Shown: positions 1 to 64,000 of the stretch, piece by piece | Numbering within the stretch: position 1 is the first letter of the stretch | Layout: each line of letters starts with the position of its first letter | NCBI GenBank assembly: GCA_040757695.1 | Contig: JBFLWK010000001.1 | Span: forward strand, 89,758-153,757 | DNA from: Elusimicrobiota bacterium | GTDB lineage: Bacteria > Elusimicrobiota > UBA8919 | DNA length: 64,000 nt | Direction of reading: 5' to 3' | Translations under genes and position numbers: made by a program | The notes under the pieces: generated by a model | Told to the model about the DNA's origin: nothing | The model's database searches: none | Seen by the model: only the letters and a program-made list of their open reading frames with translations

Positions 1-347
1 CGAACAAGGAAATAAACTAAAAGGACATTCAGGGTATGGAATAAAAGATTAGTCAAATGATAGCCAAACGGTTTCCATTTCCAGATTCTATAGTCAATGC
101 TTAATGCTAAAGTCCGCATTGGTGCCACAGGGACATATGCATCTACATCGTGAAACTTGCGGTAGTTTTTCCAGTAGGAAGGTGTAAGAAAAAAAAGCGG
201 ATTTTTCAGATGGTTTTGATAATCCTGTTGAGAAATCAGTTCTACAAGCCCTGCATCATCCCACATAAATGGGTTTCTTAATGTATTTGCAAAAGTCAAT
301 ATTGAAACAATCACTAAAAGTAAAACATTGATATAGGTTTTTTGCAT
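1..347 (-). CDS. 5'-partial gene (ATG at 345-347, continues past window start): N-terminus of a TMTC/PMT_2-like GT-C glycosyltransferase, probably with C-terminal TPRs
   Basis: My translation of the minus strand: MQKTYINVLLLVIVSILTFANTLRNPFMWDDAGLVELISQQ...YVPVAPMRTLALSIDYRIWKWKPFGYHLTNLLFHTLNVLLVYFLV. It has an N-terminal TM helix, an FxWDD motif and a PxRPLxxLSxxxDY...GYHLxNxLLH block typical of bacterial TMTC/DUF1736-type GT-C proteins. The start sits 3 nt after the stop of the upstream methyltransferase. It is absent from the ORF track only because the window truncates it. Confidence 0.5.
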   Translation of the reverse strand, partial: MQKTYINVLLLVIVSILTFANTLRNPFMWDDAGLVELISQQDYQNHLKNPLFFLTPSYWKNYRKFHDVDAYVPVAPMRTLALSIDYRIWKWKPFGYHLTNLLFHTLNVLLVYFLV

Positions 348-350
348 TTT

Positions 351-953
351 TTACTTTTCGGCGACAACAAGTTGATAGAATATCGGTCCAAACCTTTCAG
401 TTAATTTTACATAGAATTTATTCTCAACTAACAGTGTTTTCAATTGCTTAAAATTATATCTCCTTAAATGGTCGTTCGGCTTGAACCTTAAAAAAGTAGC
501 TATTTTATCAAGAAACGGGTCAACCGCAGTCAATACAATCAGTCCATTTTTTTTTAACACACGATAACTCTCTGAGAGCACTTTTCGGACATCGGTCACA
601 TGCTCAATTACCGATGCGATAATAACTATATCAAACTCGTTCTCATTAAACGGAAGATTCTCACCGTAACCGGCTAAAAGTTCTATATACGTGTCTTTTT
701 TTGCTAACCGAAGTTCATCCGAGGGCTCTATTCCGACTGCTTTTTTTAACTGTAACTCAGCGTTTAACCTGCTTAACATCTCGCCATCAGCCGCACCAAT
801 ATCAAGCACCTGTAAGCCCGGTTTGTAATTTTTTTTTAGTATTCCTAAAACTTTTTCGGTTCTTTTACGAAGCCGGTATCTGGTAAAAAGATTCTTCTGC
901 CGTTTCCTAAGATAACTTGTCATCGTTAAAAAAGCCTCGCTAACGCTCGGCAA
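351..953 (-). CDS. Class I SAM-dependent methyltransferase (type 11 domain)
   Basis: VLDIGAADGEML is a glycine-rich SAM-binding motif I, followed by the acidic loop IVIIASVIEHV; 200 aa. Confidence 0.7.
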   Translation of the reverse strand: MPSVSEAFLTMTSYLRKRQKNLFTRYRLRKRTEKVLGILKKNYKPGLQVLDIGAADGEMLSRLNAELQLKKAVGIEPSDELRLAKKDTYIELLAGYGENLPFNENEFDIVIIASVIEHVTDVRKVLSESYRVLKKNGLIVLTAVDPFLDKIATFLRFKPNDHLRRYNFKQLKTLLVENKFYVKLTERFGPIFYQLVVAEK

Positions 954-1209
954 CCCGCAGAAACCGCAGAATACCCGCAGATTACGCAGAGATTTTTATC
1001 TCTTTCTGCGGACTCTGCGGCTTTTCTGCGTAATCAGCGGACAATACTACAGCGAACACAGAGATTTATTTCTTTTTCAATTTAAGAAACTGTATTACAA
1101 CCAAACTGTCTAATGAAACCAATCCGCATAGTACTGCTGCATCAAAAGGCGTATTTATCACCTTAACCAAGTGTAAAACCAGAAACAAAATCGTTCCCAT
1201 TAGTTTTTT

Positions 1210-2223
1210 TTACCCTGTTAAATAGCAGGGCAACCCTCCTTTTTTTATTACATTCAGTACTGATTTGATTGTGCCGAACTTAAATGCAAGTAAAAAACTT
1301 AACTCAAGCGAGCCGCAAAAGCCGCAACCACTACAACGAACTTCCGGAAGATTAGCAAATGCATTCTTAAAGCCAACCTTAAGCCAATTTGGCAGTTCTG
1401 TTTTATAGCAGATTCGGTCACAAGGATAGACCGTTCCGTCGGTATCAACAATACAGAAAAGTTTACCAGCAGCACAGTGTAATTTTGGATAATCGGGCCA
1501 GTAAAAGATATGTTTAAGTCCGAGTAGTGAATTCCTCATATATCCGTTTCCTTTTTGTTTTAGTTCAATAAGTTCTGAGAGCGCTTTTTGATATTTACTT
1601 TTTTCGGGATAAAGTGATTCTATATTATCTGTACCGTAACCGAATTTTTTTAACGGCTGGAATGCAACGATAGTCTTATATTTTTTTGCCAAGCCAAGTA
1701 TAAAATCTAGCTGCTCAATATTTTGTTTGGTCAGGGTTGTAGCGATTGTTGTTTTTATACCGTGTTTTATAGCGGTTTCTATCGCTTTAATTGATTGTGT
1801 AAATGCGCCTTTTCTGCCGGATAAAAAATCGTGTGTCTGTTCATCACCGTTTATGCTCACTTTAAGCAGGTCCAGATTTTTAATTTTATGAACTTTAGTT
1901 TCAATCCCAGCACCGCGGGAATTCATCTCAGGCGAGATATCCAACGCCCTGCAATAGTCAATAATTTCACCTATATCACTGCGTAAAAGCGGCTCACCAC
2001 CACTGAAAGAAATTTTTTTTGTTCCGGCAGTTTTCAGTTGTCTGATCAGTTCAAAAACCTGCTCCGTTGTCATCTCTTCAGATTTTGTCTGCCATATATC
2101 ACAATAAAGACATTTGTGGTCGCACCGATTGGTCAGTTGAATCCTAACTGCAACAGGAATCCTTTTCCCTGCTTTTACTTTCAGAATAGAAACAGCAGAA
2201 TTTATTATTGCGTTCAGTTTCAT
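1210..2223 (-). CDS. Radical SAM enzyme with C-terminal SPASM/twitch Cys cluster
   Basis: CDHKCLYCDIW is a CxxxCxxC rSAM motif and SFSGGEPLL a G-rich SAM motif. C-terminal cysteines (CAAGKLFCIVDTDGTVYPCDRIC...CSGCGFCGS) fit a SPASM auxiliary cluster domain. Confidence 0.8.
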   Translation of the reverse strand: MKLNAIINSAVSILKVKAGKRIPVAVRIQLTNRCDHKCLYCDIWQTKSEEMTTEQVFELIRQLKTAGTKKISFSGGEPLLRSDIGEIIDYCRALDISPEMNSRGAGIETKVHKIKNLDLLKVSINGDEQTHDFLSGRKGAFTQSIKAIETAIKHGIKTTIATTLTKQNIEQLDFILGLAKKYKTIVAFQPLKKFGYGTDNIESLYPEKSKYQKALSELIELKQKGNGYMRNSLLGLKHIFYWPDYPKLHCAAGKLFCIVDTDGTVYPCDRICYKTELPNWLKVGFKNAFANLPEVRCSGCGFCGSLELSFLLAFKFGTIKSVLNVIKKGGLPCYLTG

Positions 2224-2318
2224 ACTTTTTTTGACAGGATTAACTGGATTTTGACTTAATCCTGTAAATCCTGTCAGAAATATCTTTTGACTTTATCCTG
2301 TTAATCCTGTCAGGGTCT
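2224..2318. promoter_or_regulatory. Direct-repeat motif ATCCTGT(A/T)AATCCTGTCAG(A/G) ×2 plus a related TTGACAGGATTAA, in the 5' region of the rSAM gene at 1210-2223
   Basis: ttgacaggattaactggattttgacttaatcctgtaaatcctgtcagaaatatcttttgactttatcctgttaatcctgtcagggtc. The same motif is upstream of lysA at ~10258-10282. Confidence 0.5.
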
Positions 2319-4529
2319 CTTTAAAGCAGAAACAGTTTTTAAACTTCTGAACATAACGCCTAAAGTGAACTTTGACTTCCCGAAAATTCTGTCGTGATAG
2401 ATTATTGGAATCTCTTTTATTTTTAACCCGTTTCTGACCGCTTTATAGACCGTTTCTATAAGCACTGATGTGCCTTCAACGGACCGAACTGAATCCATGT
2501 TTATGGATTCAATTGCTCCACGGCTGTAACACCTGAATCCTGATGTGCAATCAAAAATACCGTTAAGTTTAAGTTTATTCCTGACATATAAATTGGCAAG
2601 CCAACTTGCCGATTTTCTTAAAATACTTCTGCCTGTCTCGGCGCCACCTGGGACATATCTTGAGCCGATAACTATATCAAAATAATGTATCCAGTAAAGA
2701 AATTCTGAAATATAGCCAGGGTCATGCGATAAATCCGCATCCATCTCTATGATTGTCTCCGCACCTGTAGATAATGCAGCTGAAAAACCGGCTTTAACCG
2801 CGAGACCTCTTTCATTCCAGTGATTATATTTTTTACTTTTTAGAAGATGTACCTGTGGATATAAAACCGAGAATTGTTGAACTGCTACACCGGTGTCATC
2901 AGTAGAATTATGGTCAACAACATATATCCGAATTGACGGGTACAACACAATAATTTTTTTCAATAAGCCGAGTATATTGTCTCGCTCGTTGAATGCCGGG
3001 ATAACAACAGCGACTTTTGTAACAGGTTCAGTTATTATATTTTTATGTAACTGCTGATGGGCTAATTTTTGGATAAACCTTGAGCCCATAGCAATACTAA
3101 CATCCGTATAAAAATAATGAAAAACCATTCTGATAGCAACTTTTATATATCTTGCCAGTTCACTGAAAGATTTTGTTCGTTGAAGCGTTTGAAAAATATA
3201 GCCGGGTCTGAAATAGAAACTGTAATATGCCCGTTTTAATAGTTTCTCTATTTTTGCTTGATTCATTCTTACCCATGGTGTAGGGATTCGCTGTTCGCCA
3301 AGTTTCATCAAAACAAAATCACGCCAGTAATCAGTGCCTGTATTTTTTACCAGTTGTTTATGAAGTTCGGTAGCGGGTTTCGCAATTGTTCTACAAATCT
3401 GAACATAGTCAAGCGCCAATTTTTTAGCGAATTTTACTGTATCGGTTACCGTATCTTCCGTATCGCCAGGGTTGCCTATCATCAAGAATCCAAGATTTCT
3501 TATGCCGAATTTTTTAGCTGTTTTTATAACAACCGCCGTTCTGTTGTGTGTTATTCCTTTATTCACTTCATTCAGTACCTTTTGCGAACTGGATTCTATA
3601 CCCCAGAAAATCATCCTGCAACCGGATAAAGATGCTTCTTTTAAGATTTCGTCGTCAACAACATCAACTCGCGTTCTGCAACTCCATTGGATATCAAGAT
3701 GCCGGTTTCGTATTTCCTGAAATAGTTTGATAGATTTCTGTTTGTCCACAAAAAAAGTAGCATCAAAAAAGTCAATCTCTCTTACACCATAATCATAATA
3801 ACATTCTTCTATTTCGCGGATAACATTTTCCCAGGTTCTCTCTCGGTAATGGTTTAGTGCAGCGATTGCGCAGAACCTGCATCTATACGGGCAGCCGGTA
3901 GAAGTAAGCATAACGGTAAAATTCTTATTTTGTGAAACAAAAGAATGATAGCGGTCGTTCGGCAGAAGATGTCTTGCCGGGAATGGATAAGTATCAAAAT
4001 TAACCAGTTCTGTATCTGGTGGATTGATATGAACTCCACCATTATTATCGCGCCAGCATAACCCTGGAATATTTTGATACGGTTCTGAATTTTCTAAATT
4101 CCGAATAAACTGCGGTAATGTGCGAACCGCCTCGCCAATCAGCCCGAAATCAATCTCTTTATGCGACATTGTCTCAGTCGGATAAAGTGACATATTTATC
4201 CCGCCGACAAGCACAGGCAATCCCGTTGCGAGTTTCAAATACTGTATCCATTCCAATGTCTCCTGAAAATTGTATGTATCCAGCCGGAATGCAATCAGGT
4301 TGGTGTTAAACATTTTTATTTTTTTCAGGACCTGCTCTTTTGATAACCCGAGTGCATGCGCATCTATTAAGATAACATCATTCCCAGCATGCTCTAAAAT
4401 CGAGGATACATAGGCAAGAATAATCGGCGGTGATAGAGTGAATTCCTCGTCTACAACTTTCAGGTTTTCAGAAAATTTCCTATGATGAAACGGCGGAAAA
4501 ATTAGCGCTACTCGCATAGCAAACACCAT
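2310..4529 (-). CDS. Fusion protein: B12-binding domain + radical SAM core + C-terminal GT2 (DPM1/polyprenyl-phosphate sugar synthase-like) glycosyltransferase
   Basis: N-terminal Rossmann-like B12-binding region (RVALIFPP...LIDAHAL), then rSAM CxxxCxxC (TSTGCPYRCRFCAIA). The C-terminal ~230 aa form a GT-A fold: VAVVIPAFNERDNI...DHNSTDDT...EMDADLSHDP...IVIGSRY. Confidence 0.75.
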   Translation of the reverse strand: MVFAMRVALIFPPFHHRKFSENLKVVDEEFTLSPPIILAYVSSILEHAGNDVILIDAHALGLSKEQVLKKIKMFNTNLIAFRLDTYNFQETLEWIQYLKLATGLPVLVGGINMSLYPTETMSHKEIDFGLIGEAVRTLPQFIRNLENSEPYQNIPGLCWRDNNGGVHINPPDTELVNFDTYPFPARHLLPNDRYHSFVSQNKNFTVMLTSTGCPYRCRFCAIAALNHYRERTWENVIREIEECYYDYGVREIDFFDATFFVDKQKSIKLFQEIRNRHLDIQWSCRTRVDVVDDEILKEASLSGCRMIFWGIESSSQKVLNEVNKGITHNRTAVVIKTAKKFGIRNLGFLMIGNPGDTEDTVTDTVKFAKKLALDYVQICRTIAKPATELHKQLVKNTGTDYWRDFVLMKLGEQRIPTPWVRMNQAKIEKLLKRAYYSFYFRPGYIFQTLQRTKSFSELARYIKVAIRMVFHYFYTDVSIAMGSRFIQKLAHQQLHKNIITEPVTKVAVVIPAFNERDNILGLLKKIIVLYPSIRIYVVDHNSTDDTGVAVQQFSVLYPQVHLLKSKKYNHWNERGLAVKAGFSAALSTGAETIIEMDADLSHDPGYISEFLYWIHYFDIVIGSRYVPGGAETGRSILRKSASWLANLYVRNKLKLNGIFDCTSGFRCYSRGAIESINMDSVRSVEGTSVLIETVYKAVRNGLKIKEIPIIYHDRIFGKSKFTLGVMFRSLKTVSALKRP

Positions 4530-4581
4530 CCTTTTTTATTAAGTTCTTTAATTTAACCACGAAAACACGAAAACACGAAAT

Positions 4582-4630
4582 TTCTACGAAACTTTAGTTT
4601 CGGTTATACCGCCACTAAAGTGGCGTAGAA
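4582..4630. repeat. Double-hairpin intergenic element TTCTACGAAACTTTAGTTTCGGTTATACCGCCACTAAAGTGGCGTAGAA (family copy 1), preceded by (ACGAAAAC)×3
   Basis: Outer stem TTCTACG/CGTAGAA; inner hairpins CGAAAC-TTTA-GTTTCG and GCCAC-TAAA-GTGGC. Confidence 0.7.
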
Positions 4631-4697
4631 AGTAGCCTTACTGATATCAATTCTATCTTTCTGTGATTCTGTACTTCAGTGGTAAATACTTTTATCG

Positions 4698-5774
4698 TTA
4701 TATCATAATGGCTCTGATAATCAATGGTAATAACTGATTGATATTAAAAAACGAATTTATCTGCAGGTTACATTCGTTAGTGCACCAGCATCTGCCGTCG
4801 GCTATGTATTCTCTCGTTTTTTCGGCTGCATCCGAAAACCACAGAGACCTGAAATTGTAATCATAATCCCTTAAATTACCCAATTTCTTATCCAGAGATT
4901 CACAGGGATATACATCTAACGAACTATCTATTACCGTACTTAATCTGCCGGCATAACAATCAATCGGATATTTTTTCGTATTCACAATTTCAGTAACCAA
5001 TTCGCTTATTTTTGTCTTGTATGCTGAATAAAACTCGTAAAAACCGAATCCATTCTTTTTTTCTTTTAACAAATCATTGAGAATCTGAAAATACAATTTC
5101 TGATAATCCGCTATATTTATATCATTAGTCGAGCTATCTGTAAAATTTCTACGGCTAAAGTTTAACCCAACAACATCCGGTGACAAATTATTTTTTATGT
5201 ATGTATAAGTATCGCTGAGTGTGTCTTGATTCAACTTTGAGAATGTTAGTAGGATACCGAGTTTAAAATTTGGATATTTCTGTTTCAATCCTTTCAATAC
5301 AGTAAATGTTTCAATATCTTTATTAAAACTACCGTCAATTGCTCTGATATTATCATGCTTTTCACCAATGCCGTCAATAGATATTTTAACTAAAATTTTT
5401 GTCTTACCTGCAATCTTAAGTATCTTTCGGGTTGAATCAAAAATCTTCTCCGTAAAAAAACCGTTGGTCGGAATAGAAATTCTGGCAACTTTGTTTATGT
5501 TAACAAATAGTCCAGCGATTTCTGACAAATCCTCTCTTAAAAACGGCTCACCACCAGTCAAACTCAAAAAACTGAACCTGCCTAAACTGGGAATTATTCT
5601 TTTTAATTCATCTAAAGTAAACTCCACATTTGCTTTGTTCAAATTCTGTCGGTAGAAACAATGCTGGCAGTTCATATTACATCTGTTTGTGACAAAAAAT
5701 GTTACCTGTTCCGGTAGAACACCATTATGCAAAAATATCTTTTTTGACCATCGTATTTTATCAGAAACAGCCAT
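4698..5774 (-). CDS. Radical SAM enzyme with C-terminal auxiliary Cys cluster (SPASM/twitch-like)
   Basis: NRCNMNCQHCFY is CxxxCxxC; LTGGEPFL; C-terminal Cys motif CYAGRL...YPCESL...DGRCWCTNEC. Confidence 0.75.
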   Translation of the reverse strand: MAVSDKIRWSKKIFLHNGVLPEQVTFFVTNRCNMNCQHCFYRQNLNKANVEFTLDELKRIIPSLGRFSFLSLTGGEPFLREDLSEIAGLFVNINKVARISIPTNGFFTEKIFDSTRKILKIAGKTKILVKISIDGIGEKHDNIRAIDGSFNKDIETFTVLKGLKQKYPNFKLGILLTFSKLNQDTLSDTYTYIKNNLSPDVVGLNFSRRNFTDSSTNDINIADYQKLYFQILNDLLKEKKNGFGFYEFYSAYKTKISELVTEIVNTKKYPIDCYAGRLSTVIDSSLDVYPCESLDKKLGNLRDYDYNFRSLWFSDAAEKTREYIADGRCWCTNECNLQINSFFNINQLLPLIIRAIMI

Positions 5775-5775
5775 A

Positions 5776-6804
5776 TTAGTATCTTTTTTTTATGGGAAAC
5801 ATCAGCAGGGTACTGAAAATCGCCATCTGCGCTATCAGCATCTCAAAATAATATACGAAAAAACAGCCGACAGAAATAAATAATCCTTTTCTTTTCCTGA
5901 TAAGATTCAAAAAATCAAAATTCAGAAAAATAAATAACAGAATCAATGCGATACTCACATAAAGGAAATACTGGCTTTTGGATAACGCCGCACCGGTAAC
6001 ACTAGCGGCAATCAAAAACGACAAAAAAATGCTGATAAATTCGGGCATCATTTTTTCCTTTGGGTTCAGCGAATAAGTTATCTCCACAGAATTTTCTGGT
6101 ATTGCCGTTTTCGGTTTAAAATAATTATTCAACAATAAATTCGTTTTGGCGTATACTTTACGGTAATCAGTTCTTAAAAGTCTGGTAAATGTATACCGTT
6201 TCAAATGTTTCACACGAAGATTTTTATCCAATAGAATCTTATAACCGTTTTTTACCAGCCGCATACCGAGTTCAACATCTTCAACTCCTTCATACTGTGG
6301 ATTAAAACCATTTATCTTTTCAAACACCTTTTTTTTAATTGCAAAACAGTAACTGTTAATTCCGTTAATCTGACTACGGTTTATTTTTTCAATTTTATGG
6401 TATTTGTAATAATTTCTGGTCAATGTGGATACATTGTTATCGGCTGCTTCTTCCGTATAAACCCCCTGTATAACATCGGTTTCCGGGTATTTTTCATATA
6501 TTTCGGCGATTCGGTGCAAACAATTTTTCTGTAACATAACATCGGCGTCAAGAAAAAGTATTACTTCTGCATCAGCATTTTTGGCACCTTCGTTTCTTGA
6601 TACGGATGCACCGGAACGCTTACTTAAATTCATAATTTTACACGGGAAGTCCTTCAATCTGTCCGATAAACCGTCTTCCGAACAATCATTAACAACCGTC
6701 ACATCGTATTCTGGATAATTCTGGACATAAATTGCACTTAAACACTGCTTAATGGCATCGCCAGCATTGTGCACAGGCACAACAATAGAAATCTTTTTAA
6801 CCAT
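5776..6804 (-). CDS. Family 2 glycosyltransferase with C-terminal transmembrane helices
   Basis: ISIVVPVHNAGDAI...VVNDCSEDG...FLDADV is a GT-A DxD-type fold; two hydrophobic helices at the C-terminus. Confidence 0.7.
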   Translation of the reverse strand: MVKKISIVVPVHNAGDAIKQCLSAIYVQNYPEYDVTVVNDCSEDGLSDRLKDFPCKIMNLSKRSGASVSRNEGAKNADAEVILFLDADVMLQKNCLHRIAEIYEKYPETDVIQGVYTEEAADNNVSTLTRNYYKYHKIEKINRSQINGINSYCFAIKKKVFEKINGFNPQYEGVEDVELGMRLVKNGYKILLDKNLRVKHLKRYTFTRLLRTDYRKVYAKTNLLLNNYFKPKTAIPENSVEITYSLNPKEKMMPEFISIFLSFLIAASVTGAALSKSQYFLYVSIALILLFIFLNFDFLNLIRKRKGLFISVGCFFVYYFEMLIAQMAIFSTLLMFPIKKRY

Positions 6805-6899
6805 AATAACTTATAACCCATCACTCACATATTGAGATTTTTTATTCATTGTAAGTAATCGGTTATTAGTTATCACATTAACTGCCGGGTGTTCGGGTA

Positions 6900-7514
6900 T
6901 TAAAGCCGAAGGTTGTGGAAACGGTAGTAAAGGCAAGGTGATAAGGTGATAAGGTGATAAGGTGATAAGTAAAAACAAGGAAGTAAAACAACAAAACCTA
7001 AAAGAAGCAAGAATAGTTTTTCAAAAAATTTCTTTAAAACCGTAAATATAACTGCTAAATCTGCAATCTGCAATCTGCAATCTGCAATCTTCAAATAGTG
7101 TTTAGCCACTGTGAATAACTTCTGGAGCAAATTCACAACCAGGATTTGTGAATGAACCGGTGTATTGAATGTCAGTGTGATGAGTGAACTCAAAAAAAGC
7201 GTCCGAAGTCCGAGGCCGGGGATTCGAGACCTGTCATTCTGAGCCGAAGGCGAAGAATCTTGTGTGTTAACACCAGGATTCTTCACTTCGCTGACGCTCC
7301 GTTCAGAATGACAACCTTCTACTCGCAACTCGCTACTCGCTACTTGCTGGTTTTGGGTATCTCTTTCATCCAGACCGCTGTCCCAATTCTTGATTGCCTG
7401 TTTTACTTCATTAGGGCAATTGGGATTGATAGTATTTGCAAAACAAAAAGCACTCGCTAACCCTATTAAGAAAGCGGCAGAAACTATAATAATAATAATT
7501 TCTCGTTTTGACAT
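6900..7514 (-). CDS. Hypothetical small secreted/membrane protein. Only the N-terminal ~60-100 aa look genuine; the 3' part of the ORF runs through SSRs and an inverted-repeat element.
   Basis: N-terminus MSKREIIIIIVSAAFLIGLASAFCFANTINPNCPNEV looks like a signal/TM segment followed by a Cys-containing mature region. The downstream part of the ORF spans the palindromic element at ~7232-7313 and (aatctgc)n / (ggtgataa)n repeats, so the true stop is doubtful. Confidence 0.25.
   Translation of the reverse strand: MSKREIIIIIVSAAFLIGLASAFCFANTINPNCPNEVKQAIKNWDSGLDERDTQNQQVASSELRVEGCHSERSVSEVKNPGVNTQDSSPSAQNDRSRIPGLGLRTLFLSSLITLTFNTPVHSQILVVNLLQKLFTVAKHYLKIADCRLQIADLAVIFTVLKKFFEKLFLLLLGFVVLLPCFYLSPYHLITLSPCLYYRFHNLRL
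7057..7093. repeat. 5× AATCTGC heptanucleotide repeat, with 3× GGTGATAA octamer repeat at 6948-6971, in the 5' region ~150-290 nt upstream of the GT2 gene at 5776-6804
   Basis: ctgcaatctgcaatctgcaatctgcaatct; ggtgataaggtgataaggtgataagg. Confidence 0.8.
7232..7313. repeat. Large imperfect inverted repeat: TGTCATTCTGAGCCGAAGGCGAAGAATC ... GATTCTTCACTTCGCTGACGCTCCGTTCAGAATGACA
   Basis: The two arms share the termini TGTCATTCTGA and GAAGAATC in opposite orientation. A related element is at 40419-40495. Confidence 0.6.
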
Positions 7515-8036
7515 TTTTTGTTCAATCCTTTTTTTTCGGCAGTCAAGCCTCCAAAAATAGCAAATAGCTTCTGGCTTATAGCATATAGTTTTTATAGAAC
7601 TATTCTGCGAAACTTTACCCCGTATCTAATACGGGGCGATGCTAAAGCCTCGTAGAATAAAACCTTACCGAAATTGCAAACTGTTACAGAACCACATTTG
7701 CTATTTTCGTTTAACTATACTTACATCGGCTCGGTACTATGGTACTATAATTATAAAGAATTTTTTGAATTTTGTCAATTACTTTTTTTGTAGTTTCTGT
7801 AGTCAAAAAGAAAACAAGATAACACAGTCTGAAGCCTGCGGCTACCAACCAACAAGGTAGCCGCTCCGATAAATCGGAGCCGCAAAGGACGGTAGAAAGC
7901 TTTTAATTGAAATTTCTGGGTTAAAAAGAAGTGTAAGCACGAAACAAGCGAGCAACCACGAGCAGCAGTGTGTCTCCCGATATTCATCGGGTTCGCAATG
8001 ATACAGGAAATAGATGTCAACCAATTTTGTGGATAT

Positions 8037-8066
8037 CAAAAATGTAAGCATTTGCTTACATTTTTA
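8037..8066. repeat. Perfect palindrome AATGTAAGCATTTGCTTACATT (copy 1 of 3), immediately downstream of the dapF stop
   Basis: Identical 22-mer at ~8041-8062, ~8869-8890 and ~31695-31716; flanked here by A/T runs. Confidence 0.8.
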
Positions 8067-8077
8067 TTATTCTCTTT

Positions 8078-8854
8078 TTAAAGAATGTAATGGACTTTAC
8101 CTTCAAAAAAGGCAGTTCTGCCATTGTAATATATTTTTAACGTTTCACCGCCTTGAGTAAGCACATTGACCGGTGAACAGACATATTTTTTTAGGATAGA
8201 AATTATTGCTGAGGCAACGACACCTGTTCCACAGGCGAGTGTCTCGGCTTCCACACCGCGTTCATATGTTCTGATTTGCAATTTATTTCTGCTTAAAACT
8301 TTTACGAAATTAACATTTGTGCCTGATGGCTGAAATCTCTTGTGCCATCTGATAGCCCTGCCTAAATGTTCAACATCAACATTTTTAATATCTTTAACAA
8401 AAATTACTGTATGTGGCACGCCAGTATCGGCAAAAGATGCTTCAAACTTTTTGCCGGCTATTTTTAGCAAAAAATCTAACCCAAAATTTTTGGGTTCAGG
8501 CATCTTTATTTTTACAACTGATTTTTTTTTTACTTCGGCATTAATCAAACCAGCATCCGATTCAAAAACCATTTTTGCTGAAGAAATTTTATTAAGGTAT
8601 GCAAAAAGTGCTATACATCTGGCACCATTACCGCAAAAAGCAGCGTGACTACCATCAGAATTGTAATAAACCATTCTGAAATCAGTATTTCGGCGCAAAG
8701 ATTTTTCAACAAGCAAAAGCCCGTCTATATCTTCTCTGCGGCAGTATTTTTTTGCGAATACCGACGGATTGCTTACAAGTGGTTTTCTGTTATCAATCAC
8801 AATAAAATTATTACCGCTACCCGACATTTTTGTAAGATTCAAACTTTTTTTCAT
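8078..8854 (-). CDS. dapF: Diaminopimelate epimerase
   Basis: MSGSGNNFIVIDNR at the N-terminus; catalytic cysteines in FCGNGARC and LACGTG; 258 aa. Confidence 0.9.
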   Translation of the reverse strand: MKKSLNLTKMSGSGNNFIVIDNRKPLVSNPSVFAKKYCRREDIDGLLLVEKSLRRNTDFRMVYYNSDGSHAAFCGNGARCIALFAYLNKISSAKMVFESDAGLINAEVKKKSVVKIKMPEPKNFGLDFLLKIAGKKFEASFADTGVPHTVIFVKDIKNVDVEHLGRAIRWHKRFQPSGTNVNFVKVLSRNKLQIRTYERGVEAETLACGTGVVASAIISILKKYVCSPVNVLTQGGETLKIYYNGRTAFFEGKVHYIL

Positions 8855-8865
8855 ATTTGTCGTCT

Positions 8866-8890
8866 AAAAATGTAAGCATTTGCTTACATT
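8866..8890. repeat. Palindrome AATGTAAGCATTTGCTTACATT (copy 2) in the lysA–dapF junction, overlapping the lysA stop
   Basis: Exact match to copies 1 and 3. On the transcribed strand the hairpin is followed by TTTTTAGACG, so it could act as an attenuator/terminator or an operator. Confidence 0.8.
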
Positions 8891-10095
8891 CCAATTTTAT
8901 CGCGTTTTCTTAATACCTCCCACTTTTTTTCTTCAGCCAGTACTTCTACAAGATGGGGTCGCAGGTTATAATTTGACGACATTGAATACCCGTAGGCACC
9001 AGCGCATAAGATAGCAAGAAAATCATTTTCTAAAACCGGCGGTATTGTTCTATCTTTTGCAAAAATATCCGACGATTCGCAAACAGGTCCTACAATATCC
9101 CATTTATGTGTTGTCCCTTCTCTTCTTACAATCGGGATTATTTCGTGATATGCATTATACATCGCAGGACGGAGTAAATCATTCATTCCAGCATCAACTA
9201 TTAAAAAATTCTTTTTTGCTGTTTTTTTGATATAAATTATTCTTGTCACTAATATGCCGGATTCACCGACAATAAATCTGCCCGGTTCTAAAATAACGGT
9301 ACGCTTTGGGGGTAGGTTTGACATAATCGCATCTGCATAGTCCGTTGGATTGATTATTTTCTCATCCTTATATTTTATTCCAAGCCCACCACCCATATCA
9401 ATATATTTCAGTTTTATTCCGTCTTCTGAAAGTTTTTTAATATAGCATCCTACTTTTCGGGAGGCAAGCACAAACGAGTCTAAATCAGTTATTTGGGAAC
9501 CAATATGAATATGAAGTCCGACGATACTGATATTTTTAAGCGATTTTGCTAAAATATAGCCCTCTTTTGCTTCTTCAAATGAAAGTCCAAACTTGTTATG
9601 TAAAAGCCCTGTTGTAATATGCGGATGTGTTCTGGGATTTATATCCGGATTCACTCTGAACGAGATTCTCGCAATTCTGCCGACTGATTTTGCAATTTTG
9701 TTAATTTTGTATAATTCCGGAATAGATTCAACATTAAACATTAAAATATCCTGTTTGATTGCTTCTTTAATTTCATCATCTCTCTTCCCGACACCAGCAA
9801 ACACTATTTTTTGACAACTGATACCACATGATATTGCAAGTTTTAACTCGCCAGATGAAACAATATCACAACCACACCCGTTTTTAGCAAGAATTTTTAA
9901 TAGTTTCGGATTAGCGTTCGCCTTGACTGCATAGCATATAATATGTTTTGTTTTTGAGAATGCGATATCAAGCAGTTTATAATTTTCCAGAATTTTATTT
10001 TTGCTGTAAATATAAACTGGAGTGCCAACTTTATTTGCAATCTCTAAAACTGAAACACCATCCATCAATAACAAACCGTTTTCATACTTTAGCAT
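8884..10095 (-). CDS. lysA: Diaminopimelate decarboxylase
   Basis: PLP-fold motifs YAVKANANPKLLKILA, HIHIGSQ, EPGRFIVGESG, CESSD; 403 aa. Confidence 0.9.
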   Translation of the reverse strand: MLKYENGLLLMDGVSVLEIANKVGTPVYIYSKNKILENYKLLDIAFSKTKHIICYAVKANANPKLLKILAKNGCGCDIVSSGELKLAISCGISCQKIVFAGVGKRDDEIKEAIKQDILMFNVESIPELYKINKIAKSVGRIARISFRVNPDINPRTHPHITTGLLHNKFGLSFEEAKEGYILAKSLKNISIVGLHIHIGSQITDLDSFVLASRKVGCYIKKLSEDGIKLKYIDMGGGLGIKYKDEKIINPTDYADAIMSNLPPKRTVILEPGRFIVGESGILVTRIIYIKKTAKKNFLIVDAGMNDLLRPAMYNAYHEIIPIVRREGTTHKWDIVGPVCESSDIFAKDRTIPPVLENDFLAILCAGAYGYSMSSNYNLRPHLVEVLAEEKKWEVLRKRDKIGM

Positions 10096-10139
10096 ATTTA
10101 TCCTTTTTAAGTTAGTCAGGGCTTCGCCCTGAAACCTGT

Positions 10140-10285
10140 TTTTGACTAGATTAACAGGATTTTATTTTTTGCTACTGAATTTCACTGAAATATTTTCAAA
10201 TCTAAATTCTGTGTATTTCTGTGTGATTCTGTGGCTTGTGTATTTCTGTGGCTGTCTTTTTATCCTGTAAATCCTGTCAGAATCT
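10140..10285. promoter_or_regulatory. Second occurrence of the ATCCTGTAAATCCTGTCAGAA motif (plus ttgactagattaacaggatt) in the lysA 5' region
   Basis: ...ctttttatcctgtaaatcctgtcagaatcttttt...; 19/19 identical to the 2262-2280 copy. Confidence 0.5.
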
Positions 10286-10462
10286 TTTTTTGCCGACTGA
10301 AGTCGGGTATAAATCTTTTTTTCAGTGTTTTCAGTGGTTCCGTGGTGAAAAGAACCAAAACGGTGATTAAAAATCACCGACTACAATTCATACGTTTTCA
10401 GCAAAATTGAACTGTTACCACTGATTAGCATGTTGGTTTTATCTGTGTAATAGAGAAATTTG

Positions 10463-11341
10463 TCATTCAATATATTTCTGTAAAGCAATTGCAAGTTTTT
10501 TAGAAAGCGTGTTTTCTTCGGTATTTAACAAAACTGCCAGATTTTTTTTAGCTTCTGCGATATTATTCTTTTTTAGATAAGTTAGTGCAACTAAAAAATG
10601 CGCATTCACCGCTGTAAAGTTAGAAATTGCGATATCTGGATTTTTTTTCATATTAATATATCCTTCTAAAATTCGGGAATCAAACGATGTAGTAAAAAAT
10701 GGTTCTGATTCAGCATATTTACCAGTTAAAACATTCAACTGTAAAATACTGTTTTTTATACTATCGGTTGGACATAGTGCCAGCGCCCTTTTGTATAAAT
10801 CAATAGCTTCGTTATCTCGCCCGGTATTTTTATAAATAACCGCAAGCCCGTTTAATGCTTCAATACTGCTGTTATCAAGTTGCAGTACTTTTTTATAGTA
10901 TTCTTCTGCCTTTTCGTATAGCAATTTTTTATAATAAACCGCACCCAGCCCGAGATAAATCCGTATATCTTTTGAGCCGTATTTTAATGCTTTATTATAT
11001 TCAAAAATCGCTTCATTATGCATATCAGCACCGCGATATGCCTCCCCTAATTTTAGAAGGACAACCGGGTTTTTTTTCTTAATTTTTTTGGCATCAGTAT
11101 AAAATGTAATTGCATAACTGTACTCGCCACGCATTAAATACTCATCACCTTTAGAGATATAGAATCTAATTTTTTCTTTTTTTGATTCTGCATATAAAAA
11201 GATGGAAAGATAGAAAGATAGAAAGATGGAAAGATAGAGAGATGGAAAGATAGAAAGATGGAAAGATAGAAAGGAAAATCTATTGCCCAACCACCTAGCC
11301 ATCTTACCATCTATCCATCTATTAGAATAGTATTTTTTCAT
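10463..11341 (-). CDS. TPR-repeat protein with a repeat-encoded hydrophobic N-terminus
   Basis: Several TPR-like segments (AITFYTDAKKI..., LYEKAEEYYKKVLQLD...). The N-terminal FSFLSFHLSIFPSLYLSIFLSFYLSIFLY is encoded by 8-nt tandem repeats (agatRgaa)n at ~11199-11275. Confidence 0.5.
   Translation of the reverse strand: MKKYYSNRWIDGKMARWLGNRFSFLSFHLSIFPSLYLSIFLSFYLSIFLYAESKKEKIRFYISKGDEYLMRGEYSYAITFYTDAKKIKKKNPVVLLKLGEAYRGADMHNEAIFEYNKALKYGSKDIRIYLGLGAVYYKKLLYEKAEEYYKKVLQLDNSSIEALNGLAVIYKNTGRDNEAIDLYKRALALCPTDSIKNSILQLNVLTGKYAESEPFFTTSFDSRILEGYINMKKNPDIAISNFTAVNAHFLVALTYLKKNNIAEAKKNLAVLLNTEENTLSKKLAIALQKYIE
11199..11275. repeat. Tandem octanucleotide repeats (AGATAGAA/AGATGGAA, ~9 units) inside the 5' coding end of the TPR gene
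   Basis: Read directly from the sequence. The unit length is not a multiple of 3 and gives an 8-aa periodic hydrophobic peptide. Confidence 0.8.
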
Positions 11342-12294
11342 TTTAGAAATACTATTTTATCAATAAACTTTTCAAGTATTTTATCTTTGATAGCATTCGC
11401 CTTACTTCTTGTGGCAACAAGCCCTGCCTCTATACATTCTGCTGACCTGTCAAGTTCTATCATACTCACATTTTTTATATTCGGTATTATTACAAAATCG
11501 GCATTTTTTATCTGATTAGATACCAGGAATCCAGCTTGAATATTTATCGCCTGAATGAGTGTTTTCATAACATTATCTATATTAAATAATGAATAATCTA
11601 CCTGTGGCCAGACAGCAATTACAAAATCGGCAGCCATTACTTTTGCGATATCAATCGGTAGATTATCAACCAACCCGCCGTCTACAAGCAGCCGATGTCG
11701 GTATTCAACCGGCTTAAAGAGACCCGGGATTATTGCAGAAGCACGCATTGCAAATGCTGCCTCGCCTTCCTTAAAAACGATTCGTTCACCAGTTTTTATA
11801 TCACAGGCGATACAGGCAAACGAAATTTTTAACTCGTCAAACCTTTTTTGCCTGATATGTTTTTCCAGATATTTTTCAAGTTTTTCTGTGCTTAACAGCG
11901 ATTCCGCAGTAATAAGTGTTAGCAGTTTAGTTGCTGAAAGATTTGATATTTTATTCCAGCCAATATCAGTCCCTATCCGTTCTATATCAGTTATCGCCAT
12001 ACCTGTCGCATAGAGCCCGCCAACAAGCGCACCGGCACTGGTACCAACAATAATATCAGTCGGTATATTATTTTCTTGAAGCACCTTTAAGACGCCGATA
12101 TGACTCAGACCTCGTGCGCCGCCACCACCTAATACTACCGCGATTTTAGGCCGCTTAGAGTTCAATGCTAAAAAATCTTTCCATAATAAATCTCTTAATA
12201 AATTATCAGATTGAGCATAAAGGCAGGTAAAAGGTAAAAGGTAAAAGGTAAAAAGTAAAAGGTAAAATCTCAAACTGCGAAGAACAGGATACAT
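11338..12294 (-). CDS. Patatin-like phospholipase
   Basis: GGGARG oxyanion motif, GTSAGA (GxSxG nucleophile elbow), DGGLVDN (catalytic Asp). The signal peptide RFYLLLFTFYLLPFTCLYAQ is encoded by heptamer repeats. Confidence 0.8.
   Translation of the reverse strand: MYPVLRSLRFYLLLFTFYLLPFTCLYAQSDNLLRDLLWKDFLALNSKRPKIAVVLGGGGARGLSHIGVLKVLQENNIPTDIIVGTSAGALVGGLYATGMAITDIERIGTDIGWNKISNLSATKLLTLITAESLLSTEKLEKYLEKHIRQKRFDELKISFACIACDIKTGERIVFKEGEAAFAMRASAIIPGLFKPVEYRHRLLVDGGLVDNLPIDIAKVMAADFVIAVWPQVDYSLFNIDNVMKTLIQAINIQAGFLVSNQIKNADFVIIPNIKNVSMIELDRSAECIEAGLVATRSKANAIKDKILEKFIDKIVFLK
12226..12268. repeat. 6× GGTAAAA heptanucleotide tandem repeat (coding strand TTTTACC) encoding FYLLPFT in the signal peptide of the patatin gene
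   Basis: ggtaaaaggtaaaaggtaaaaggtaaaaagtaaaaggtaaaa. The 7-nt unit is in frame only in multiples of three units. Confidence 0.85.
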
Positions 12295-12297
12295 TTT

Positions 12298-13593
12298 TTA
12301 TTCAATAATTTTGCCGATACTGGTTTCTAAATTGATTTTTGCGATTATAACATCTTTCAATGCATCAATATATTCAAGTTGGATATTCATCGCTGTCTCT
12401 AACATTTCAATAAACTCAAGATATGTAAGTTCTTTTAATACCTCATCTGTTACAGTTGTAGCAAGTTGTTCTTTTTCGTTAGTTTTTTGTTCAAACTTTT
12501 TAACTGCAAACTCGTAATCAACAAAACATTTTCTTACCTCGGCCTGGATTGAGTCGGTAATACTTGCTCGGTTAATCTGTGTTTTTCTATATTGGTACTT
12601 TTTTTGTTTTATTCGGGCAAACTGACCAAAACCATCAAATATCGGTAGTGTAAAATTTATAGTTGCATTCCACGCTCTTTTTTCAAATGGCAACTGTCTA
12701 TCTTCAAGTTGATAGTTGCCACCGAGTGTAATTATAGGATACCTGCCGGATAATGATAGGTTTACTGAAAGCGCATCCATCTGTTCCTGAAGTTGCGTTT
12801 TTTTAAGTTCAGGCCGATATTCAAGCGCCCAGGCAATGCATTTATTGAGGTCTACCACAGCCTTTTTGTGCTCTAACTCGCCTTTGATTGTGAATATCGT
12901 ATTTAACTCTATCCCGATAGAATCAAGAAAATCAATTTCTGCCAGTTCCAGTTCTTTCTGGTTTTTGGTTTCTGCTGATTTTATTTTTTCAATTTTTTTT
13001 TCAGATATAAATCTGTCTTTAGGGTTTAAAGACTCATTTTTTCTATTTGATATTTTTTCAATAGTTGCTTTATAAATCTCAACTTTTTTCTGGATTGATA
13101 GAAGTGTATAGAAATTTTTTTTAGCCGATGAGCCTGTTTTGTTTTTGATTACCTCGTAATCACTTTCAGCCGATTTCAATTCTGTTTCTGCAAACTTCTT
13201 TGTAGCAGAAATTTTGGCACCACTCCATAATATCTGATAGAGCGAAATTTTGGCTGTATAATAATCTTCAATGTTATCAACCAGTGGCTCAATTTTTTGT
13301 GGCAGGATAGTGTTGCCCAAAATAGGCGAAATCAACAGCGGGCTTTCGGCTTTGAATTTGGAATAGTTGGCGTTGAACTCCAATTGCGGATACATTATTG
13401 ACCGCGCTTCTTTCAGCCGTTGTCTGGCAATCTCTATATCCTGTCGGGCGGATAGAAGTTGCTGGTTGTTTGAAATCGCAAGATTAACACTATCGTCAAC
13501 TGTTAAAACTCTTTCTACAAGTTGCTGGGAATAGAGACAGGTAAAAGGTAAAAGGTAAAAGGTAAAAGGTAAAAGGTAAAAAAATTTTTTCAT
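12298..13593 (-). CDS. TolC-like outer membrane efflux protein (OEP family)
   Basis: Signal peptide, then a TolC-type N-terminus LTVDDSVNLAISNNQQLLSARQDIEIARQRLKEARSIMYPQLEFNANYSK; two-repeat coiled-coil architecture; 431 aa. Confidence 0.65.
   Translation of the reverse strand: MKKFFYLLPFTFYLLPFTCLYSQQLVERVLTVDDSVNLAISNNQQLLSARQDIEIARQRLKEARSIMYPQLEFNANYSKFKAESPLLISPILGNTILPQKIEPLVDNIEDYYTAKISLYQILWSGAKISATKKFAETELKSAESDYEVIKNKTGSSAKKNFYTLLSIQKKVEIYKATIEKISNRKNESLNPKDRFISEKKIEKIKSAETKNQKELELAEIDFLDSIGIELNTIFTIKGELEHKKAVVDLNKCIAWALEYRPELKKTQLQEQMDALSVNLSLSGRYPIITLGGNYQLEDRQLPFEKRAWNATINFTLPIFDGFGQFARIKQKKYQYRKTQINRASITDSIQAEVRKCFVDYEFAVKKFEQKTNEKEQLATTVTDEVLKELTYLEFIEMLETAMNIQLEYIDALKDVIIAKINLETSIGKIIE
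13540..13581. repeat. 6× GGTAAAA heptanucleotide repeat encoding FYLLPFTFYLLPFT in the TolC-like signal peptide
   Basis: Near-identical ~50-nt cassette (acag + 6 units + aaaaattttttCAT) to those at 12226 and 20440. Confidence 0.85.
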
Positions 13594-14939
13594 AATCTTT
13601 TAAGTTGCTGTTTTACAGATGATAGCGATGTGCCGCCGTAGGATTTTCTTTTTTCAACAGATTTCCTGAAGTTTAACATATCAAAAACTGACCTGTCAAA
13701 TTTTTCAGAAAATTTTTTCCATTCTGTAATTGATAAGTCATCAAACTTTTTCTGGTTTTTTATACAATAATCCACAAGTTTAGCAACAATACTATGCGAT
13801 GTTCTAAACGGAAGCCCTTTGCAAACAAGATAATCAGCAATATCAGTCGCAAGAATAAAGCCATTCTTACAGGCAGAAAGCATTCTGTCAGGGTTAAGTT
13901 TCATTTCTGAAACCATTCCCGCACAAATATCAAGTATATTTTCTATTGTCTCAGCAGACGAAAAAAGCGGTTCCTTATCTTCCTGCATATCCCTGTTGTA
14001 AGATAACGGAAGCCCTTTCATAACGGTTAAAAACGAAATTAAATTACCGTAAATTCTGCCTGTTTTTGCTCTCACAAGTTCTGCAAAATCCGGGTTTTGT
14101 TTCTGCGGCATCACAGATGAACCTGTTGTAAATTTTGCTGAAAGTTTTATAAATCCAAACTGCTGTGAAGACCATATAACAATTTCTTCAGCAAGCCGTG
14201 AGCAATGCATTGACACTACTGCGCAATCAAACAAAAACTCAATTATGAAATCTCTATCAGCAACGGCATCCACAGAGTTTTCTGAAATTTTTGAGAATCC
14301 TAACTGGCTGGCAACAAAATTTCTGTCAATATTGAACTCTGTTCCTGCAAACGCTGCAGAACCTAACGGACAGATATCAATCCTTTTATAGCAGTCATAA
14401 AACCGTTCTTTATCCCGTTTTAACATCCACACATATGCGAGAAACCAGTGACTGAATAATACCGCCTGTGCATTTTGCAGATGTGTAAATCCGGGCATAA
14501 TTATATTTAAATTTTTTTGAGCAATTTTTTTGAGCATACTGATTGCCTTATCTATTTTTTCAATAATTATCTTTATCTCGTCTTTCAAATAAAGCCGTTC
14601 ATCAAGCGCCACCTGGTCATTTCTGCTTCTTGCAGTATGCATTTTGCCAGCAACATTACCGATTCTTTTTTTGAGTTCTACCTCTATTGAAGTATGAATA
14701 TCTTCATCAGTAAATCTTAATTTACCAGCATTGAAATCTTTCAAGATTGAGTTAAGCCCGTTGATAATTTTTGTGGCTTCTTTTTGTGTAACAATTTTGC
14801 ATTTAGCAAGCATTTTTACATGCGCAATGCTCCCTAAAATATCATACTTCGCAAGTTTTACATCGTAAGAAATTGATGAGACAAACTTTTTTAGTTCCAT
14901 AATACCTGTTAACAGCAAATTCCAAATTCTAAATTCCAA
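13590..14939 (-). CDS. argH: Argininosuccinate lyase
   Basis: Fumarate-lyase signature GSSVMPQKQNPD; SRNDQV; 449 aa; adjacent to argG. Confidence 0.85.
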   Translation of the reverse strand: MEFRIWNLLLTGIMELKKFVSSISYDVKLAKYDILGSIAHVKMLAKCKIVTQKEATKIINGLNSILKDFNAGKLRFTDEDIHTSIEVELKKRIGNVAGKMHTARSRNDQVALDERLYLKDEIKIIIEKIDKAISMLKKIAQKNLNIIMPGFTHLQNAQAVLFSHWFLAYVWMLKRDKERFYDCYKRIDICPLGSAAFAGTEFNIDRNFVASQLGFSKISENSVDAVADRDFIIEFLFDCAVVSMHCSRLAEEIVIWSSQQFGFIKLSAKFTTGSSVMPQKQNPDFAELVRAKTGRIYGNLISFLTVMKGLPLSYNRDMQEDKEPLFSSAETIENILDICAGMVSEMKLNPDRMLSACKNGFILATDIADYLVCKGLPFRTSHSIVAKLVDYCIKNQKKFDDLSITEWKKFSEKFDRSVFDMLNFRKSVEKRKSYGGTSLSSVKQQLKRL

Positions 14940-14971
14940 GTTGACCCGAACAAGTTCGCAACTCCAGTAGC

Positions 14972-15018
14972 CTACCCCTTAAGGGGTAGGCTACATTGGA
15001 ATCCTCAACTTGTTGAGG
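14972..15018. other. Two consecutive perfect hairpins in the argG–argH spacer (12-bp stem GTAGCCTACCCC/GGGGTAGGCTAC, then CCTCAAC/GTTGAGG)
   Basis: Read from the sequence. Neither has a strong U-tract on the transcribed strand, so this is an attenuator, RNA-processing element or REP-like element rather than a classic terminator. Confidence 0.6.
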
Positions 15019-15027
15019 ACAGCTTTT

Positions 15028-16242
15028 TTATTTTCCATTTCTCAAAATCGCTTCAACTTTCTGCGATAGTCCGAACAGATTTATAAAGCCCTCCGCATCT
15101 TTCTGGTTGTAGATATTTTTTTCTCCCCCCCCTTCAAATGTAGACAGTTTTTCCCAGTAAAGTGATTTTGGCGAACTTCTTCCTAAAACAATGCAATTAC
15201 CTTTGTAAAGTTTCAATTTTACAGAGCCACAAACATTTTTTTGTGTTTCGTTTATAAATCCGTCTATTGATTCCTTTAACCGCGAATGCCACAAGCCATA
15301 ATAAATCAGTTCTGAATATCTTTGTGCCAGAATCTCTTTGAAATGCGAGGTTTCTCTATCCAACACCAGCGATTCAATTTCTTTATGCACAGTATACAAA
15401 ATAACCGCCGCAGGACATTCATAAACACCTCGGGACTTCATACCAACCAGCCGGTTTTCAACGAGATCACATCTGCCAATACCATTTTTGCCACCGAGTT
15501 CATTTAACTTTTTGATTATTTTAACAGAGTCGTATTTTTGGTTGTTGATCTTTACCGGGACACCTTTTTCAAAATAGATATCTATGATTGTCGGTTTATT
15601 GGGTGCCCGTTCGGGTGAAACGGTCATTTGGAACATCCCCCCCTTTTTATCATCGGGTGCGTTTGCTGGATTTTCCAAAATACCACCTTCATATGAAATA
15701 TGCCATAGATTCGCATCGGATGAATACGGCTTCTCTGCAGTAACTGATACTGGTATCTTATGTTTTTTAGCGTATTGTAATTCATCCTGTCTTGATTTTA
15801 ATTCCCACTCCCGCCATGGGGCAATAATTTTTATAGACGGCAGCAACGCTTTGAATGTAAGTTCAAACCTTACCTGGTCGTTACCTTTACCTGTTGCACC
15901 GTGTGAAACTGCATCCGCCTTTTCTTTTTTTGCAATTTCTATAACCTTTTCAGCAATTAACGGTCTGGCAAGTGCTGTTGCTAAATAATACTTTCCTTCG
16001 TAAATCGCATTTGCTTTTAATGCCTGGAATATATACTTTTCTACAAATTCTTTTTTTGCGTCTATAATATATGCTTTTACAGCACCTGTTTGCAGCGCTT
16101 TTTTGTAAATTTTTGATAAATCCTCGTCGGGCTGACCTACATCAACAATACAGGCAACCACATCAGCATGATAATTTTCGTTCAGCCATTTTATCATCAC
16201 CGAAGTATCTAACCCACCTGAATATGCAAGAACAATTTTCAT
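15028..16242 (-). CDS. argG: Argininosuccinate synthase. The start is set at the internal Met (MKIVLAYSGGLDTSV); the track ORF extends to 16386.
   Basis: AYSGGLDTS PP-loop, YEGGILE and other ArgG blocks. The 48 codons upstream of MKIVL lack homology and overlap the toxin gene region. Confidence 0.9.
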   Translation of the reverse strand: MKIVLAYSGGLDTSVMIKWLNENYHADVVACIVDVGQPDEDLSKIYKKALQTGAVKAYIIDAKKEFVEKYIFQALKANAIYEGKYYLATALARPLIAEKVIEIAKKEKADAVSHGATGKGNDQVRFELTFKALLPSIKIIAPWREWELKSRQDELQYAKKHKIPVSVTAEKPYSSDANLWHISYEGGILENPANAPDDKKGGMFQMTVSPERAPNKPTIIDIYFEKGVPVKINNQKYDSVKIIKKLNELGGKNGIGRCDLVENRLVGMKSRGVYECPAAVILYTVHKEIESLVLDRETSHFKEILAQRYSELIYYGLWHSRLKESIDGFINETQKNVCGSVKLKLYKGNCIVLGRSSPKSLYWEKLSTFEGGGEKNIYNQKDAEGFINLFGLSQKVEAILRNGK

Positions 16243-16276
16243 AAAATCTCCATAAAAATAGTATTTTTTTAAAAAT

Positions 16277-16582
16277 TTACCTATACACTTCTTTGCGATG
16301 CTTAATTCTGTAAACAAATATACTCTTGGCAGTATCATCAATTCTGTAACAGCATCTGTAATTGCCGAACCGTATCCGATAAGCATCTTGCTGAGATAAA
16401 AGTTTATTGCAACCCCGTGGTCTAGAATCAGATTTTAATACAAGTAAACCTGCTTTTATTTTGGCGAGCGTTTTTTTATCTTTTATGTCGTCTAAATCCC
16501 GTTGTGCTGAAGGCAGAAGTAATACTTTATACTCCTCTTTTTGCAAAATAATCCTCCAACGGTGTAGCAGCAGATTCTTCAA
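16277..16582 (-). CDS. Type II toxin, RelE/ParE family
   Basis: Small basic protein. C-terminal ...AYRIRFGNYRCCYRIDDTAKSIFVYRIKHRKEVY matches the RelE/ParE core. It overlaps the upstream small ORF; the exact start is uncertain. Confidence 0.65.
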   Translation of the reverse strand: MKNLLLHRWRIILQKEEYKVLLLPSAQRDLDDIKDKKTLAKIKAGLLVLKSDSRPRGCNKLLSQQDAYRIRFGNYRCCYRIDDTAKSIFVYRIKHRKEVYR

Positions 16583-16757
16583 ATCGCAATTTCATCATAT
16601 CCGCTGAATCTTCCAATAACTCTTCTCGTTCAATTTTTTCTTTAATAGCATGGCTAATAAACACCCCTATTTTAATGCCTTTTTCTTTACAGTACTTTCT
16701 TATTTCAGTGATTGTATCCTGAGGTAATTTTGCAGCAAAGGATATAACTCTACTCAT
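16527..16757 (-). CDS. Putative cognate antitoxin (small acidic protein)
   Basis: 76 aa with an acidic C-terminus (EREELLEDSADMMKLRFEESAATPLEDYF), immediately upstream of and overlapping the RelE-like gene in the classic antitoxin-first arrangement. Confidence 0.45.
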   Translation of the reverse strand: MSRVISFAAKLPQDTITEIRKYCKEKGIKIGVFISHAIKEKIEREELLEDSADMMKLRFEESAATPLEDYFAKRGV

Positions 16758-17122
16758 TTTTCCCCCTTGTTAGAGAAAAGTTTACTTTCTATTATTAGTA
16801 TATAGAATATTTTACTTTTTGTCAATAGTTTTTTTGTTTTGTAAATTTTTTTATATTTAAGGTAAGGACATTAGGCAGGTTTTACCGTCTCGGAATTGGC
16901 TTTACCACTGAATACTCTGAAGTCACTGAACATACTTTTTTTCTCGCTATCTTCTGTGTCCTCTGGGGTTTCTTTCGTTTAGCCTGGAAGCCTCAGTTGA
17001 AAGTTTTCTACCGTCTAAATGCATCTAACTTTTTTGTTCGTGGTAGCCGATGCTTCAGTGCCACCGATACTGAAGCCCACAAGGGGCTGAAGTATCGGCT
17101 ACAAAAGGCACTTCAGCGTCGG
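16758..17122. repeat. 365-nt non-coding region dense in direct/inverted copies of GTAGCCGATRCTGAAG/CTTCAG motifs
   Basis: tggtagccgatgcttcagtgccaccgatactgaagccc...ggctgaagtatcggctac...cacttcagcgtcggctacc. It shares cagtgccaccgatactgaa with the element at 47114. Confidence 0.5.
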
Positions 17123-18352
17123 CTACCGATTACAATTGAGTAATTCAGGTTCAATAATTTTTTTTAGTACTTTCTGGGCTTTAAGGAGTGCTTCGGCGAG
17201 TGGTGAACGGATAACTGCCTGAACAGATGCACCAGCACGCTGACAGGATTTTTCGGTAAATTGAGTAACAATTTTGTTATGAATAATTTTTAGCGGTATT
17301 CTTTCCTTGATTCTCGGTAGATAAACAATCCTATCCGGATTCAGCTTGTTTTTTCGTGGAATACCTGTAATCCGCTGAGCATAATAACTGATATCCGGAT
17401 GGTTTTTGCCGATAATTTTTTCAGCATACTCAACCGCTTGGGCATTTTCAATATACTCCAACTCTGATAGATACGCTGCATCACCGCATTTTATCTCATC
17501 GTTGGCTGATTCAATATTTTTGTAATGGACCGGTTCTATATCTGACAATTGAAACTCGCATTTATCAACAATCTCCTGGCTATTATCTAAAAATTGTTGT
17601 GGCATCCCGGCATCCAGCATTTCTTTTTCTGATTTCAACCAGTAATGATGCGAATCAATTTTGAACGATGAAATTTTATCAAATCTGGTTTTTATAACTA
17701 AATCGTGTGAAAGCCAATCATCAATCTCTAAATAATGCACATCATTTGTAGCAACGGGCTTGACATCGTATTTTTTAGCAAGTTCTAAAAGCGCTTTGTT
17801 TGATATTTCCTCGTCGGTAATCCCGTGTTTCCCAATCTCAACATAAAAATTTGTTTGAAATATATTTTTGTATCTTAAAAAAATTTTTTCGGCTTCCGGA
17901 AAACCACTCTTTATGTAGACCTGTGATATCTGGTTAAAAAAACAACTTGTTGTCGCAATCAAGCCATCAGAATATTTTTCCAGCAGTTGCCAGTCAACAA
18001 GCCCGCGTTTCTCATAATAGTTATTCTCAAGCCAGCTATCTGAAACAAGTGATACAAGATTCTTATAACCGATAGGATTTTTAGCGAGTAATAGCAGGTG
18101 GTATCTGCTTTTATCCTTTTTGTAAATTGATTTTTTAGCATCATCAACAAAATATACTTCAACTCCAAAAATCGGTTTTATGCCATATTTTTTACAAATA
18201 TCCGAAAACTCATACATAAACGGCATCTCGCCATGCTCGGTTATTGCAATTGCGTTCTGTCCAAGTGTTTTTGCTTTTTTTATACCTTCTTCAAGTTGAA
18301 GTGCACTATCAGAAAACGAGCCAATAAAATGGTTATGCAGATGTGAAAACAT
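17123..18352 (-). CDS. PHP (polymerase/histidinol-phosphatase) domain metal-dependent phosphoesterase
   Basis: N-terminal HxH motif MFSHLHNHFIGSFSD...AIAITEHGEM; 409 aa. Confidence 0.65.
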   Translation of the reverse strand: MFSHLHNHFIGSFSDSALQLEEGIKKAKTLGQNAIAITEHGEMPFMYEFSDICKKYGIKPIFGVEVYFVDDAKKSIYKKDKSRYHLLLLAKNPIGYKNLVSLVSDSWLENNYYEKRGLVDWQLLEKYSDGLIATTSCFFNQISQVYIKSGFPEAEKIFLRYKNIFQTNFYVEIGKHGITDEEISNKALLELAKKYDVKPVATNDVHYLEIDDWLSHDLVIKTRFDKISSFKIDSHHYWLKSEKEMLDAGMPQQFLDNSQEIVDKCEFQLSDIEPVHYKNIESANDEIKCGDAAYLSELEYIENAQAVEYAEKIIGKNHPDISYYAQRITGIPRKNKLNPDRIVYLPRIKERIPLKIIHNKIVTQFTEKSCQRAGASVQAVIRSPLAEALLKAQKVLKKIIEPELLNCNR

Positions 18353-20493
18353 TATTTCTCAGGCAGATTAAATAAATCAATTTTTAGGTTCTGGTTAAAA
18401 TACAACTTTTTAAGCAACAAGTTAGTTTTTACATTAAGCGTGGGATTACTAAAATCAAGCCGATGCGGAAAAATTATTCTGCCGGCTGGTTTATAGTCGG
18501 CAAATTGTATCACAGAACCGTTGTCAAACTCCAGTTCGGTAATTGTATGCGATTTCTTGTCAATTTTTAAGTTGACAGTACTATTTTTAAAACTATAAAG
18601 ATTTTTTTCTTCATTCACAAAATTCAGTTCATCAAAACATTCGGTATCAAAAATCTTGAAAATATCTCTAACCCAGCAAAAGTCGCTAGTTAAGTCATAC
18701 ATTGTTTGAGATGGTGTAATATACACGATTGTCCCCTGTCGTAATAGAATAAGCCCTTGCGGGACTGAAAACAGCCCTAAAATTTCTACTCTGAGTTGTT
18801 TAGGTTTCTTGAAGAAAAACGGGCCATTGATACTGTAGGATTTGTTTTTATAGTTAGTTGTGGCTTTTACAAAGCCGGCAATATCTTGCAGGTTTTTGAA
18901 ACATTTTAACGCACGATTTTTTACCATTTCCGACGACCATTCCAGATTTTTTTTATATTTTCTTATTTTGTTTTCTATCAGTTTATTTCTTTCTAACTCT
19001 AATAACAATGCGGTTTCCCAGTTGTCAACCGCATTCTGAACATCGCCAACAGATAAGTAGCAATCGCCGAGATGGTCAAAAATTATAGGGTCATCCAATT
19101 TCTCAGATGCTTTTTTTAACAATTTTAATGCCTCGTCATATTCTGCCCGACGATAATACACCCAGCCAAGCGAATCAATATATGCGGGATTTTCAGGTTC
19201 TAACTCTAACGCTTGTTTAATAAACTGTTCTGCTTCTACAAGTTTTACATTCTTATCCGCCCAGGTATAGCCAAGATAATTATACGCCTGCGAAGTGGTT
19301 GTATCTATTTCTATAACCTTAAAAAACGATTGCTCTGCCAAAGCCCATTTTTTCAGTTTATCATAAACCACACCGAGTTCAAAATGATATTTAGCATTTT
19401 GTGGCTCCATTTTGAGTGCTTTGTTAAGATATTTTTCTGCTTTCTTGTAGTTATTCAGAACCTCGTAATTCATCGCCAGAAAAAAATATACATCCGGATT
19501 TTCAGAACCTAACCTGATTGCTTGTTCAAACGATTTTACTGCCTGTTTGGTATTTTCTAAAATTGTAAAAATATAGCCCTTCTGTATGTATGGTTCAGGC
19601 AATTTTTTGTTTAGATGAATTGAATGGTCAAAATATTTTAGTGCCTCATCATATTTTTTTTCATCAAGCGCAATCAAGCCAAGATAGTAATCAACCCAGT
19701 GATTTGTTGGAATAGTTTCTTTTATTTTTAACAGATATTTTTTAGCAGTTAATAAATCCTTATTAAGAATTGAAAGCCCGGCAATTTTTAGCATAGGTTC
19801 GGTATCTTCAGGAAAGATATTAAGTAATTTCTCGTATAATTCAATTGCTTTTTTGTAGTCCTTTTTTTCTTCGTAAATCCCAGCAAGCGCAACCAATGGA
19901 ACAATAGAATTGGAGTCCATCTCATATGCTTTTTTAAGATACGATTCGGCTTCAACGGGCTTATTAAGTTTGTGATACAGAATTCCGATACTTACATAGA
20001 TTTCTGGTGATTCCGGCTGTAACTGAAGATATTTTTCAAAATATGTAATTGCTTTTTCGTAATTTTTAATTTCAGCATATAGAACAGCCAGGTTATAAAG
20101 TGCTTTTTCATTTGCTGGTTCTGTTGACAAAATTTTTTCATATGCAGAGATAGCATCTTCAGGTTTTTTTTGATAAACCGATATTTCGGCAATAAGTTCA
20201 GTTGTTAATTTATCTTCAGGCTGCTGTCTGGCTATTTCAGAAATCAGTTCAGATGCGGAGTTTATATCGCCTGTTAGAAAATAGAGGCTCAGCAGTTGTT
20301 TTTTGAGATATATTGAAGCAGAATCATACACTGCAGATTTTTTATACTCGTCTATCGCTTTTTTAGAATCACCCATCAGTTCTGCGATATTGCCTAAAAT
20401 ATAATGATAGTATGCATCGGATTGGGCAGAATGAAGACAGGTAAAAGGTAAAAGGTAAAAGGTAAAAGGTAAAAGGTAAAAATACTTTTTCAT
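18352..20493 (-). CDS. TPR-repeat secreted protein with a C-terminal LolA-like/lipoprotein-sorting-like domain
   Basis: At least ten TPR units (AISAYEKILSTEP..., AITYFEKYLQLQP..., etc.). Signal peptide MKKYFYLLPFTFYLLPFTCLHSAQ encoded by heptamer repeats. C-terminal domain assignment is low-confidence. Confidence 0.6.
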   Translation of the reverse strand: MKKYFYLLPFTFYLLPFTCLHSAQSDAYYHYILGNIAELMGDSKKAIDEYKKSAVYDSASIYLKKQLLSLYFLTGDINSASELISEIARQQPEDKLTTELIAEISVYQKKPEDAISAYEKILSTEPANEKALYNLAVLYAEIKNYEKAITYFEKYLQLQPESPEIYVSIGILYHKLNKPVEAESYLKKAYEMDSNSIVPLVALAGIYEEKKDYKKAIELYEKLLNIFPEDTEPMLKIAGLSILNKDLLTAKKYLLKIKETIPTNHWVDYYLGLIALDEKKYDEALKYFDHSIHLNKKLPEPYIQKGYIFTILENTKQAVKSFEQAIRLGSENPDVYFFLAMNYEVLNNYKKAEKYLNKALKMEPQNAKYHFELGVVYDKLKKWALAEQSFFKVIEIDTTTSQAYNYLGYTWADKNVKLVEAEQFIKQALELEPENPAYIDSLGWVYYRRAEYDEALKLLKKASEKLDDPIIFDHLGDCYLSVGDVQNAVDNWETALLLELERNKLIENKIRKYKKNLEWSSEMVKNRALKCFKNLQDIAGFVKATTNYKNKSYSINGPFFFKKPKQLRVEILGLFSVPQGLILLRQGTIVYITPSQTMYDLTSDFCWVRDIFKIFDTECFDELNFVNEEKNLYSFKNSTVNLKIDKKSHTITELEFDNGSVIQFADYKPAGRIIFPHRLDFSNPTLNVKTNLLLKKLYFNQNLKIDLFNLPEK
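20440..20481. repeat. 6× GGTAAAA heptanucleotide repeat in the signal-peptide codons of the TPR gene
   Basis: aggtaaaaggtaaaaggtaaaaggtaaaaggtaaaaa; same cassette as at 12226 and 13540. Confidence 0.85.
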
Positions 20494-21005
20494 ATGATTT
20501 TTGCCATAATTACTGCATCGTCGGTATTTGAATAGTATTTTTTACGAATACATATTTTTTTAAACCCGAAGTTTTTATAGAGTGTTATCGCAGGTAGATT
20601 GGTATCCCGGACCTCAAGATATATCTTCCCATTTTTTTTTATATTAAATGATTTTACAAAATCTATTACATATTTCAACATCGTTTTCCCAAAACCCTGG
20701 CGCCTATAATTTTTTGAGACGGTAAAATTTGTAAGATGTATTTCATCATCTATACACCAGAACACAACATAGCCGACAATTTTGGAAAAAAGTGTCACTA
20801 CAAAAAAATATGAGAATTCAAGTTGCAGTTCTTTGTAAAACATTTTTGGTGTCCACGGGTCAGGATATGCTTCGTTTTCAATTTTTACTATTTCAGGTAT
20901 ATCGCCGGGAGCAGCAAATCTGATATTTAAACTATCTGTTAATTTTTTTTTGTTCATCAACATATGCATGTCTGATATACAATGGCAAAACGGTTTCATA
21001 GCCAC
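20490..21005 (-). CDS. rimI: Ribosomal-protein-alanine N-acetyltransferase (GNAT). The true start is probably ~20960, since the track ORF overlaps tsaB.
   Basis: GNAT motif RRQGFGKTML; the conserved tsaB-rimI pairing. Confidence 0.7.
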   Translation of the reverse strand: MAMKPFCHCISDMHMLMNKKKLTDSLNIRFAAPGDIPEIVKIENEAYPDPWTPKMFYKELQLEFSYFFVVTLFSKIVGYVVFWCIDDEIHLTNFTVSKNYRRQGFGKTMLKYVIDFVKSFNIKKNGKIYLEVRDTNLPAITLYKNFGFKKICIRKKYYSNTDDAVIMAKII

Positions 21006-21597
21006 CTGTTATATTTTCCTTCTTCTTGAATTTTTTATATGCTAAAAAGCCAACTGTAGAAGCCAATTGTTGGACACAAATAAAATTCGTTTCCATAAAA
21101 TTTGTTTCTGTTGCGATTTTTTTTAGTATCTCAGGTTCTCCTGCGAGCACTGATTTTTTGCCAGCAAGTTTTTCCAAATTGCTTATTTTTACTATTTTGT
21201 ATTCCGTTTCTCGCTTTAAGCCAGTATATTGGGCTGTATAGACCTCTTCACGAAACGCGTCAACTATCGGGAAAATGCGGCTTGTAAAATTTATTCCTTG
21301 TATTGCTGAATATACTAAACAATCCAAACTGGATATTCCAACAACTGGGATTTTTAAGAACTGCCCGAAAACACGAGCTAACGAAATACCTATTCTTATA
21401 CCTGTAAAAGAACCAGGACCTGTATCAACTGCAACAGCATCAAACCGGTGTTTTTTTGTTATACCATTAATAATCTCAAAAATTTTAGATGACGATTTTT
21501 TTGGCAAAAAGATATTTTGCTCTGTAATTATCTCGGTATCACAAACCAGCGCAGCACCACAGGTATTACCCGATGTTTCAATTGCAAGTATTTTCAC
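20932..21597 (-). CDS. tsaB: tRNA threonylcarbamoyladenosine biosynthesis protein TsaB
   Basis: MKILAIETSGNTCGAALV and VDTGPGSFTGIRIGISLA, the ASKHA TsaB/YeaZ core. Confidence 0.85.
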   Translation of the reverse strand: MKILAIETSGNTCGAALVCDTEIITEQNIFLPKKSSSKIFEIINGITKKHRFDAVAVDTGPGSFTGIRIGISLARVFGQFLKIPVVGISSLDCLVYSAIQGINFTSRIFPIVDAFREEVYTAQYTGLKRETEYKIVKISNLEKLAGKKSVLAGEPEILKKIATETNFMETNFICVQQLASTVGFLAYKKFKKKENITGGYETVLPLYIRHAYVDEQKKINR

Positions 21598-23537
21598 TCA
21601 GCTCTTTCTCCATTGTTTTTCACGCATCCTTCTCGTTTTATTTCAGGAAGGGGGCGGGGTTTATAAATTTTTCTGCTGAAAAATAAAATTGAAAATATGG
21701 AAACCAAAATTCCGATTGTAAAAGATACTGGCATAAAAATAAAAACTATTTTTTTGGAGTTGGGGTTGACACTTACAGCACGGGTTAAAACATCTGTTTC
21801 TTTTATTCGTGCTGGTAAACCATCAACAAAAACTCGCCAGCCTGGATAGTTATAATCCGAAAGAATAATTGTGCCATCTTTATTTATATCTTTTTCTATT
21901 TCTATTTTACTATCTTGATATTGTAAAAACTGTAAAGGCAATTTTTTTTGTGTTTTTTTATCTACAAAAATAGCGTGTGAAATATAATCGTTATTGCAAT
22001 AAATTTTCAATTCCGGTAGAAACAACGGTAAATAAATTTTTTCAACCAATACCAATCTTCTATCATTCAATACAGATGATGAGAAAATATATTTTACCGT
22101 TGATTTAGCAAGTTTTAAATACTCTGACTCGTTAACTGGTGCAAGTGGTGAATAAATATTTATAGAACTGATATTAAAAATTGTATTTATATTTGCTGGT
22201 AAATAGTTCAGATAACTTTTTTGCGATATATAATTGGTTTCCGGTTGTGTAGATAGAATATAGTTTCTAATCCACGCTTTCTTGCTATCATCTATCACTA
22301 AAACTTTTGGATTTTCTTTATCGTTTCTTAAGAACTTGACTGAAGCAGGTGGTAAAAAATAGTTCAGATTCAATACCTTATTAAAATCAAAACCAAAGTT
22401 TATCAGTTCTAAAAGAATGATTGAAAAAACTATTATTTTAAATCTTTTTAGTGTCTGAAATCCGGATGCTGAAACTATAGCAAGCGAAAATGCGACAAAA
22501 ACCAGAAAACGCTGTGGTAAACGAAAAAAATTGAAGCAGGGTATATACGAAACCAATTTGGAAATTAACGGGAATACAAGTAAAAAGAGAATTATACCGA
22601 TAACAATTCCATAAAAAAATTTGACAAATTTTTCTTTTTTATTTTTTATAAATCCGATAATCACCAGCAAAAGTGTCATAATTCCGACAAACGCACAATT
22701 CTCATATAAAATGCTATGATAATATCTGTAAGTACCTCGTACAGGATTACCAAATATATAAGGATAAATAAATAACAAAAGGTCTTTTACATAATAGCCC
22801 CAAGAAAACATATCCGCAGATACAACACCTTTAGTCCGTATAGAGTGTGGAATAAGTTCAATCGTAGGCAAAACCTGGCAAAACGCAATCTCAATTGCAA
22901 AAACAGCCGATAATAGAAAATTAAGTATATCTTTAATTTTTCTTGTATTAAATAACAACCAGAAAAATAAAACTATTCCGGTATAATACCCAATTTGTGG
23001 GAAACCTGATAACAATTGTAACGCAAAAATGGCAGACAAGAGTAGATACTTTTTTCTTATGATAAATAGAAACCCTAATGGAATCCATATACATGAATTT
23101 AATAAATTCATATGTTCAGCATGGCAGGCAAAAAAACCTGAAAGGCAGAAAATAACTGCCGCTAAAACTGCGGATATTTTTTTAAGTTTTACTTCTTTTA
23201 CAAAAAGGTACATAAAAAATCCTGCAAAAAAAATATGCAAAACATATACATAATTATACGCAATCCACTGCGGAAAAATCGCAAAAAGAATATTTAGTGG
23301 ATAAAGAAAGCCACCCTGCCCTTCCGCATGAATAGGAAAACCTAAAAATATATTATTATTCCACAGTGGAAATTCACCTGTATACAGAGAATTACCAAAG
23401 AAAAAACGTGCAGGGAAATACATCTTTGTAATATCATTGACACCAGCTTGCTGGGCTGAAAATAGTCCGAACATTAAAATTGTTTTGAAATGCAAAACAA
23501 AAATTAAAAATAACAATACTATTGATACCGCTGCCAT
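21594..23537 (-). CDS. YfhO-like polytopic membrane protein (GT-C-type glycosyl carrier lipid-dependent transferase family)
   Basis: At least 12 TM helices; N-terminal FPLWNNNIFLGFPIHAEGQGGFLYPLN resembles the YfhO signature; large C-terminal extracytoplasmic domain. Confidence 0.5.
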   Translation of the reverse strand: MAAVSIVLLFLIFVLHFKTILMFGLFSAQQAGVNDITKMYFPARFFFGNSLYTGEFPLWNNNIFLGFPIHAEGQGGFLYPLNILFAIFPQWIAYNYVYVLHIFFAGFFMYLFVKEVKLKKISAVLAAVIFCLSGFFACHAEHMNLLNSCIWIPLGFLFIIRKKYLLLSAIFALQLLSGFPQIGYYTGIVLFFWLLFNTRKIKDILNFLLSAVFAIEIAFCQVLPTIELIPHSIRTKGVVSADMFSWGYYVKDLLLFIYPYIFGNPVRGTYRYYHSILYENCAFVGIMTLLLVIIGFIKNKKEKFVKFFYGIVIGIILFLLVFPLISKLVSYIPCFNFFRLPQRFLVFVAFSLAIVSASGFQTLKRFKIIVFSIILLELINFGFDFNKVLNLNYFLPPASVKFLRNDKENPKVLVIDDSKKAWIRNYILSTQPETNYISQKSYLNYLPANINTIFNISSINIYSPLAPVNESEYLKLAKSTVKYIFSSSVLNDRRLVLVEKIYLPLFLPELKIYCNNDYISHAIFVDKKTQKKLPLQFLQYQDSKIEIEKDINKDGTIILSDYNYPGWRVFVDGLPARIKETDVLTRAVSVNPNSKKIVFIFMPVSFTIGILVSIFSILFFSRKIYKPRPLPEIKREGCVKNNGERAE

Positions 23538-23941
23538 TTTATTTCTCTTGTGTTTTCATTCTTAATCTCAATCTTAATCTCAATTCTTTTTTTAGGCGGA
23601 TTTTTTTTGCCTAATTTTTCTGCCCATTCAATTAAAGTAATTCCGTCACCATAAATATACTCGTCAAGCCCTAAATCATTTATTTCTTTTGCCGAATTTA
23701 AACGATACAAATCAATATGATAAACCTGAAATTTCCTTTTGTACTCATTTATAATTTTGAACGATGGGCTATTGACAACATTTTTTACTTTAAGCCCCTT
23801 ACAAATCCCTTGAACAAGCACAGTTTTTCCAGCACCGAGCGGTCCAATAAGATATACAATATCTTTTTTTTTAAGTGTTCGGGCTAACTTAATGCCGAAT
23901 TTTACAGTAGATTCAACTTTATTTGAGATAAAATTTCTCAT
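23519..23941 (-). CDS. tsaE: tRNA t6A biosynthesis ATPase TsaE
   Basis: Walker A LIGPLGAGKTVLVQGI; SPSFKI...YHIDLYRL. Confidence 0.85.
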   Translation of the reverse strand: MRNFISNKVESTVKFGIKLARTLKKKDIVYLIGPLGAGKTVLVQGICKGLKVKNVVNSPSFKIINEYKRKFQVYHIDLYRLNSAKEINDLGLDEYIYGDGITLIEWAEKLGKKNPPKKRIEIKIEIKNENTREIKWQRYQ

Positions 23942-25371
23942 TGTCTTACAAAAATATACAGATTATCATGCCACTGTCCGAAATCTTCAAATTTCTTTGT
24001 AAAAACAAAACCTTTTTTTTCCATTTTTTCAAGTATATCTTTTTTTTGCAAACCGAATCTGTGCATATCAAAATCTTCAATCGCAATCAATTTTATTTTC
24101 GGGTCTGAAATATAGTCCGCAAAAATTTCGTTATTTACTCTTTTATACCGTTTGCATTTATCGGTTGACCAGCCGACCTTGTGCGAGAAACAATCTTCGG
24201 TAAATTCATCCGGAATAAAACGACGCGATTGAACCGCTAATAAAGTGGAAAATGTTAAAATCGTTTCGGATTTTTTTGTGTTGTCTGCGATATAGCCAGC
24301 AACTTCATCAATTTTTTTTATCGGATTTTCTTTCTGCAAAAGATGATGTTCATTTACCAAAACAACCTGCTCCGCAAAATTCAGTAGCAAGACTACTATT
24401 AGTCCAACCGCTATGTATTTTTTTCTTCCGAATACATTTGCAAAAACATAGCCGAGAACAATAAATAGAAACGGTATATTTAGAACATTGTAATAACTTC
24501 CTCTATTACTAATCGGAAAAAGATGCGTAATAAATAATACACTAAAACTCAGCAAAATGAAAACAATTTTGCTCAAATGCTTATTTTTTCGTTTAAGAAA
24601 ATATATACAACTTATAAGAAAACTAATCGCTAAAACTGTATAATCTTTTAAGTTTGCAAGAAATGTATCCAGTATTGTAATTATCCTTTGCTTCATACTT
24701 ATAGAACCAAGATGCCCGCCAAGTATATTATATAAAAATACATCCGATGATTTAAGAATAAAAGGTAAAAAAATAATGGAATAAAATATAACCGTAATTG
24801 TGAATAACAGCCAAACTATTTTTTTCTTATTTTCACTTTCTATTATCAAATAAGCGGCTAAAATCGGAATTATTACTAAAACACTCAAACGGATTGCGGA
24901 AACGAACAATATTACCAAATACGACAATATGGTTTTATTTTTACATACTGCAAAAAACACCGCCGAATAAAGTAAAAATGCCGTAACTGCATATGTTGAA
25001 ACTACGATATAATGTATGAGAATATAAATAGAAGTTATACAAAATAAAAAATAGATGGATTCAGCGGTTTTGCCGCCGAGTTTTTTGGCAATCAAACCAC
25101 CGAATATAAGTCCTGATAAACCAAACAAAGTTGTAACGATTCTATTGATGTAAATATCCTGCCCGAATACAATATTGAGTAATCCGTAAAAAACCGGAAA
25201 TAACGGGCCCTGAACATGCGCAAAATCAAGATATGGAATTTTACCTTCAGAAACCAGTTTGCCCGCATAAAGATAAACACCTTCATCAATTATAACTGCT
25301 CTATGTGATATCAATACAACCATCAGGATTGCTAAAACAAGTATTAGAAAATTTATTTTACTTAAAGACAT
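23938..25371 (-). CDS. GT-C family glycosyltransferase, ArnT/PMT-like (GT39/GT83)
   Basis: N-terminal TM helix, then IIDEGVYLYAGKLVSEGKIPYLDFAHVQGPLFPVFYG (the DE...KPPL-type periplasmic loop of ArnT/PMT enzymes); at least 10 TM helices; C-terminal soluble domain. Confidence 0.6.
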   Translation of the reverse strand: MSLSKINFLILVLAILMVVLISHRAVIIDEGVYLYAGKLVSEGKIPYLDFAHVQGPLFPVFYGLLNIVFGQDIYINRIVTTLFGLSGLIFGGLIAKKLGGKTAESIYFLFCITSIYILIHYIVVSTYAVTAFLLYSAVFFAVCKNKTILSYLVILFVSAIRLSVLVIIPILAAYLIIESENKKKIVWLLFTITVIFYSIIFLPFILKSSDVFLYNILGGHLGSISMKQRIITILDTFLANLKDYTVLAISFLISCIYFLKRKNKHLSKIVFILLSFSVLFITHLFPISNRGSYYNVLNIPFLFIVLGYVFANVFGRKKYIAVGLIVVLLLNFAEQVVLVNEHHLLQKENPIKKIDEVAGYIADNTKKSETILTFSTLLAVQSRRFIPDEFTEDCFSHKVGWSTDKCKRYKRVNNEIFADYISDPKIKLIAIEDFDMHRFGLQKKDILEKMEKKGFVFTKKFEDFGQWHDNLYIFVRQ

Positions 25372-25777
25372 CTCTTGGCCTCGTTGGTTTTGAAAGATTA
25401 TGAATCACCGTAATATCGCCAATTTCTGAAATTTTATAACTTCCGTGACATCTTTTCCTCTTGGCGTAAAATTCCGTCTTGCAAAAGCCGGGCAGAAGCC
25501 ATAAAAAATTCCCCAAAACAATCCCATATACAGTCCCAAAAAGTTTGAATGACAATGCAATTAGAAATGCCTCTATAAAAGTACCACCACCGTAAGAAAC
25601 ATTGTAGGGCTTTATTGTTGTCTTGCCAGTTTCAACCAATTCTTTTGCTATCAAACCATATATCGCTTCCTCGCCAGAAGGATATTGATAGGTTGTAGAA
25701 AGCAAACTAAACCTTAATATCCCTACAGATAATAATATCGTAACAATAGCCAAATTTTTTATATTTTTTTTTGTCAC
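25358..25777 (-). pseudogene. Short ArnT/PMT-like N-terminal paralog fragment (139 aa); possibly a remnant, or a split N-terminal module
   Basis: YPSGEEAIYGLIAKELVETGK mirrors the DE...Y...A motif of the neighbouring GT-C genes, but the protein ends after ~3 TM helices. Confidence 0.3.
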
Positions 25778-27363
25778 CGTATCTCGTAAATTGTAAATTT
25801 TTCTACCGGTATTCTTGAGAATGAATACGGCAGTAGCCCATACATATTTAAGTGAAAACCTGCCTGTGCTAACGGACTCATCGTTTTGAATGGATTCTTC
25901 GTTAGTATATACTTTTGTTCAACAAGTTTTAATCTTTTAACAATCACAGGATGAATTTTCTGCGGAACTGGTAAAACAGGGCAGACAATCAAAGAACCAC
26001 TCGCATAATTCTTACTGTCTGATTCTACCGCATAAAATCCATTTCTTTCCATATAATACTGAAACCCAAGATGTCCTGTAAAATAGACACTTTTGTCAGC
26101 GTATCCTTTTTTGATATATTCTGAAATGTTTCTATATGAATTGGCTAAAATATAATCTGATTGTGCAATCAAAAACGATAAAATAAGCCCGATAATAACC
26201 GTGGTAATCAAAAATATTTTATGTTTTAGGCATATGTCTGAAATTTTTACAAAAAGCAAAATTACAGGCGGCAAAAGTGGTAACAGATACCTGACTGCGA
26301 TTATTGCTGAAACTGCTACAAAAAAAAATAGATACAAAAAAAACCAGCTCACCAGAAAAATTATTTCTTTTTGATAATCCCATTTTTTAAGCGAGCGAAT
26401 AAAAACAAAAAACAAAAGAATTGCTGACGAGCTAAAAAGTCCAAAAAGAAAATTTTGTAGTTTAGTGTATCCAAGTAAATCAAAAAAAAAGGTTCCTGTT
26501 GCAAAAACTACTAAAAAAAGCCAGACAGCACTTTTTTTTAACTGGTAACCTAACCATAATATACTCAATGGAAAAACAAAAGCACCACCAATATAAGTAA
26601 GTAGTGGGATTTCTTTTACAAGCCCAAAAGAGATACCAATACTGACTGATTTTTTCAGAATCTGGAGTTCGTTATAAACAAATTTGTTATGTAATGACCA
26701 TGCAACTAAAAAAAGAATCGGAATTATAAAAAAACCGATATTTTTTTTCAGGGTTTTATTCAGCAGAAACCAAACAAAAAGCAGTCCGAGATTTATTAAT
26801 GCTACAAATTTTATTAAAATTGTAAACCCGAGCAGGAGCCAGCCTAAATATTTTTCACGAATACAAAAATAAATTCCCCATACTGAAAATGTAATCAGCG
26901 GTACATCCAGCATTATATCGGTTGCATTTACAAAAAACGCAGGACTTGCTATCAAAAGAAGCGCAGAAAAAAGTGGATCTGTTTTCAACTTTCTCGCCAA
27001 AAAATACATACCCACAACGGAAAGTATCGCAAAACAAAGAAATGCCAAATGCAGTGCTTTTTCATTTTCGCCGAAAATTTTTATAACACCTGCCAGAAAA
27101 TACGATATAAGCGGAGGATTATTAGCAACATCCCATCCTGAATAATTTTTGTCAGCACAATTTATTGTGAAACTAAACGGTTTTGCTGGCTCCTTTAGAA
27201 TCTGCCTGGCAGTGTAAATATAAAATATAGCATCAGAAGAAATTGCTTTATTATAAAATGGGAATAAAAGCAAAAATGTTAAAAAGCAGAGAAATCTGAT
27301 TTCCGAACATTTGTTCGGTTTTGTATTTCCGAACATTTGTTCGGTTTTATTTGAAATGGTCAT
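25774..27363 (-). CDS. GT-C family glycosyltransferase, ArnT/PMT-like; start uncertain
   Basis: DAIFYIYTARQI...NPPLISYFLAG (KPPL-like motif), at least 11 TM helices. Its first ~20 codons contain two CGAACATTTGTTCG palindromes and overlap the thiL stop. Confidence 0.55.
   Translation of the reverse strand: MTISNKTEQMFGNTKPNKCSEIRFLCFLTFLLLFPFYNKAISSDAIFYIYTARQILKEPAKPFSFTINCADKNYSGWDVANNPPLISYFLAGVIKIFGENEKALHLAFLCFAILSVVGMYFLARKLKTDPLFSALLLIASPAFFVNATDIMLDVPLITFSVWGIYFCIREKYLGWLLLGFTILIKFVALINLGLLFVWFLLNKTLKKNIGFFIIPILFLVAWSLHNKFVYNELQILKKSVSIGISFGLVKEIPLLTYIGGAFVFPLSILWLGYQLKKSAVWLFLVVFATGTFFFDLLGYTKLQNFLFGLFSSSAILLFFVFIRSLKKWDYQKEIIFLVSWFFLYLFFFVAVSAIIAVRYLLPLLPPVILLFVKISDICLKHKIFLITTVIIGLILSFLIAQSDYILANSYRNISEYIKKGYADKSVYFTGHLGFQYYMERNGFYAVESDSKNYASGSLIVCPVLPVPQKIHPVIVKRLKLVEQKYILTKNPFKTMSPLAQAGFHLNMYGLLPYSFSRIPVEKFTIYEIR
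27303..27344. promoter_or_regulatory. Tandem pair of Cheo-box-like palindromes CCGAACATTTGTTCGG (CGAAC-N4-GTTCG), 26 nt apart, directly after the thiL stop and at the 5' end of the GT-C gene
   Basis: Read from the sequence: tttccgaacatttgttcggttttgtatttccgaacatttgttcggtttt. It matches the LexA/DinR operator consensus CGAACRNRYGTTCG of Firmicutes-type SOS boxes. Confidence 0.55.
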
Positions 27364-28321
27364 AGCCGTTATCCTGTAAACTAATTTTTTTATTATTAGA
27401 ATCCAGATAGATAATTTTTCTGTTTTTTGTTATTTTGCCGACCTCATAAAATCTTTTGCAAAAATATGATTTTTTAGACGGTGAAACTGTAAAGAGAAGT
27501 TCGTATTCTTCACCACCAAATAAGACAAAGTGTGAAGTGTGGAGTGTGAAGTGTGAAGTAAAAGCATTCAAAGACGTGGAAACAGGAATTTTATCTAAAT
27601 ATATTTCACAGCCAACTTTTGATTCCTGACAGATAAACCGAACCGACTTATCAAATCCGTCGGAAGAATCAATCATTGCTGTAGCGAACCCGCTTTTGGC
27701 AATAAAAAGCCCTTCTTTTACTTTGGGGTAAGGTCGCAGGTGCTTTTTTTTGAGTTCTTCGTAACCTTTAAATTTCTTTTGCAACAAATACAGCCCTGCA
27801 GCAGAATCACCAAAAGTGCCGGTAGTAAAAATTATATCGCCCGGTTTCGCACCACTTCTTAAAATACCAGCGCCATAATTCTGTTTTCCTATAAGTGTGA
27901 TTGAAATTATTATACAAGCAGGAGATTTTACTGTATCACCGCCAATAATATCAACATTGAACTCTGTGGCAAGTTTTTTGAGCCCTTTATAGAGTGCATC
28001 TATACCAGCAACTTTTACAGACGGCGGAAGTCCAACAGTCACAAGACAGTAAAGCGGCACTCCACCCATTGCGGCAATATCAGACAGGTTGACCGATAAC
28101 GCTTTATATCCAATATCAAAAAAACTGTAATACTTCTGGGAAAAATGGATATTTTCTACAAGAGTATCCGTTGTAAAAAGCAGGTTTTCGTTTTTGCTCT
28201 TTATAACAGCACAATCATCACCTATACTTACTATTACATTATCATTATGAGTGCCGCTTGATAGTTTTTTTTTTCTGATTTTTTCAATCAGGCCGAACTC
28301 ACCAAGTTGGGTTATTTTCAA
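27347..28321 (-). CDS. thiL: Thiamine-monophosphate kinase
   Basis: MKITQLGEFGLIEKI...SIGDDCAVIK...TTDTLVENIHF, the AIR-synthase-related ThiL N-terminus. Confidence 0.8.
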   Translation of the reverse strand: MKITQLGEFGLIEKIRKKKLSSGTHNDNVIVSIGDDCAVIKSKNENLLFTTDTLVENIHFSQKYYSFFDIGYKALSVNLSDIAAMGGVPLYCLVTVGLPPSVKVAGIDALYKGLKKLATEFNVDIIGGDTVKSPACIIISITLIGKQNYGAGILRSGAKPGDIIFTTGTFGDSAAGLYLLQKKFKGYEELKKKHLRPYPKVKEGLFIAKSGFATAMIDSSDGFDKSVRFICQESKVGCEIYLDKIPVSTSLNAFTSHFTLHTSHFVLFGGEEYELLFTVSPSKKSYFCKRFYEVGKITKNRKIIYLDSNNKKISLQDNGYDHFK

Positions 28322-28543
28322 TTATTTCTTTTCCTCAGCCTTTTCTTTCATTTTATCCTTGACTGCTGAAATACCCGCTATAATAGCAAGCACTCCGCCA
28401 AGAACAAGTCCTGAAGAAACTGTTCCTTTCAGACAAACAAGGAAATCATCCCACATATAAACGGGAAGACCGAAAAGCGGCCCTCCAAACAAAAGTACGA
28501 TACCGACTATTACGGCAACTAAACCACCGAGAACTGCTAACAT
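28322..28543 (-). CDS. Small two-TM membrane protein
   Basis: 73 aa, two hydrophobic helices, lysine-rich C-terminus. Confidence 0.3.
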   Translation of the reverse strand: MLAVLGGLVAVIVGIVLLFGGPLFGLPVYMWDDFLVCLKGTVSSGLVLGGVLAIIAGISAVKDKMKEKAEEKK

Positions 28544-28639
28544 TTTTGCTCACCTCCTTTGTAACGACAGAAATTAAGAAAATAGAAATTGAGAGATTAA
28601 AGGAAACTTCGTAGCCATTTTTCAGTATTTTCAGTGCTT

Positions 28640-29455
28640 TCAGTGATTCTCATTTTTAATTTCTAAATTTTTCAGATCTCCATAAATGTTTAAGTTGATA
28701 TTTGCTTTTTTAAAAACTACTATTTTTGTCTTGTATAAACTGGCTAAAAAAATATTGTTGAACAACTCACCATTGCCTCTAGCATACAGGTTAAAACTCA
28801 TTTCACTTAAATTAAATAATTTTTTAATAATCCCAGTAACAGCTAGATTTTTTTTGGTACTATTAAAAACTAATTCTTGTATCCGGAGTTGTTGTTTTGT
28901 AAAATTATATTCTGCTTTTAGCATAGCGGGAATATCATTGACATTAAACGAAAATTGTATTGGTAAAGAACGGTTAAATGAAACATTTTTGATAATCCCG
29001 TGTAAATTGGTGATGGTGTCAAGTTTTGCCCAATCAATTCTGCCGTTTTCAACCACCAGTTCGCCTATTAGTAGAGTATAACCCGGTGAAACAAATTTTT
29101 TGTTTAAATTAAAACCTTTTGTTATCTGAATTACAGGATTTATTATTTCTATTTTATTAAATGTTAACTGTTTTCTGACTAAAGGGAAAAAAATGGGTGA
29201 AATTATTACCTTTTTAATTACTATATCGGATTTGTCAGGAAAAATAATTTTTATATTGTTTAATATAAACCCACGAAAACTAGCCGATACTTCTTTAATT
29301 TCTGTTTTACCGCCGATGATTTCTGAAATCCATAATTGAGCATAATTTTTTAGTACTTTTGATGGCAGAAAAAATTTTACCAAAACTATAGAAGTACCTA
29401 TTACAAAAAACAGTATTAAAAAGAACGCTAAAAAAAACTTCTTAATACCTGTCAT
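28640..29455 (-). CDS. Hypothetical membrane-anchored periplasmic protein (AsmA-like N-terminus)
   Basis: N-terminal TM anchor; no diagnostic motif. Confidence 0.3.
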   Translation of the reverse strand: MTGIKKFFLAFFLILFFVIGTSIVLVKFFLPSKVLKNYAQLWISEIIGGKTEIKEVSASFRGFILNNIKIIFPDKSDIVIKKVIISPIFFPLVRKQLTFNKIEIINPVIQITKGFNLNKKFVSPGYTLLIGELVVENGRIDWAKLDTITNLHGIIKNVSFNRSLPIQFSFNVNDIPAMLKAEYNFTKQQLRIQELVFNSTKKNLAVTGIIKKLFNLSEMSFNLYARGNGELFNNIFLASLYKTKIVVFKKANINLNIYGDLKNLEIKNENH

Positions 29456-30561
29456 TATTTTTTCAAGATTATTATTTCAACCCGCCTGTTCTGTTCGCGG
29501 CCATCGGCAGTTTTATTGTCTGCGATTGGTTTTTCTTCACCATAACCAATCACTTGAAGACGACTTTTATCAACATCATATTTTGTGATTAACATATTAT
29601 AGACCGCCTGTGCCCTTTTTTCAGATAATTTTTTATTATATGCATTACTACCATAACTATCAGTATGTCCCTCAATCAAAACCTTGTTTTCCGGATAATC
29701 CTGCATAAGCTTTACAACCTCGTTCAGTGGAGTAAAAGCGGTTGGTTTTAATTCGGATTTACCAGAATCAAAAAGTACTGACGAGGCAAGATTCACAACC
29801 AGCCCTCTTTTCTCTTCTTTTACCGCAATCGTTTTTACTTCCTGCACTACCACTTTTTCAGGCACATTAACCACTACTTCAACTGGTTCGGCTTCCGCTT
29901 TATTCCCAGCAGCATCGTATATGGTCAACTTTATTTTGTAGACATCATTTGGAACGACATTTTTGTAATAATCGTCTTTACCATCCCATTTGAAATTTTT
30001 CGGTACATCTGTTGTTCCTTTCATAGAGATGACATCTATCCCTTTAGAATTGACAATTGACAACTGCCAGAGTGAAATTCCAGAAGGGTCGTCGGCAATA
30101 AAAGTACAATCACAAAAATCATCCACACTATCGTTATTGGGCGATATACCAAATGTTGATACGGAAATACCAGCAAAAGGTTCAATCGTATCAACATTTA
30201 GCCAGAGTTCATTAGACCGTGCAGGATATTTGCCATCAATAGTCATAACGCAGACATATTTACCGTCAGGCATAACCGCATTTTTGTCATCAGTTCCATC
30301 CCATTCCAATACAGTTGGAATTGTTTCTTCGCCTGAAAATGTTTTTACCGGAACACCTATATCGTTCTTTATTTCAAGTGCCCATTTCTTTATCTTGCCA
30401 ACATCAACAGATGTAACAAATCTTGTTTTTTCATAAAGCCCGTCTTGATTAGGTGAAATAGTTTTGGGCAGTGAATCTAAATTAACCATACCAACTTTTT
30501 TGGCTAATAAAAAATTACACAAACCCACAACACAAACTACACAGATTAAAAACTGTTTCAT
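29455..30561 (-). CDS. OmpA-family protein (signal peptide + Ig-like/FlgD-like repeats + OmpA C-terminal peptidoglycan-binding domain)
   Basis: C-terminus VLFDSGKSELKP...LIEGHTDSYGSNAYNKKLSEKRAQAV...REQNRRVEI is the canonical OmpA-like domain. Confidence 0.85.
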   Translation of the reverse strand: MKQFLICVVCVVGLCNFLLAKKVGMVNLDSLPKTISPNQDGLYEKTRFVTSVDVGKIKKWALEIKNDIGVPVKTFSGEETIPTVLEWDGTDDKNAVMPDGKYVCVMTIDGKYPARSNELWLNVDTIEPFAGISVSTFGISPNNDSVDDFCDCTFIADDPSGISLWQLSIVNSKGIDVISMKGTTDVPKNFKWDGKDDYYKNVVPNDVYKIKLTIYDAAGNKAEAEPVEVVVNVPEKVVVQEVKTIAVKEEKRGLVVNLASSVLFDSGKSELKPTAFTPLNEVVKLMQDYPENKVLIEGHTDSYGSNAYNKKLSEKRAQAVYNMLITKYDVDKSRLQVIGYGEEKPIADNKTADGREQNRRVEIIILKK

Positions 30562-30631
30562 ACACCCTCCAAATTAATGGCAAATTTTAAATTCTAAATT
30601 CTAAATTTAATATAAGTTTGGTTACACTTCC

Positions 30632-31597
30632 TCATTGCGGACAGGAGTGCATTAATTTGTGAATATAATTTTTAATTTCTTTAACTGCAGCAGGGTGGTT
30701 CATAACGAGAATATCGCTGCCGGCTTGAATATACCCGCAGGCAGTTATGATTTCCCAGTTAATACCTCTTGTTTCAAGATTTCCCCACTCGGGCTTTTCG
30801 GTTTCGTCTGCTTTACATTCTTTAGTTTTCCATGTTTCCTGACCAATGAATGTAATTACTGGTTGTGCCATCATTTTGTCATTCACAAGTGCAGCAAGCC
30901 GTGTTCGTTCAATTATAGAATAGCAGTACTCAAACCCGTAACCAAGTCCACCCGTTGAAGGATGAATAACAATTCTGTCTGCTGAAAATCCTATATCGGT
31001 AATCAAAATATTTAACTGTTTTTCAAGATTTATATCAAGCGGTGTCTCTGCAATTAAAGAATGTCCACCTGCCTGCGCAGCGGCAACGAATGTTTTATGA
31101 TTTTCTTTGGTTGCCATACCGAACAAGCAGTTTTCACCTTTTGCTGCCTGGCTTATATCCATAATAATCAACGAGTCTTTCTCATTATTCCCACAGCCGA
31201 CGATTATTAAAGGAACCGAAGTAACAGCCAAAACATCTTTTACTGTTTTTGCTACTTCAGATGCATCCGCGTTTTTACCGTCTGGGTTTGCACTTTCTAA
31301 TCGCAAACATATCAAATCAGCACCGAGTTGCTCGCATTTTTTAGCCCACTGTACTGGATTTTCCAAAACATCACCATACTCATTTTTAAGAATATCAGGC
31401 CAATCAGTTGGCTCAACATCCCAGACCTCCATAGCAACTGCAGGTAGATTAGGGATTTGTCCTTCAAAAAAAAGGAACGGCAGTGTATTGCTACCACCTA
31501 TTTTGATTTTTTTAGTCCGTGTTCCACCTTCCTCTTTTATAGCGCCGATTGTCAGTTCATAAATTTTTCCTTGCCATTTTTCAAGAACCTGCTCCAT
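30632..31597 (-). CDS. acsD: Corrinoid iron-sulfur protein small subunit (CODH/ACS delta subunit)
   Basis: TIM-barrel AcsD/CdhD-like: WQGKIYELTIGA...GGTRTKKIKIGGSNTLPFLFFEG...AVAMEVWDVEP...VPLIIVGCG; 321 aa. Confidence 0.7.
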   Translation of the reverse strand: MEQVLEKWQGKIYELTIGAIKEEGGTRTKKIKIGGSNTLPFLFFEGQIPNLPAVAMEVWDVEPTDWPDILKNEYGDVLENPVQWAKKCEQLGADLICLRLESANPDGKNADASEVAKTVKDVLAVTSVPLIIVGCGNNEKDSLIIMDISQAAKGENCLFGMATKENHKTFVAAAQAGGHSLIAETPLDINLEKQLNILITDIGFSADRIVIHPSTGGLGYGFEYCYSIIERTRLAALVNDKMMAQPVITFIGQETWKTKECKADETEKPEWGNLETRGINWEIITACGYIQAGSDILVMNHPAAVKEIKNYIHKLMHSCPQ

Positions 31598-31694
31598 TGT
31601 AACTCCTGATATAACAGTAAATTCTAAATCCTAAATTTCAATTAGACCATTTGGGCTAATTGAAAAATCAAAAATTACCGACGACCAATATTCA

Positions 31695-31716
31695 AATGTA
31701 AGCATTTGCTTACATT
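31695..31716. repeat. Palindrome AATGTAAGCATTTGCTTACATT (copy 3), ~100 nt upstream of the acsD start
   Basis: Exact 22-mer identical to copies flanking dapF. Confidence 0.8.
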
Positions 31717-31891
31717 CTCAAACAGAACTCTGTTAAGATTTAAACTCCTAAAATCAAGTTTTTAATCACTATTTATTCGTAAATCGAAAATTCACGACTA
31801 CAAATTTCAGCAAAATTTACTTGTTACCAGTACTAAACCTGCCTGCCGGCAAGACAGGGCGAGACAGGTAGAAAGTAGTTAAAACCATTTC

Positions 31892-33820
31892 CTACTTCCT
31901 CCTTCCCGCCATTCTTACTGACGGGAATAGTTCCATATTTGTATGTGGTAAAAACAGGGCTGCGGTATAATTATTCATAAATTCTGGGTCAGCACTTAAA
32001 TCGATATAGGTCATTTTTTGTGCAATCTCTTGGGCTTTTTTCATTGCATTTTGTGATAGCAGGCACATTTTAGCACCCGTTATTGAACCATTCCCGATGA
32101 ATATAAATCTTTCTTTTGGCAAATCCGGCAATAGCCCGAGTGTTATTGATTTCTCAATATCAAGCGCATTTCCAAGCCCACCTGCAATAATGACCCGTGC
32201 AAGTTGGTGGAAAGAAACCCCCATTTTTTTTAGCAACAGTTCACAGCCAGTAAAAATCGCACCTTTAGAATGAATCAGGTTTTTTATATCCGCCTGAGTT
32301 ATTGAAATGTTTGGGGTGATAAAAAACTCAAATTCATCTTCGGTTTTTCTTAAATACTTTGATGAGAGAACCGCAGTTTCTATAAAATTGCCGGATTTGT
32401 CTATCACGCCATTTGTAAAAAGCTCAGCGACAACAGAAATTATCCCTGCGCCGCAGATACCGACTGGTTTTTCGTTACCGATTGTTTCAATTTTGAATTC
32501 TGGTTCTGACTGGCTTGGAGCTTGGATTTTGAATTTCTCTATCGCACCTGCTTGTGCTCGGATACCGTGTTTTATCCCGCCACCTTCAAAACAAGGTCCT
32601 GCAGATGTAGAGCAACATACCAAAAAATCTTTGTTACCGAGCACAACTTCGCCATTGGTACCTAAATCAACAAAAAGTGTAAGTTGTGAAAAATTAGCGA
32701 GACCGCTTGCCAAGACACCGGCGGTAATATCGCCACCAATATATGATGCTATATTCGGTAGAGTTGCCAGTAACCCTCTTGGATTTATTTTTATACCTAC
32801 CTCAGCAGCACGGAGCACAGGAAAATTGTTTGCAACAGGTATATATGGTGACCGCCGGATATTTGACGGGTCAACTTTTAGAAGCAAGTGAATCATTGTA
32901 GTATTACCTGCGCAGACAATACAGTTTATATCGTTAAGTGGTATTTTATTTTCAATAATATGTGAAATAATAAGGTCGTTGATTACCTCAACAACTGTGT
33001 GGTGCAGTCGGTCAAGTCCTGAAAGTTGACCCGCTTGAATTATTCTTGTAATCACATCTTCACCAAACGAAATCTGGGGGTTATAGGTTGCTTTCGCAGA
33101 GATAATCTCTTGTGTGTTCAAATTAACAAGATACGAAACGATTGTAGTAGTTCCGATATCAACTGCAACACCAAAATTTTTTTTAGATGTATTGCCAGGT
33201 TCAACAAGCACGACTTCGGTTGTGCCATTCCGGTTACCGACTGTAACAGTGATTTGGAAATCGGATGGAGGCTGTGATCTTAAAAGTGCGGGCAATTTTT
33301 TTATATTAGCGAGTCCCATCTGCATTACAGGGTTAATGATATTAGATTTTTTTATCTCTCTAAATAACCGTTCAAGGTCAGCAGTTGAATCATCTAAAGA
33401 TGGTTTCGGTAGTTTCAGAAACAGTTTGGTTGAAAGCGGGTTGTATTCAAACACTTTTTCTTCAAAAACAGCAGGTTCAATTCTAGCGGTTTCTGCAGGT
33501 GTATAAATTTGGGTTAAAATTTCTGGTTTTTCAACACGGGTTTCTTCCGGGATAAAAACTTCAATATCACCATCATCTTCTTTACAAACTGTTCTACAGG
33601 CAAGGACATAGCCGTCTTTTTTTTCTTTATCAGACAGGATTGCAGAATCACTTATTACCTGCCCTTTTGTAATTTTTATCTTGCATCTGCCACAAATACC
33701 CTCGCCACCGCAGGAGTTATAAATCTGGATACCTGCCATCATTGCAGCAGTAAGCAAATCAGTTTCAGCGGGAACTGTTATTTCTTTATTATACGGCAAA
33801 AACTTTATTGTACAGGACAT
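31892..33820 (-). CDS. RACo-like reductive activator of corrinoid iron-sulfur protein: N-terminal plant-type [2Fe-2S] ferredoxin domain + ASKHA ATPase domain. Start set at the internal Met MSCTIKF; the track ORF extends to 33919.
   Basis: 2Fe-2S motif NSCGGEGICGRCKIKI...LACRT; linker; ASKHA/DUF4445 region VAVDIGTTTIV...GICGAGIISV. Confidence 0.65.
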   Translation of the reverse strand: MSCTIKFLPYNKEITVPAETDLLTAAMMAGIQIYNSCGGEGICGRCKIKITKGQVISDSAILSDKEKKDGYVLACRTVCKEDDGDIEVFIPEETRVEKPEILTQIYTPAETARIEPAVFEEKVFEYNPLSTKLFLKLPKPSLDDSTADLERLFREIKKSNIINPVMQMGLANIKKLPALLRSQPPSDFQITVTVGNRNGTTEVVLVEPGNTSKKNFGVAVDIGTTTIVSYLVNLNTQEIISAKATYNPQISFGEDVITRIIQAGQLSGLDRLHHTVVEVINDLIISHIIENKIPLNDINCIVCAGNTTMIHLLLKVDPSNIRRSPYIPVANNFPVLRAAEVGIKINPRGLLATLPNIASYIGGDITAGVLASGLANFSQLTLFVDLGTNGEVVLGNKDFLVCCSTSAGPCFEGGGIKHGIRAQAGAIEKFKIQAPSQSEPEFKIETIGNEKPVGICGAGIISVVAELFTNGVIDKSGNFIETAVLSSKYLRKTEDEFEFFITPNISITQADIKNLIHSKGAIFTGCELLLKKMGVSFHQLARVIIAGGLGNALDIEKSITLGLLPDLPKERFIFIGNGSITGAKMCLLSQNAMKKAQEIAQKMTYIDLSADPEFMNNYTAALFLPHTNMELFPSVRMAGRRK

Positions 33821-33866
33821 GGTATTCAATACCAAAACTTTTTGAATTCTTGTAATTCGGCAATTT

Positions 33867-36539
33867 TTAATCGCCGAACAGTTTATCAAATATGTTTTTT
33901 TTCTTACCCTCCACATCACCCTTTTTTTTGGCTTCTTCCTGTTGTTTTACCTGCCATTCTAACAGTCGTTTTTTTAACATCTCGTTTTCTTTAAGTACTG
34001 TTTGATATTTAATCTGCCAGTTTGTTTCAGTCAACATTATTTGTTTTTTAAGTGATGCTGTTTGGCTTTCTAACTCCTCAATTTTCTTATTTAATATCTT
34101 TTTCTGTTCCTCTATTCCTTGCCGGACAAGTTTTTCTATTTCATTAGTTTTTTCTTGTAGTATCTGTTGTTTTTCTTGCTGTAGATTAAATATCTTTTCA
34201 TTCAGTGAGATTCGCTCATCATTCATTTTCTTGTGTAATATTTCCGTTTCGGTTTCAACCTGCGAGAGCCGGTTTAGAAGTTCCTGTTCTTTCTGTTTCG
34301 TTTTTTCAATATGTTTCTCGTTTTCTGCCTGTTGATTTATAAGCATTTGCTCAAATTTTTGCTTCTCAACATTCGCGGATTCTCGCAGTTTTATTATTTG
34401 CATTTGCTCTATCTGTAATTGTTCTTTAACCGTTTTGAGAAGTTGTTCGCGCTTTTCTATTTCAATTTGCCAATTAGCATCTTTCTGGATTATTACTGCT
34501 TCTAATTCATTCTGTTGTGTTACATCTTTTTCTACAACACTCTTTAATCTGTTTATTTCTGCTCTTAATTCATTTATTGTCTGCTTTTTTTCTTCAAACT
34601 CTTTTCGCCAGTGTTCGTCGTTTTGCTTGAACTCCTGTATAAGTGCTAATTTTTCTTTTTCATTATTATCTATTCTGTTTTTGAAACTATTTATTATTCG
34701 TTCCTTTTCCTCTTTCTCTATTTGATACTGTGTTGCTTTTTCTCGTTCAACCAAAATTATCCCGCCCAATTTGTTTAAATCCTCGTCGGTATGTTTTATT
34801 TCCTGTTGTAATTGTTTTATCTTCTGTTCAAAACTCTGCACGATGGTATCTTTTGATTGTAATTGCTCATTGAGCAGTTTTATTGTCAGGTCTTTTTTTT
34901 GCAACTCAGTTTGAAGTTGGAAGGTCTGCTGTAACATTTCTGTTTCTAATTTTTTTATTTCGTCTTCTTTAAGGTTAAGTTTGGCAACCAACTGACTATT
35001 ATTTTCAAGCATTTGATTTTTCAGAGTATAGATTTCTACCTCTTTATTTTCTACTGTTGTTTCTAACTCTTTTAATTGGTTTTCTAATGTTTTGAGCATC
35101 TGGTCTCGTTTCTGAAGTTCAATTTGTAACTGTGTATCTTTCTGTAATATCTCGGTTCCTAATTCACCTTTTTGTTTGATATTTTCTTCTATTGTCTTTT
35201 TTAGTTTACTGATTTCACTCCGTAACTCATCTATTGTTTGTTTTTTCTCTTCAAACCCTTTTCGCCAGCGTTCGTCGTTTTCCTTAAATTCCTGTAAAAG
35301 TGTCTGATTCTCTTGCCCTAATTCTACTATCCGTTTGCTTAAATTGCTTATTTCTTTCTCTTTCGCTTCATGCTCTACACACCATTGCGAAACCTTTTGC
35401 ACTAGTTCTAAATCTAACTCTGCCCGTTGTTGCTCTAATTTGTTCGTTTTTAACTGCCAATCTCTATCATGTTCTTCTAATGTTTTATTAAATGTCTCAC
35501 GCACTTCTTTTATCTGTTTTTTTAATGTTTCTATTTCCTGTTCTTTCTGTTGAACCGTCCCTTGAAACTGGTCATTAATTACATCTTTTTCTCTATCATA
35601 TTTCTCACGCTCGGCTAAAATTATTGCACCTAATCTGTTCAAGTCGTTTTTCTCTCGGTTTAATTCTGTCTGTAATTGTTTTTCTTTTTCGTCAAAACCC
35701 TGTATAAGCGAGCTTTTCTCTTTTTCAAACTCTTTTTTTAACTGCGAACTCTCTATTTCAACCATTTGTAATTTGTCGTTCAGTAATTTTATTGTTTGCT
35801 CTTTTTTCTGCAACTCGGTTTGAAGTTGAAAATTCTGCTGTAACATTTCTGTTTCTAACACACTTTTTTCTTTTATTATAATACCGAGATTTTTATGTGT
35901 TTCGTTTAATTCTTTGCGTAGTTCATCAATTTCTTGCTGTCTGTTCTGCAGACCTTCCTGCCAGCGGTTCTCTTTTTGAACAAATTTATCTATCAGTGAG
36001 TCCTTCTCTTTATCAAAATTATCTTGTAACTCTTTTTCACGAGTTCTGATTTTCCCTAATGCTTCAACTCGGATTTCTTCCCGCTGTCTATCCAGTTTCC
36101 TAATTTCTTCTTCTTTTAGTTGAAATACATCCTGCCAGTGCTTGTTATTTTCAAAAATCTGGGTTTTGAGATTCTGGATTTCAATATCTTTATGTTTAAT
36201 TTTTGTCATTAACTCTGTGATTTCCTGTTTGTATGGTATTTCTATCTCTTTAACTTTTGTCTCTGCTTCTGCCAATTTTTGGGTTATTTGAATTTGTTGC
36301 GATTTAATTTTTTGTATTTCATCTGACCATTGTATCAGTTTGTCTTCTAATTCTTTAACTATATCTGACAGGATTCTTTTAATATTTGTTGCAACTGCAA
36401 AAGCACGAATATCAGTATCAGATTTCCCGGGTTTTGTTATTTTTTCTTCGGTATAACCAAAACCAGTTTTCATTTTGGTTTTTATTTCTAACAGCAAGGC
36501 GTCTATCTCGTCTTTATATTTTTCCATAATTATTTCCAA
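33867..36539 (-). CDS. 890-aa coiled-coil protein with ~100-aa internal repeats (Q/E/K-rich), inserted between acsC and the RACo gene
   Basis: Heptad-rich sequence throughout. Repeated blocks: ETEMLQQNFQLQTELQKKEQTIKLLNDKLQ / ETEMLQQTFQLQTELQKKDLTIKLLNEQLQ, and RWQEGLQNRQQEIDELRKEL / RWRKGFEEKKQTIDELRSEI / HWRKEFEEKKQTINELRAEI. No enzymatic motif. Confidence 0.6.
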   Translation of the reverse strand: MEIIMEKYKDEIDALLLEIKTKMKTGFGYTEEKITKPGKSDTDIRAFAVATNIKRILSDIVKELEDKLIQWSDEIQKIKSQQIQITQKLAEAETKVKEIEIPYKQEITELMTKIKHKDIEIQNLKTQIFENNKHWQDVFQLKEEEIRKLDRQREEIRVEALGKIRTREKELQDNFDKEKDSLIDKFVQKENRWQEGLQNRQQEIDELRKELNETHKNLGIIIKEKSVLETEMLQQNFQLQTELQKKEQTIKLLNDKLQMVEIESSQLKKEFEKEKSSLIQGFDEKEKQLQTELNREKNDLNRLGAIILAEREKYDREKDVINDQFQGTVQQKEQEIETLKKQIKEVRETFNKTLEEHDRDWQLKTNKLEQQRAELDLELVQKVSQWCVEHEAKEKEISNLSKRIVELGQENQTLLQEFKENDERWRKGFEEKKQTIDELRSEISKLKKTIEENIKQKGELGTEILQKDTQLQIELQKRDQMLKTLENQLKELETTVENKEVEIYTLKNQMLENNSQLVAKLNLKEDEIKKLETEMLQQTFQLQTELQKKDLTIKLLNEQLQSKDTIVQSFEQKIKQLQQEIKHTDEDLNKLGGIILVEREKATQYQIEKEEKERIINSFKNRIDNNEKEKLALIQEFKQNDEHWRKEFEEKKQTINELRAEINRLKSVVEKDVTQQNELEAVIIQKDANWQIEIEKREQLLKTVKEQLQIEQMQIIKLRESANVEKQKFEQMLINQQAENEKHIEKTKQKEQELLNRLSQVETETEILHKKMNDERISLNEKIFNLQQEKQQILQEKTNEIEKLVRQGIEEQKKILNKKIEELESQTASLKKQIMLTETNWQIKYQTVLKENEMLKKRLLEWQVKQQEEAKKKGDVEGKKKNIFDKLFGD

Positions 36540-37843
36540 ACAGTTTTCAGATATTTTGGAATACCTGACGCTTCCTTAGGCCCAACCAGAACCTGCCAGC
36601 CGGTAGTATCTTCCAATTTCCCGCTCATCACGGAGACATATCCGGGAATGATTATTTTTTTATGTGAGACCTTACTTGCAATTTCCGTTTTTTTCATCCA
36701 GGTATCAACTATTTCAGCATTAAACTTATCCGCAGCCCAAGCAGTTAAAACAGACATACCATCGGAATCACAGACCAGAAGCCACGCAGGCATTTTTGAG
36801 TTTTCTACTTCAGGCACGACGGTAAAAAATGTTAACGAAAAGTTTGTTGTAACTAAAAAAGGTGATTGAGCATCAGGTGTGCCAATGGTATAAAGTTTGG
36901 GCTCCATCATTATAGGTTTCTGCGGGTCAGTATAGATATTAAGCCGAAGTGTAATCAACGGCAGGATATCTTCAACTTTATCGGTTTCTACAACAAGTAT
37001 GTTCGCATATTTTGTAATATATGTTGACGCTTCAAATATATCTTTGGCAAATGCAAGGACAGGATAGCCAAGCGGTCTAAAATTCTTTTTTAGTGCCAGC
37101 CGTCTGATTTGTGTAAAATCCTGCACACATTTTGATAGTTCCCGAGAACCGCAATCAAGCACAATATCTTTAATACCTGATGAAGATGCCTTTTGAGAAA
37201 GTGAAACAAGTTTTTCAATATTTTCTCCATATACGCAAATCGGTACTTTATACTTTTTTGCCAATCCGAACATTTGTTCGGATTGCTTTTCAGTTGCACA
37301 ATAAATCAGTGGTTTTTTTTGAGAAATATTTTTCAGCACCTCATCTATTGCCGTCGGATTTTCACTAATAAGAATTAAAGGCAATTTTATTTTATCAGAA
37401 AGTTCTTTTGATATATCTGCGAATTTTGATATATCATTTGAAACATTTTTAACCGCAACAAGGTCTATGCTAACCAGCATTCCAACTCTTTCAAACTGAA
37501 GTTTTTTTATTTTTTCTATTTTAGTTGAAAGATTGGGCTCGTTATCGGCGACAGATACAGCAATCGCTGTTGGATGATAGAATGTTTTTTCATGACGGAA
37601 AAGCACTGTCTCGCCACCGATTTCTACTTTTTTTTCACCTTCGCCAATTGTGATTGTTGCCATTGGTGGAAGCGATGCGGACTCTAAAAGTTGTTTTGCC
37701 TGTTCAGTTACATCCGGACATTTATCCAGCGTAGTTTTTTTTCCAGCGAGTGCCATTGCAAATGCCAGACAGGTAGGGAATCCACATTTTTTACAATTTG
37801 TTTTTGGCAGATGTTTGTAAATATCAAGCCCTGAAAGCGCCAT
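36530..37843 (-). CDS. acsC: Corrinoid iron-sulfur protein large subunit (CODH/ACS gamma subunit)
   Basis: N-terminal [4Fe-4S] motif CKKCGFPTCLAFAMALAGKKTTLDKC; TIM-barrel and C-terminal B12-binding Rossmann region; 437 aa. Confidence 0.75.
   Translation of the reverse strand: MALSGLDIYKHLPKTNCKKCGFPTCLAFAMALAGKKTTLDKCPDVTEQAKQLLESASLPPMATITIGEGEKKVEIGGETVLFRHEKTFYHPTAIAVSVADNEPNLSTKIEKIKKLQFERVGMLVSIDLVAVKNVSNDISKFADISKELSDKIKLPLILISENPTAIDEVLKNISQKKPLIYCATEKQSEQMFGLAKKYKVPICVYGENIEKLVSLSQKASSSGIKDIVLDCGSRELSKCVQDFTQIRRLALKKNFRPLGYPVLAFAKDIFEASTYITKYANILVVETDKVEDILPLITLRLNIYTDPQKPIMMEPKLYTIGTPDAQSPFLVTTNFSLTFFTVVPEVENSKMPAWLLVCDSDGMSVLTAWAADKFNAEIVDTWMKKTEIASKVSHKKIIIPGYVSVMSGKLEDTTGWQVLVGPKEASGIPKYLKTVWK
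37263..37284. promoter_or_regulatory. Single 22-nt palindrome AATCCGAACATTTGTTCGGATT (Cheo-box-like core) inside acsC coding sequence
   Basis: Read from the sequence; it encodes ...SEQMFGL in frame. Confidence 0.4.
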
Positions 37844-37871
37844 AAAATCCCTCCAAAAAATTATATGAGTT

Positions 37872-40424
37872 TTATGCTTCTTTCAATGCGGATTTTTCTT
37901 CAGCAGTACGATCTCGCATAGACAACGCGCCTGATAAACATTTTTGAACACAGATACTGCAACCGATACATTTTTCCGGGTCGGTTACTGGATGTTTATC
38001 TTTATCAAATGAGATTGCCTGATATGAACATCTTGTGCAGTTCCCACAGGAAAGACATATATCTGTATTACAGGTTGATATTTTTTTTACCGGTGATAGA
38101 GCCATAAAATCAGTAATCGGCTTTGGCAGTGCGATTCCTATTAGTTCTTTCATTGATTTTATTCCGCGTTCTTTCATCAGGTAACTTGTCCCACTAACAA
38201 GTTCGTCAAAGATTGAGTACCCGTTTTTCATTACGATTGTGCAGAACTGTACCGTTTTACAGCCAAGTGCAAGAAAGTTACAAGCTGCCTTGTAATTCAT
38301 AGGTCCACCATTGCCTGAAACCGCAACACCTAAATGTGAAACATTTGCCAGAGTTAAATAACTTATTGGTAACACCCCTTCACCGCTCATCCCGACAATA
38401 ATTCCTTCTTCCCAATTTGTTTTATTACCCGGTCTAATACACAAAGTTGGGAAAGTATTGGCAAGTGTAATACCAGCTTTTTTATTTGGATATTTAGCAA
38501 AAACTTTTTTTATTGCGTTGATGATTACTGCGATTGAGGTAACCGCTGCAGTTAATTTGAAAAGTTTCGGAATCTCAGGATTACTTATCTCCATAATCCA
38601 GTCAATAATTTTGGCAGTTAATGCTGCATTCTGCGAGACGATATCGCCTTCAGTTCCATCGCCACCCTGCGGGCAGGAAAGCGAGTATTCAATTCCCATC
38701 ACACCGGCATTTTCAAGTTTTTTGGTGTTTGATTGCCAGCCTTTTTTATCGTTTTCATCATTACATGTAACAGGCCCGCCTGTAGAAGCCATTGTAAGCC
38801 GGTCAGGAAATTCTTTAACTAATTTCTGGACTTCTCGGCAAACCCTGTCAAGCGGATGACCTGAAACATTATCGCAATTTCCATATGTTAAATTATTAAA
38901 CAGATGCATATATTCACCAGGGATATGGATTGGGACATTATCAAATGCGGTTTTCATTATCCCACCAGACCAGCCGGCTTCATAACCTTTTTTCATCTGC
39001 TCGTAACCGTCAGATGGTGGTGCAGCAGAAAGCAAAAACGGTGATGATATTTTTCTGTCAAAAAAGTCAGTTTCAAGTGAAACAGGCAGATGAACATACC
39101 CTTTAAGCACCGTTGTGTTTTTTACTTTATTCTCAATTTTTGGTTTTTTAATATTATTTACGAATGCATCAATTTCTAATGCTGCGTTTTTACCAGCAGC
39201 AACTGCTTCTACAACAGTTGTTGGTCCTTGAATACAATCACCTGAATAAAAGACAGTGGGATTATCCGTGTTATTCAATTTTGCTTTTGCACCAATTGCT
39301 ACTATAACTGTTGATATATCCGTTCGGGTTTGTTCGGTATCAGGAATTTCTTTTATGTCTTTGAGGTTAAACTTTACACCTTTAGGTAGTGATACTTTGA
39401 TTGTTTTTAAGCCAGCGATAGCATTACCTTTTTTAAGAATTGAACCAACTTTTGTTCTGCCGGTCAGTTCTATATTGTTTTCCAAAAGTTCGTTCATTTC
39501 TTTTGGTGTAAGTGGCATTTCACCGACGGTTTCTAATGCAATCATTTCAACATTAGTAGCACCATTTAGTTTCGCAATCATCGCACAATCCGCTGCGGTT
39601 GCACCACCACCAATCACTGCAACTTTACTATTCGCTTCGCTCTTAAATTTATATTTCTTTGGGTTTCTTAAATAATCCAAACCAACAATAGCGAGGTCTT
39701 CATTTTCTATACCTAATTTGATTGGTTCTGTAAGCCCGACTGCTACGAGAACTGCATCATAACCACCTGTTTTTTCAAGCAATGTATCCGGATTTTCTAT
39801 CTCTGAATTCAATTTTAGATTTATATCACCCAGCGATGTTAGAAATTTTATATCTTCTTGAAGCATCTCTTTTGTAAGCCGATATTCCGGGATAAGATTA
39901 CACATTCCGCCAGCAACTTTTTCTTTTTCGTAGATATCAACTTTGTAACCGAGTGTGCCGAGTAGTGACGCAGCACCTAACCCAGCAGGACCTGAACCTA
40001 TTATTGCCACTTTTTTGCCATTTGATTTCGGCTTGACAAATTCTGCTATTTCGCCTAACTCTCTTGCTTTTTTTACAATTGTCGCCTGCACTGCTGGGAT
40101 ATTAACTGCAGAATCAAATTTTTTATGCACACAGGCAGCCATACAGAACCGGTCAGGACAGACCAACCCGCACACACCACCGAGTGGATTATTTTTCATT
40201 ATTTGTGCCGCAGACCGTTTTATATCTGAACTGCTAAAAATACTGGCAGCCATAATGAAATCAGCTGCAGAGCAATCGCAGGGACATTTATCCTTGCAAG
40301 GTTTCTCCTCGCAGAATTCACATTTAGCAAATTCATTTTTTAACTGTGCATCCGTCAAAAAAAATTTTTCATCAAGTTTAGCAACCATATTTTCTCCAAT
40401 CATAGCGCACCTCTGAAATGTCAT
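37872..40424 (-). CDS. Dihydropyrimidine-dehydrogenase-like fused oxidoreductase: GltD-like Fe-S/FAD/NAD(P)H module + DHODH-like FMN TIM barrel + 2×[4Fe-4S] ferredoxin domain. The start is probably an internal Met, since the first codons overlap an IR element.
   Basis: Cys-rich N-terminus CEFCEEKPCKDKCPCDC...GVCGLVCP...FCMAAC; dinucleotide folds VAIIGSGPAGLGAA and VAVIGGGATAADCA; C-terminal ferredoxin motifs CLSCGNCTRC and CIGCSICVQKC. Confidence 0.7.
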   Translation of the reverse strand: MTFQRCAMIGENMVAKLDEKFFLTDAQLKNEFAKCEFCEEKPCKDKCPCDCSAADFIMAASIFSSSDIKRSAAQIMKNNPLGGVCGLVCPDRFCMAACVHKKFDSAVNIPAVQATIVKKARELGEIAEFVKPKSNGKKVAIIGSGPAGLGAASLLGTLGYKVDIYEKEKVAGGMCNLIPEYRLTKEMLQEDIKFLTSLGDINLKLNSEIENPDTLLEKTGGYDAVLVAVGLTEPIKLGIENEDLAIVGLDYLRNPKKYKFKSEANSKVAVIGGGATAADCAMIAKLNGATNVEMIALETVGEMPLTPKEMNELLENNIELTGRTKVGSILKKGNAIAGLKTIKVSLPKGVKFNLKDIKEIPDTEQTRTDISTVIVAIGAKAKLNNTDNPTVFYSGDCIQGPTTVVEAVAAGKNAALEIDAFVNNIKKPKIENKVKNTTVLKGYVHLPVSLETDFFDRKISSPFLLSAAPPSDGYEQMKKGYEAGWSGGIMKTAFDNVPIHIPGEYMHLFNNLTYGNCDNVSGHPLDRVCREVQKLVKEFPDRLTMASTGGPVTCNDENDKKGWQSNTKKLENAGVMGIEYSLSCPQGGDGTEGDIVSQNAALTAKIIDWIMEISNPEIPKLFKLTAAVTSIAVIINAIKKVFAKYPNKKAGITLANTFPTLCIRPGNKTNWEEGIIVGMSGEGVLPISYLTLANVSHLGVAVSGNGGPMNYKAACNFLALGCKTVQFCTIVMKNGYSIFDELVSGTSYLMKERGIKSMKELIGIALPKPITDFMALSPVKKISTCNTDICLSCGNCTRCSYQAISFDKDKHPVTDPEKCIGCSICVQKCLSGALSMRDRTAEEKSALKEA

Positions 40425-40495
40425 TGCGAGGGCACTGAAAGTGACCGTGGCAATCCCATATTAAGATTGCTTCGGGCTTTGCCCTCGCATCATTC
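40419..40495. repeat. Inverted-repeat element TGTCATTGCGAGGGCACTGAAAGTGACCGTGGCAATC ... GATTGCTTCGGGCTTTGCCCTCGCATCATTC
   Basis: The arms share GTCATTGCGAGGGCA and GCAATC in opposite orientation. Related in design, and partly in sequence (GTCATT...GAGC/GAGG...AATC), to the element at 7232-7313. Confidence 0.6.
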
Positions 40496-40526
40496 TATTA
40501 TTCTTATCAATAAGTTGCCTTTTTTT

Positions 40527-40928
40527 TCATTTGAGTAATAACAGTATACCACAACCAATCGCTAGTAACCCGCAGACGCGTGCTAACCAGATTGAGATTC
40601 TTACTCCACACATTGCCACTGTCTCTGGTGTTGCAAATGGGAACAATATTGTCAACACACCAAGAAATATGACGGTAATATTAAATGCTGTTTGTATACC
40701 AACGGTTCCAAAAATTATAATTGCAATGATTGAGCCGAGAACAAGTAGCAAGAAAAGAATAGCATATTTTGTGACATATTCTGCAAATCTTCTGAAATTA
40801 CTTTCGTATTCTGGCAGAATATAAAACGTTCGTTCCTGAGGTTTTAAACCAATTCTATTCGGCACTTTTACTATAATTTCTTTTAAGTTATCACTTTTTC
40901 TATTTGTCCAAATACATCGTTTCTTCAT
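40527..40928 (-). CDS. Small membrane protein (3-4 TM helices)
   Basis: Hydrophobic profile only. Confidence 0.3.
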   Translation of the reverse strand: MKKRCIWTNRKSDNLKEIIVKVPNRIGLKPQERTFYILPEYESNFRRFAEYVTKYAILFLLLVLGSIIAIIIFGTVGIQTAFNITVIFLGVLTILFPFATPETVAMCGVRISIWLARVCGLLAIGCGILLLLK

Positions 40929-40959
40929 CTTCTTAAATCCTTTCTTTTGTGTCCCATAT

Positions 40960-42195
40960 TCACAAATACTGATTTCTTAGCGCAATGGGAATATTATATC
41001 TGCGGAGTTTGATATCAGCAAATTTTTCTTCTGATACATCTTTTTCTGAAAGAATTAAGTTATTCATAAACCCGCTGCCTGTGACATCGCCGACATTGAT
41101 ATAGCCAACTAATTTATCATCTTTAAGCACAAATTTTTTATATTTATTTGCCGTGTTAACAACAACCTCTTTGAAACCTTCTTCTTTGGGACGAGAAATA
41201 CCAAAAGAAACCGCAGGGATACCAAAAAATTCACCGATATTCATCGCATATCCACCTTCATAGCTAATTTTTTCACCTGCCATATTTAGCCCGGCAATTT
41301 TTCCCTGTACAACAGCATTAGGCCACATAGCATTGATACGGTTATCTTCATAGAGTGAATCCCATCCTTGTGCAACATCGCCTGCCGCAAAAATATCCGG
41401 GATGTTTGTATTGAGGTATTTATCTACAATTACTCCGCGGTCAACTTTTACACCTGAACCTTTAAGAAAATCAATGTTGGGCTTCACTCCTTTACCGACA
41501 ACTACAAGTTCGCAAATTATTTTCGTACCATCATTAAGTATAACACCTGATACAGATTCTTTGCCAAAAATCTCTTTTACATCAGTATTAAATTTTATTT
41601 CAATTCCTAATGATTCTGCTTTTTTTTGAACTATTGCTGAAGCCTCGTTATCAAGCATCTGTGAAAGCAGCCGATTTGAAGCAACAACGATTGTTACTTT
41701 TAGTCCTCTTTTTATTAAGGAATAAGCTGCTTTGCAAGAAACAAGCCCACCACCGATAATTATTGCTCTTTTTGTCTTTGCAATCCGTTTAACTATCGCA
41801 TTAGCATCTTCAATAGTTCTCAAACCAAACACACCGCTAAGTTTTATTCCAGGTATATCAGGAAAGGTTGGTGTAGCGCCGGTTGCTATTAGCAGTTTAT
41901 CGTAAGAAATTTTTTTGCCATCATCAATTTGAATCTTTTTTTCTTTTACAAAAAGTGTTTTGACCTTTTTTCCAAGTAAATGCTTGATTTTGAATTCATC
42001 ATAGAAATTCCGGGGTCGCATTAACATTTCATTTTCTGTTATTTCGCCTGCAATATAACTGCTTGTAAAAATGCGACAATAAGGTCCGAATCGCTCATCG
42101 GAGATAATCGTAATCTCGCTTTTTTTAGCCGTTGACCTTATTACCTCGGCAGCGGTTACGCCAGCCGCACTGTTTCCTATAATAACATATTTCAT
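40960..42195 (-). CDS. FAD-dependent pyridine-nucleotide-disulfide oxidoreductase family protein (NADH oxidase / rubredoxin- or ferredoxin-reductase-like). The start is probably the Met of MKYVIIGNSAAG.
   Basis: Two Rossmann motifs (VIIGNSAAGVTAA; AIIIGGGLVSCKAA) and a C-terminal AAGDVA FAD motif. Confidence 0.7.
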   Translation of the reverse strand: MKYVIIGNSAAGVTAAEVIRSTAKKSEITIISDERFGPYCRIFTSSYIAGEITENEMLMRPRNFYDEFKIKHLLGKKVKTLFVKEKKIQIDDGKKISYDKLLIATGATPTFPDIPGIKLSGVFGLRTIEDANAIVKRIAKTKRAIIIGGGLVSCKAAYSLIKRGLKVTIVVASNRLLSQMLDNEASAIVQKKAESLGIEIKFNTDVKEIFGKESVSGVILNDGTKIICELVVVGKGVKPNIDFLKGSGVKVDRGVIVDKYLNTNIPDIFAAGDVAQGWDSLYEDNRINAMWPNAVVQGKIAGLNMAGEKISYEGGYAMNIGEFFGIPAVSFGISRPKEEGFKEVVVNTANKYKKFVLKDDKLVGYINVGDVTGSGFMNNLILSEKDVSEEKFADIKLRRYNIPIALRNQYL

Positions 42196-42306
42196 TGTTC
42201 GCTTTCGCTCCATCACGAATATAACCAAATAATAACCGAATTAAACCAAATATTCGGTTATATTCGGTGTTATTATTTGGTTTTCATTCGGGTTTTGTTT
42301 CGCGTT

Positions 42307-42612
42307 TTATTCCAGCATATAATCTTCAAACGGGATTTTTTTCTTTCTTAAATCCTCTTTCCACTTTTCTTTAGCTTGTGGCATTTTTTGTTTTGACATT
42401 TTTACCCATTTTGAGTTGGGCGGTGAAAATTGTTCAACTGCAGTTTGATACCACACATATGCCATCTTCCAGTCGTTATTTGCGGCTGCTTTTTCTGCTT
42501 CTTGGTAAGAATGTCTTGCACGAAACCAGACATCAAGATATATCATAACATACATTACAACTACTGTTAAAATTACTGTAACCGCAGTTCTAACCCATTT
42601 TTTGTTAAACAT
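42307..42612 (-). CDS. Small membrane-anchored protein
   Basis: 101 aa, one N-terminal TM helix, charged C-terminus. Confidence 0.25.
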   Translation of the reverse strand: MFNKKWVRTAVTVILTVVVMYVMIYLDVWFRARHSYQEAEKAAANNDWKMAYVWYQTAVEQFSPPNSKWVKMSKQKMPQAKEKWKEDLRKKKIPFEDYMLE

Positions 42613-43015
42613 TGTTCCTCCTTTCGGTTTCTAAAACTTTTTTTATGTCTAAAACAAGGTTCGCTATATCTATCGGCTTGGAGTAAAAACCTTTTACATT
42701 CGGCTGCGACTTTAAGAACTCGTAGGTTGTTCCGTCGGTAAATTTACCGGTAATAATCATAACCGGTATTTCTTTTGTAGTTTCGTTTTGCTGAAGATTC
42801 TTTAGCACCTGAAATCCACCCTGCTTGGGCAACATCAAATCAAGAATTATTATATCGGGCTTGAGATTTTCAACTTTCAGTAGCGCTTCTGTTCCATCGT
42901 AAGCAACAAAAACAGTAAGGTTTTCTCTTGAAAGAATATGCTTGAACAGTTCTACAATATTTTCATCATCATCAACAACAAGTACTTTTTTGCTTACCAA
43001 ATTTTTTAACTGCAT
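42605..43015 (-). CDS. Single-domain response regulator (CheY-like receiver)
   Basis: KVLVVDDDENIVELF...DIIILDLMLPKQGG...KPIDI; phospho-acceptor Asp in LDLMLP. Confidence 0.8.
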   Translation of the reverse strand: MQLKNLVSKKVLVVDDDENIVELFKHILSRENLTVFVAYDGTEALLKVENLKPDIIILDLMLPKQGGFQVLKNLQQNETTKEIPVMIITGKFTDGTTYEFLKSQPNVKGFYSKPIDIANLVLDIKKVLETERRNNV

Positions 43016-43022
43016 CTATGTA

Positions 43023-43706
43023 TTACCTTACGATTTTGGTTTTTACATTACCAATAATAGAAACTGTTTCTTTGTCAACTGCAAGCACGATTTTGTCACC
43101 GGAGTACTCTGAAACACCATCGGCATCAGTTCTGACTATTTTTGGTGGACCGCCTAAAAGTAAAATTTCGTTTGTTTTATGGTCGTAAAATGCTTCCTTA
43201 CTGAATGCTTCTGTTTCCGATTGAGAAATTTTAACATTTTGGATTGCATGGAACCGGTCGCCGAACTCAAAAATCTCTAATTCTTCACATTTTAATTCAA
43301 TAACATCTGTTGTGTTCTGGCTTAATGTTCTTTTTACTTTTACATTCTTTTTCAAAATACCCTGTCCGTTATTTTTGTTATATTCTGCTTCATCACCCCA
43401 GGAATATGTAACGGATGTGCCACTGGAATAACAGATATAGATATTTCCGGTGCCTGAAATCACACTTGTTTTTTCGTTTGATTTCATTTTATCCGCAGAG
43501 ATTGTAAGGTTCTGCTGTGTAAATTTTACATTCCCAATAAATTCAAGAATCTCGCCTTTAGATAGTATCTTCATCTGGTCACCGGTGATTGTTGCCTGTT
43601 CACCAGCATAGAGGCAGTAAATAAGTGAATAAGTGAGTAAGTGAATAAGTGAAAGACACATAACCACATAACCACTTAACCACTCAACCACTTTATTTAT
43701 CTTCAT
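43023..43706 (-). CDS. LptA/OstA-like periplasmic LPS-transport protein
   Basis: Beta-jellyroll OstA-type repeats (ITGDQMKILSKGEILEFIGNVKFTQQNLTISADKM...); adjacent to lptC-like; signal peptide encoded by octamer repeats. Confidence 0.5.
   Translation of the reverse strand: MKINKVVEWLSGYVVMCLSLIHLLTYSLIYCLYAGEQATITGDQMKILSKGEILEFIGNVKFTQQNLTISADKMKSNEKTSVISGTGNIYICYSSGTSVTYSWGDEAEYNKNNGQGILKKNVKVKRTLSQNTTDVIELKCEELEIFEFGDRFHAIQNVKISQSETEAFSKEAFYDHKTNEILLLGGPPKIVRTDADGVSEYSGDKIVLAVDKETVSIIGNVKTKIVR
43621..43692. repeat. Two blocks of 8-nt tandem repeats (AAGTGAAT ×4; CATAACCA ×4) encoding the signal peptide of the LptA-like gene
   Basis: ataagtgaataagtgagtaagtgaataagtgaaagacacataaccacataaccacttaaccactcaaccac. 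Confidence 0.8.
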
Positions 43707-44344
43707 TTTTTTATTACTTTGACATTTTTTAAAATTGTTATATCTGATAGGTCAGCATTCGCTTCTAAACCGATACCTGTAATCGTCACATCCTGTTTTT
43801 CCTGACGGATAGGGCTATCAGATAAGACCTTGCCAGTTTTTTCAGAATAGTTTATTGATTCTGTAAAAATTGTTGTCGCTCTTGATAACGAAAAAATTAC
43901 AACATTCCCGGAAGCCTGAATATCGCCTGTTTTTGTCTGCATTCCCGCATTATCCGCTGTGATGATAGACGATATTTTTTTATTGTTTTCGTAAAAAGTC
44001 ATTTTTATTTTTTTTGTATTGATACTATTTCTTTTTTCGTATATATCACCTCTATCAGCGACAAAATTCCATTTTTGGTTTTCAAGTTCATATTTATCTA
44101 TTGAAAAATTTTTTACAACCTGGTCAGGAAACGAATCGTTTATAACAATTTTTTCAACTTTTCTACTACACGAAAATTGCATAACCACAGTGACAGCGAG
44201 CCACAGCGAAAAAAATACGTCAACAAGATAACCTGAACAGGTTCGGGACCCCAGAACTGAAATTCTACGACACTTCAGTGTCGGTTCTGATTCAGTTTTT
44301 ATTTTTGTGTATCTGTGGTATAATACTTTATAACTTTGCCCCAT
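43703..44344 (-). CDS. LptC-like membrane-anchored LPS export protein
   Basis: N-terminal TM, then an LptC-type beta-jellyroll segment (…FYENNKKISSIITADNAGMQTKTGDIQASGNVVIFS…); position upstream of lptA-like and next to kdsC. Confidence 0.5.
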   Translation of the reverse strand: MGQSYKVLYHRYTKIKTESEPTLKCRRISVLGSRTCSGYLVDVFFSLWLAVTVVMQFSCSRKVEKIVINDSFPDQVVKNFSIDKYELENQKWNFVADRGDIYEKRNSINTKKIKMTFYENNKKISSIITADNAGMQTKTGDIQASGNVVIFSLSRATTIFTESINYSEKTGKVLSDSPIRQEKQDVTITGIGLEANADLSDITILKNVKVIKK

Positions 44345-44850
44345 ATGCCCTGTGCCTGAAAAATCAGTTCAACAACCTCTCTGAAAACACCCTTGCCACT
44401 TTCAGCATTTGTTACATAATCAACCCGGCTTTTTACTTCCGGTGGCGCATTTTCAGGACATGCAGAAAAACCAGATTGTAAAATTACAGATAAGTCAACC
44501 AAATCATCGCCGATAAACGCAATTTCATCTATTGTTAGATTTTCTTTTTTTAATATCTCGTTTATTGCTGAAATTTTATCCATACATTTCTGATACAGAT
44601 AATGAATACCGACCTCTTTTGCCCTGTTTTCAACCTGCTGTGTTTGCCGACCTGTAATCCAGGCGAGTTTGATATTTTTAGCAAATTTTTTTAATAGCGT
44701 AAATGCAAACCTGTCGTATGTATCCCAGAATTTTATCTCTTCACCGTTGTTTAATATAATGATTTTGCCGTCAGTTAAAACACCATCTACATCTGTAGCA
44801 ATCAATTTTATTTTTTTTGCTTTATTTAGAATTGCTTTTTTAATTTTCAT
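44299..44850 (-). CDS. kdsC: 3-deoxy-D-manno-octulosonate-8-phosphate phosphatase
   Basis: HAD motif I IATDVDGVLTDG; FIGDDLVDL (motif IV); 183 aa. Confidence 0.85.
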   Translation of the reverse strand: MKIKKAILNKAKKIKLIATDVDGVLTDGKIIILNNGEEIKFWDTYDRFAFTLLKKFAKNIKLAWITGRQTQQVENRAKEVGIHYLYQKCMDKISAINEILKKENLTIDEIAFIGDDLVDLSVILQSGFSACPENAPPEVKSRVDYVTNAESGKGVFREVVELIFQAQGIWGKVIKYYTTDTQK

Positions 44851-44873
44851 CTTTTAATTTTTCACTTTTTCCT

Positions 44874-45932
44874 TTAACCTGCCTTTCTCGTGTTTTTTTC
44901 TATATCTAAAAACAATAAAATTGTTTCGGCAATTGCATTAAATGTAATAAAGACCATATACGAGCCCACAGATATACCAATCATTGCTAATAGCGAACTA
45001 AAAATACTTTTAGCAAGCAGTATAACAAAATAACCAAGCGCTGTAATCAGCCCGATAATCAAAACGAACCGAGCAAGGAATCGGAAAACATTTGAGATCC
45101 GGTAAAGCGCTCCATAGCGTCTCGGACTGGCGATTTGAGGTGCTTTCAGAATATTCCCGCAGTTGATACAATACCCGCTAACAGGCGTCTCTTTGTTACA
45201 GATTGCACATATCATTACTGTTTCTTCTTCAGCAATTTTTTCATCAACACCGGGCGTGAACCGTTCTGCCATTCCTAAAAACAAAAATATAATTCCTGCG
45301 GTAATCGCGCCAGAAAAAGCATCAGAAGTTACCAGCATACCTGTTGTAGTCGCCTCGTATCTTAACCGCAAAAATAATTCCCAACCAACCGCACCGCCAA
45401 TCGCACCACCTAACGCACCGCCGATAAATGCTGAAATCCGTTTTCGGCGCTGAGCGGTAAAAAGCCCTATAAACGCACCTGATATTAACCAGGCAACGCT
45501 ACTGGCAGTAGTGTATAACGAAAACTCTAAATTACTTGATTTTTCCGGTATAAACAACCACATAGGAACATCGTTTTTCAAAATAAATATCGCAATAATT
45601 CCGCCTATAAATCCACCAATAAGCCCGCCCAAAATTCCTGAAATTATTTTGCCAGTAGATTTCTCCAATACGCCAACAACAATCCCAATAAATATTGACG
45701 AGACGATAATTCTTAATATGACATTGACGGTTTCTGAAATTTCTAAATTGACAAAATTAAAAAGCCGCGCACAAAGAATCCAGCCAATTAAGCCCGCAAT
45801 TGCGCCTGCAAGTGTTCTTCTTAAAAGCCACGCTACTGTGGTAAGCACAAAATTCATCCCACAATTTCCACAGTATCTTGAACCTTCTCTTACTTCTGCA
45901 TCACAATTTGAACATCGCATTTTTCCTCCCAA
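44874..45932 (-). CDS. Zinc-ribbon-containing polytopic membrane protein
   Basis: CSNCDAEVREGSRYCGNCG and CAICNKETPVSGYCINCG zinc ribbons; Gly-zipper TM helices (GGLIGGFIGGIIA). Confidence 0.4.
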   Translation of the reverse strand: MGGKMRCSNCDAEVREGSRYCGNCGMNFVLTTVAWLLRRTLAGAIAGLIGWILCARLFNFVNLEISETVNVILRIIVSSIFIGIVVGVLEKSTGKIISGILGGLIGGFIGGIIAIFILKNDVPMWLFIPEKSSNLEFSLYTTASSVAWLISGAFIGLFTAQRRKRISAFIGGALGGAIGGAVGWELFLRLRYEATTTGMLVTSDAFSGAITAGIIFLFLGMAERFTPGVDEKIAEEETVMICAICNKETPVSGYCINCGNILKAPQIASPRRYGALYRISNVFRFLARFVLIIGLITALGYFVILLAKSIFSSLLAMIGISVGSYMVFITFNAIAETILLFLDIEKNTRKAG

Positions 45933-46006
45933 AAACGGTAACTAAAAATTATAAATTAAAAATGTAAAATTATGGAATTTATTTTCAGTCTTCAATTTTT
46001 CATTTT

Positions 46007-46267
46007 TCATTTTACATTTTTCATTGGTTCAGTCTTTTCATACATTGGATATTCTGATTCCCAAGTTGGTAAATTTCGGTCAAACTTATCAAGAAAAAAG
46101 CGGGCAACAAAAAACAAAACAATCACAATAGCATAGATTATTCCTAAAACTTTTAAGTGCCATTTCCAACTCGGTCGCCACGGGATATAAGTCAAATCCA
46201 CACCACAACCCTTACAGAATTTCGCAGAATCCTTGTTCTCCATCTGACAGTTATAACATTTAATCAT
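46007..46267 (-). CDS. Small zinc-ribbon + single-TM protein
   Basis: CYNCQMENKDSAKFCKGCG, then a hydrophobic helix. Confidence 0.35.
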   Translation of the reverse strand: MIKCYNCQMENKDSAKFCKGCGVDLTYIPWRPSWKWHLKVLGIIYAIVIVLFFVARFFLDKFDRNLPTWESEYPMYEKTEPMKNVK

Positions 46268-47073
46268 TTCAGCACCTCATACAAAAAATTTTTCAATTCG
46301 GATAGTTTTATTGAGTTGGGGCCGTCGGAAAGTGCTTTTTCGGGCACAGGATGGACTTCTAAAAAAAGTGCATCTACGCCAACGGCAATAGCCGCTTTTG
46401 ATAATGGCAGAATAAATTCTTTCTGTCCACCGGTTCTATCACCAAGCCCGCCTGGAAGTTGAACACTGTGCGTAGCATCAAACACAACCGGATAACCAAA
46501 CTTTTTCAGTATCACAACAGACCGGAAATCAACTACAAGATTGTTGTAACCGAAACAGGTACCACGTTCTGTTAACAAAATTTTTCTATTACCGGTAGAT
46601 TCAATTTTTTCTATCACATTTTTCATATCGGCTGGTGCAAGAAATTGTGCTTTCTTTATATTTATCGTCTTATTGGTTTTTGCGGCGGTAACTATCAAAT
46701 CTGTCTGCCGACATAAATATGCAGGGATTTGAATTATATCCGCAACTTCCGCTACAAACCGGACATCGTGAGTGCAGTGAACATCAACCAAAATTGGGAT
46801 ATTATACTTTTGCTTAACCTTTGCCAGAATCTTAAGCCCTTTTTTAAGCCCGGGACCTCTGAATGATTTTATTGATGTTCGGTTTGCTTTATCATATGAT
46901 GCCTTAAAAATAAATGGAATTTTTAGATTCTGCGTAATCTCTTTTAATTTTTCTGCGATATCTGCGGTACTTTTTTCGGTTTCAATCACGCAGGGACCTG
47001 CAATCAAAACGACAGGATTCCCACCCTCACCACCAACTTTTATATTACTGATTTTAATTTCTCTAAGAATCAT
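46264..47073 (-). CDS. kdsA: 2-dehydro-3-deoxyphosphooctonate aldolase (KDO8P synthase)
   Basis: GGEGGNPVVLIAGPCVIE, FKASYDKANRTS, HCTHDVRF, and other DAHP/KDO8PS TIM-barrel blocks. Confidence 0.9.
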   Translation of the reverse strand: MILREIKISNIKVGGEGGNPVVLIAGPCVIETEKSTADIAEKLKEITQNLKIPFIFKASYDKANRTSIKSFRGPGLKKGLKILAKVKQKYNIPILVDVHCTHDVRFVAEVADIIQIPAYLCRQTDLIVTAAKTNKTINIKKAQFLAPADMKNVIEKIESTGNRKILLTERGTCFGYNNLVVDFRSVVILKKFGYPVVFDATHSVQLPGGLGDRTGGQKEFILPLSKAAIAVGVDALFLEVHPVPEKALSDGPNSIKLSELKNFLYEVLK

Positions 47074-47097
47074 TGGATAAGGACTATCAGGCAGGGA

Positions 47098-47184
47098 GAC
47101 CCTGCCATTACTACAGTGCCACCGATACTGAAACTTCTACGAAACTTAGCGCTTATTCTATACTGCCACTAAAGTGGCATAGAA
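47098..47184. repeat. Composite intergenic repeat: CAGTGCCACCGATACTGAA (shared with 17060) + ~50-nt double-hairpin element TTCTACGAAACTT...TGCCACTAAAGTGGCATAGAA
   Basis: Same family as 4582-4630 and 54359-54417. Confidence 0.65.
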
Positions 47185-47236
47185 ATCAGGGTATGCTCGG
47201 TAATGATATTTTACATAATTTTCAGCAGTTTTTCAA

Positions 47237-47980
47237 TCAAATTATTTCAATATATTTTTTTTCTACCCAGCCACGAACACCGAGTGATTTTACGCCTATC
47301 TCTAACCACTCGCCCCCCTCGCCTGATGTTCCTAACAGTATCACCTTTTTACCTTCCGGCACGGTAAAGTTAACCTTGAAATTAGTATCAGGTCCTGACC
47401 TAACCTCAGCGGTATTGATAACAACTGCTTCCTGCCGGGCTTGTTGACGGTATTTTATCAAATAGAGTGCTGAAAAGAAACCAAAAAATAAAACTGATAC
47501 AACAACCAGCCAAAACATTTTTTTAAACGGATAAACAAATTTTATAGAAATAACAACTACAAAACTAAACAACGAAATCGCAAATAATAATCTTAACCTG
47601 TTTATATTAAACCTTGAAATCAGTGATTGCTCGTAATCCGGGTCTTTTATCAGTTGTGCAATAAACTTTATGTTATAATTAACATCGTCATCCGCTGGCG
47701 AAATTTTTCTTGCTTTTTCATAATAGACCATTGCTAAACCAATTCTACCCAGTCGGAAATAGGTGTTGCCAAGATTATAAAAAAGGTTTGTAGACGGATA
47801 CGATTTTTCAATTATTAAAAACTGTTCAAGTGCTTTTTCATAGTTGCTCTTTTTGTAAAACTCGCAGCCGGTAGAAAAAATTTCAGTTTCTGAAACAGCA
47901 TAGAGGTGATTGCAGATTGCAGATTGCAGATTGCAGATTAAAAACAACAAAAAAATTTGTAATTTTTTCATATTTCCCAT
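47237..47980 (-). CDS. batE: BatE-like TPR + bacterial SH3 domain protein
   Basis: TPR units; C-terminal SH3b (VINTAEVRSGPDTNFKV...GEWLEI...RGWVEKKYIE); signal peptide encoded by (GATTGCA)n. Confidence 0.55.
   Translation of the reverse strand: MGNMKKLQIFLLFLICNLQSAICNHLYAVSETEIFSTGCEFYKKSNYEKALEQFLIIEKSYPSTNLFYNLGNTYFRLGRIGLAMVYYEKARKISPADDDVNYNIKFIAQLIKDPDYEQSLISRFNINRLRLLFAISLFSFVVVISIKFVYPFKKMFWLVVVSVLFFGFFSALYLIKYRQQARQEAVVINTAEVRSGPDTNFKVNFTVPEGKKVILLGTSGEGGEWLEIGVKSLGVRGWVEKKYIEII
47907..47940. repeat. 4.5× GATTGCA heptanucleotide repeat (coding strand CTGCAAT) encoding LQSAICNLQSAICN in the batE-like signal peptide
   Basis: tgattgcagattgcagattgcagattgcagatta. The same unit (aatctgc) is repeated at 7057-7093. 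Confidence 0.85.
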
Positions 47981-49812
47981 TCTTTTTCAATCTCGGAAAT
48001 AATACTTTTTATTTTTTTTATCTCGGTTGCCAAATTAACATTTTTGTCTACCGAGGGTGCAAATCTCATAAAATCAGCATTTTCAAGTAGTTCTCTAATT
48101 TTTTTTATAGCCGTTACAGCAAGATTTTTTTGTGCTAATACATTTTCAATCTCGCTAAAAGTAAAGCCTGACAGATTACTACTCGTTTTATCAGAAAGAT
48201 ATTCTACGACTGAATCAAATACAGTCCCGTAAAATTCTTTAACATCAATAGTATGTTTAATTTTATTTATGTTTTTTTCAAACTTTTTAAAAGCCTTTTT
48301 ACTTCTAATAAACTCGTAATTTTTAGAAACAAAAAATCTGTATCTGTTATATCCTAATCTACCAAAAAAAACCAACACCGAACAAACAAGCAATACATCT
48401 GCGATAATTTTTTCAGATTTCCAACTGATATTTTTGTCCAATTCAGTTTTTATAAACCTTATATCCTGACCGACAATATTGATACCGGAAGCAATCACAG
48501 GCAGGGTTGGGACTGCTGATATTTTAGACGGTAAAACTTTCAGATTAACTACTGGTGTTTTTAGTTTCTGGTATTCTTTTTTTTCAGGATTAAAATACGA
48601 AAAAACAACCTCCGGGATTATCAGATTACCAGCCCGGTCGGGAACGAGTACTGTCTTAAACACTTTAGAGCCGGTAACTTTATAGTTGGCTTTTGATATA
48701 TTAACTGACGAAATCGTATCATATTTTCTTACACCGATAATACTGGGAAATTGCGGCTCCGGAATTGATTTTATATTACCTTCACCTGAAATTGTAACAG
48801 TTAGCGTCACAGGATTGTTTGCTTCTATTTCTTTTTTGTCAACAGAAGCGCTGATATTATAAGCGCCTACAGCACCTGAAAAATCGGCTGGTTTATTTTC
48901 AGTCGGCAATGGTAGAACCTCAACAGATAGCGGTTTTGACTGAACAACGACAGATTTGCCACCACCAAAAAACCCTCTAAAAAAATCATCATCAAAAAAA
49001 CCGCTAAACGGGTCTCGTGTAAAATCCTGAACACTCGCTTTTAAGGACGCCGAGCCAAGCGCATATTTTCCGCTGGTAGTTGGGAACAATTTTGTTTTTA
49101 TCTCAATAACATTGTATCTTTTACCGTTAATAATTGTTTGATAATTTCGTTGTGGTGGTAAATCTTCAACAATAAAACCGGTGAAATTAGGCGGATTATA
49201 TTCCGGATTTGAAAACAGATTTCGTGAAGTAAAAAATCTGAATGTATAGGTTATTCCTTCATTAACAAAACATTTTCTTTTGTCCAATTCGGCTGTTACA
49301 AAAAGTCCTTGTGCTTTTTCATCATCAAGTTTGAATTGTTGAGTATCAACAGGTTTCTGCGATTGTCCGCTTAACACTTCAATATTTATTGGGTTAGTTG
49401 TATAATCTTTTCCACTGACGGTCAATTTTACAGGTCCGATTGCGAATTTCCCAGCACGATTCGGTGAGAGGATAAAATTATATGTTATAGATGCCGATAC
49501 TCTGCCATTAACAAACGAGATATTTTGTGAAGTGCCTGATGAATAAACATTAAAATCGGCTAACGGCGGAAGTTCAGGTTTAGGGATATTTGCAACATCG
49601 CCGGCGACGGTGACCTGCAGAGTAATTGATTCGCCGAAATTAACCGTGTTTCTGTCAACAGTTGCCTGGATATTTATATCCGCATAAAGGCAAGACAGAA
49701 GTAAGAAGCAAGAAGTAAGAAGTAAGAAGACAGAAGACAGATGAAAGATGACAGATGAAAGACTCTGACTTCTGACTTCTGACCTCTGATTTCTGACTTC
49801 TGATTTTTTCAT
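47968..49812 (-). CDS. batD: BatD-like oxygen-tolerance protein (signal peptide, large periplasmic region, C-terminal TM helix)
   Basis: Size and architecture, plus its position in the batA-E operon; N-terminus built from heptamer repeats. Confidence 0.6.
   Translation of the reverse strand: MKKSEVRNQRSEVRSQSLSSVIFHLSSVFLLLTSCFLLLSCLYADINIQATVDRNTVNFGESITLQVTVAGDVANIPKPELPPLADFNVYSSGTSQNISFVNGRVSASITYNFILSPNRAGKFAIGPVKLTVSGKDYTTNPINIEVLSGQSQKPVDTQQFKLDDEKAQGLFVTAELDKRKCFVNEGITYTFRFFTSRNLFSNPEYNPPNFTGFIVEDLPPQRNYQTIINGKRYNVIEIKTKLFPTTSGKYALGSASLKASVQDFTRDPFSGFFDDDFFRGFFGGGKSVVVQSKPLSVEVLPLPTENKPADFSGAVGAYNISASVDKKEIEANNPVTLTVTISGEGNIKSIPEPQFPSIIGVRKYDTISSVNISKANYKVTGSKVFKTVLVPDRAGNLIIPEVVFSYFNPEKKEYQKLKTPVVNLKVLPSKISAVPTLPVIASGINIVGQDIRFIKTELDKNISWKSEKIIADVLLVCSVLVFFGRLGYNRYRFFVSKNYEFIRSKKAFKKFEKNINKIKHTIDVKEFYGTVFDSVVEYLSDKTSSNLSGFTFSEIENVLAQKNLAVTAIKKIRELLENADFMRFAPSVDKNVNLATEIKKIKSIISEIEKEWEI
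49693..49810. repeat. ~118 nt of consecutive heptanucleotide repeat blocks (GAAGTAA/GAAGACA/GATGAAA/TCTGACT types) encoding the first ~40 residues of the BatD-like protein
   Basis: gaagtaagaagcaagaagtaagaagtaagaagacagaagacagatgaaagatgacagatgaaagactctgacttctgacttctgacctctgatttctgacttctg. The protein shows matching 7-aa periodicity (SEVRNQRSEVRSQS; LLLTSCFLLLSC). Confidence 0.8.
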
Positions 49813-50493
49813 CTACCAATCCTTTTCGGGCATTCCAAACACTGGCATTTTTACATTCGCTTTTTCTTTAGGTCTCTTTTCTTCACCTGCTGATTCAAGC
49901 AGTCGTTTAGCATCCTCTTTTGACATTTTCTGTTGTTTATCTTCGCTTTTTTCTTTATCTTGCTCTTCCTTTTTTTTGTTTTCTTGTTCCTTTGTTTTTT
50001 TGTCTTCTTTTTTCGCCTGCTGTTTCAACTTTTTGTCAATATTCTCTTTCAATTTCTTCTGGACAAATTCTATATTGAATTTTGCATCGCTATCGTCGGG
50101 ATAAAGTTCCAGCGCCTTTTTATAAAGTTGTATGGCTTCAGGCAGCTTCCCTAATCTGAATAATGTATTACCTATATTGTAGTATGCTTTTGCCTGTAAT
50201 TTAATATCTTTTGAATATGTTGCCTTTTCATAATTTTTTAGTGCATCTTCATATGCACCTGTTTTGTAATAGACATTACCAAGATTAAACATTGTTTCTG
50301 GTAAATCGGGCTTTTCGGTTTCTGCCTGTTTGTATTTTTCAAGTGCAGTATCATATTTTTCCTTTTTGAATGCAATGTTGCCTTTACCTAAATTACTTCT
50401 CACAGATGGATACAGACCTGTTGAGAAAACCAACATAAACAACCATAGATTCACTCCGAATAGGAATTTTTCTCTGAATACCACAGATTTCAT
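49813..50493 (-). CDS. batC: BatC-like TPR protein with a Lys/Glu-rich C-terminal region
   Basis: N-terminal TM helix, three TPRs, KKEDKKTKEQENKKKEEQDKEKSEDK low-complexity tail. Confidence 0.5.
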   Translation of the reverse strand: MKSVVFREKFLFGVNLWLFMLVFSTGLYPSVRSNLGKGNIAFKKEKYDTALEKYKQAETEKPDLPETMFNLGNVYYKTGAYEDALKNYEKATYSKDIKLQAKAYYNIGNTLFRLGKLPEAIQLYKKALELYPDDSDAKFNIEFVQKKLKENIDKKLKQQAKKEDKKTKEQENKKKEEQDKEKSEDKQQKMSKEDAKRLLESAGEEKRPKEKANVKMPVFGMPEKDW

Positions 50494-50496
50494 ATA

Positions 50497-51507
50497 CTAA
50501 ACTCTTTTCTTGAACCCGTCGGGTAAAAAGAGTTCAACCAATAAAAGAAACAGTCCTATAGCTACAAAATAATAAAATTTGTCTTCATAACGTTCGAACT
50601 TCTGTGCTTTAAGTTGTTTTGTCTCCATATCTGAAATATCGTCTGCTATCCGCGTAACCTCTATCTCACCATCAGTTGCCTGATAATACTTGCCATCGGT
50701 TTGATATGCAATTTTTTGTAAAGCTGCTTCATCTAATTTTGTCATTATCGTTTCACCTTTTTTATTTTTTCTATAACCAACAACATTCCCTGTTTCATCC
50801 CGTTCAGGTATTAACTCGCCACGAGTTGTTCCAAATCCGATTGTAAAAATTTTTATACCTTCTTTTTTTGCTGCTAATGCAGAAGCCACAGGGTCGCTTT
50901 CGTGGTCTTCACCATCGGTTAGAATTACAAGTGCTTTATATTTCCGTTCTTCTTTTACAAAATTTTTTACTGCTAAATCTATCGCTTCGCCAATTGCGGT
51001 ACCCGGAACAGGAATAAGTTCAGTGGTTAGCGAGTTCATAAAAATTTTACAACTTGCTGTATCAAGTGTTAACGGACACTGTAAAAACGGTTTCCCTGCA
51101 AACGCAATAATACCAAGCCGATTGCCTGAAAGTTTATCAATAAGTGAGCGAAGTTCCAGTTTCGCTTTTTCAAGTCGGTTAGGTTGAATATCATTAGCAA
51201 GCATACTTTTTGAAACATCAATTGCAATTATTACATCCACACCGTATTTTTTTATCTTAACAAGTTTTGCACCAAATTTTGGACCTGTAAGCGCAAATAG
51301 TAGAAAAAATAAGCCAATAACTTTTAGAACTTTTTTTAACTCAATTATTCTGGAATCGTATCTTACAAAAAGCTTCTGGATATTTTCTGTAGAAAAAAGT
51401 TCCCTTAAAAATATCCGTTTGTTTTTTTCAGAGGTATATTCTAAAATTATGACTACTGGAATAATAAGAATTAGAAAATAAACAAAAACTGTTGCTGCAA
51501 ATTCCAT
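50497..51507 (-). CDS. batB: BatB: membrane-anchored von Willebrand factor A domain protein
   Basis: TM helices, then a VWA MIDAS-type motif IDVSKSM...; C-terminal TM. Confidence 0.8.
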   Translation of the reverse strand: MEFAATVFVYFLILIIPVVIILEYTSEKNKRIFLRELFSTENIQKLFVRYDSRIIELKKVLKVIGLFFLLFALTGPKFGAKLVKIKKYGVDVIIAIDVSKSMLANDIQPNRLEKAKLELRSLIDKLSGNRLGIIAFAGKPFLQCPLTLDTASCKIFMNSLTTELIPVPGTAIGEAIDLAVKNFVKEERKYKALVILTDGEDHESDPVASALAAKKEGIKIFTIGFGTTRGELIPERDETGNVVGYRKNKKGETIMTKLDEAALQKIAYQTDGKYYQATDGEIEVTRIADDISDMETKQLKAQKFERYEDKFYYFVAIGLFLLLVELFLPDGFKKRV

Positions 51508-51523
51508 AATTTTTTAGGAAAAG

Positions 51524-52507
51524 TTATGGCACTGTTTTATAAACCAAATTTCTTAAGATAATTTCTAACAGAAAAAGTATTACAGCAGAAATAAGAAACC
51601 ATCTGTAGAGCTCGTTGAAATCGGTATATTCTTCAACCTTGAATTCTGTCTTTTCCATAGTATCAATTTTTTTGTAAATTTCTTCTAACGATGATTTATC
51701 TTTTGCTCTGAAATACAAGCCACTGGTTTCATTTGCGATTTGTAAAAGTGTTGGCTCATCAAGATCTTCTTTAAGCCAGTGATATCTTCTGCCAAAAACA
51801 GGGTCATCTACAGGATATGGTGATGCACCAATCCCAGCTGCACCTATTGTATAAATTTTTATCCCGAATGATGATGCAGCACGGGCTGCGGTAATCGGAT
51901 CCACTTCGCCCATGTTATTTCTACCATCGGTAAGTAGAATTACAATTTTGCTTTTTGATGGTATTTCTTTTAAGCGGTTAATAGCGGTCAAAATTGCAGT
52001 CCCAATTGCAGTCCCATCTGTCTGTGTCATACCAATTTCTATTTTATCAATAAAATCCAAAACAGAACCGTAGTCGGTTGTTAATGGACATTGCGTAAAT
52101 GCAACTGCAGAAAAAACAACAACACCTATTCGGTCGTTTTTTCTACTTTTAATAAATTTTTTGACAACCTCTTTTGCCGCATCCAGCCGGTTTTGTGGCT
52201 TAAAATCTTCTGCTCGCATAGAAGTTGAGGTATCAATACACAGCATTATATCAATCCCCTTTTTTGTTAATTCTGCCGACTTCTCGCCACCTTGAGGTCG
52301 CGCAAGTGCAAATATCGTCAGAATCAGTGCAACAACTTTCAAGTTATCAACGACTTTTTTGCCAAATGGTATTTTTTGAGTTGCAAAAACTTTTATATCG
52401 GAAAAAATAATTCCTGAATCGTTTTTAATTCTTCTTTTTTTAAGATAGAAAACAGTACCGATAAAAACCGGAATTAATAATAAAATATACGGATAATAAA
52501 ACCGCAT
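51524..52507 (-). CDS. batA: BatA: membrane-anchored VWA domain protein
   Basis: CIDTSTSMRAEDFKPQNRLDAAKE VWA MIDAS region; TM helices at both ends. Confidence 0.8.
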   Translation of the reverse strand: MRFYYPYILLLIPVFIGTVFYLKKRRIKNDSGIIFSDIKVFATQKIPFGKKVVDNLKVVALILTIFALARPQGGEKSAELTKKGIDIMLCIDTSTSMRAEDFKPQNRLDAAKEVVKKFIKSRKNDRIGVVVFSAVAFTQCPLTTDYGSVLDFIDKIEIGMTQTDGTAIGTAILTAINRLKEIPSKSKIVILLTDGRNNMGEVDPITAARAASSFGIKIYTIGAAGIGASPYPVDDPVFGRRYHWLKEDLDEPTLLQIANETSGLYFRAKDKSSLEEIYKKIDTMEKTEFKVEEYTDFNELYRWFLISAVILFLLEIILRNLVYKTVP

Positions 52508-52518
52508 AATTTTTAAAC

Positions 52519-52555
52519 CCTAAACTCTAAACTCTAAACTCTAAACTCTAAACTC
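52519..52555. repeat. 5× TAAACTC heptanucleotide repeat spanning the stop codon of the DUF4381-like gene, ~25 nt upstream of the batA start
   Basis: ctaaactctaaactctaaactctaaactctaaactccc. On the coding strand this is (GAGTTTA)n, encoding ...SLEFRV with stop TAG inside the repeat. Confidence 0.8.
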
Positions 52556-53478
52556 CCTTCTTTTGGTTTTACCATTTCAACTATATTTCTTGCATTTTCA
52601 AAACTTTGGATTATGTCTTTTTCTTCAGGTATATATCTAGCAAATTTTACAAGGTCAGAAAATTCAAAAAACTCACGAAGTATTACTAGAAATTTTTTGT
52701 CCACAGATTTTTCACGAAGTGCTTTTATTGATTCAGAAGTGGTCATATCTATAATATTCACTAAAAATATCTTCGATAAATAAATCCGAACAATTTGTGT
52801 CAGCCGAAAATAAAATTCTTTCACCAGCCCTCTTTTTATCAAATCCGTTTTTTCCAGTTTTGCGAGTTCATCAGTCGCATACAAGTACGGGTCTACTATT
52901 TCATCAATAATTTGTGCAAAATTCTTTTTCTGTAATTGATACTTATAAATAAAATAACACAGCAAAACTAATATCGGGATACCTGCAACAAGAATATAAA
53001 AAACAGGGTGGTGCTTCAAGTTCACAGGCGGTTTGATGTCTTTTATATCAGCCGCACTTTCTTTATCCAGCAAACTCGTAACTTCTATCCTGATGGGATT
53101 CGTCTGGCTCTGTGCTGGTTTGCCGTCTTGCGTGATAAAATCTATAATGAACGGTTTTATCTCGTAAATCCCGGTTGTGAATGTAGCAAGAATATACTCA
53201 TATTTTTTTTTATATCGCCCGAATAACAGATATTTTTTTCTTTCTTTTGTAATTTTGTAATCTTTGATTTCAAAACTTTTAAGATTTTGTTCTGGTGTAA
53301 AGGAACTAATTTTTACGCCATCTGTATATTCTAGAATAAGCGTCAGTTTTACCTTATCGCCAATTGTTATTTTCTTTTTGTCAGTATAACCTAAAATATA
53401 GACATTGGATAAAAGTGGTTGCACAAAACAACCAATGAAAAATATCCAAGACGATAATCTGCGTAATCTATAATTCAT
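52534..53478 (-). CDS. DUF4381-like membrane protein of the Bat/MoxR operon
   Basis: Signal/TM at the N-terminus plus a central TM (VFYILVAGIPILVLLCYFI); operon position between DUF58 and batA. Confidence 0.4.
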   Translation of the reverse strand: MNYRLRRLSSWIFFIGCFVQPLLSNVYILGYTDKKKITIGDKVKLTLILEYTDGVKISSFTPEQNLKSFEIKDYKITKERKKYLLFGRYKKKYEYILATFTTGIYEIKPFIIDFITQDGKPAQSQTNPIRIEVTSLLDKESAADIKDIKPPVNLKHHPVFYILVAGIPILVLLCYFIYKYQLQKKNFAQIIDEIVDPYLYATDELAKLEKTDLIKRGLVKEFYFRLTQIVRIYLSKIFLVNIIDMTTSESIKALREKSVDKKFLVILREFFEFSDLVKFARYIPEEKDIIQSFENARNIVEMVKPKEGSLEFRV

Positions 53479-54368
53479 CTGTGTAATCTGCGTTCTCGCA
53501 TCTTAAAAAAATTTATCAACGGCAAAATGTATGCCTTATCAGTATAGAGGTTTAATTTATCAATCCCCATATTTTTAGATAGTTTTTCAAGGTATTCCAA
53601 GTTTTTATTTTTTGTTTCAGAAAATTTTTTCAGCAAAAAATAATCTTTTGCATCTACATAGATATCAGTGTTTGTTTCAGCATCTACAAAATGAAAAATC
53701 CCAAAGTTCGGGATTTCGTATTCCATCTGGTCACTAATATTTACAAGTATCAAATCATGTTTTTTAGATGTAACTTTTAATAGTTTATCATAACCAACAT
53801 CTAAAAAATCAGACAATAGAAAAACAACTGCCCGCTTTTTAATCACCCTGTTTAAGTAATCCAGTGCATTATAAATATCCGTTTGTGCTTTTGCTTCTTG
53901 TGAGAGAACTTCGCTGACAATTCTTAAACAATGAATTTTACCTTTCTTAGGCGGAATAAATTTTTCTATTTTATCCGAAAAAAATATAACACCTATTCTA
54001 TCATTGTTCTGTAGTGCAGAAAAACCGAGAATCCCGCATAACTCCGCAATCAGGTCAATTTTTGACTTTTTAGAACCAAACTTTTGAGAACCAGAAATAT
54101 CAATAAGCAACATTATCGTAAGTTCGCGTTCTTCAATAAACTTCTTTACAAAAAGTGAAGCATATCGTGCAGAAACATTCCAGTCAATTGTCTTTATGTC
54201 GTCACCAGCTTGATATTCACGAACTTCAGAGAATTCCATCCCTCTGCCTTTGAATACACTTTTATACTCACCAGCAAAAATCTCATTAACAAATTTTCCT
54301 GTTGTGATTTCTATTTTTCTTATTTTTTTTATTAACTCACCAGTCAACATATTATTACTTCTACGCAA
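53475..54368 (-). CDS. DUF58 family protein (VWA-like, MoxR partner)
   Basis: DDIKTIDWNVSARY...LLIDISGSQKFGS, the characteristic DUF58 segment. Confidence 0.7.
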   Translation of the reverse strand: MRRSNNMLTGELIKKIRKIEITTGKFVNEIFAGEYKSVFKGRGMEFSEVREYQAGDDIKTIDWNVSARYASLFVKKFIEERELTIMLLIDISGSQKFGSKKSKIDLIAELCGILGFSALQNNDRIGVIFFSDKIEKFIPPKKGKIHCLRIVSEVLSQEAKAQTDIYNALDYLNRVIKKRAVVFLLSDFLDVGYDKLLKVTSKKHDLILVNISDQMEYEIPNFGIFHFVDAETNTDIYVDAKDYFLLKKFSETKNKNLEYLEKLSKNMGIDKLNLYTDKAYILPLINFFKMRERRLHR

Positions 54369-54417
54369 CTTTAGTTGCGGTTGAAACCGTTATACCGACG
54401 CTAAAGCGTTGTAGAAG
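54359..54417. repeat. Double-hairpin intergenic element TTCTACGCAACTTTAGTTGCGG...CGACGCTAAAGCGTTGTAGAA (family copy 3)
   Basis: Both internal hairpins are retained through compensatory changes relative to copy 1: cgaaac/gtttcg becomes gcaac/gttgc, and gccac/gtggc becomes acgc/gcgt. Confidence 0.7.
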
Positions 54418-54425
54418 TCATTATT

Positions 54426-55415
54426 TTATGGAACCTCTATTTCGGAAAGGATTCGTTTCACAATATCCTCTGATGTAATATTTTCTGCTTCTGCCTCATA
54501 TGTTAAAATTATTCTGTGTCTTAAAATATCCATTGCGACATTCTTTATATCTTCGGGTGTCACATAGCCACGACCCTGTAGAAACGCATAACTTCTTGCA
54601 ACTTCAGCGAGATAAATTGACGCTCGCGGTGATGCACCGTATAAAATTGTATGTTTTAAATCTTTGATTTTGTAGTCGTCAGGATTTCTGGTCGCAAGCA
54701 CAATATCAACTATGTAGTCCTTTATTTTTTCATCCATATAAACCATACGAACCGTTTCGCGTGCCTTTTTTATTCTGTCAGGATTTACAACTTTTTTTAC
54801 AACACCAAACGCATTTGAGGATACCTTTTCTATAATTTCTTTTTCTTCTTTTCGGTCGGGATATGTTATTTTTAATTTCATAATGAACCTATCAACCTGT
54901 GCCTCAGGTAGCGGATATGTACCTTCCTGTTCTATTGGATTTTGTGTTGCTAAAACCATAAACGGGTCGTCAAGTAGATGGGTTTCGTTGCTGATAGAAA
55001 CCTGTCGTTCCTGCATTGCTTCTAAAAGCGCACTCTGAACTTTGGCAGGTACACGATTTATCTCATCAGCAAGAATCAGATTGGCAAAAATCGGTCCTTT
55101 TCGTATACTGAATTCGCTTGTTTTAGGATTGAAAACCATCGTTCCAATAATATCACCAGGCAGCAAATCCGGTGTGAATTGAATTCGTGAGAACTTGCAG
55201 TCAATTGATTGTGCTAATGTTTTAACTGCGAGTGTTTTGGCGAGTCCTGGAACGCCTTCAATCAGGATATGCCCGTCTGATAACAAGCCAATAAGAATCC
55301 GTTCTAAAAAGTATCGCTGTCCGACAATGACCTTCTGGAGTTCACTCATTACTTCCGATACAAACAACGATTCCTGTTTAACAACTTCGTTAATCTCCCT
55401 GATACTTTTTTCCAT
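54426..55415 (-). CDS. moxR: MoxR-like AAA+ ATPase
   Basis: Walker A GVPGLAKT; LLDEINRVPAKVQSALLEAMQE (Walker B/sensor); 329 aa. Confidence 0.85.
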   Translation of the reverse strand: MEKSIREINEVVKQESLFVSEVMSELQKVIVGQRYFLERILIGLLSDGHILIEGVPGLAKTLAVKTLAQSIDCKFSRIQFTPDLLPGDIIGTMVFNPKTSEFSIRKGPIFANLILADEINRVPAKVQSALLEAMQERQVSISNETHLLDDPFMVLATQNPIEQEGTYPLPEAQVDRFIMKLKITYPDRKEEKEIIEKVSSNAFGVVKKVVNPDRIKKARETVRMVYMDEKIKDYIVDIVLATRNPDDYKIKDLKHTILYGASPRASIYLAEVARSYAFLQGRGYVTPEDIKNVAMDILRHRIILTYEAEAENITSEDIVKRILSEIEVP

Positions 55416-55481
55416 AGTACCTCCTGATATAGTGATTAGTTTTGTAGTCGCAGGTTTTAACCTGCGATTTGTGGTTGGTGG

Positions 55482-56180
55482 TTAGTGGATGGCGAGCATT
55501 TTTTTGACTTTCTCTAAATCATTTTTGGTATCTACACCGATTGTTTTATGTTTTGTTTTCACAACATAAATTTTGTAATTATTTTCTAAAATCCGCAGTT
55601 GCTCAAGCTTTTCTGCTTTTTCAAGTGGTGTTTGGTCCATTTGTGCAAATTTTAGCAAAAAATTTCTGCGGTAGACATATAAGCCAATATGCTTTAATGA
55701 ATTAGGTAGTGGCAGCCGAGAAAAATAAATTGCAAAATTATTTTTGTCTAAAATTACTTTGACATTGTTTGGATTATTTTTTTCTTCTGTATCGTAAAAA
55801 TCGGCTGCAAGTGTTGAAACTAAAATGTTTTTATGCTCTATCACGGGCTTGATTGCAGAGTCAATCATTGCTGCTTTTATCAGCGGTTCGTCACATTGGA
55901 TATTTACAACAATATCGCAATCAATTTTTTTTGATGCAAAAGATATCCGGTCAGTTCCACTATTACAGCGAGGTGTCATAACAATATCTGCATTAAAAGA
56001 TTTTGCAACATCAAAAATTCTTTTGTCATCAGTTGCAATTATAATCCTATCCAGAAGTTTGGATTTTAATACTGCTTCATAAACCCATTGAATCATCGGT
56101 TTCCTGGAAATTTTAATAAGCGGTTTGCCTGGTAATCTTGTGGAAGAATATCTGGCTGGTATTATTCCAATAACATTCAT
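55482..56180 (-). CDS. kdsB: 3-deoxy-manno-octulosonate cytidylyltransferase (CMP-Kdo synthetase)
   Basis: IIPARYSSTRLPGKPL N-terminal nucleotidyltransferase motif; 232 aa. Confidence 0.85.
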   Translation of the reverse strand: MNVIGIIPARYSSTRLPGKPLIKISRKPMIQWVYEAVLKSKLLDRIIIATDDKRIFDVAKSFNADIVMTPRCNSGTDRISFASKKIDCDIVVNIQCDEPLIKAAMIDSAIKPVIEHKNILVSTLAADFYDTEEKNNPNNVKVILDKNNFAIYFSRLPLPNSLKHIGLYVYRRNFLLKFAQMDQTPLEKAEKLEQLRILENNYKIYVVKTKHKTIGVDTKNDLEKVKKMLAIH

Positions 56181-56192
56181 TTTCTCACTTGC

Positions 56193-57170
56193 TCATTTAG
56201 CTAAATGAGCAAGTGACCTTTTTAACTCTTCTATTGAAACGGTAGCAGTGCCTAATTTACCAACAACAATCCCAGCAGCACAATTTGCAATTTTTGCTGA
56301 CTCAATTAACGAAGCACCACACGATAATGCAAGCGTTAAAACCGCAACGACTGTATCACCAGCACCGGTTACATCAAACACTTCTCTTGCCGATGTCGGG
56401 ATATGTGTGCTATTCCCTTTTTCAAACAATGTCATTCCTTGTTCACCTTGTGTAATTAAAACCGAACGGCATTGTAGTTTTTTCAAGATTTTTTTGCCAA
56501 GGTTATCTAAATCTTTTTCTGCTTGTATTTTAGGAACATTCATACCAGTCATCGCTTCGGAAAGGTTCGGTGTAAGACAATCTACATGTTTGTATCTTGT
56601 AAAATGTTCTACCTTGGGATCAACAGTAACAATTTTTTTGTGGCTTTTTGCTAACTTCACCGTTTCTTGTATTATCGTTTTAGTAATAATCCCCTTGCCA
56701 TAATCAGATATTAAAATAGCATTGCAATCCTGTAGTTTTTTATTTATATATTCTAACATTTTTTTTGTCATAGCTGGTGAGAATTCACGAACTGTCTCTT
56801 TATCAAATCTTACAACCTGCTGATGTCCCGCGATAATTCTTGTTTTGATTGAGGTAGTTATTATATCGTCAGTAAAAACGCCTTCTGTATTAATCTTTTT
56901 TTTACGAAGTTCTTTAAGCAAAATCTCCGCAGTATAATCATTACCAACAATTCCACAAATTGAAACCTTTCCACCAAGTGATACAATGTTATTGGCAACA
57001 TTTCCAGCACCGCCTAAACAGTATGTCTCTGTCTTAACATCAACTACTGGAACAGGTGCTTCCGGCGAAATCCTTCTGGTCTCACCACGAATAAATCTAT
57101 CAAGTATCAAATCGCCAATAATAAGCACTCTGGTATCGGAAATCTTTTTCAGTATATTATTAAAACTCAT
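56193..57170 (-). CDS. hldA: D-glycero-beta-D-manno-heptose-7-phosphate kinase (RfaE domain I, PfkB family), stand-alone
   Basis: VLIIGDLILDRFIRGETRRISPEAPVPVVDV...GGAGNVA...DVTGAGDTVVA, ribokinase-like motifs with the RfaE-I N-terminus. Confidence 0.8.
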   Translation of the reverse strand: MSFNNILKKISDTRVLIIGDLILDRFIRGETRRISPEAPVPVVDVKTETYCLGGAGNVANNIVSLGGKVSICGIVGNDYTAEILLKELRKKKINTEGVFTDDIITTSIKTRIIAGHQQVVRFDKETVREFSPAMTKKMLEYINKKLQDCNAILISDYGKGIITKTIIQETVKLAKSHKKIVTVDPKVEHFTRYKHVDCLTPNLSEAMTGMNVPKIQAEKDLDNLGKKILKKLQCRSVLITQGEQGMTLFEKGNSTHIPTSAREVFDVTGAGDTVVAVLTLALSCGASLIESAKIANCAAGIVVGKLGTATVSIEELKRSLAHLAK

Positions 57171-57188
57171 GGAAAAAATTATACAAAT

Positions 57189-58208
57189 TTATTTGAGGAA
57201 AGTCAACAAAGAATTGTATAAAAGCGGGAGCATAATTTCATGGTGACCGATAAAGTAAAAACCGCTATTCCCAGATGGACGGGATACGACATTTTCAAAA
57301 GCACGATACTGATAATTCATATCAAAATTGGCAGCGGTAAAATTTTTTACTTTATACCCAAGATTTCTTGCAAGATTAAGCGCCTTAAGAAAAACTTCAG
57401 GTAAAATTACTGCAGAACCGAAATTTAAAATAACACCACCTTCAAGTTTTGAGATAACTTCAGAAAATTTCAGAAAATCGGTGTATGATGTCTTGCCCCA
57501 AGAGGCACCATCGCATTCAGGATGCTGGTAAATTACATCCGTGCCTATCCCAATATGAACAGTTGCTGGAATTTTTAATTTATATGCGTTTGCAAAAATG
57601 CTGAACTCTGAAAATTTTAATTTTTTTTCAGAAACCATTTTTCCAATACTTTCGCCAAGCCCGAGATTTTTTTCGGCACCGCTTTTTACCGTTTCATTTA
57701 GAAACTTGCCCGTCTCAAAAGCCATACCAAATTTTCCAGTTTTTAATTGTTTAACAACATCTTCGGATGTTTTTCCACAAAAGGCAAGTTCAAAATCGTG
57801 AATAACCGAAGCACCATTTGTTGCAATTGCTGTAACAATTTTTCTTTTCATCATATCAATAACAATACAGGAAAGCCCACATTTTATTATATGTGCTCCA
57901 AACATAAAAATTACTGGTTTTCTGTTTTTTCTTGCTGTAAATATCCTTTTTACAAGTTCTCTAAAGTTTTTACCTGCTAAAATATCGGGCAGCAAATTAA
58001 AAAAATCGTTCTTGAACAATTGTCTAGTGCGAACATTTGTTCGCAGCGAACATTTGTTCGCCTTCGCAAACATATCTATCTGCACTTTGCTTTTTCTTTT
58101 CACCAATGGGTATCTTTTTACATTTCTAAGGTTTAACATTTTTGCCCTCCCAAAATATTTGGAACCACAGATTCCCGCCTGAGGCGGATCCGCCTTTGGC
58201 GGAAACAC
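57189..58208 (-). CDS. Hypothetical protein, tentatively deoxyhypusine-synthase-like fold. The true start is probably the internal Met (MFAKANK..., ~58073).
   Basis: Weak resemblance to the DHS NAD-binding core (IFMFGAHII...GLSCIVIDMM...VTAIATNGASVIHDFE; GGVILNFGSAV). The 5' region carries two GCGAACATTTGTTCGC palindromes. Confidence 0.3.
   Translation of the reverse strand: MFPPKADPPQAGICGSKYFGRAKMLNLRNVKRYPLVKRKSKVQIDMFAKANKCSLRTNVRTRQLFKNDFFNLLPDILAGKNFRELVKRIFTARKNRKPVIFMFGAHIIKCGLSCIVIDMMKRKIVTAIATNGASVIHDFELAFCGKTSEDVVKQLKTGKFGMAFETGKFLNETVKSGAEKNLGLGESIGKMVSEKKLKFSEFSIFANAYKLKIPATVHIGIGTDVIYQHPECDGASWGKTSYTDFLKFSEVISKLEGGVILNFGSAVILPEVFLKALNLARNLGYKVKNFTAANFDMNYQYRAFENVVSRPSGNSGFYFIGHHEIMLPLLYNSLLTFLK
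58029..58061. promoter_or_regulatory. Tandem pair of Cheo-box-like palindromes GCGAACATTTGTTCGC (17 nt apart) at the 5' end of the DHS-like gene
   Basis: tgcgaacatttgttcgcagcgaacatttgttcgcc. Same core as 27303-27344 and 37265-37282. Confidence 0.55.
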
Positions 58209-58311
58209 AGATTTTCATAGATAAAAATCTTTTTAACGAAGATACGAATAAAATCTAAATTCCGTGTTTCCGTGCTTTTGCGGTAATATATTCTGCGGCC
58301 ATCTGCGTCAT

Positions 58312-59145
58312 CTATCTGCGGTCATCTGCGTTACTTAATTCAGCAACGATAGAGCCGACACCGATTTGGGATTTCATTTTAATTGGTATATGGTTTTCAT
58401 CGTCTGTCATCCAAACGAGAAGTTTTCCTTTTTGCATAAAGATTCCGGCATCTTGTAAGTCTGGTTCAACTACAACTGTCTCATATTTTTTGCCGTTAAT
58501 TTTTATTATTTCTTTATTATGAATTTTAACAACCATTTTATAGTTTTTCTTGTTTGAGTTGACATTAAGTGTTAAACTATTTTTAGGTTCTAACTTCTGG
58601 AGTCGTACCCAGTAAAGTGCTGCCAGAATATCCAGCACATTTTCTGGAATACTAAATTTTTCACCTTTATGATTTACTGCAAAATGTTTATCCTGATGAT
58701 AGACAATTTTTCGGTTTCGTTTATATCTACCTTCTGAAATATGCTGTTCAAAAACCAGCGAATGAAATTTTTCAACATCAATATATGATTCGTTTGTATC
58801 ACGCACTTTATAGAAAACATCAAAAAACGGTGAGGACTTTGCAGCAGAATGAATATGGTATGCGTTTCTACCTTGTAAATCTACAATATCTTTGATTTGC
58901 AGTGTTCCATAGCCAACTTTTATAAACTGCCAGTAGACATCAAAAACCAGTTTTTCGCCGACGGGCAGTTCTGAGAAACATAGATTACACAGATAAAAAC
59001 CACAGATTACACAGAAAAAAATTTGCGTTAATCTGCGACTATGGATTCCCGATATAGACATTCGGGAATGACACTTTGTGTCATCTGCGTTAATCTGCGT
59101 TTCTAAGAATCCTTTTCGCAGCATCCAAAATGTCCTTTGCAACAT
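58312..59145 (-). CDS. DUF3108-like secreted protein. The start is probably downstream of the annotated Met; the 5' end overlaps (t)aatctgcg repeats.
   Basis: ELPVGEKLVFDVYWQFIKVGYGTLQIKD...VVVEPDLQDAGIF...LLVWMTDDENHIPIKMKSQIGVGSIVAEL pattern typical of DUF3108. Confidence 0.45.
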   Translation of the reverse strand: MLQRTFWMLRKGFLETQINADDTKCHSRMSISGIHSRRLTQIFFCVICGFYLCNLCFSELPVGEKLVFDVYWQFIKVGYGTLQIKDIVDLQGRNAYHIHSAAKSSPFFDVFYKVRDTNESYIDVEKFHSLVFEQHISEGRYKRNRKIVYHQDKHFAVNHKGEKFSIPENVLDILAALYWVRLQKLEPKNSLTLNVNSNKKNYKMVVKIHNKEIIKINGKKYETVVVEPDLQDAGIFMQKGKLLVWMTDDENHIPIKMKSQIGVGSIVAELSNADDRR

Positions 59146-60817
59146 AATCTGCTCCTTTCACCTCTTTAATATCACCTGTCAAAACAAAAACGGATTTAAC
59201 ACCTACATTTTTTGCTAAATCAATATCGGATTGCATATCACCGACAATATATGAATTTTTTAGAGATATATTGAACTCGTTTTTTGCTCTAAGAACCATA
59301 CCGGGCTTGGGCTTCCGACAAAAACATTTATCATCAGGATGATGCGGACAGACATAAATACTGTTTATTACAGCATTTTTCTCTTTTAAATTTTTTACAA
59401 TAATATTGTTTAGTTTCTCAACATCTTTTTTTGTAAAATACTTTCTTGCAACCCCTGACTGATTTGAGACAATTATTACTTTGAACCCGGCGTTATTCAA
59501 TAATTTTATCGCAGGTGCAGATTCTTCAAAAATTTTTAGTTTTGCTTCGTCGGTTGAATAATGCATATCTTCATTGATTGTCCCATCACGGTCAAGAAAA
59601 ACAGCACGGCTTCTGTAAAATGTTAACGCCATCAGAAACCACATTGTCATCTGTACTTCCGAATCACCATATGAATACTCACTTAACCCTGACAAAAAAA
59701 ATCCAAATATACCGAATATACAACCCAAAATAAAAAATTTCTCATCATTACTTACATTTCTTGCTTTTTTTATACTGTAATAAAAGAAAACTGCAACCAG
59801 CCACAAGAATGCAATCAGTCCAAGAACACCTCTTTCTGCCAGTAAATGGATAAAATTGCTATGTAGATGCGAGAGCATATAAAACTCTTTTGGCAATTTC
59901 AATTTTTCATAATACTCGGGATATATTTTTCTCGTGTTTTTCAAGCCGACGCCCAATACGGGATAATCTTTGAAAATTTTGATGCCCACTTTCCACATAT
60001 TGATACGAACAGGTTCGTTAAAATTAGTTGCCCGTTTTATGATATTCCGCCGACCAGAAATAAAAAATCCTGAAATTAATGCTATATACAAAGCCGCTAC
60101 AAGTATATAGATAACTCTCTTCAAATGCCCAAATTCAACAAAAAATATAATACAGCCAATAAACACCGTCGCAATCCAAACCATTCTTACATAACTAAAA
60201 ACAATACCTAAAAAAATAAGGACTGTTATTAAATAAAAAATCTTTTTTCTGTAATACAATATCGCATAGATTGAAACAGGTAGTGCCATTAAAAGTCCTT
60301 CAGCATATGTCTGAGGCCAGGAACGTGTCCCGTGTGCTCGCCCATCCATCATACTGAATATTTCTCTGGTAGGCAGATTTTTGTCTGTTAGGTATTGTAA
60401 CAAGCCAAGAAAACCCATAATTGCCGACGAAATCACAAAAACAAGTATGATTTTTTTAGCATGTGCAAAATCCTTCACATTAGACAGAATAAGAAAGAAC
60501 AAAAAAAACTCCATTTCCGAATTCAGTCCTTTTATACTTCTGAAAAAATTGATACCGAAAACAGCAGAAATTATTGTTATACTAAAAAACAGCAGGATAG
60601 AATATGTTACAGGTGAAGAAAAATCTTCAGATTTTTTCTGTATTATTTTTATCAGCCATACTAAAAACAAAAAAATCCAAACGATATTTGTAGCCGCGAT
60701 AGAAATAGGAAGCACGAATGCAAGAACAAAAAGTCCATAATACAAAATTATATCAATTTTTTTTAGCAATTTCATTCTCCAAGAATTTTTTGAACTCGTC
60801 TTTTTGATGTATCTCAA
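59090..60817 (-). CDS. Fusion: O-antigen ligase/WaaL-like (Wzy_C) polytopic membrane domain + C-terminal D,D-heptose-1,7-bisphosphate phosphatase (GmhB, HAD-IIIA)
   Basis: ~10-12 TM helices with a Wzy_C-type loop (HLHSNFIHLLAERG). C-terminal AVFLDRDGTIN (HAD motif I)...VIIVSNQSGVARKYF...CPHHPDDKCFCRKPKPGM (GmhB zinc-binding Cys motif)...VGDMQSDIDLA. Confidence 0.7.
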   Translation of the reverse strand: MRYIKKTSSKNSWRMKLLKKIDIILYYGLFVLAFVLPISIAATNIVWIFLFLVWLIKIIQKKSEDFSSPVTYSILLFFSITIISAVFGINFFRSIKGLNSEMEFFLFFLILSNVKDFAHAKKIILVFVISSAIMGFLGLLQYLTDKNLPTREIFSMMDGRAHGTRSWPQTYAEGLLMALPVSIYAILYYRKKIFYLITVLIFLGIVFSYVRMVWIATVFIGCIIFFVEFGHLKRVIYILVAALYIALISGFFISGRRNIIKRATNFNEPVRINMWKVGIKIFKDYPVLGVGLKNTRKIYPEYYEKLKLPKEFYMLSHLHSNFIHLLAERGVLGLIAFLWLVAVFFYYSIKKARNVSNDEKFFILGCIFGIFGFFLSGLSEYSYGDSEVQMTMWFLMALTFYRSRAVFLDRDGTINEDMHYSTDEAKLKIFEESAPAIKLLNNAGFKVIIVSNQSGVARKYFTKKDVEKLNNIIVKNLKEKNAVINSIYVCPHHPDDKCFCRKPKPGMVLRAKNEFNISLKNSYIVGDMQSDIDLAKNVGVKSVFVLTGDIKEVKGADYVAKDILDAAKRILRNAD

Positions 60818-61784
60818 GTTTTATATCTAATACATAACACGGGAAATCCTCGGGTAGTCGGACAACATCTTTTGAAGTAGTAATCACAAATGCTTGAAAT
60901 TCTGCAGCATCCGAGTATAATTTTTTTATATCTTTATCTCTGAAAAAATAGTGGTCAGGAAATTTTTTATGAACCAGAAGATTTACTCCAAGTTCTTTAA
61001 GCGTTTTTTCAAAATCTTCAGGCACTGCAATCCCTGAAACAGCAATCGCATTTTGATTTTTAAGTATTACTGAATTTATTTCAGAACCGTTTTTATTAAA
61101 AATTTTTTTGTTGAAAGATGCATGAAAAATCGGTGCGGACTTGTTATGTTTTCGGATAACATCTTCTATTTTTGAAATACTTGTATTCGCTACCTTGTCA
61201 CATCTTGTAACAACGAATGCCGAAGCACGATTTATATTTTTAACCGGCTCCCTTAAATAACCTGATGGTAAAAGCAAATTGTTCCCGAATGGATTCAATG
61301 CATTTATACAGACAATATCAATATCCCTGAAAAGATTTAAGTGCTGGAACCCATCGTCTAAAATTATAGTATCAATACCAAATTTTTCAATTGCAAACAA
61401 GCCAGTTTTATATCTGTTTTTACCTATAATCACAGGGACGTTATTGAGCAATTTCGCGATAAGATACGGTTCATCACTGGCAATTTTAGGTCCTAAAAAT
61501 ACTTTCTTCCCATCACTTACTACATTTGTATTTTGTAATTTATAATTTGTAATTTGTCTTTTATATCCTCTTGAAATTACACAAACCTTTTTGTTCAATT
61601 TCTTCAACAATTCTGCTAAAAAAATCACAGTCGGCGTTTTACCCGTGCCACCGACTGTAATATTGCCAACCGATATAACCTTACAATGCAGTTTTTTTTG
61701 TTTTATTTTTTTTAACTTTTGTGAGATATTAAAAACTACCAGATATAGAAATGATAGCGGATATAAAATTTTTAATGGTTTCAT
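60753..61784 (-). CDS. lpxK: Tetraacyldisaccharide 4'-kinase
   Basis: P-loop ISVGNITVGGTGKTP; 343 aa. Confidence 0.8.
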   Translation of the reverse strand: MKPLKILYPLSFLYLVVFNISQKLKKIKQKKLHCKVISVGNITVGGTGKTPTVIFLAELLKKLNKKVCVISRGYKRQITNYKLQNTNVVSDGKKVFLGPKIASDEPYLIAKLLNNVPVIIGKNRYKTGLFAIEKFGIDTIILDDGFQHLNLFRDIDIVCINALNPFGNNLLLPSGYLREPVKNINRASAFVVTRCDKVANTSISKIEDVIRKHNKSAPIFHASFNKKIFNKNGSEINSVILKNQNAIAVSGIAVPEDFEKTLKELGVNLLVHKKFPDHYFFRDKDIKKLYSDAAEFQAFVITTSKDVVRLPEDFPCYVLDIKLEIHQKDEFKKFLENEIAKKN

Positions 61785-61817
61785 GTTTGTTTGATAAATC
61801 CCTGCAGTTTTGTAAAT

Positions 61818-62570
61818 TCATTTTTTTTCATTTTGTAATTCCTTTAATTTCAAAAATGATATAAACTCATTATACGAATCCATAACTGCCACTATCAATC
61901 CAACAAAACCATCTAAAAAACCAAATTTTAATATAAAACTTCTGAAAAATTTTAATTTCGAAAACGATATGATGAACAGAATGCTGTGTTTTTTGTTTTG
62001 TTTGAACATATATTCTGCTTTTCTTGATGTATAAAAATCAGATTTCTTCAACATATCAGAAATGTTTTGATATGGATAGTGTAGTATCGCTGATTTTAGT
62101 TTTGCAATTTTGCTGTCAATATAAATTCTTTCGTGAACATGCTCGCAAGGAAATTTCGCAAAACCTTTTTTAAATAGCCTTAATTGGTAATCTGGATATT
62201 TACCACCAAATTTTAAAAATCTACCAAAATAAAAATTCTTTCTCGGAATAAAATAACCGCTGATGACTGATGACCGATGACTGATAACTGATAAAATCTC
62301 ATTTCTTAATTCATCGGTAATTATTTCATCCGGATCAAGATATAAAATCCAATCACCATTGCACTGTTCAATCCCGAATTGCTTATTGACATTAAGATTC
62401 GGATTGTTTTCTTTGTAAAATATTTTTGTTGTATATTTCTTGACAATTTCAACAGTTTTATCCGTGGAAGCACAATCTACAAAAATTAACTCGTCTGCCC
62501 ATTTTATACTTTCGAGACATTGTCCGATGTTTTTTTCCTCATTATGCCCTATAATTGAAATAGATATCAT
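61818..62570 (-). CDS. Family 2 glycosyltransferase (LPS-core KdtX/WaaE-like)
   Basis: ISISIIGHNEEKNI...LIFVDCASTDKT...YLDPDE. Confidence 0.7.
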   Translation of the reverse strand: MISISIIGHNEEKNIGQCLESIKWADELIFVDCASTDKTVEIVKKYTTKIFYKENNPNLNVNKQFGIEQCNGDWILYLDPDEIITDELRNEILSVISHRSSVISGYFIPRKNFYFGRFLKFGGKYPDYQLRLFKKGFAKFPCEHVHERIYIDSKIAKLKSAILHYPYQNISDMLKKSDFYTSRKAEYMFKQNKKHSILFIISFSKLKFFRSFILKFGFLDGFVGLIVAVMDSYNEFISFLKLKELQNEKK

Positions 62571-63625
62571 AATAACCCAAAATAAATCTTTTCCGTTTTT
62601 TCAACCATTTTTTCTTTTGAGAAATTTTTTGATTTGATTTTACTGTTTTGTGAAAACTTTTGTTGTAAATTTTTTTCTGTTAAAATTTTTATCGTTTTTT
62701 CAGCAAGCAGTTCTGGATTTCTCGGTGGCACAAGAAAACCATTCACGCCGTCAGCCACCAATTCGCCTACTCCACCGACATTTGTAGCAACCACAGGCAC
62801 GCATGAAGCCATCGCATCAATTACTGATGTACAAAGTCCTTCTAGATATGATGATAAAACAAAGACATTAAAAATTGACAGAAGTTGCGGTACATCGTTT
62901 CTAAAACCCGTAAAAATTACCGAATCGAATATTTTAAGTTTTTCCGCAATCCGTATCAAAGCATTTTTCAATTTTCCTTCTCCGACAACTAAAAATTTTG
63001 TATTTGGCAGTTTTTCTTTAATAATAGCAGCCGCCTGCAAAAAATTTTTATGGTCCTTATGCGGGGCGAGCGAAGCGATAATACCGACGATATTATTATT
63101 TTTGTCAATTTCAAGTTCCTTGAAAAGATAATCGCTGCTGATATTTTCAAAACGGGAAAGGTCAACACCCGAATAAACAACGGATATTTCGGCATCGGGG
63201 ATACCGTCTTCCACCAAAACCTTTTTCACGCCTTCAGATATCGCTATTATCCTGTCAACATTTTTATATTTCCATAAACTTTTTATGTGGAAATCAACAC
63301 GGCGGGAAGAAACCAGTTTGGGTTTATGTTTCAAAATTTTTGAAGCCAGAAGCCCAATTGTATGAGCATGCGCTGAATGTAAATGAACTATGTCCGGTTT
63401 TATTTTATCTATAATTTTTGCTGTTCTATAAATCGTAAAAGGATCAAATTCAAAAAACATTTTTATAGAAAAGAAGTTTTTTTGTAATTTTGCCAGCAAT
63501 GCACTCCGGGGTTGACATAAAACAAAATTTTTATGTCCTTTTTTTTCGAGCTCCTCTAAAAGCCATAAAAGTTGCTGTTGCCCGCCACGCCATGTTTTTT
63601 CAAAATCAATGTGTAAGATTATCAT
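62567..63625 (-). CDS. Family 4 (GT-B) glycosyltransferase
   Basis: C-terminal EGLCTSVIDAMASCVPVVATNVGGVGELV, the GT4 EX7E-type motif. Confidence 0.75.
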   Translation of the reverse strand: MIILHIDFEKTWRGGQQQLLWLLEELEKKGHKNFVLCQPRSALLAKLQKNFFSIKMFFEFDPFTIYRTAKIIDKIKPDIVHLHSAHAHTIGLLASKILKHKPKLVSSRRVDFHIKSLWKYKNVDRIIAISEGVKKVLVEDGIPDAEISVVYSGVDLSRFENISSDYLFKELEIDKNNNIVGIIASLAPHKDHKNFLQAAAIIKEKLPNTKFLVVGEGKLKNALIRIAEKLKIFDSVIFTGFRNDVPQLLSIFNVFVLSSYLEGLCTSVIDAMASCVPVVATNVGGVGELVADGVNGFLVPPRNPELLAEKTIKILTEKNLQQKFSQNSKIKSKNFSKEKMVEKTEKIYFGLL

Positions 63626-64000
63626 AAATCTTTTCTAAATGATATGTCTGTTTTATTATATCATAATTTTTTTCAATATGTTCTCTGCCTTTTAAGCCTA
63701 ATTGATACCAACTATCAGGATTCAAAACTAAAAATTTTAATTTCTCAGCCAATGATTCAACATCCTGTTCAGGTACTAAATATCCATTATGGCCGTCTAA
63801 AATAACTTCCGGTATATCGCAATGCGTTGTTGAAACTACCGGCATACCTGATGCTGAAGCCTCTATAATGGATACGGGAACACCGCCTTCCGTTTCACCA
63901 TCAGAAGGAGTAATGCTTGGGGAAAGAAAAATATGATTCCTATAAATTTCTTTTAAGAAAAAAGAATAGGGCTTGTAACCCAACAGATCAATACTATTTT
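63606..64000 (-). CDS. Second GT4 glycosyltransferase, 3' portion only; the gene continues past the window end (no stop upstream within the window)
   Basis: ETEGGVPVSIIEASASGMPVVSTTHCDIPEVILDGHNGYLVP, a GT4 C-terminal domain; the reading frame stays open to position 64000. Confidence 0.6.
   Translation of the reverse strand, partial: NSIDLLGYKPYSFFLKEIYRNHIFLSPSITPSDGETEGGVPVSIIEASASGMPVVSTTHCDIPEVILDGHNGYLVPEQDVESLAEKLKFLVLNPDSWYQLGLKGREHIEKNYDIIKQTYHLEKIYDNLTH

What the first reader, a model, noticed from the sequence alone, without database searches (positions are those of the whole stretch)
47907..49810. The Bat operon members batE-like and batD-like both start with heptamer-repeat-encoded N-termini
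batE-like carries (CTGCAAT)4.5, giving LQSAICNLQSAICN. batD-like begins with about 118 nt of consecutive different heptamer blocks, giving SEVRNQRSEVRSQS...LLLTSCFLLLSC. The same AATCTGC unit recurs upstream of the GT2 gene at 7057. Two adjacent genes of an oxygen-tolerance operon both look switchable.
Basis: seen in the sequence. Interest (0 to 1): 0.55.

Follow-up and report, generated by a model that had tools for sequence, protein, structure and literature searches.

The report
Signal peptides built from heptamer repeats
The 7-base repeats at the starts of batD and batE are real and encode the proteins' export signals. They belong to a genome-wide habit of this Elusimicrobiota bacterium, and nothing shows they act as dedicated on/off switches for the Bat operon.

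Summary
batE (47237-47971, - strand) carries a perfect (AATCTGC)x4.6 array. batD (47968-49812, -) opens with 112 nt of imperfect heptamer blocks. Both arrays lie inside the predicted Sec signal peptides, just before a conserved LYA cleavage motif.

They are not special to the Bat operon. In this 64-kb window, perfect tandem arrays of at least 3 copies occur almost only at period 7 (six arrays) or 8 (one). Ten of 18 period-7/8 arrays sit in the first 150 nt of seven envelope genes: LptA, TolC, patatin, two TPR proteins, BatD and BatE. Others lie in loops of LpxK, ThiL and a GT2 enzyme, or between genes.

batD's two blocks are inverted complements. The purine-rich arm encodes the charged n-region and the pyrimidine-rich arm encodes the hydrophobic h-region. 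Together they fold into a -42 kcal/mol hairpin.

BatD orthologues at about 60% identity have either plain signal peptides or arrays of different units. All six BatE orthologues examined are plain.

Most likely this is lineage-wide 7-8-nt slippage, retained where proteins tolerate it. A change of one or two units would truncate either protein, so switching is mechanically possible. No polymorphism data exist for this genome. The degenerate batD arrays, and similar arrays in essential genes, argue against a selected switch.

The parts
47968..49812 (-). batD-like CDS (614 aa). Its ATG at 49810-49812 directly follows the batC stop TAG at 49813-49815.
   Evidence: Pfam BatD PF13584, E 4.6e-47. 100% identical to NCBI MEW6555793.1, a BatD family protein from an Elusimicrobiota MAG.
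49764..49803 (-). Purine-rich heptamer array (coding-strand unit TCAGAAG/AGTCAGA, 5.7 copies, 87%). It encodes the charged n-region SEVRNQRSEVRSQ.
   Evidence: TRF; translation. The cyclic peptide of the unit, SEVRSQK, has mean Kyte-Doolittle hydropathy -1.83, the 14th percentile of stop-free heptamers.
49692..49762 (-). Pyrimidine-rich heptamer mosaic (units CTTCTGT, CTTCTTA, CATCTGT, CATCTTT; 10.1 copies, 84%). It encodes the h-region LSSVIFHLSSVFLLLTSCFLLLS.
   Evidence: TRF. The units rank in the 87th-97th hydrophobicity percentile. The best 10-aa hydropathy window is 2.66, at residues 30-39.
49699..49806 (.). Inverted-repeat relation between the two batD arrays: 43-nt arms at 49699-49741 and 49764-49806, 77% Watson-Crick complementary. 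They form a long periodic hairpin.
   Evidence: the repeat finder pair I1. RNA fold of 49685-49825(-): -42.2 kcal/mol, z = -3.57, 0 of 200 shuffles as stable.
49681..49692 (-). TGCCTTTATGCG = C-L-Y-A, the c-region and predicted signal-peptidase site of BatD. Mature BatD starts at DINIQATVDRN.
   Evidence: The LYA|(D/E)(I/V)N motif aligns across orthologues with and without repeats.
47237..47971 (-). batE-like CDS (244 aa; TPR + SH3_3). Its ATG at 47969-47971 overlaps the batD TGA stop (ATGA).
   Evidence: Pfam TPR_1 and SH3_3. NCBI MEW6555792.1 uses the same start. Sequence.
47908..47939 (-). Perfect heptamer array (AATCTGC)x4.6 on the coding strand. It encodes ICNLQSAICN between the h-region core (IFLLFL) and the HLYA cleavage motif (47897-47908).
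   Evidence: TRF 100% matches. Absent from the six BatE orthologues examined.
52514..52555 (-). A third array in the same operon: (GAGTTTA)x6, 97%. It contains the stop codon of the LB_053-like gene and fills the spacer before the batA start at 52507.
   Evidence: TRF; sequence. The unit carries a stop that is reached in every reading frame of the array.
7058..7094 (+). (AATCTGC)x5.3 array on the + strand, i.e. GCAGATT on the gene strand. It is antisense to the batE array and lies 253 nt upstream of the gene at 5776-6804.
13539..13581 (-). Perfect (TTTACCT)x6.1 array encoding FYLLPFTFYLLPFT in the TolC-family signal peptide. Identical 43-nt arrays lie at 20439-20481 (TPR protein) and 12225-12267 (patatin, 94%).
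43616..43693 (-). Two inverted octamer arrays (GTTAAGTG x4.6, then TATTCACT x4.8) that build the LptA signal peptide.
   Evidence: RNA fold -31 kcal/mol, z = -3.53.
11194..11321 (-). Inverted octamer arrays (AGATGGTT-type, then CTTTCTAT x10) that build the N-terminus of a TPR protein (10463-11341).
   Evidence: RNA fold -38.3 kcal/mol, z = -4.73.
61524..61557 (-). Heptamer array (TACAAAT x4.9) inside the LpxK CDS (60753-61784). It encodes a loop 5 aa longer than in the Aquifex LpxK structure.
27528..27559 (-). Heptamer array (CACACTT x4.6) inside the ThiL CDS. It encodes FTSHFTLHTSHF in place of an equally long segment of a solved homologue.

Best explanation
The batD and batE repeats are the local products of a lineage-wide mutational habit. 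In this Elusimicrobiota clade, 7- and 8-nt units expand into short tandem arrays and are sometimes duplicated in inverted orientation. The arrays survive wherever the encoded sequence is tolerated. Signal-peptide-coding 5' ends are the main sink, because a signal peptide needs only a positively charged n-region, a stop-free hydrophobic h-region and an intact cleavage site.

Since 7 and 8 are coprime with 3, an array is read in all three frames in turn. Only stop-free units survive in a CDS. Only hydrophobic (pyrimidine-rich) units survive in an h-region.

In batD, a purine-rich array encodes the n-region. Its inverted, pyrimidine-rich complement encodes the h-region, and the ancestral LYA cleavage site is kept. 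In batE, a young, perfect array has replaced the distal half of the signal peptide. The arrays therefore now function as (parts of) Sec signal peptides.

What is shown and what is inferred:
- Shown: the anatomy, the genome-wide distribution, the turnover among orthologues, and the frame logic.
- Inferred: slippage as the generating process; tolerance, and not selected switching, as the reason the arrays persist; and actual export.
- The arrays remain frameshift-prone (one or two units gives a truncated protein, three units gives a 7-aa change in signal-peptide length). I regard that as a side effect and a mutational hazard, not as the selected function.
For: (1) Period specificity. There are 6 perfect arrays of at least 3 copies at period 7 and 1 at period 8, none at periods 5, 6 or 9-12, and 0.00 expected.

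(2) Location. Ten of 18 period-7/8 arrays (7 of 15 loci) lie in the first 150 nt of CDSs, which make up 13% of the window (P = 2e-5 and 1.6e-3). The seven genes are envelope housekeeping genes: LptA, TolC, patatin, two TPR proteins, BatD and BatE.

(3) Other arrays sit in loops of cytoplasmic enzymes (LpxK, ThiL, GT2) or at gene ends and in spacers. The process is therefore not gene-class specific.

(4) The filter is visible. The h-region units rank in the 75th-97th hydrophobicity percentile of stop-free units, and the n-region unit in the 14th. Most units at gene ends and in spacers carry a stop, and internal-loop units are intermediate.

(5) Turnover. BatD orthologues at 54-64% identity have either plain 18-25-aa signal peptides (P0002-4, P0010, P0013, L010) or arrays of unrelated units:
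- CTATTCT in L002-6;
- a 15-mer plus TCTATTC in L007;
- the octamer CTTATCAG in L008;
- TATTTAC in L148.
All end in the same LYA|(D/E) site. LptA shows the same pattern. BatE orthologues are all plain.

(6) Array density is a genome-level trait: 1.8-2.8 per 10 kb in the window, L002, L007, L008 and L149, against 0.46 in L010.

(7) Slippage is real in the lineage.
- One 15-nt unit is lost in frame in the batD of some Crystal Geyser assemblies.
- One 10-nt unit is gained in an intergenic array.
- A 5-FTHF cyclo-ligase gene is split at a perfect (AACCGAA)x4.3 array.

(8) Over-representation of heptameric repeats in many bacteria is already on record, attributed to how DNA polymerase slips (PMC4692102, citing Mrazek 2007).
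Against: - The three (TTTACCT) arrays have exactly the same 43-nt length. Independent slippage does not predict that.
- Inverted array pairs with z = -3.5 to -5 are not explained by simple slippage. They need an extra mechanism (fold-back template switching) or selection for the hairpin.
- If tolerance alone mattered, periods of 6, 9 and 12 would be even better tolerated in CDSs, yet they are rare. The bias therefore has to be mutational, which is assumed here and not shown.
- Export of the array-built signal peptides was judged only by inspection and hydropathy, not with a trained predictor or an experiment.
Confidence: 0.55

Rival explanations
1. Genuine contingency loci. The batE array, and possibly the batD array, are maintained by selection as slipped-strand ON/OFF switches, as with the CTCTT repeats in the signal-peptide region of Neisseria opa genes. 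Subpopulations would then differ in Bat-complex composition. The other signal-peptide arrays would make much of the envelope proteome phase-variable.
For: - The unit length is not divisible by 3, and the arrays sit at the 5' ends of CDSs.
- One or two units more or fewer gives 24-56-aa stubs.
- The batE array is perfect.
- Periods 7 and 8 dominate over the frame-neutral periods 6 and 9.
- A frameshift at a heptamer array exists in a related MAG.
- The ATGA and TAGATG gene junctions mean an OFF state in batD would also reduce coupled translation of batE.
Against: - There are only 4.6 copies in batE, and the batD arrays are 84-87% mosaics.
- Equivalent arrays lie in LptA, TolC, LpxK and ThiL, where OFF states should be lethal or costly.
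- All seven array-bearing 5' CDSs are in the ON frame.
- The batE array is absent from all six orthologues examined.
- The Crystal Geyser batD heptamer array is invariant in every contig read for the cluster. Only in-frame variants were seen, with the caveat that these contigs were found through the intact protein.
- No polymorphism data exist for this genome.
Confidence: 0.2
2. The functional unit is the nucleic-acid hairpin, not the peptide. The inverted arrays form a stable stem just downstream of the start codon. That stem would make batD translation depend on ribosomes arriving from batC, or would act as an mRNA stability, processing or temperature-sensing element. Translation through it yields a usable signal peptide as a by-product.
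For: - batD 5' fold: -42.2 kcal/mol, z = -3.57, and the outer stem includes the batC stop and batD start region.
- The same architecture occurs in LptA (z = -3.53) and a TPR gene (z = -4.73).
- It also occurs in the L007 batD orthologue, built from different sequence (-45 kcal/mol, z = -5.16), and in intergenic array pairs of L002 (-49.7 kcal/mol, z = -5.05).
Against: - The hairpin is not conserved: L008 batD gives z = -0.14, L002 only -2.0, and L010 has no arrays.
- batE and the two perfect TTTACCT arrays that were folded have no partner arm and do not fold (z = -1.26, +0.89 and +0.60).
- Rfam finds no known RNA family anywhere in the window.
Confidence: 0.12
3. The arrays spread as short signal-peptide cassettes by recombination or gene conversion between the 5' ends of exported-protein genes, instead of growing in place. 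Under this reading batE acquired its array from another locus, such as the one at 7058-7094.
For: - The three TTTACCT arrays have identical 43-nt length and share a TG(Y)CT(Y)(Y)AT 3' flank.
- The AATCTGC unit occurs twice in the window.
- One contig in a relative joins another locus to batD inside the purine-rich array.
Against: - Homology between the three TTTACCT loci stops at the array plus the cleavage motif.
- The second AATCTGC copy is in the opposite orientation.
- (TTTACCT) arrays of at least 4 copies occur in more than 120 loci across many phyla, mostly outside ORFs. The same unit can therefore arise repeatedly.
- The set of SP-compatible units is small: 163-290 of 2340 heptamer classes reach a mean hydropathy of 1.5 or 1.0. 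Convergence is therefore plausible.
Confidence: 0.08

Closest known systems
Neisseria opa genes: CTCTT pentamer repeats in the signal-peptide-coding region (slipped-strand phase variation). From general knowledge; related SSR switches are reviewed in PMC2651432 and PMC3711429.
   Same: A tandem repeat whose unit is not a multiple of 3 lies inside the signal-peptide-coding part of an exported protein. Unit gain or loss shifts the frame of the mature protein.
   Different: - Here the units are 7-8 nt and there are only 4-10 copies, often degenerate.
- The arrays are spread over housekeeping envelope and cytoplasmic genes of an uncultured (MAG-only) bacterium.
- Some come as inverted pairs.
- No ON/OFF polymorphism has been demonstrated.
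Heptameric SSR over-representation in bacteria: cyanobacterial STRR heptamers, Xanthomonas GGGAATC and Nostoc GGGGA(C/T)T arrays (PMC4692102, citing Mrazek 2007).
   Same: - There is a strong excess of period-7 tandem arrays over other periods.
- Arrays vary between close relatives.
- Some occur as inverted pairs.
- A polymerase-slippage bias has been proposed as the cause.
   Different: Those arrays are described as intergenic and G-rich (G-quadruplex-forming). Here more than half lie inside CDSs, are AT- and pyrimidine-rich on the coding strand, and are translated as signal peptides.
Haemophilus influenzae hmw1A/hmw2A 7-bp repeats (PMC8262952, PMC2424069).
   Same: Heptanucleotide tandem repeats associated with genes for envelope or surface proteins.
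   Different: The hmw repeats lie upstream of the coding region and grade expression level. They are long arrays with documented in-host variation.
Rickettsia palindromic elements, palindromic repeats inserted in frame into protein-coding genes (from general knowledge; not checked here).
   Same: Hairpin-forming repetitive DNA is tolerated inside ORFs and translated as extra peptide segments at permissive sites.
   Different: RPEs are a dispersed family with a conserved 100-150-nt sequence. Here each locus has its own short unit, and the elements are tandem arrays.
Borg tandem repeats that create intrinsically disordered protein regions (PMC9879509).
   Same: Pervasive, recently formed perfect tandem repeats arise independently in genes and intergenic regions and add new peptide segments.
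   Different: Borg genic repeats keep the reading frame and encode disordered, polar regions. Here the units are 7-8 nt and encode hydrophobic signal-peptide cores.

Membership tests
Bat (Bacteroides aerotolerance-type) operon | The gene set MoxR AAA+ ATPase, DUF58, VWA BatA, VWA BatB, TPR BatC, BatD and TPR/SH3 BatE, in one orientation. | tested here: met
   - Pfam: AAA_3, DUF58, VWA (twice), TPR, BatD (E 4.6e-47), TPR+SH3_3.
- NCBIfam: BatA, BatB and BatC models are hit below their curated cut-offs.
- The same gene order is seen in L002 and L008.
Bat (Bacteroides aerotolerance-type) operon | A role in oxygen tolerance. | not testable with these tools
   The name comes from Bacteroides fragilis genetics (general knowledge). 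Nothing here bears on function in Elusimicrobiota.
SSR-mediated phase-variable (contingency) locus | A tandem repeat with a unit not divisible by 3 inside the CDS (or in the promoter), so that a unit change alters expression. | tested here: met
   Arrays at codons 12-21 of batE and codons 4-41 of batD. One or two units more or fewer gives 24-56-aa products.
SSR-mediated phase-variable (contingency) locus | Observed unit-number polymorphism within or between populations that produces ON and OFF alleles. | tested here: inconclusive
   - No reads, and no relative at 90% identity or more, are available for this genome.
- The Logan contig breaks inside the perfect arrays, which is probably an assembly-graph effect of a perfect repeat about as long as the assembler's word size, so it is uninformative.
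- In the Crystal Geyser relative the heptamer array is constant and only an in-frame 15-nt unit varies.
- One frameshift at a heptamer array is seen in a different gene of L149.
SSR-mediated phase-variable (contingency) locus | Long, uninterrupted arrays that give high mutability. | tested here: not met
   batE has 4.6 perfect copies (32 nt). The batD arrays are 84-87% mosaics of several units.
SSR-mediated phase-variable (contingency) locus | Restriction to dispensable, environment-facing genes. | tested here: not met
   The same type of array is found in LptA, TolC, LpxK and ThiL.
Sec-type (SPase I) signal peptide | A positively charged n-region, a hydrophobic h-region of about 10 aa or more, and a small residue at -1 before the mature protein. 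| tested here: met
   - By inspection and hydropathy only.
- BatD: net charge +3, best 10-aa hydropathy 2.66, L at -3 and A at -1.
- BatE: net charge +2, best 10-aa hydropathy 2.88, L at -3 and A at -1.
- The cleavage motif aligns with orthologues that have plain signal peptides.
- No trained predictor was available.
Heptameric SSR excess / STRR-like repeats | Period-7 tandem arrays strongly over-represented relative to other periods. | tested here: met
   Six perfect arrays at period 7 against 0 at periods 5, 6 and 9-12, with 0.00 expected. Relatives carry 1.8-2.8 arrays per 10 kb.
Heptameric SSR excess / STRR-like repeats | Mainly intergenic location. | tested here: not met
   Thirteen of 18 arrays lie inside CDSs: ten in 5' ends and three internal.
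Dispersed palindromic element inserted in CDS (RPE-like) | A conserved element sequence shared by the copies. | tested here: not met
   Units differ from locus to locus and between orthologues. Only TTTACCT (3 loci) and AATCTGC (2 loci) recur.

The most novel reading that the evidence does not exclude
Inverted 7-8-nt tandem arrays act as a de novo generator of signal peptides in this Elusimicrobiota clade. Complementary codons tend to encode residues of opposite hydropathy, so a hairpin whose 5' arm is purine-rich automatically encodes a charged n-region followed by a hydrophobic h-region. Such elements would repeatedly overwrite ancestral signal peptides of envelope proteins. At the same time they would provide an mRNA stem at the start of the gene and a slippage-prone tract, making export of much of the envelope proteome, including BatD and BatE, tunable or switchable at the population level.
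Probability: 0.12. Interest if true: 0.8.

Novelty: new variant of a known kind. Interest (0 to 1): 0.45.

Why it matters
If the ordinary reading holds, this is a clear natural example of how a lineage-specific mutational bias (7-8-nt slippage) reshapes proteins where constraint is lowest. It also shows that signal peptides can be replaced wholesale by repeat-derived sequence while the cleavage site is kept. That matters for gene annotation: gene callers can start such genes downstream of the array, and word-based assemblers break contigs at the perfect arrays. It also matters for ideas on how signal peptides originate.

If the arrays do switch, an uncultured, non-pathogenic lineage would have contingency loci across housekeeping envelope genes. 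That would be unexpected.

For the Bat operon itself, the repeats say nothing specific about oxygen tolerance.

Tried and rejected
- **Rfam scan of the whole window:** no family reached its gathering score, so no known RNA explains the arrays or the 6805-7775 region.
- **Strain-level comparison for this genome:**
  - Every window protein looked up sits alone in its 90%-identity cluster.
  - The metagenome scan with BatD returned one 59% relative that lacks the N-terminus, plus hits at about 25% identity.
  - The only other assembly (Logan SRR29635779) is identical and ends inside the perfect arrays at 47911 and 52549. This is probably an assembly-graph effect of a perfect repeat about as long as the assembler's word size, and not evidence of polymorphism.
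- **Idea that (TTTACCT)n is a clade-specific signal-peptide cassette:** rejected. At least 4 copies occur in more than 120 loci across many phyla, mostly outside ORFs. About 16 of 125 passed an automated ORF screen for a 5'-CDS position, and only a few of these, such as L029, L058 and L086, have a clearly signal-peptide-like N-terminus.
- **Protein-level periodicity screen of 120 BatD homologues:** too insensitive, because 4-copy arrays encode only about 10 aa.
- **Idea that the periodic mismatch in the batD hairpin is forced by stop-codon avoidance:** dropped. A perfect complement of TCAGAAG (CTTCTGA) does carry TGA, but the alternative pair ACAGAAG/CTTCTGT would be stop-free on both arms.
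- **Trans-antisense pairing between the 7058-7094 array and the batE mRNA:** noted but not pursued. There is no evidence that the 6805-7775 region is transcribed as an RNA.
- **Literature searches:** they found heptamer-repeat and phase-variation papers, but none describing signal peptides encoded by heptamer arrays. The library is incomplete, so this is not proof of novelty.


Full report
**1. What is there**

All genes in the region lie on the - strand. Pfam and NCBIfam confirm a Bat-type operon:

| Gene | Coordinates |
|---|---|
| MoxR ATPase | 54426-55415 |
| DUF58 | 53475-54368 |
| LB_053-like small BatD-domain protein | 52534-53478 |
| BatA | 51524-52507 |
| BatB | 50497-51507 |
| BatC (TPR) | 49813-50493 |
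| BatD | 47968-49812 |
| BatE-like (TPR+SH3) | 47237-47971 |

The BatD protein is 100% identical to a BatD-family protein annotated on a 155-kb contig of an Elusimicrobiota MAG.

The batC stop (TAG) is immediately followed by the batD ATG. The batD TGA overlaps the batE ATG as ATGA. The three genes are therefore arranged for translational coupling.

**2.

Tandem Repeats Finder reports three arrays:
- 47908-47939: period 7, 4.6 copies, 100% matches.
- 49764-49803: period 7, 5.7 copies, 87%.
- 49692-49762: period 7, 10.1 copies, 84%.

The translated N-termini are:
- BatD: MKKSEVRNQRSEVRSQSLSSVIFHLSSVFLLLTSCFLLLSCLYA|DINIQATVDRN.
- BatE: MKKLQIFLLFLICNLQSAICNHLYA|VSE.

No other in-frame start codon precedes the mature BatD domain, so the repeats are translated.

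There are two small corrections. The batE array encodes ICNLQSAICN. The AATCTGC array at 7058-7094 lies on the opposite strand from the batE array.

An independent Logan assembly is identical over 47911-52549.

**3. It is a genome-wide feature, not a Bat feature**

Perfect arrays of at least 3 copies exist in the window only at period 7 (six), period 8 (one) and period 4 (one). None occur at periods 5, 6 or 9-12. Simulated sequence gives 0.00 at period 7 or 8.

The 18 period-7/8 arrays with at least 3.5 copies are placed as follows:

| Location | Arrays | Detail |
|---|---|---|
| First 150 nt of a CDS | 10 | Seven genes; P = 2e-5 by array, 1.6e-3 by locus |
| Inside cytoplasmic enzyme CDSs | 3 | LpxK, ThiL, a GT2 |
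| Gene ends or short spacers | 3 | Includes (GAGTTTA)x6 between the LB_053-like gene and batA |
| The roughly 1-kb region 6805-7775 | 3 | No protein-family hit |

The seven genes with 5' arrays are a TPR protein, a patatin-like phospholipase, a TolC-family protein, a large TPR protein, LptA, BatE and BatD. In each, the array lies in a signal-peptide-like N-terminus. In six of the seven it is followed by a C/H-L-Y/H-A/S motif (CLYA, CLYS, CLHS or HLYA).

**4. Anatomy and coding logic**

Because 7 and 8 are coprime with 3, an array is read in all three frames in turn and encodes a cyclic 7- or 8-residue peptide. This makes the selective filter visible:
- h-region units (TTTACCT, CTTCTGT, CTTCTTA, CTATTCT, CTTTCTAT and others) are stop-free and fall in the 75th-97th hydrophobicity percentile.
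- The batD n-region unit TCAGAAG encodes SEVRSQK (14th percentile).
- Most units at gene ends and in spacers contain a stop.
- Units in enzyme loops are intermediate.

The two batD blocks are inverted complements. The arms are 43 nt and 77% complementary. They fold into a periodic hairpin of -42.2 kcal/mol (z = -3.57).

The LptA and TPR-protein array pairs behave the same way (z = -3.53 and -4.73). batE and the TTTACCT arrays are single and unstructured.

So in batD the purine-rich arm supplies the charged n-region and the complementary pyrimidine-rich arm supplies the hydrophobic core.

By simple hydropathy and charge, the array-built peptides resemble the plain signal peptides of orthologues.

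**5. Relatives**

BatD orthologues at 54-64% identity fall into two groups.
- Plain signal peptides of 18-25 aa: P0002-4, P0010, P0013 and L010.
- Repeat-built signal peptides with unrelated units:

| Locus | Array units |
|---|---|
| L002-6 (Crystal Geyser MAG) | a 15-mer plus CTATTCT x4.3 |
| L007 | a 15-mer x3.1 plus TCTATTC |
| L008 | octamers GATGATAT and CTTATCAG |
| L148 | TATTTAC x4.7 |

All of them keep the same LYA|(D/E) junction.

LptA shows the same pattern: an octamer TCTTACTC x4 in L008 and a plain signal peptide in L010. BatE orthologues in L002, L007, L008, L010, L148 and L149 are all plain. The perfect batE array therefore looks recent.

Array density is a property of the genome. 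It is 1.8-2.8 per 10 kb in the window, L002, L007, L008 and L149, against 0.46 in L010.

The hairpin is present in L007 (z = -5.16), weak in L002 (z = -2.0) and absent in L008 (z = -0.14).

**6. Is it a switch?**

Mechanically it could be. A change of one or two units gives 24-56-aa stubs. A change of three units changes the signal peptide by 7 aa. Unit changes do occur in this lineage:
- One 15-nt unit is missing, in frame, from batD in some Crystal Geyser assemblies.
- One 10-nt unit is gained in an intergenic array.
- In L149 a 5-formyltetrahydrofolate cyclo-ligase gene is split exactly at a perfect (AACCGAA)x4.3 array and would be restored by +1 or -2 units.

Several points argue against a selected switch:
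- The Crystal Geyser batD heptamer array is identical in every contig read for the cluster. The caveat is that these contigs were found through the intact protein.
- All seven array-bearing genes in the window are in frame.
- The batD arrays are degenerate.
- Arrays of the same type sit in LptA, TolC, LpxK and ThiL.
- For this genome itself, no polymorphism test was possible.

**7. Interpretation**

The best-supported reading (confidence about 0.55) has four parts:
- A lineage-wide bias generates 7-8-nt tandem arrays, and sometimes inverted copies of them.
- Purifying selection removes those that introduce stops or unsuitable residues.
- Signal-peptide regions are the most permissive coding sink.
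- There the arrays have replaced ancestral n- and h-regions while the cleavage site was retained.

The excess of heptameric repeats in many bacteria, and its attribution to how DNA polymerase slips, is in the literature (PMC4692102, citing Mrazek 2007). The searches run here found no description of arrays that encode signal peptides.

The rival readings are:
- a true contingency switch (0.2);
- a functional mRNA or DNA hairpin (0.12);
- spread as recombining cassettes (0.08).

Two features remain unexplained under the main reading:
- The three TTTACCT arrays have an identical 43-nt length.
- Inverted array pairs are frequent.

**8. Comparison with known systems**

The closest analogy in mechanism is the CTCTT repeat in the signal-peptide region of Neisseria opa genes. 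The closest analogy in kind is the heptamer-repeat excess of cyanobacteria and Xanthomonas.

The finding fails two defining features of contingency loci that were tested here (long uninterrupted arrays, and restriction to dispensable surface genes). It also fails the intergenic location of STRR-type repeats.

I therefore file it as a new variant of a known kind: short tandem arrays that are translated as signal peptides.

**9. Verdict**

"Switchable" is mechanically possible but unproven, and it is not the most likely reason the repeats are there. The wider pattern of repeat-built signal peptides and inverted arrays encoding n- and h-regions is the more interesting result. Read-level and genome-wide follow-up is needed.

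Noticed in passing
window 52514-52555: A third array in the Bat operon: (GAGTTTA)x6, 97% matches. It contains the stop codon of the LB_053-like gene and fills the 26-nt spacer before the batA start. The unit carries TAG, which is reached in every frame of the array. The Crystal Geyser orthologue has no such spacer, because the two genes overlap there.
   Followed up: partly
window 60753-61784 (array 61524-61557); 27347-28321 (array 27528-27559); 61818-62570 (array 62260-62292): Heptamer arrays lie inside the CDSs of cytoplasmic enzymes. In LpxK the array makes a loop 5 aa longer than in Aquifex LpxK (4EHW). In ThiL it replaces an equally long segment (compared with 1VQV). In a GT2 it encodes SVISHRSSVIS.
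   Followed up: partly
window 6805-7775: About 1 kb without any protein-family hit. It holds three arrays (GCGAGTA x4.3, GCAGATT x5.3 and ATCACCTT x4.4 on the gene strand) and a roughly 90-nt palindromic element near 7230-7320. A 204-aa ORF (6900-7514) spans all three arrays and the palindrome. The GCAGATT array is the exact antisense of the batE array.
   Followed up: partly
window 27304-27317, 27330-27343, 37267-37280, 58030-58043, 58047-58060: Five exact copies of the palindrome CGAACATTTGTTCG (0.02 expected), four of them as two tandem pairs. From memory the sequence matches the CGAAC-N4-GTTCG LexA/SOS-box (Cheo box) consensus, which suggests a regulon in this window.
   Followed up: no
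L149 3337-3908 (GCA_043816185.1): The 5-formyltetrahydrofolate cyclo-ligase gene is split into two ORFs exactly at a perfect (AACCGAA)x4.3 array. Adding one unit or removing two restores a single ORF that reads through into the downstream 5-FTHF cyclo-ligase ORF.
   Followed up: yes
L002 3979-4060 and 15951-16011; L002 2803-2829 compared with L003/L005: Intergenic inverted heptamer arrays (GGAAGTG x4, TTTTG, ACTACTC x4). One fold gives -49.7 kcal/mol (z = -5.05), and one pair sits next to a tRNA-like sequence. A nearby 10-nt array (TTCTGTGAAA) has one extra unit in two of the three Crystal Geyser assemblies that span it.
   Followed up: partly
L026 1-283: One ENA contig joins an unrelated upstream sequence (it looked like an smpB 3' end, not verified) to batD inside the purine-rich 15-mer array. 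This is either an assembly chimera or a rearrangement at a shared repeat.
   Followed up: no
window 43703-44344: The LptC-like protein has an N-terminal insertion of about 35 aa (VLYHRYTKIKTESEPTLKCRRISVLGSRTCSGYLVD...) relative to the orthologues in L008 and L010. The inserted DNA looked self-complementary by eye.
   Followed up: no
window 953-1040; 58292-58330; 59083-59101; 10205-10233: Arrays of 10-20-nt period built around a TCTGCG/TCTGTG core. Those at 953-1040 form an inverted pair. They resemble repeat-derived peptide motifs seen in hypothetical proteins of many environmental MAGs (from memory).
   Followed up: no
Logan contigs: L001 ends (window 47911, 52549); L009 start: Logan contigs end inside perfect arrays of 32-43 nt. 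Proteins with perfect arrays in their signal peptides (BatE, TolC, patatin, both TPR proteins) are missing from Logan-derived protein sets, while BatD and LptA, which have imperfect arrays, are present.
   Followed up: partly

What the first reader, a model, noticed from the sequence alone, without database searches (positions are those of the whole stretch)
58029..58061. Second tandem pair of CGAACATTTGTTCG palindromes at the 5' end of a DHS-like gene in the LPS-core cluster
GCGAACATTTGTTCGC occurs twice, 17 nt centre to centre, in the same reading-frame register as the pair at 27303 (both encode ...NKCS...). The annotated ORF is probably over-extended and the boxes probably flank the true start (MFAKANK...). 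The putative regulated gene is itself enigmatic, with only a weak deoxyhypusine-synthase-like fold between heptose kinase and DUF3108 genes.
Basis: partly seen in the sequence, partly recalled or inferred. Interest (0 to 1): 0.55.

Follow-up and report, generated by a model that had tools for sequence, protein, structure and literature searches.

The report
In-frame tandem LexA-type palindromes in gene
Two perfect copies of a 16-base palindrome matching the classic LexA (DNA-damage repressor) binding site lie inside the coding sequence of a cell-envelope gene as a recent in-frame insertion, and belong to a small family of such palindromes that has colonised genes in a few uncultured bacteria.

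Summary
GCGAACATTTGTTCGC occurs twice, at 58029-58044 and 58046-58061, with a 17-nt period and 100% identity. The 14-nt core occurs five times in the window against about 0.85 loose matches expected by chance.

The gene is a 316-aa GSU2086-family protein with a DHS-like fold. It starts at ATG 58139 behind a GGGAGGG ribosome-binding site, and its first 25 residues are conserved in orthologues. The boxes therefore lie at codons 27-37, inside the translated region. They form a lineage-specific insertion of about 13 codons, absent from 119 listed relatives, in a loop predicted with low confidence. A third, decayed unit follows them.

The core equals the published Staphylococcus aureus LexA consensus. 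However, no SOS gene, promoter or lexA lies nearby. The same unit forms arrays with a 16-18-nt period, mostly inside ORFs, in other Elusimicrobiota MAGs and one Ignavibacteria MAG. The single box in acsC is exact in four genomes.

Best reading (confidence about 0.45): slippage-amplified, high-affinity sites for a LexA-type winged-helix protein, tolerated in frame. Any effect would come from a roadblock or from titrating the protein, not from a promoter operator. Whether the source genome encodes LexA could not be checked.

The parts
58047..58060 (-). Box 1, the 5'-proximal box on the gene strand: CGAACAAATGTTCG. It spans nt +80 to +93 of the CDS and is read as (A)NKCS.
58030..58043 (-). Box 2: CGAACAAATGTTCG. 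It spans nt +97 to +110 of the CDS and is read as RTNVR.
58029..58061 (.). Perfect tandem duplication of the 17-nt unit GCGAACATTTGTTCGCA (1.9 copies, 100% identity).
58013..58026 (-). Third, decayed unit TAGACAATTGTTCA (9/14 matches). It is in 17-nt register after the spacer 'cac'.
57189..58139 (-). GSU2086-family gene (316 aa, remote DHS/LOR-SDH fold). It hosts the insertion at codons 27-43.
58145..58151 (-). Ribosome-binding site GGGAGGG, 5 nt upstream of ATG 58139.
27304..27343 (-). Sister pair of boxes with a 26-nt period (100% duplication of 27299-27348). It lies at codons 7-20 of the GT39/PMT_2 glycosyltransferase gene, just after the thiL stop codon. An orthologous array with three boxes is present in Elusimicrobia CG06 (L014).
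37267..37280 (-). Single box inside acsC (CFeSP large subunit) at codons 188-192. It is not an insertion. It is exact in three orthologous genes from other genomes. In the window it sits within a 24-nt perfect palindrome.

Best explanation
SHOWN:
- The feature is a perfect tandem duplication, with a 17-nt period, of a 16-bp palindrome.
- Its 14-nt core is identical to the Firmicutes-type LexA consensus.
- It lies in frame at codons 27-37 of a conserved GSU2086-family gene in the LPS-core cluster.
- It is a lineage-specific insertion of about 13 codons in a variable loop predicted with low confidence.
- It is followed by a decayed third unit.
- It is one of five identical boxes in the window.

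INFERRED:
- The boxes are high-affinity sites for a dimeric LexA-type winged-helix protein.
- A single box arose or was copied next to a native half-site-like ATGTTTGC. Slipped-strand duplication then amplified it, in a genome unusually rich in in-frame short tandem repeats.
- It persists because the encoded hydrophilic peptide is tolerated.
- If the protein binds, two adjacent dimers (3-bp gap) would sit 80-110 nt inside the CDS. There they could only act as a transcription roadblock or as a sink that holds the protein, not as a promoter operator.
- SOS control of this gene is therefore possible but unproven, and is not the most economical reading.
For: Sequence and architecture:
- The core is an exact match to the published LexA consensus.
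- Tandem sites 1-10 bp apart are a documented cooperative LexA architecture.
- In Actinomycetes loci found with the same search pattern, identical tandem pairs sit upstream of lexA itself (L012, L013) and of a DnaE-type polymerase (L004).

In-frame insertion:
- The N-terminus upstream of the boxes is conserved, and orthologues show a 12-14-aa gap at the box position.
- Only 1 of 120 family members carries box peptides.
- pLDDT is below 50 exactly at residues 29-45, while the rest of the model is confident.

The constraint lies on the box rather than the spacer:
- Spacers and periods differ (16, 17, 18 and 26 nt) while the 14-mer stays exact.
- The acsC box is exact in four genomes that share 77-80% nt identity. 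Using this gene's own codon statistics, the chance that the E, Q and F codons are all identical is about 0.065.
- The GT39 boxes are retained between the window and CG06, in a region of 81% identity.

A LexA-type domain beside boxes:
- In the one box-bearing locus with an adjacent DNA-binding domain (L005), that domain is a LexA_DNA_bind wHTH fused to TyrA.

Slippage-prone background:
- 17 arrays with a 7- or 8-nt period lie in the window, most of them in frame. Both box pairs are 100% tandem duplications.
Against: - No lexA gene or other LexA-domain protein was found in the window or in any Elusimicrobia locus. The rest of the source MAG could not be reached.
- None of the box-bearing genes is a DNA-damage gene.
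- Positions range from codon 7 to codon 574 of ORFs, and some boxes are intergenic. This does not look like an operator set.
- Sites are all-or-none: five perfect and no near-consensus sites. That is atypical of a regulon.
- The boxes are always flanked by G/C and separated by GC-rich spacers, unlike bona fide LexA operators.
- The AA/TT centre is oriented AAAT on the sense strand in 11 of 13 loci. A symmetric dimer does not explain this.
- The pair at 58 kb is absent from all orthologues, so nothing shows selection on this particular pair.
Confidence: 0.45

Rival explanations
1. A selfish or neutral palindromic micro-repeat. A 16-18-nt hairpin-forming unit spreads by template switching or gene conversion, expands by slippage, and survives wherever the in-frame peptide is tolerated. 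No protein binds it, and the identity to the LexA box is incidental.
For: - Copies are identical and sites are all-or-none.
- Presence or absence varies between orthologues.
- Copy number varies at one locus: 2 boxes against 3.
- Decayed units lie next to perfect ones.
- Insertions sit in loops, linkers and tails of unrelated housekeeping enzymes: amidohydrolase, CobA, the amylase linker and the Lgt tail.
- Flanks and spacers are rich in G and C.
- The same genomes are rich in in-frame heptamer arrays.
- No stop codon occurs in any of the six frames of the unit.
Against: - By my own calculation, an unrelated palindrome matches all 10 specified LexA positions with a chance of about 1 in 1000.
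- The same core appears in two phyla while the spacers differ.
- The acsC box is not an insertion, yet it is exact in four genomes.
- No target-site duplication, transposase or RAYT was seen.
Confidence: 0.25
2. An mRNA hairpin element. Each box folds into a 6-7-bp stem with a C(AAAU)G loop in the transcript and affects translation, stability or processing.
For: - The predicted hairpins are strong: the pair gives -18 kcal/mol with z = -5.4, and the acsC site gives -15 kcal/mol.
- The sense-strand orientation is biased, 11 of 13 loci.
- An unrelated terminator-like palindrome family (TGTAAGCAAATGCTTACA, three copies) shares the same loop and closing pair.
Against: - There is no Rfam match.
- Any perfect palindrome folds well by construction.
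- An RNA function does not explain the identity to the LexA consensus, and no covariation exists within the 14-mer.
- The orientation bias can be explained by peptide tolerance: RTNVR/EQMF/NKCS against RTFVR/EHLF/NICS.
Confidence: 0.1
3. A contingency (phase-variation) switch. Gain or loss of one 17-nt unit shifts the reading frame and turns an LPS-core gene off or on.
For: - The unit length is not a multiple of three.
- The pair lies in the 5' coding region of a surface-structure gene. The second pair, in a GT39 glycosyltransferase, has a 26-nt period.
- The genome is full of 7- and 8-nt arrays at gene 5' ends.
Against: - Only two perfect copies are present, so slippage would be rare.
- The same unit sits in housekeeping genes such as acsC.
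- No frame-shifted allele was seen.
- The array difference between the window and CG06 is in frame, at 60 nt.
Confidence: 0.07
4. The boxes are SOS operators flanking the true start codon (MFAKANK) of an over-extended ORF, making the gene DNA-damage inducible from its own promoter.
For: The core is a perfect LexA-type box in a tandem arrangement.
Against: - The 25 residues upstream of the boxes are conserved in orthologues, and the family profile starts at residue 2.
- A strong RBS precedes ATG 58139.
- No promoter-like site is present.
- The boxes are absent from all orthologues.
Confidence: 0.03
5. Chromosome-organisation sites of the parS or Noc-binding-site kind. These would be perfect palindromes scattered inside genes that nucleate a ParB- or Noc-like protein.
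For: - The palindromes are perfect, mostly intragenic, and spaced 10-20 kb apart.
- Two of the three loci are conserved between species.
- Some sites form small arrays.
Against: - The sequence is unrelated to the canonical parS, and the window shows no parS above chance.
- The match to the LexA consensus would have to be coincidence.
- Relatives carry one box or none per 14-18 kb locus.
Confidence: 0.05

Closest known systems
Firmicutes/Actinobacteria-type LexA operator (SOS or Cheo box, CGAAC-N4-GTTCG), including tandem cooperative sites
   Same: The 14-mer is identical to the S. aureus consensus. The 3-bp gap lies within the reported 1-10-bp range for tandem sites. The same pattern search found identical pairs upstream of lexA and dnaE-type genes in Actinomycetes.
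   Different: The boxes lie inside a CDS at +80 to +110, with no promoter, no SOS gene context and no conservation in orthologues. They have invariant G/C flanks and GC-rich spacers. Sites are all-or-none rather than a graded regulon. The pair arose as an in-frame insertion.
Rickettsia palindromic elements and other small repeats or MITEs fused in frame into protein genes (Ogata 2000; reviewed in PMC3184786; Coxiella MITEs in PMC5896051)
   Same: A dispersed palindromic repeat inserted in frame into unrelated housekeeping genes at tolerated surface positions. It also extends protein termini (for the literature; for this case).
   Different: The unit is only 16-18 nt, against about 100-150 nt. 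It occurs as short direct arrays. It has no terminal inverted repeats, target duplication or recognisable parent IS. Its core equals a transcription-factor consensus.
REP/BIME/REPIN elements mobilised by RAYT transposases
   Same: Short GC-clamped hairpin-forming palindromes, often in pairs and highly uniform within a genome.
   Different: REPs are extragenic and about 35 nt long, and carry a conserved 5' tetranucleotide. REPIN pairs are inverted. No RAYT gene was seen here.
Simple-sequence contingency loci in LPS biosynthesis genes of Haemophilus, Neisseria and Campylobacter (from my own knowledge)
   Same: Tandem units whose length is not a multiple of three, placed in the 5' coding region of surface-glycan genes.
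   Different: Only two copies are present. The unit is a 17-nt palindrome shared with non-surface genes. No length variants were observed.
HIP1 (GCGATCGC), the highly iterated palindrome of cyanobacteria (from my own knowledge)
   Same: A short palindrome found inside genes in all frames. It can arise by substitution within existing codons, as at acsC and at tyrA in L005.
   Different: HIP1 is 8 bp long and occurs thousands of times per genome. Here the unit is 14-16 bp and occurs about once per 13 kb, often as inserted arrays.

Membership tests
LexA operator (Firmicutes-type SOS box) | Matches the consensus CGAAC-N4-GTTCG | tested here: met
   Both boxes match 14/14. The sequence is identical to the published S. 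aureus consensus CGAACAAATGTTCG.
LexA operator (Firmicutes-type SOS box) | Lies in or overlaps the promoter or TSS of the regulated gene | tested here: not met
   The boxes are at +80 to +110 of a CDS whose start is fixed by orthologue conservation and the family profile. The scan found no sigma-70-like site in 57700-58500.
LexA operator (Firmicutes-type SOS box) | The genome encodes a LexA with a matching DNA-binding domain | not testable with these tools
   No LexA was found in the 64-kb window or in any Elusimicrobia locus. The source contig is not retrievable. A LexA_DNA_bind domain does occur beside boxes in the Ignavibacteria locus L005.
LexA operator (Firmicutes-type SOS box) | Associated with DNA-damage genes (lexA, recA, uvr, translesion polymerases) | tested here: not met
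   The boxed genes are the GSU2086-family gene, a GT39 glycosyltransferase and acsC. The window holds no SOS-type gene.
LexA operator (Firmicutes-type SOS box) | Site conserved at the orthologous position in related genomes | tested here: not met
   The pair is absent from L001-L003 and from the 119 other family members listed. The sister sites at GT39 and acsC are conserved.
LexA operator (Firmicutes-type SOS box) | Tandem sites 1-10 bp apart for cooperative binding | tested here: met
   The gap between the 14-mers is 3 bp. The criterion comes from PMC4951493. Actual binding was not tested.
In-frame dispersed palindromic repeat (RPE- or MITE-like) | Several near-identical copies dispersed in the genome | tested here: met
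   There are five exact copies at three loci in the window. Arrays occur at 5 loci of one Ignavibacteria MAG and at 3 loci in two other Elusimicrobia MAGs (2 in CG06, 1 in NC_groundwater_1671).
In-frame dispersed palindromic repeat (RPE- or MITE-like) | Insertion relative to orthologues, reading frame kept, tolerated position | tested here: met
   Orthologues show a 12-14-aa gap at the box position. pLDDT is below 50 at residues 29-45. The same holds for GT39, CobA and the amidohydrolase. It does not hold for acsC.
In-frame dispersed palindromic repeat (RPE- or MITE-like) | Terminal inverted repeats with target-site duplication, or a parent IS or transposase | tested here: not met
   No target-site duplication is visible in the flanks. 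No transposase or RAYT domain is present in the window.
Intrinsic terminator | GC-rich hairpin followed by a U-run on the transcribed strand | tested here: not met
   The only terminator-like call at the pair is on the + strand, antisense to every gene in the window.
Known structured RNA (Rfam) | Match to a curated covariance model | tested here: not met
   There are no matches at E <= 1 in 57500-58700.
parS centromere-like site | Match to TGTTNCACGTGAAACA | tested here: not met
   The box sequence is unrelated to parS. The window has only chance-level parS-like matches.
GSU2086 family (host gene) | Full-length match above the NCBIfam cut-off | tested here: met
   NF052581 scores 403.6 bits against a cut-off of 250, with profile positions 2-300 of 301 aligned.
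Deoxyhypusine synthase (host gene) | Score above the Pfam or TIGRFAM thresholds | tested here: not met
   PF01916 scores 24 bits against 27. TIGR00321 scores 21.9 against 304. Only the fold is similar: TM 0.55-0.60 at 12-18% identity.

The most novel reading that the evidence does not exclude
The 16-18-nt unit S-CGAACAAATGTTCG-S is a previously undescribed self-propagating micro-element. It is shared by Elusimicrobiota and an Ignavibacteria lineage. It seeds at half-site-like sequences, expands by slippage and colonises coding sequences in frame. Its uniformity is maintained because a LexA-type winged-helix protein recognises it. That protein could be the SOS repressor itself or a paralogue such as the TyrA-LexA-domain fusion in L005. 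Under this reading a global repressor's consensus site behaves as mobile DNA, and it rewires or buffers that repressor.
Probability: 0.2. Interest if true: 0.75.

Novelty: new variant of a known kind. Interest (0 to 1): 0.5.

Why it matters
Under the operator reading, an LPS-core gene and a lipid or glycan glycosyltransferase would be tied to a LexA-type regulator by intragenic roadblocks. That would be an unusual regulatory layout.

Under the broader reading, a transcription-factor consensus site would be shown to multiply and insert in frame into housekeeping genes in two phyla. That bears on three questions:
- how regulons gain sites;
- how repressor pools are buffered;
- how very short palindromes spread without a recognisable transposase.

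Practically, the result corrects the gene model: start at 58139, 316 aa. It also warns that perfect SOS boxes in these MAGs should not be read as evidence of SOS regulation.

Tried and rejected
- **Retrieving the source contig.** The aim was to count boxes genome-wide and look for lexA. Exact-protein look-ups failed or returned only a 3.7-kb fragment.
- **Searching for LexA.** I searched all fetched loci and the window with tblastn and an ad hoc HMM. Only the Actinomycetes lexA genes and the L005 fusion domain were found.
- **Literature on LexA in Elusimicrobia.** Nothing was found. The E. minutum genome paper is not held. The Bacteroidetes LexA paper does not mention these phyla.
- **Rfam.** The scan of the region gave no hit.
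- **Promoter scan.** It found nothing at the 58-kb pair.
- **Viral contigs.** The scan for close tandem pairs found nothing.
- **parS.** Matches were at chance level.
- **Copies of the 172-nt upstream spacer elsewhere in the window.** None were found.
- **Decayed boxes in P0009 and P0010.** I considered that the insertions at the same linker position in these proteins might be decayed boxes. The best ungapped matches are only 9-10 of 14, which is not distinguishable from background.
- **An insertion at acsC.** This was rejected, because the alignment with solved CFeSP structures has no gap there.

Full report
**1. The observation**

On the + strand, GCGAACATTTGTTCGC lies at 58029-58044 and again at 58046-58061. 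TRF reports a 17-nt unit, 1.9 copies and 100% identity. The 14-nt core CGAACATTTGTTCG occurs exactly five times in the window: 27304, 27330, 37267, 58030 and 58047. With up to two mismatches, 0.85 matches are expected, and no shuffle reaches the observed number. These five are the only GAAC-N4-GTTC sites in 64 kb. There are no sites with one or two mismatches. Every gene in the window is on the minus strand, so the sense strand reads CGAACAAATGTTCG.

**2. The gene and its start**

The 339-aa GTG ORF is only the mechanical ORF. A GGGAGGG ribosome-binding site lies 5 nt before ATG 58139. The resulting 316-aa protein is identical to an NCBI protein from an Elusimicrobiota MAG, on a 155-kb contig.

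It is a full-length member of the NCBIfam GSU2086 family, scoring 403 bits with the profile aligned from position 2. Matches to deoxyhypusine synthase models fall below threshold. An AlphaFold model (pLDDT 82.5, pTM 0.85) matches DHS and LOR/SDH structures at TM 0.55-0.60 with 12-18% identity.

The neighbouring genes are DUF3108, a Wzy_C-HAD fusion and LpxK upstream, and the heptose-7-phosphate kinase, KdsB and MoxR downstream. The same order is seen in related loci.

**3. The boxes lie inside the CDS as an insertion**

In an alignment of 23 orthologues, residues 1-25 (MLNLxNVKRYxLxKRKSKV..MF) are conserved, and R15, S17, K18 and V19 are invariant. The window protein then carries 12-14 extra residues, KANKCSLRTNVRTRQ, where the others have a short variable linker.

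The DNA alignment with three orthologous loci shows the same gap. Those loci have no GAAC-N4-GTTC in the gene. Of the 120 family members listed, only the window's own protein contains box-encoded peptides.

The model has pLDDT below 50 exactly at residues 29-45. A third unit, TAGACAATTGTTCA (9/14), follows in the same 17-nt register.

No sigma-70-like promoter is found around the pair, and there is no Rfam match.

**4. What the box is**

The sense-strand 14-mer is letter for letter the published S. aureus LexA consensus. Tandem LexA sites 1-10 bp apart are a documented cooperative arrangement.

A scan of one genome per species for two exact boxes 1-30 nt apart found 14 loci in 9 genomes. In Actinomycetes the pairs lie upstream of lexA itself (L012, L013) and of a DnaE-type polymerase (L004). 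These are ordinary SOS operators.

In contrast, the hits from Elusimicrobia and from one Ignavibacteria MAG are arrays with a 16-18-nt period:
- Elusimicrobia CG06: two loci.
- Elusimicrobia NC_groundwater_1671: one locus.
- Ignavibacteria MAG: five loci.

These arrays lie beside or inside housekeeping genes: lgt, GT39, an amylase, tyrA/aroA, pyk, a trxB-like gene, cobA and an amidohydrolase. A metagenome scan added two more such contigs, and a viral scan found none. Most arrays are translated in frame, for example SEQMFAPNKCSPRTNVR and SEQMFGSEQMFG. They appear as insertions relative to solved homologues.

**5. The sister sites in the window**

*The pair at 27.3 kb.* It is a 100% duplication of a 26-nt unit. 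It lies just after the thiL stop codon, at codons 7-20 of a GT39 glycosyltransferase. Most listed GT39 orthologues begin with a short MTILKxDFSKI-type N-terminus and none of them has box peptides. Only the window and a CG06-like protein carry them. The CG06 locus keeps exact boxes at the same place, but with three copies and 60 extra nucleotides in frame, in a region of 81% identity.

*The single box in acsC.* It is not an insertion. It overlies a conserved E-Q-M. It is exact in three orthologous genes from other genomes at 77-80% nt identity. It forms the second-longest four-way identical run in the gene. From that gene's own codon statistics, the chance that the E, Q and F codons are all identical is about 0.065.

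Together these results suggest a constraint on the DNA of the box itself. The statistics are modest.

**6. Features that do not fit a plain operator set**

- Sites are all-or-none.
- In the Elusimicrobia- and Ignavibacteria-type loci every box has a G or C on its 5' side and 34 of 35 have one on the 3' side, in DNA of 33-38% GC, and spacers are GC-rich. The bona fide LexA operators lack this.
- The AA/TT centre reads AAAT on the sense strand in 11 of 13 independent loci. The two-sided binomial p is about 0.02 by my own calculation.
- Positions within ORFs range from codon 7 to codon 574.
- No lexA, transposase or RAYT is present in the window or in the Elusimicrobia loci.
- The source contig could not be retrieved, so whether the genome encodes LexA remains untested.

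**7. Genomic background**

The window carries 17 perfect or near-perfect arrays with a 7- or 8-nt period, most of them in frame. Several encode the hydrophobic core of signal peptides, and one sits inside thiL. The orthologous thiL position in two other genomes carries a different heptamer, which indicates concerted evolution of an old array. Such arrays occur in the box-bearing Elusimicrobia and Ignavibacteria loci. They do not occur in the Actinomycetes- or Firmicutes-type loci, apart from one AT-only repeat (TTATATA) in a rumen contig (L030). A slippage-prone background therefore explains the tandem form of both pairs.

**8. Interpretation**

The anatomy is established. The feature is a lineage-specific, in-frame, slippage-amplified insertion of a perfect LexA-consensus palindrome, in a tolerated loop of a GSU2086-family protein.

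The most likely reading of the unit is a high-affinity site for a LexA-type winged-helix dimer. The supporting points are the exact consensus, the constraint on the core but not on the spacers, and a LexA-type domain found beside boxes in L005. Given its position, the pair could act only as a roadblock or as a sink for the protein. Intragenic LexA sites with and without regulatory effect are known in M. tuberculosis.

The main rival is a neutral or selfish palindromic micro-repeat, comparable in behaviour to Rickettsia palindromic elements. mRNA hairpins, a frameshift switch and parS-like sites are less likely.

Confidence that this pair regulates the gene in response to DNA damage is low.

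Noticed in passing
window 12225-12267, 13539-13581, 20439-20481; also 11194-11273, 43616-43693, 47908-47939, 49692-49803: Tandem arrays with a 7- or 8-nt unit (4-10 copies) encode the hydrophobic core of N-terminal signal or lipoprotein peptides. (TTTACCT)x6 gives the same FYLLPFTFYLLPFTC in three different genes: patatin, OEP/TolC and a TPR protein. Because the unit length is not a multiple of 3, a change in copy number would shift the reading frame.
   Followed up: partly
window 27528-27559; L014 5465-5495; L036 1-29: The same position inside thiL (aa 255-265) carries a heptamer array in three genomes, each with a different unit: CACACTT-, CTTCCGA- and CACTTAC-type. This looks like concerted evolution of an old in-frame microsatellite within an enzyme.
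   Followed up: partly
window 8043-8060, 8871-8888, 31697-31714: A second exact palindrome family, TGTAAGCAAATGCTTACA, occurs three times. Each copy is flanked by A5/T5. Two copies lie right after the stop codons of dapF and lysA, and one lies between RACo and acsD. They look like terminators. They share the CAAATG centre and the orientation of the LexA-type boxes.
   Followed up: partly
L005 1640-2744 (Ignavibacteria MAG BA1A30.2019.Bin.46, JBGFRZ010000042.1): A prephenate dehydrogenase carries a C-terminal LexA_DNA_bind winged-helix domain (29.8 bits). One box lies inside the gene, and a pair with a 17-nt period lies between its stop codon and aroA. This is an enzyme-repressor-domain fusion next to LexA-type boxes.
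   Followed up: partly
window 58140-58311: The 172-nt spacer upstream of the GSU2086-family gene holds two adjacent GC-rich hairpins (58175-58203), a long inverted repeat GGAAACAC(G/A)GA...TCTGTGTTTCC and CGCAGAT-type direct repeats (58292-58330). In L003 the DUF3108 and GSU2086-family genes overlap with no spacer. There is no Rfam match and no other copy in the window.
   Followed up: partly
window 33867-36539: An 890-aa ORF with no Pfam family (only faint coiled-coil-type hits) lies between acsC and the RACo activase inside the Wood-Ljungdahl cluster. In L032 the acsC and RACo genes are adjacent without it.
   Followed up: no
window 59090-60817: A single ORF fuses an O-antigen-ligase-type Wzy_C membrane domain with a C-terminal HAD phosphatase (GmhB-like) domain. 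The same fusion is present in L003, while L001 has the HAD domain alone.
   Followed up: no
L023 (metagenome contig JAEEGL013178262.1, 10.7 kb): There are eleven GAAC-N4-GTTC sites in 10.7 kb. They include a perfect pair interleaved with TTGACA-like hexamers, which may mark a LexA-controlled phage or mobile element.
   Followed up: no
window 16277-16582: A ParE-family toxin ORF lies upstream of and partly overlaps the 5' end of the argininosuccinate synthase ORF. No antitoxin partner was examined.
   Followed up: no
window 27180-27480 versus L014 5560-5900: The thiL-GT39 junction is 81% identical in DNA between the window and CG06, although the GT39 proteins are only 63% identical overall. A closer GT39 orthologue (71% identity, L036) lacks the boxes. 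This hints at recombination, or at repeated gain and loss, at the junction.
   Followed up: partly
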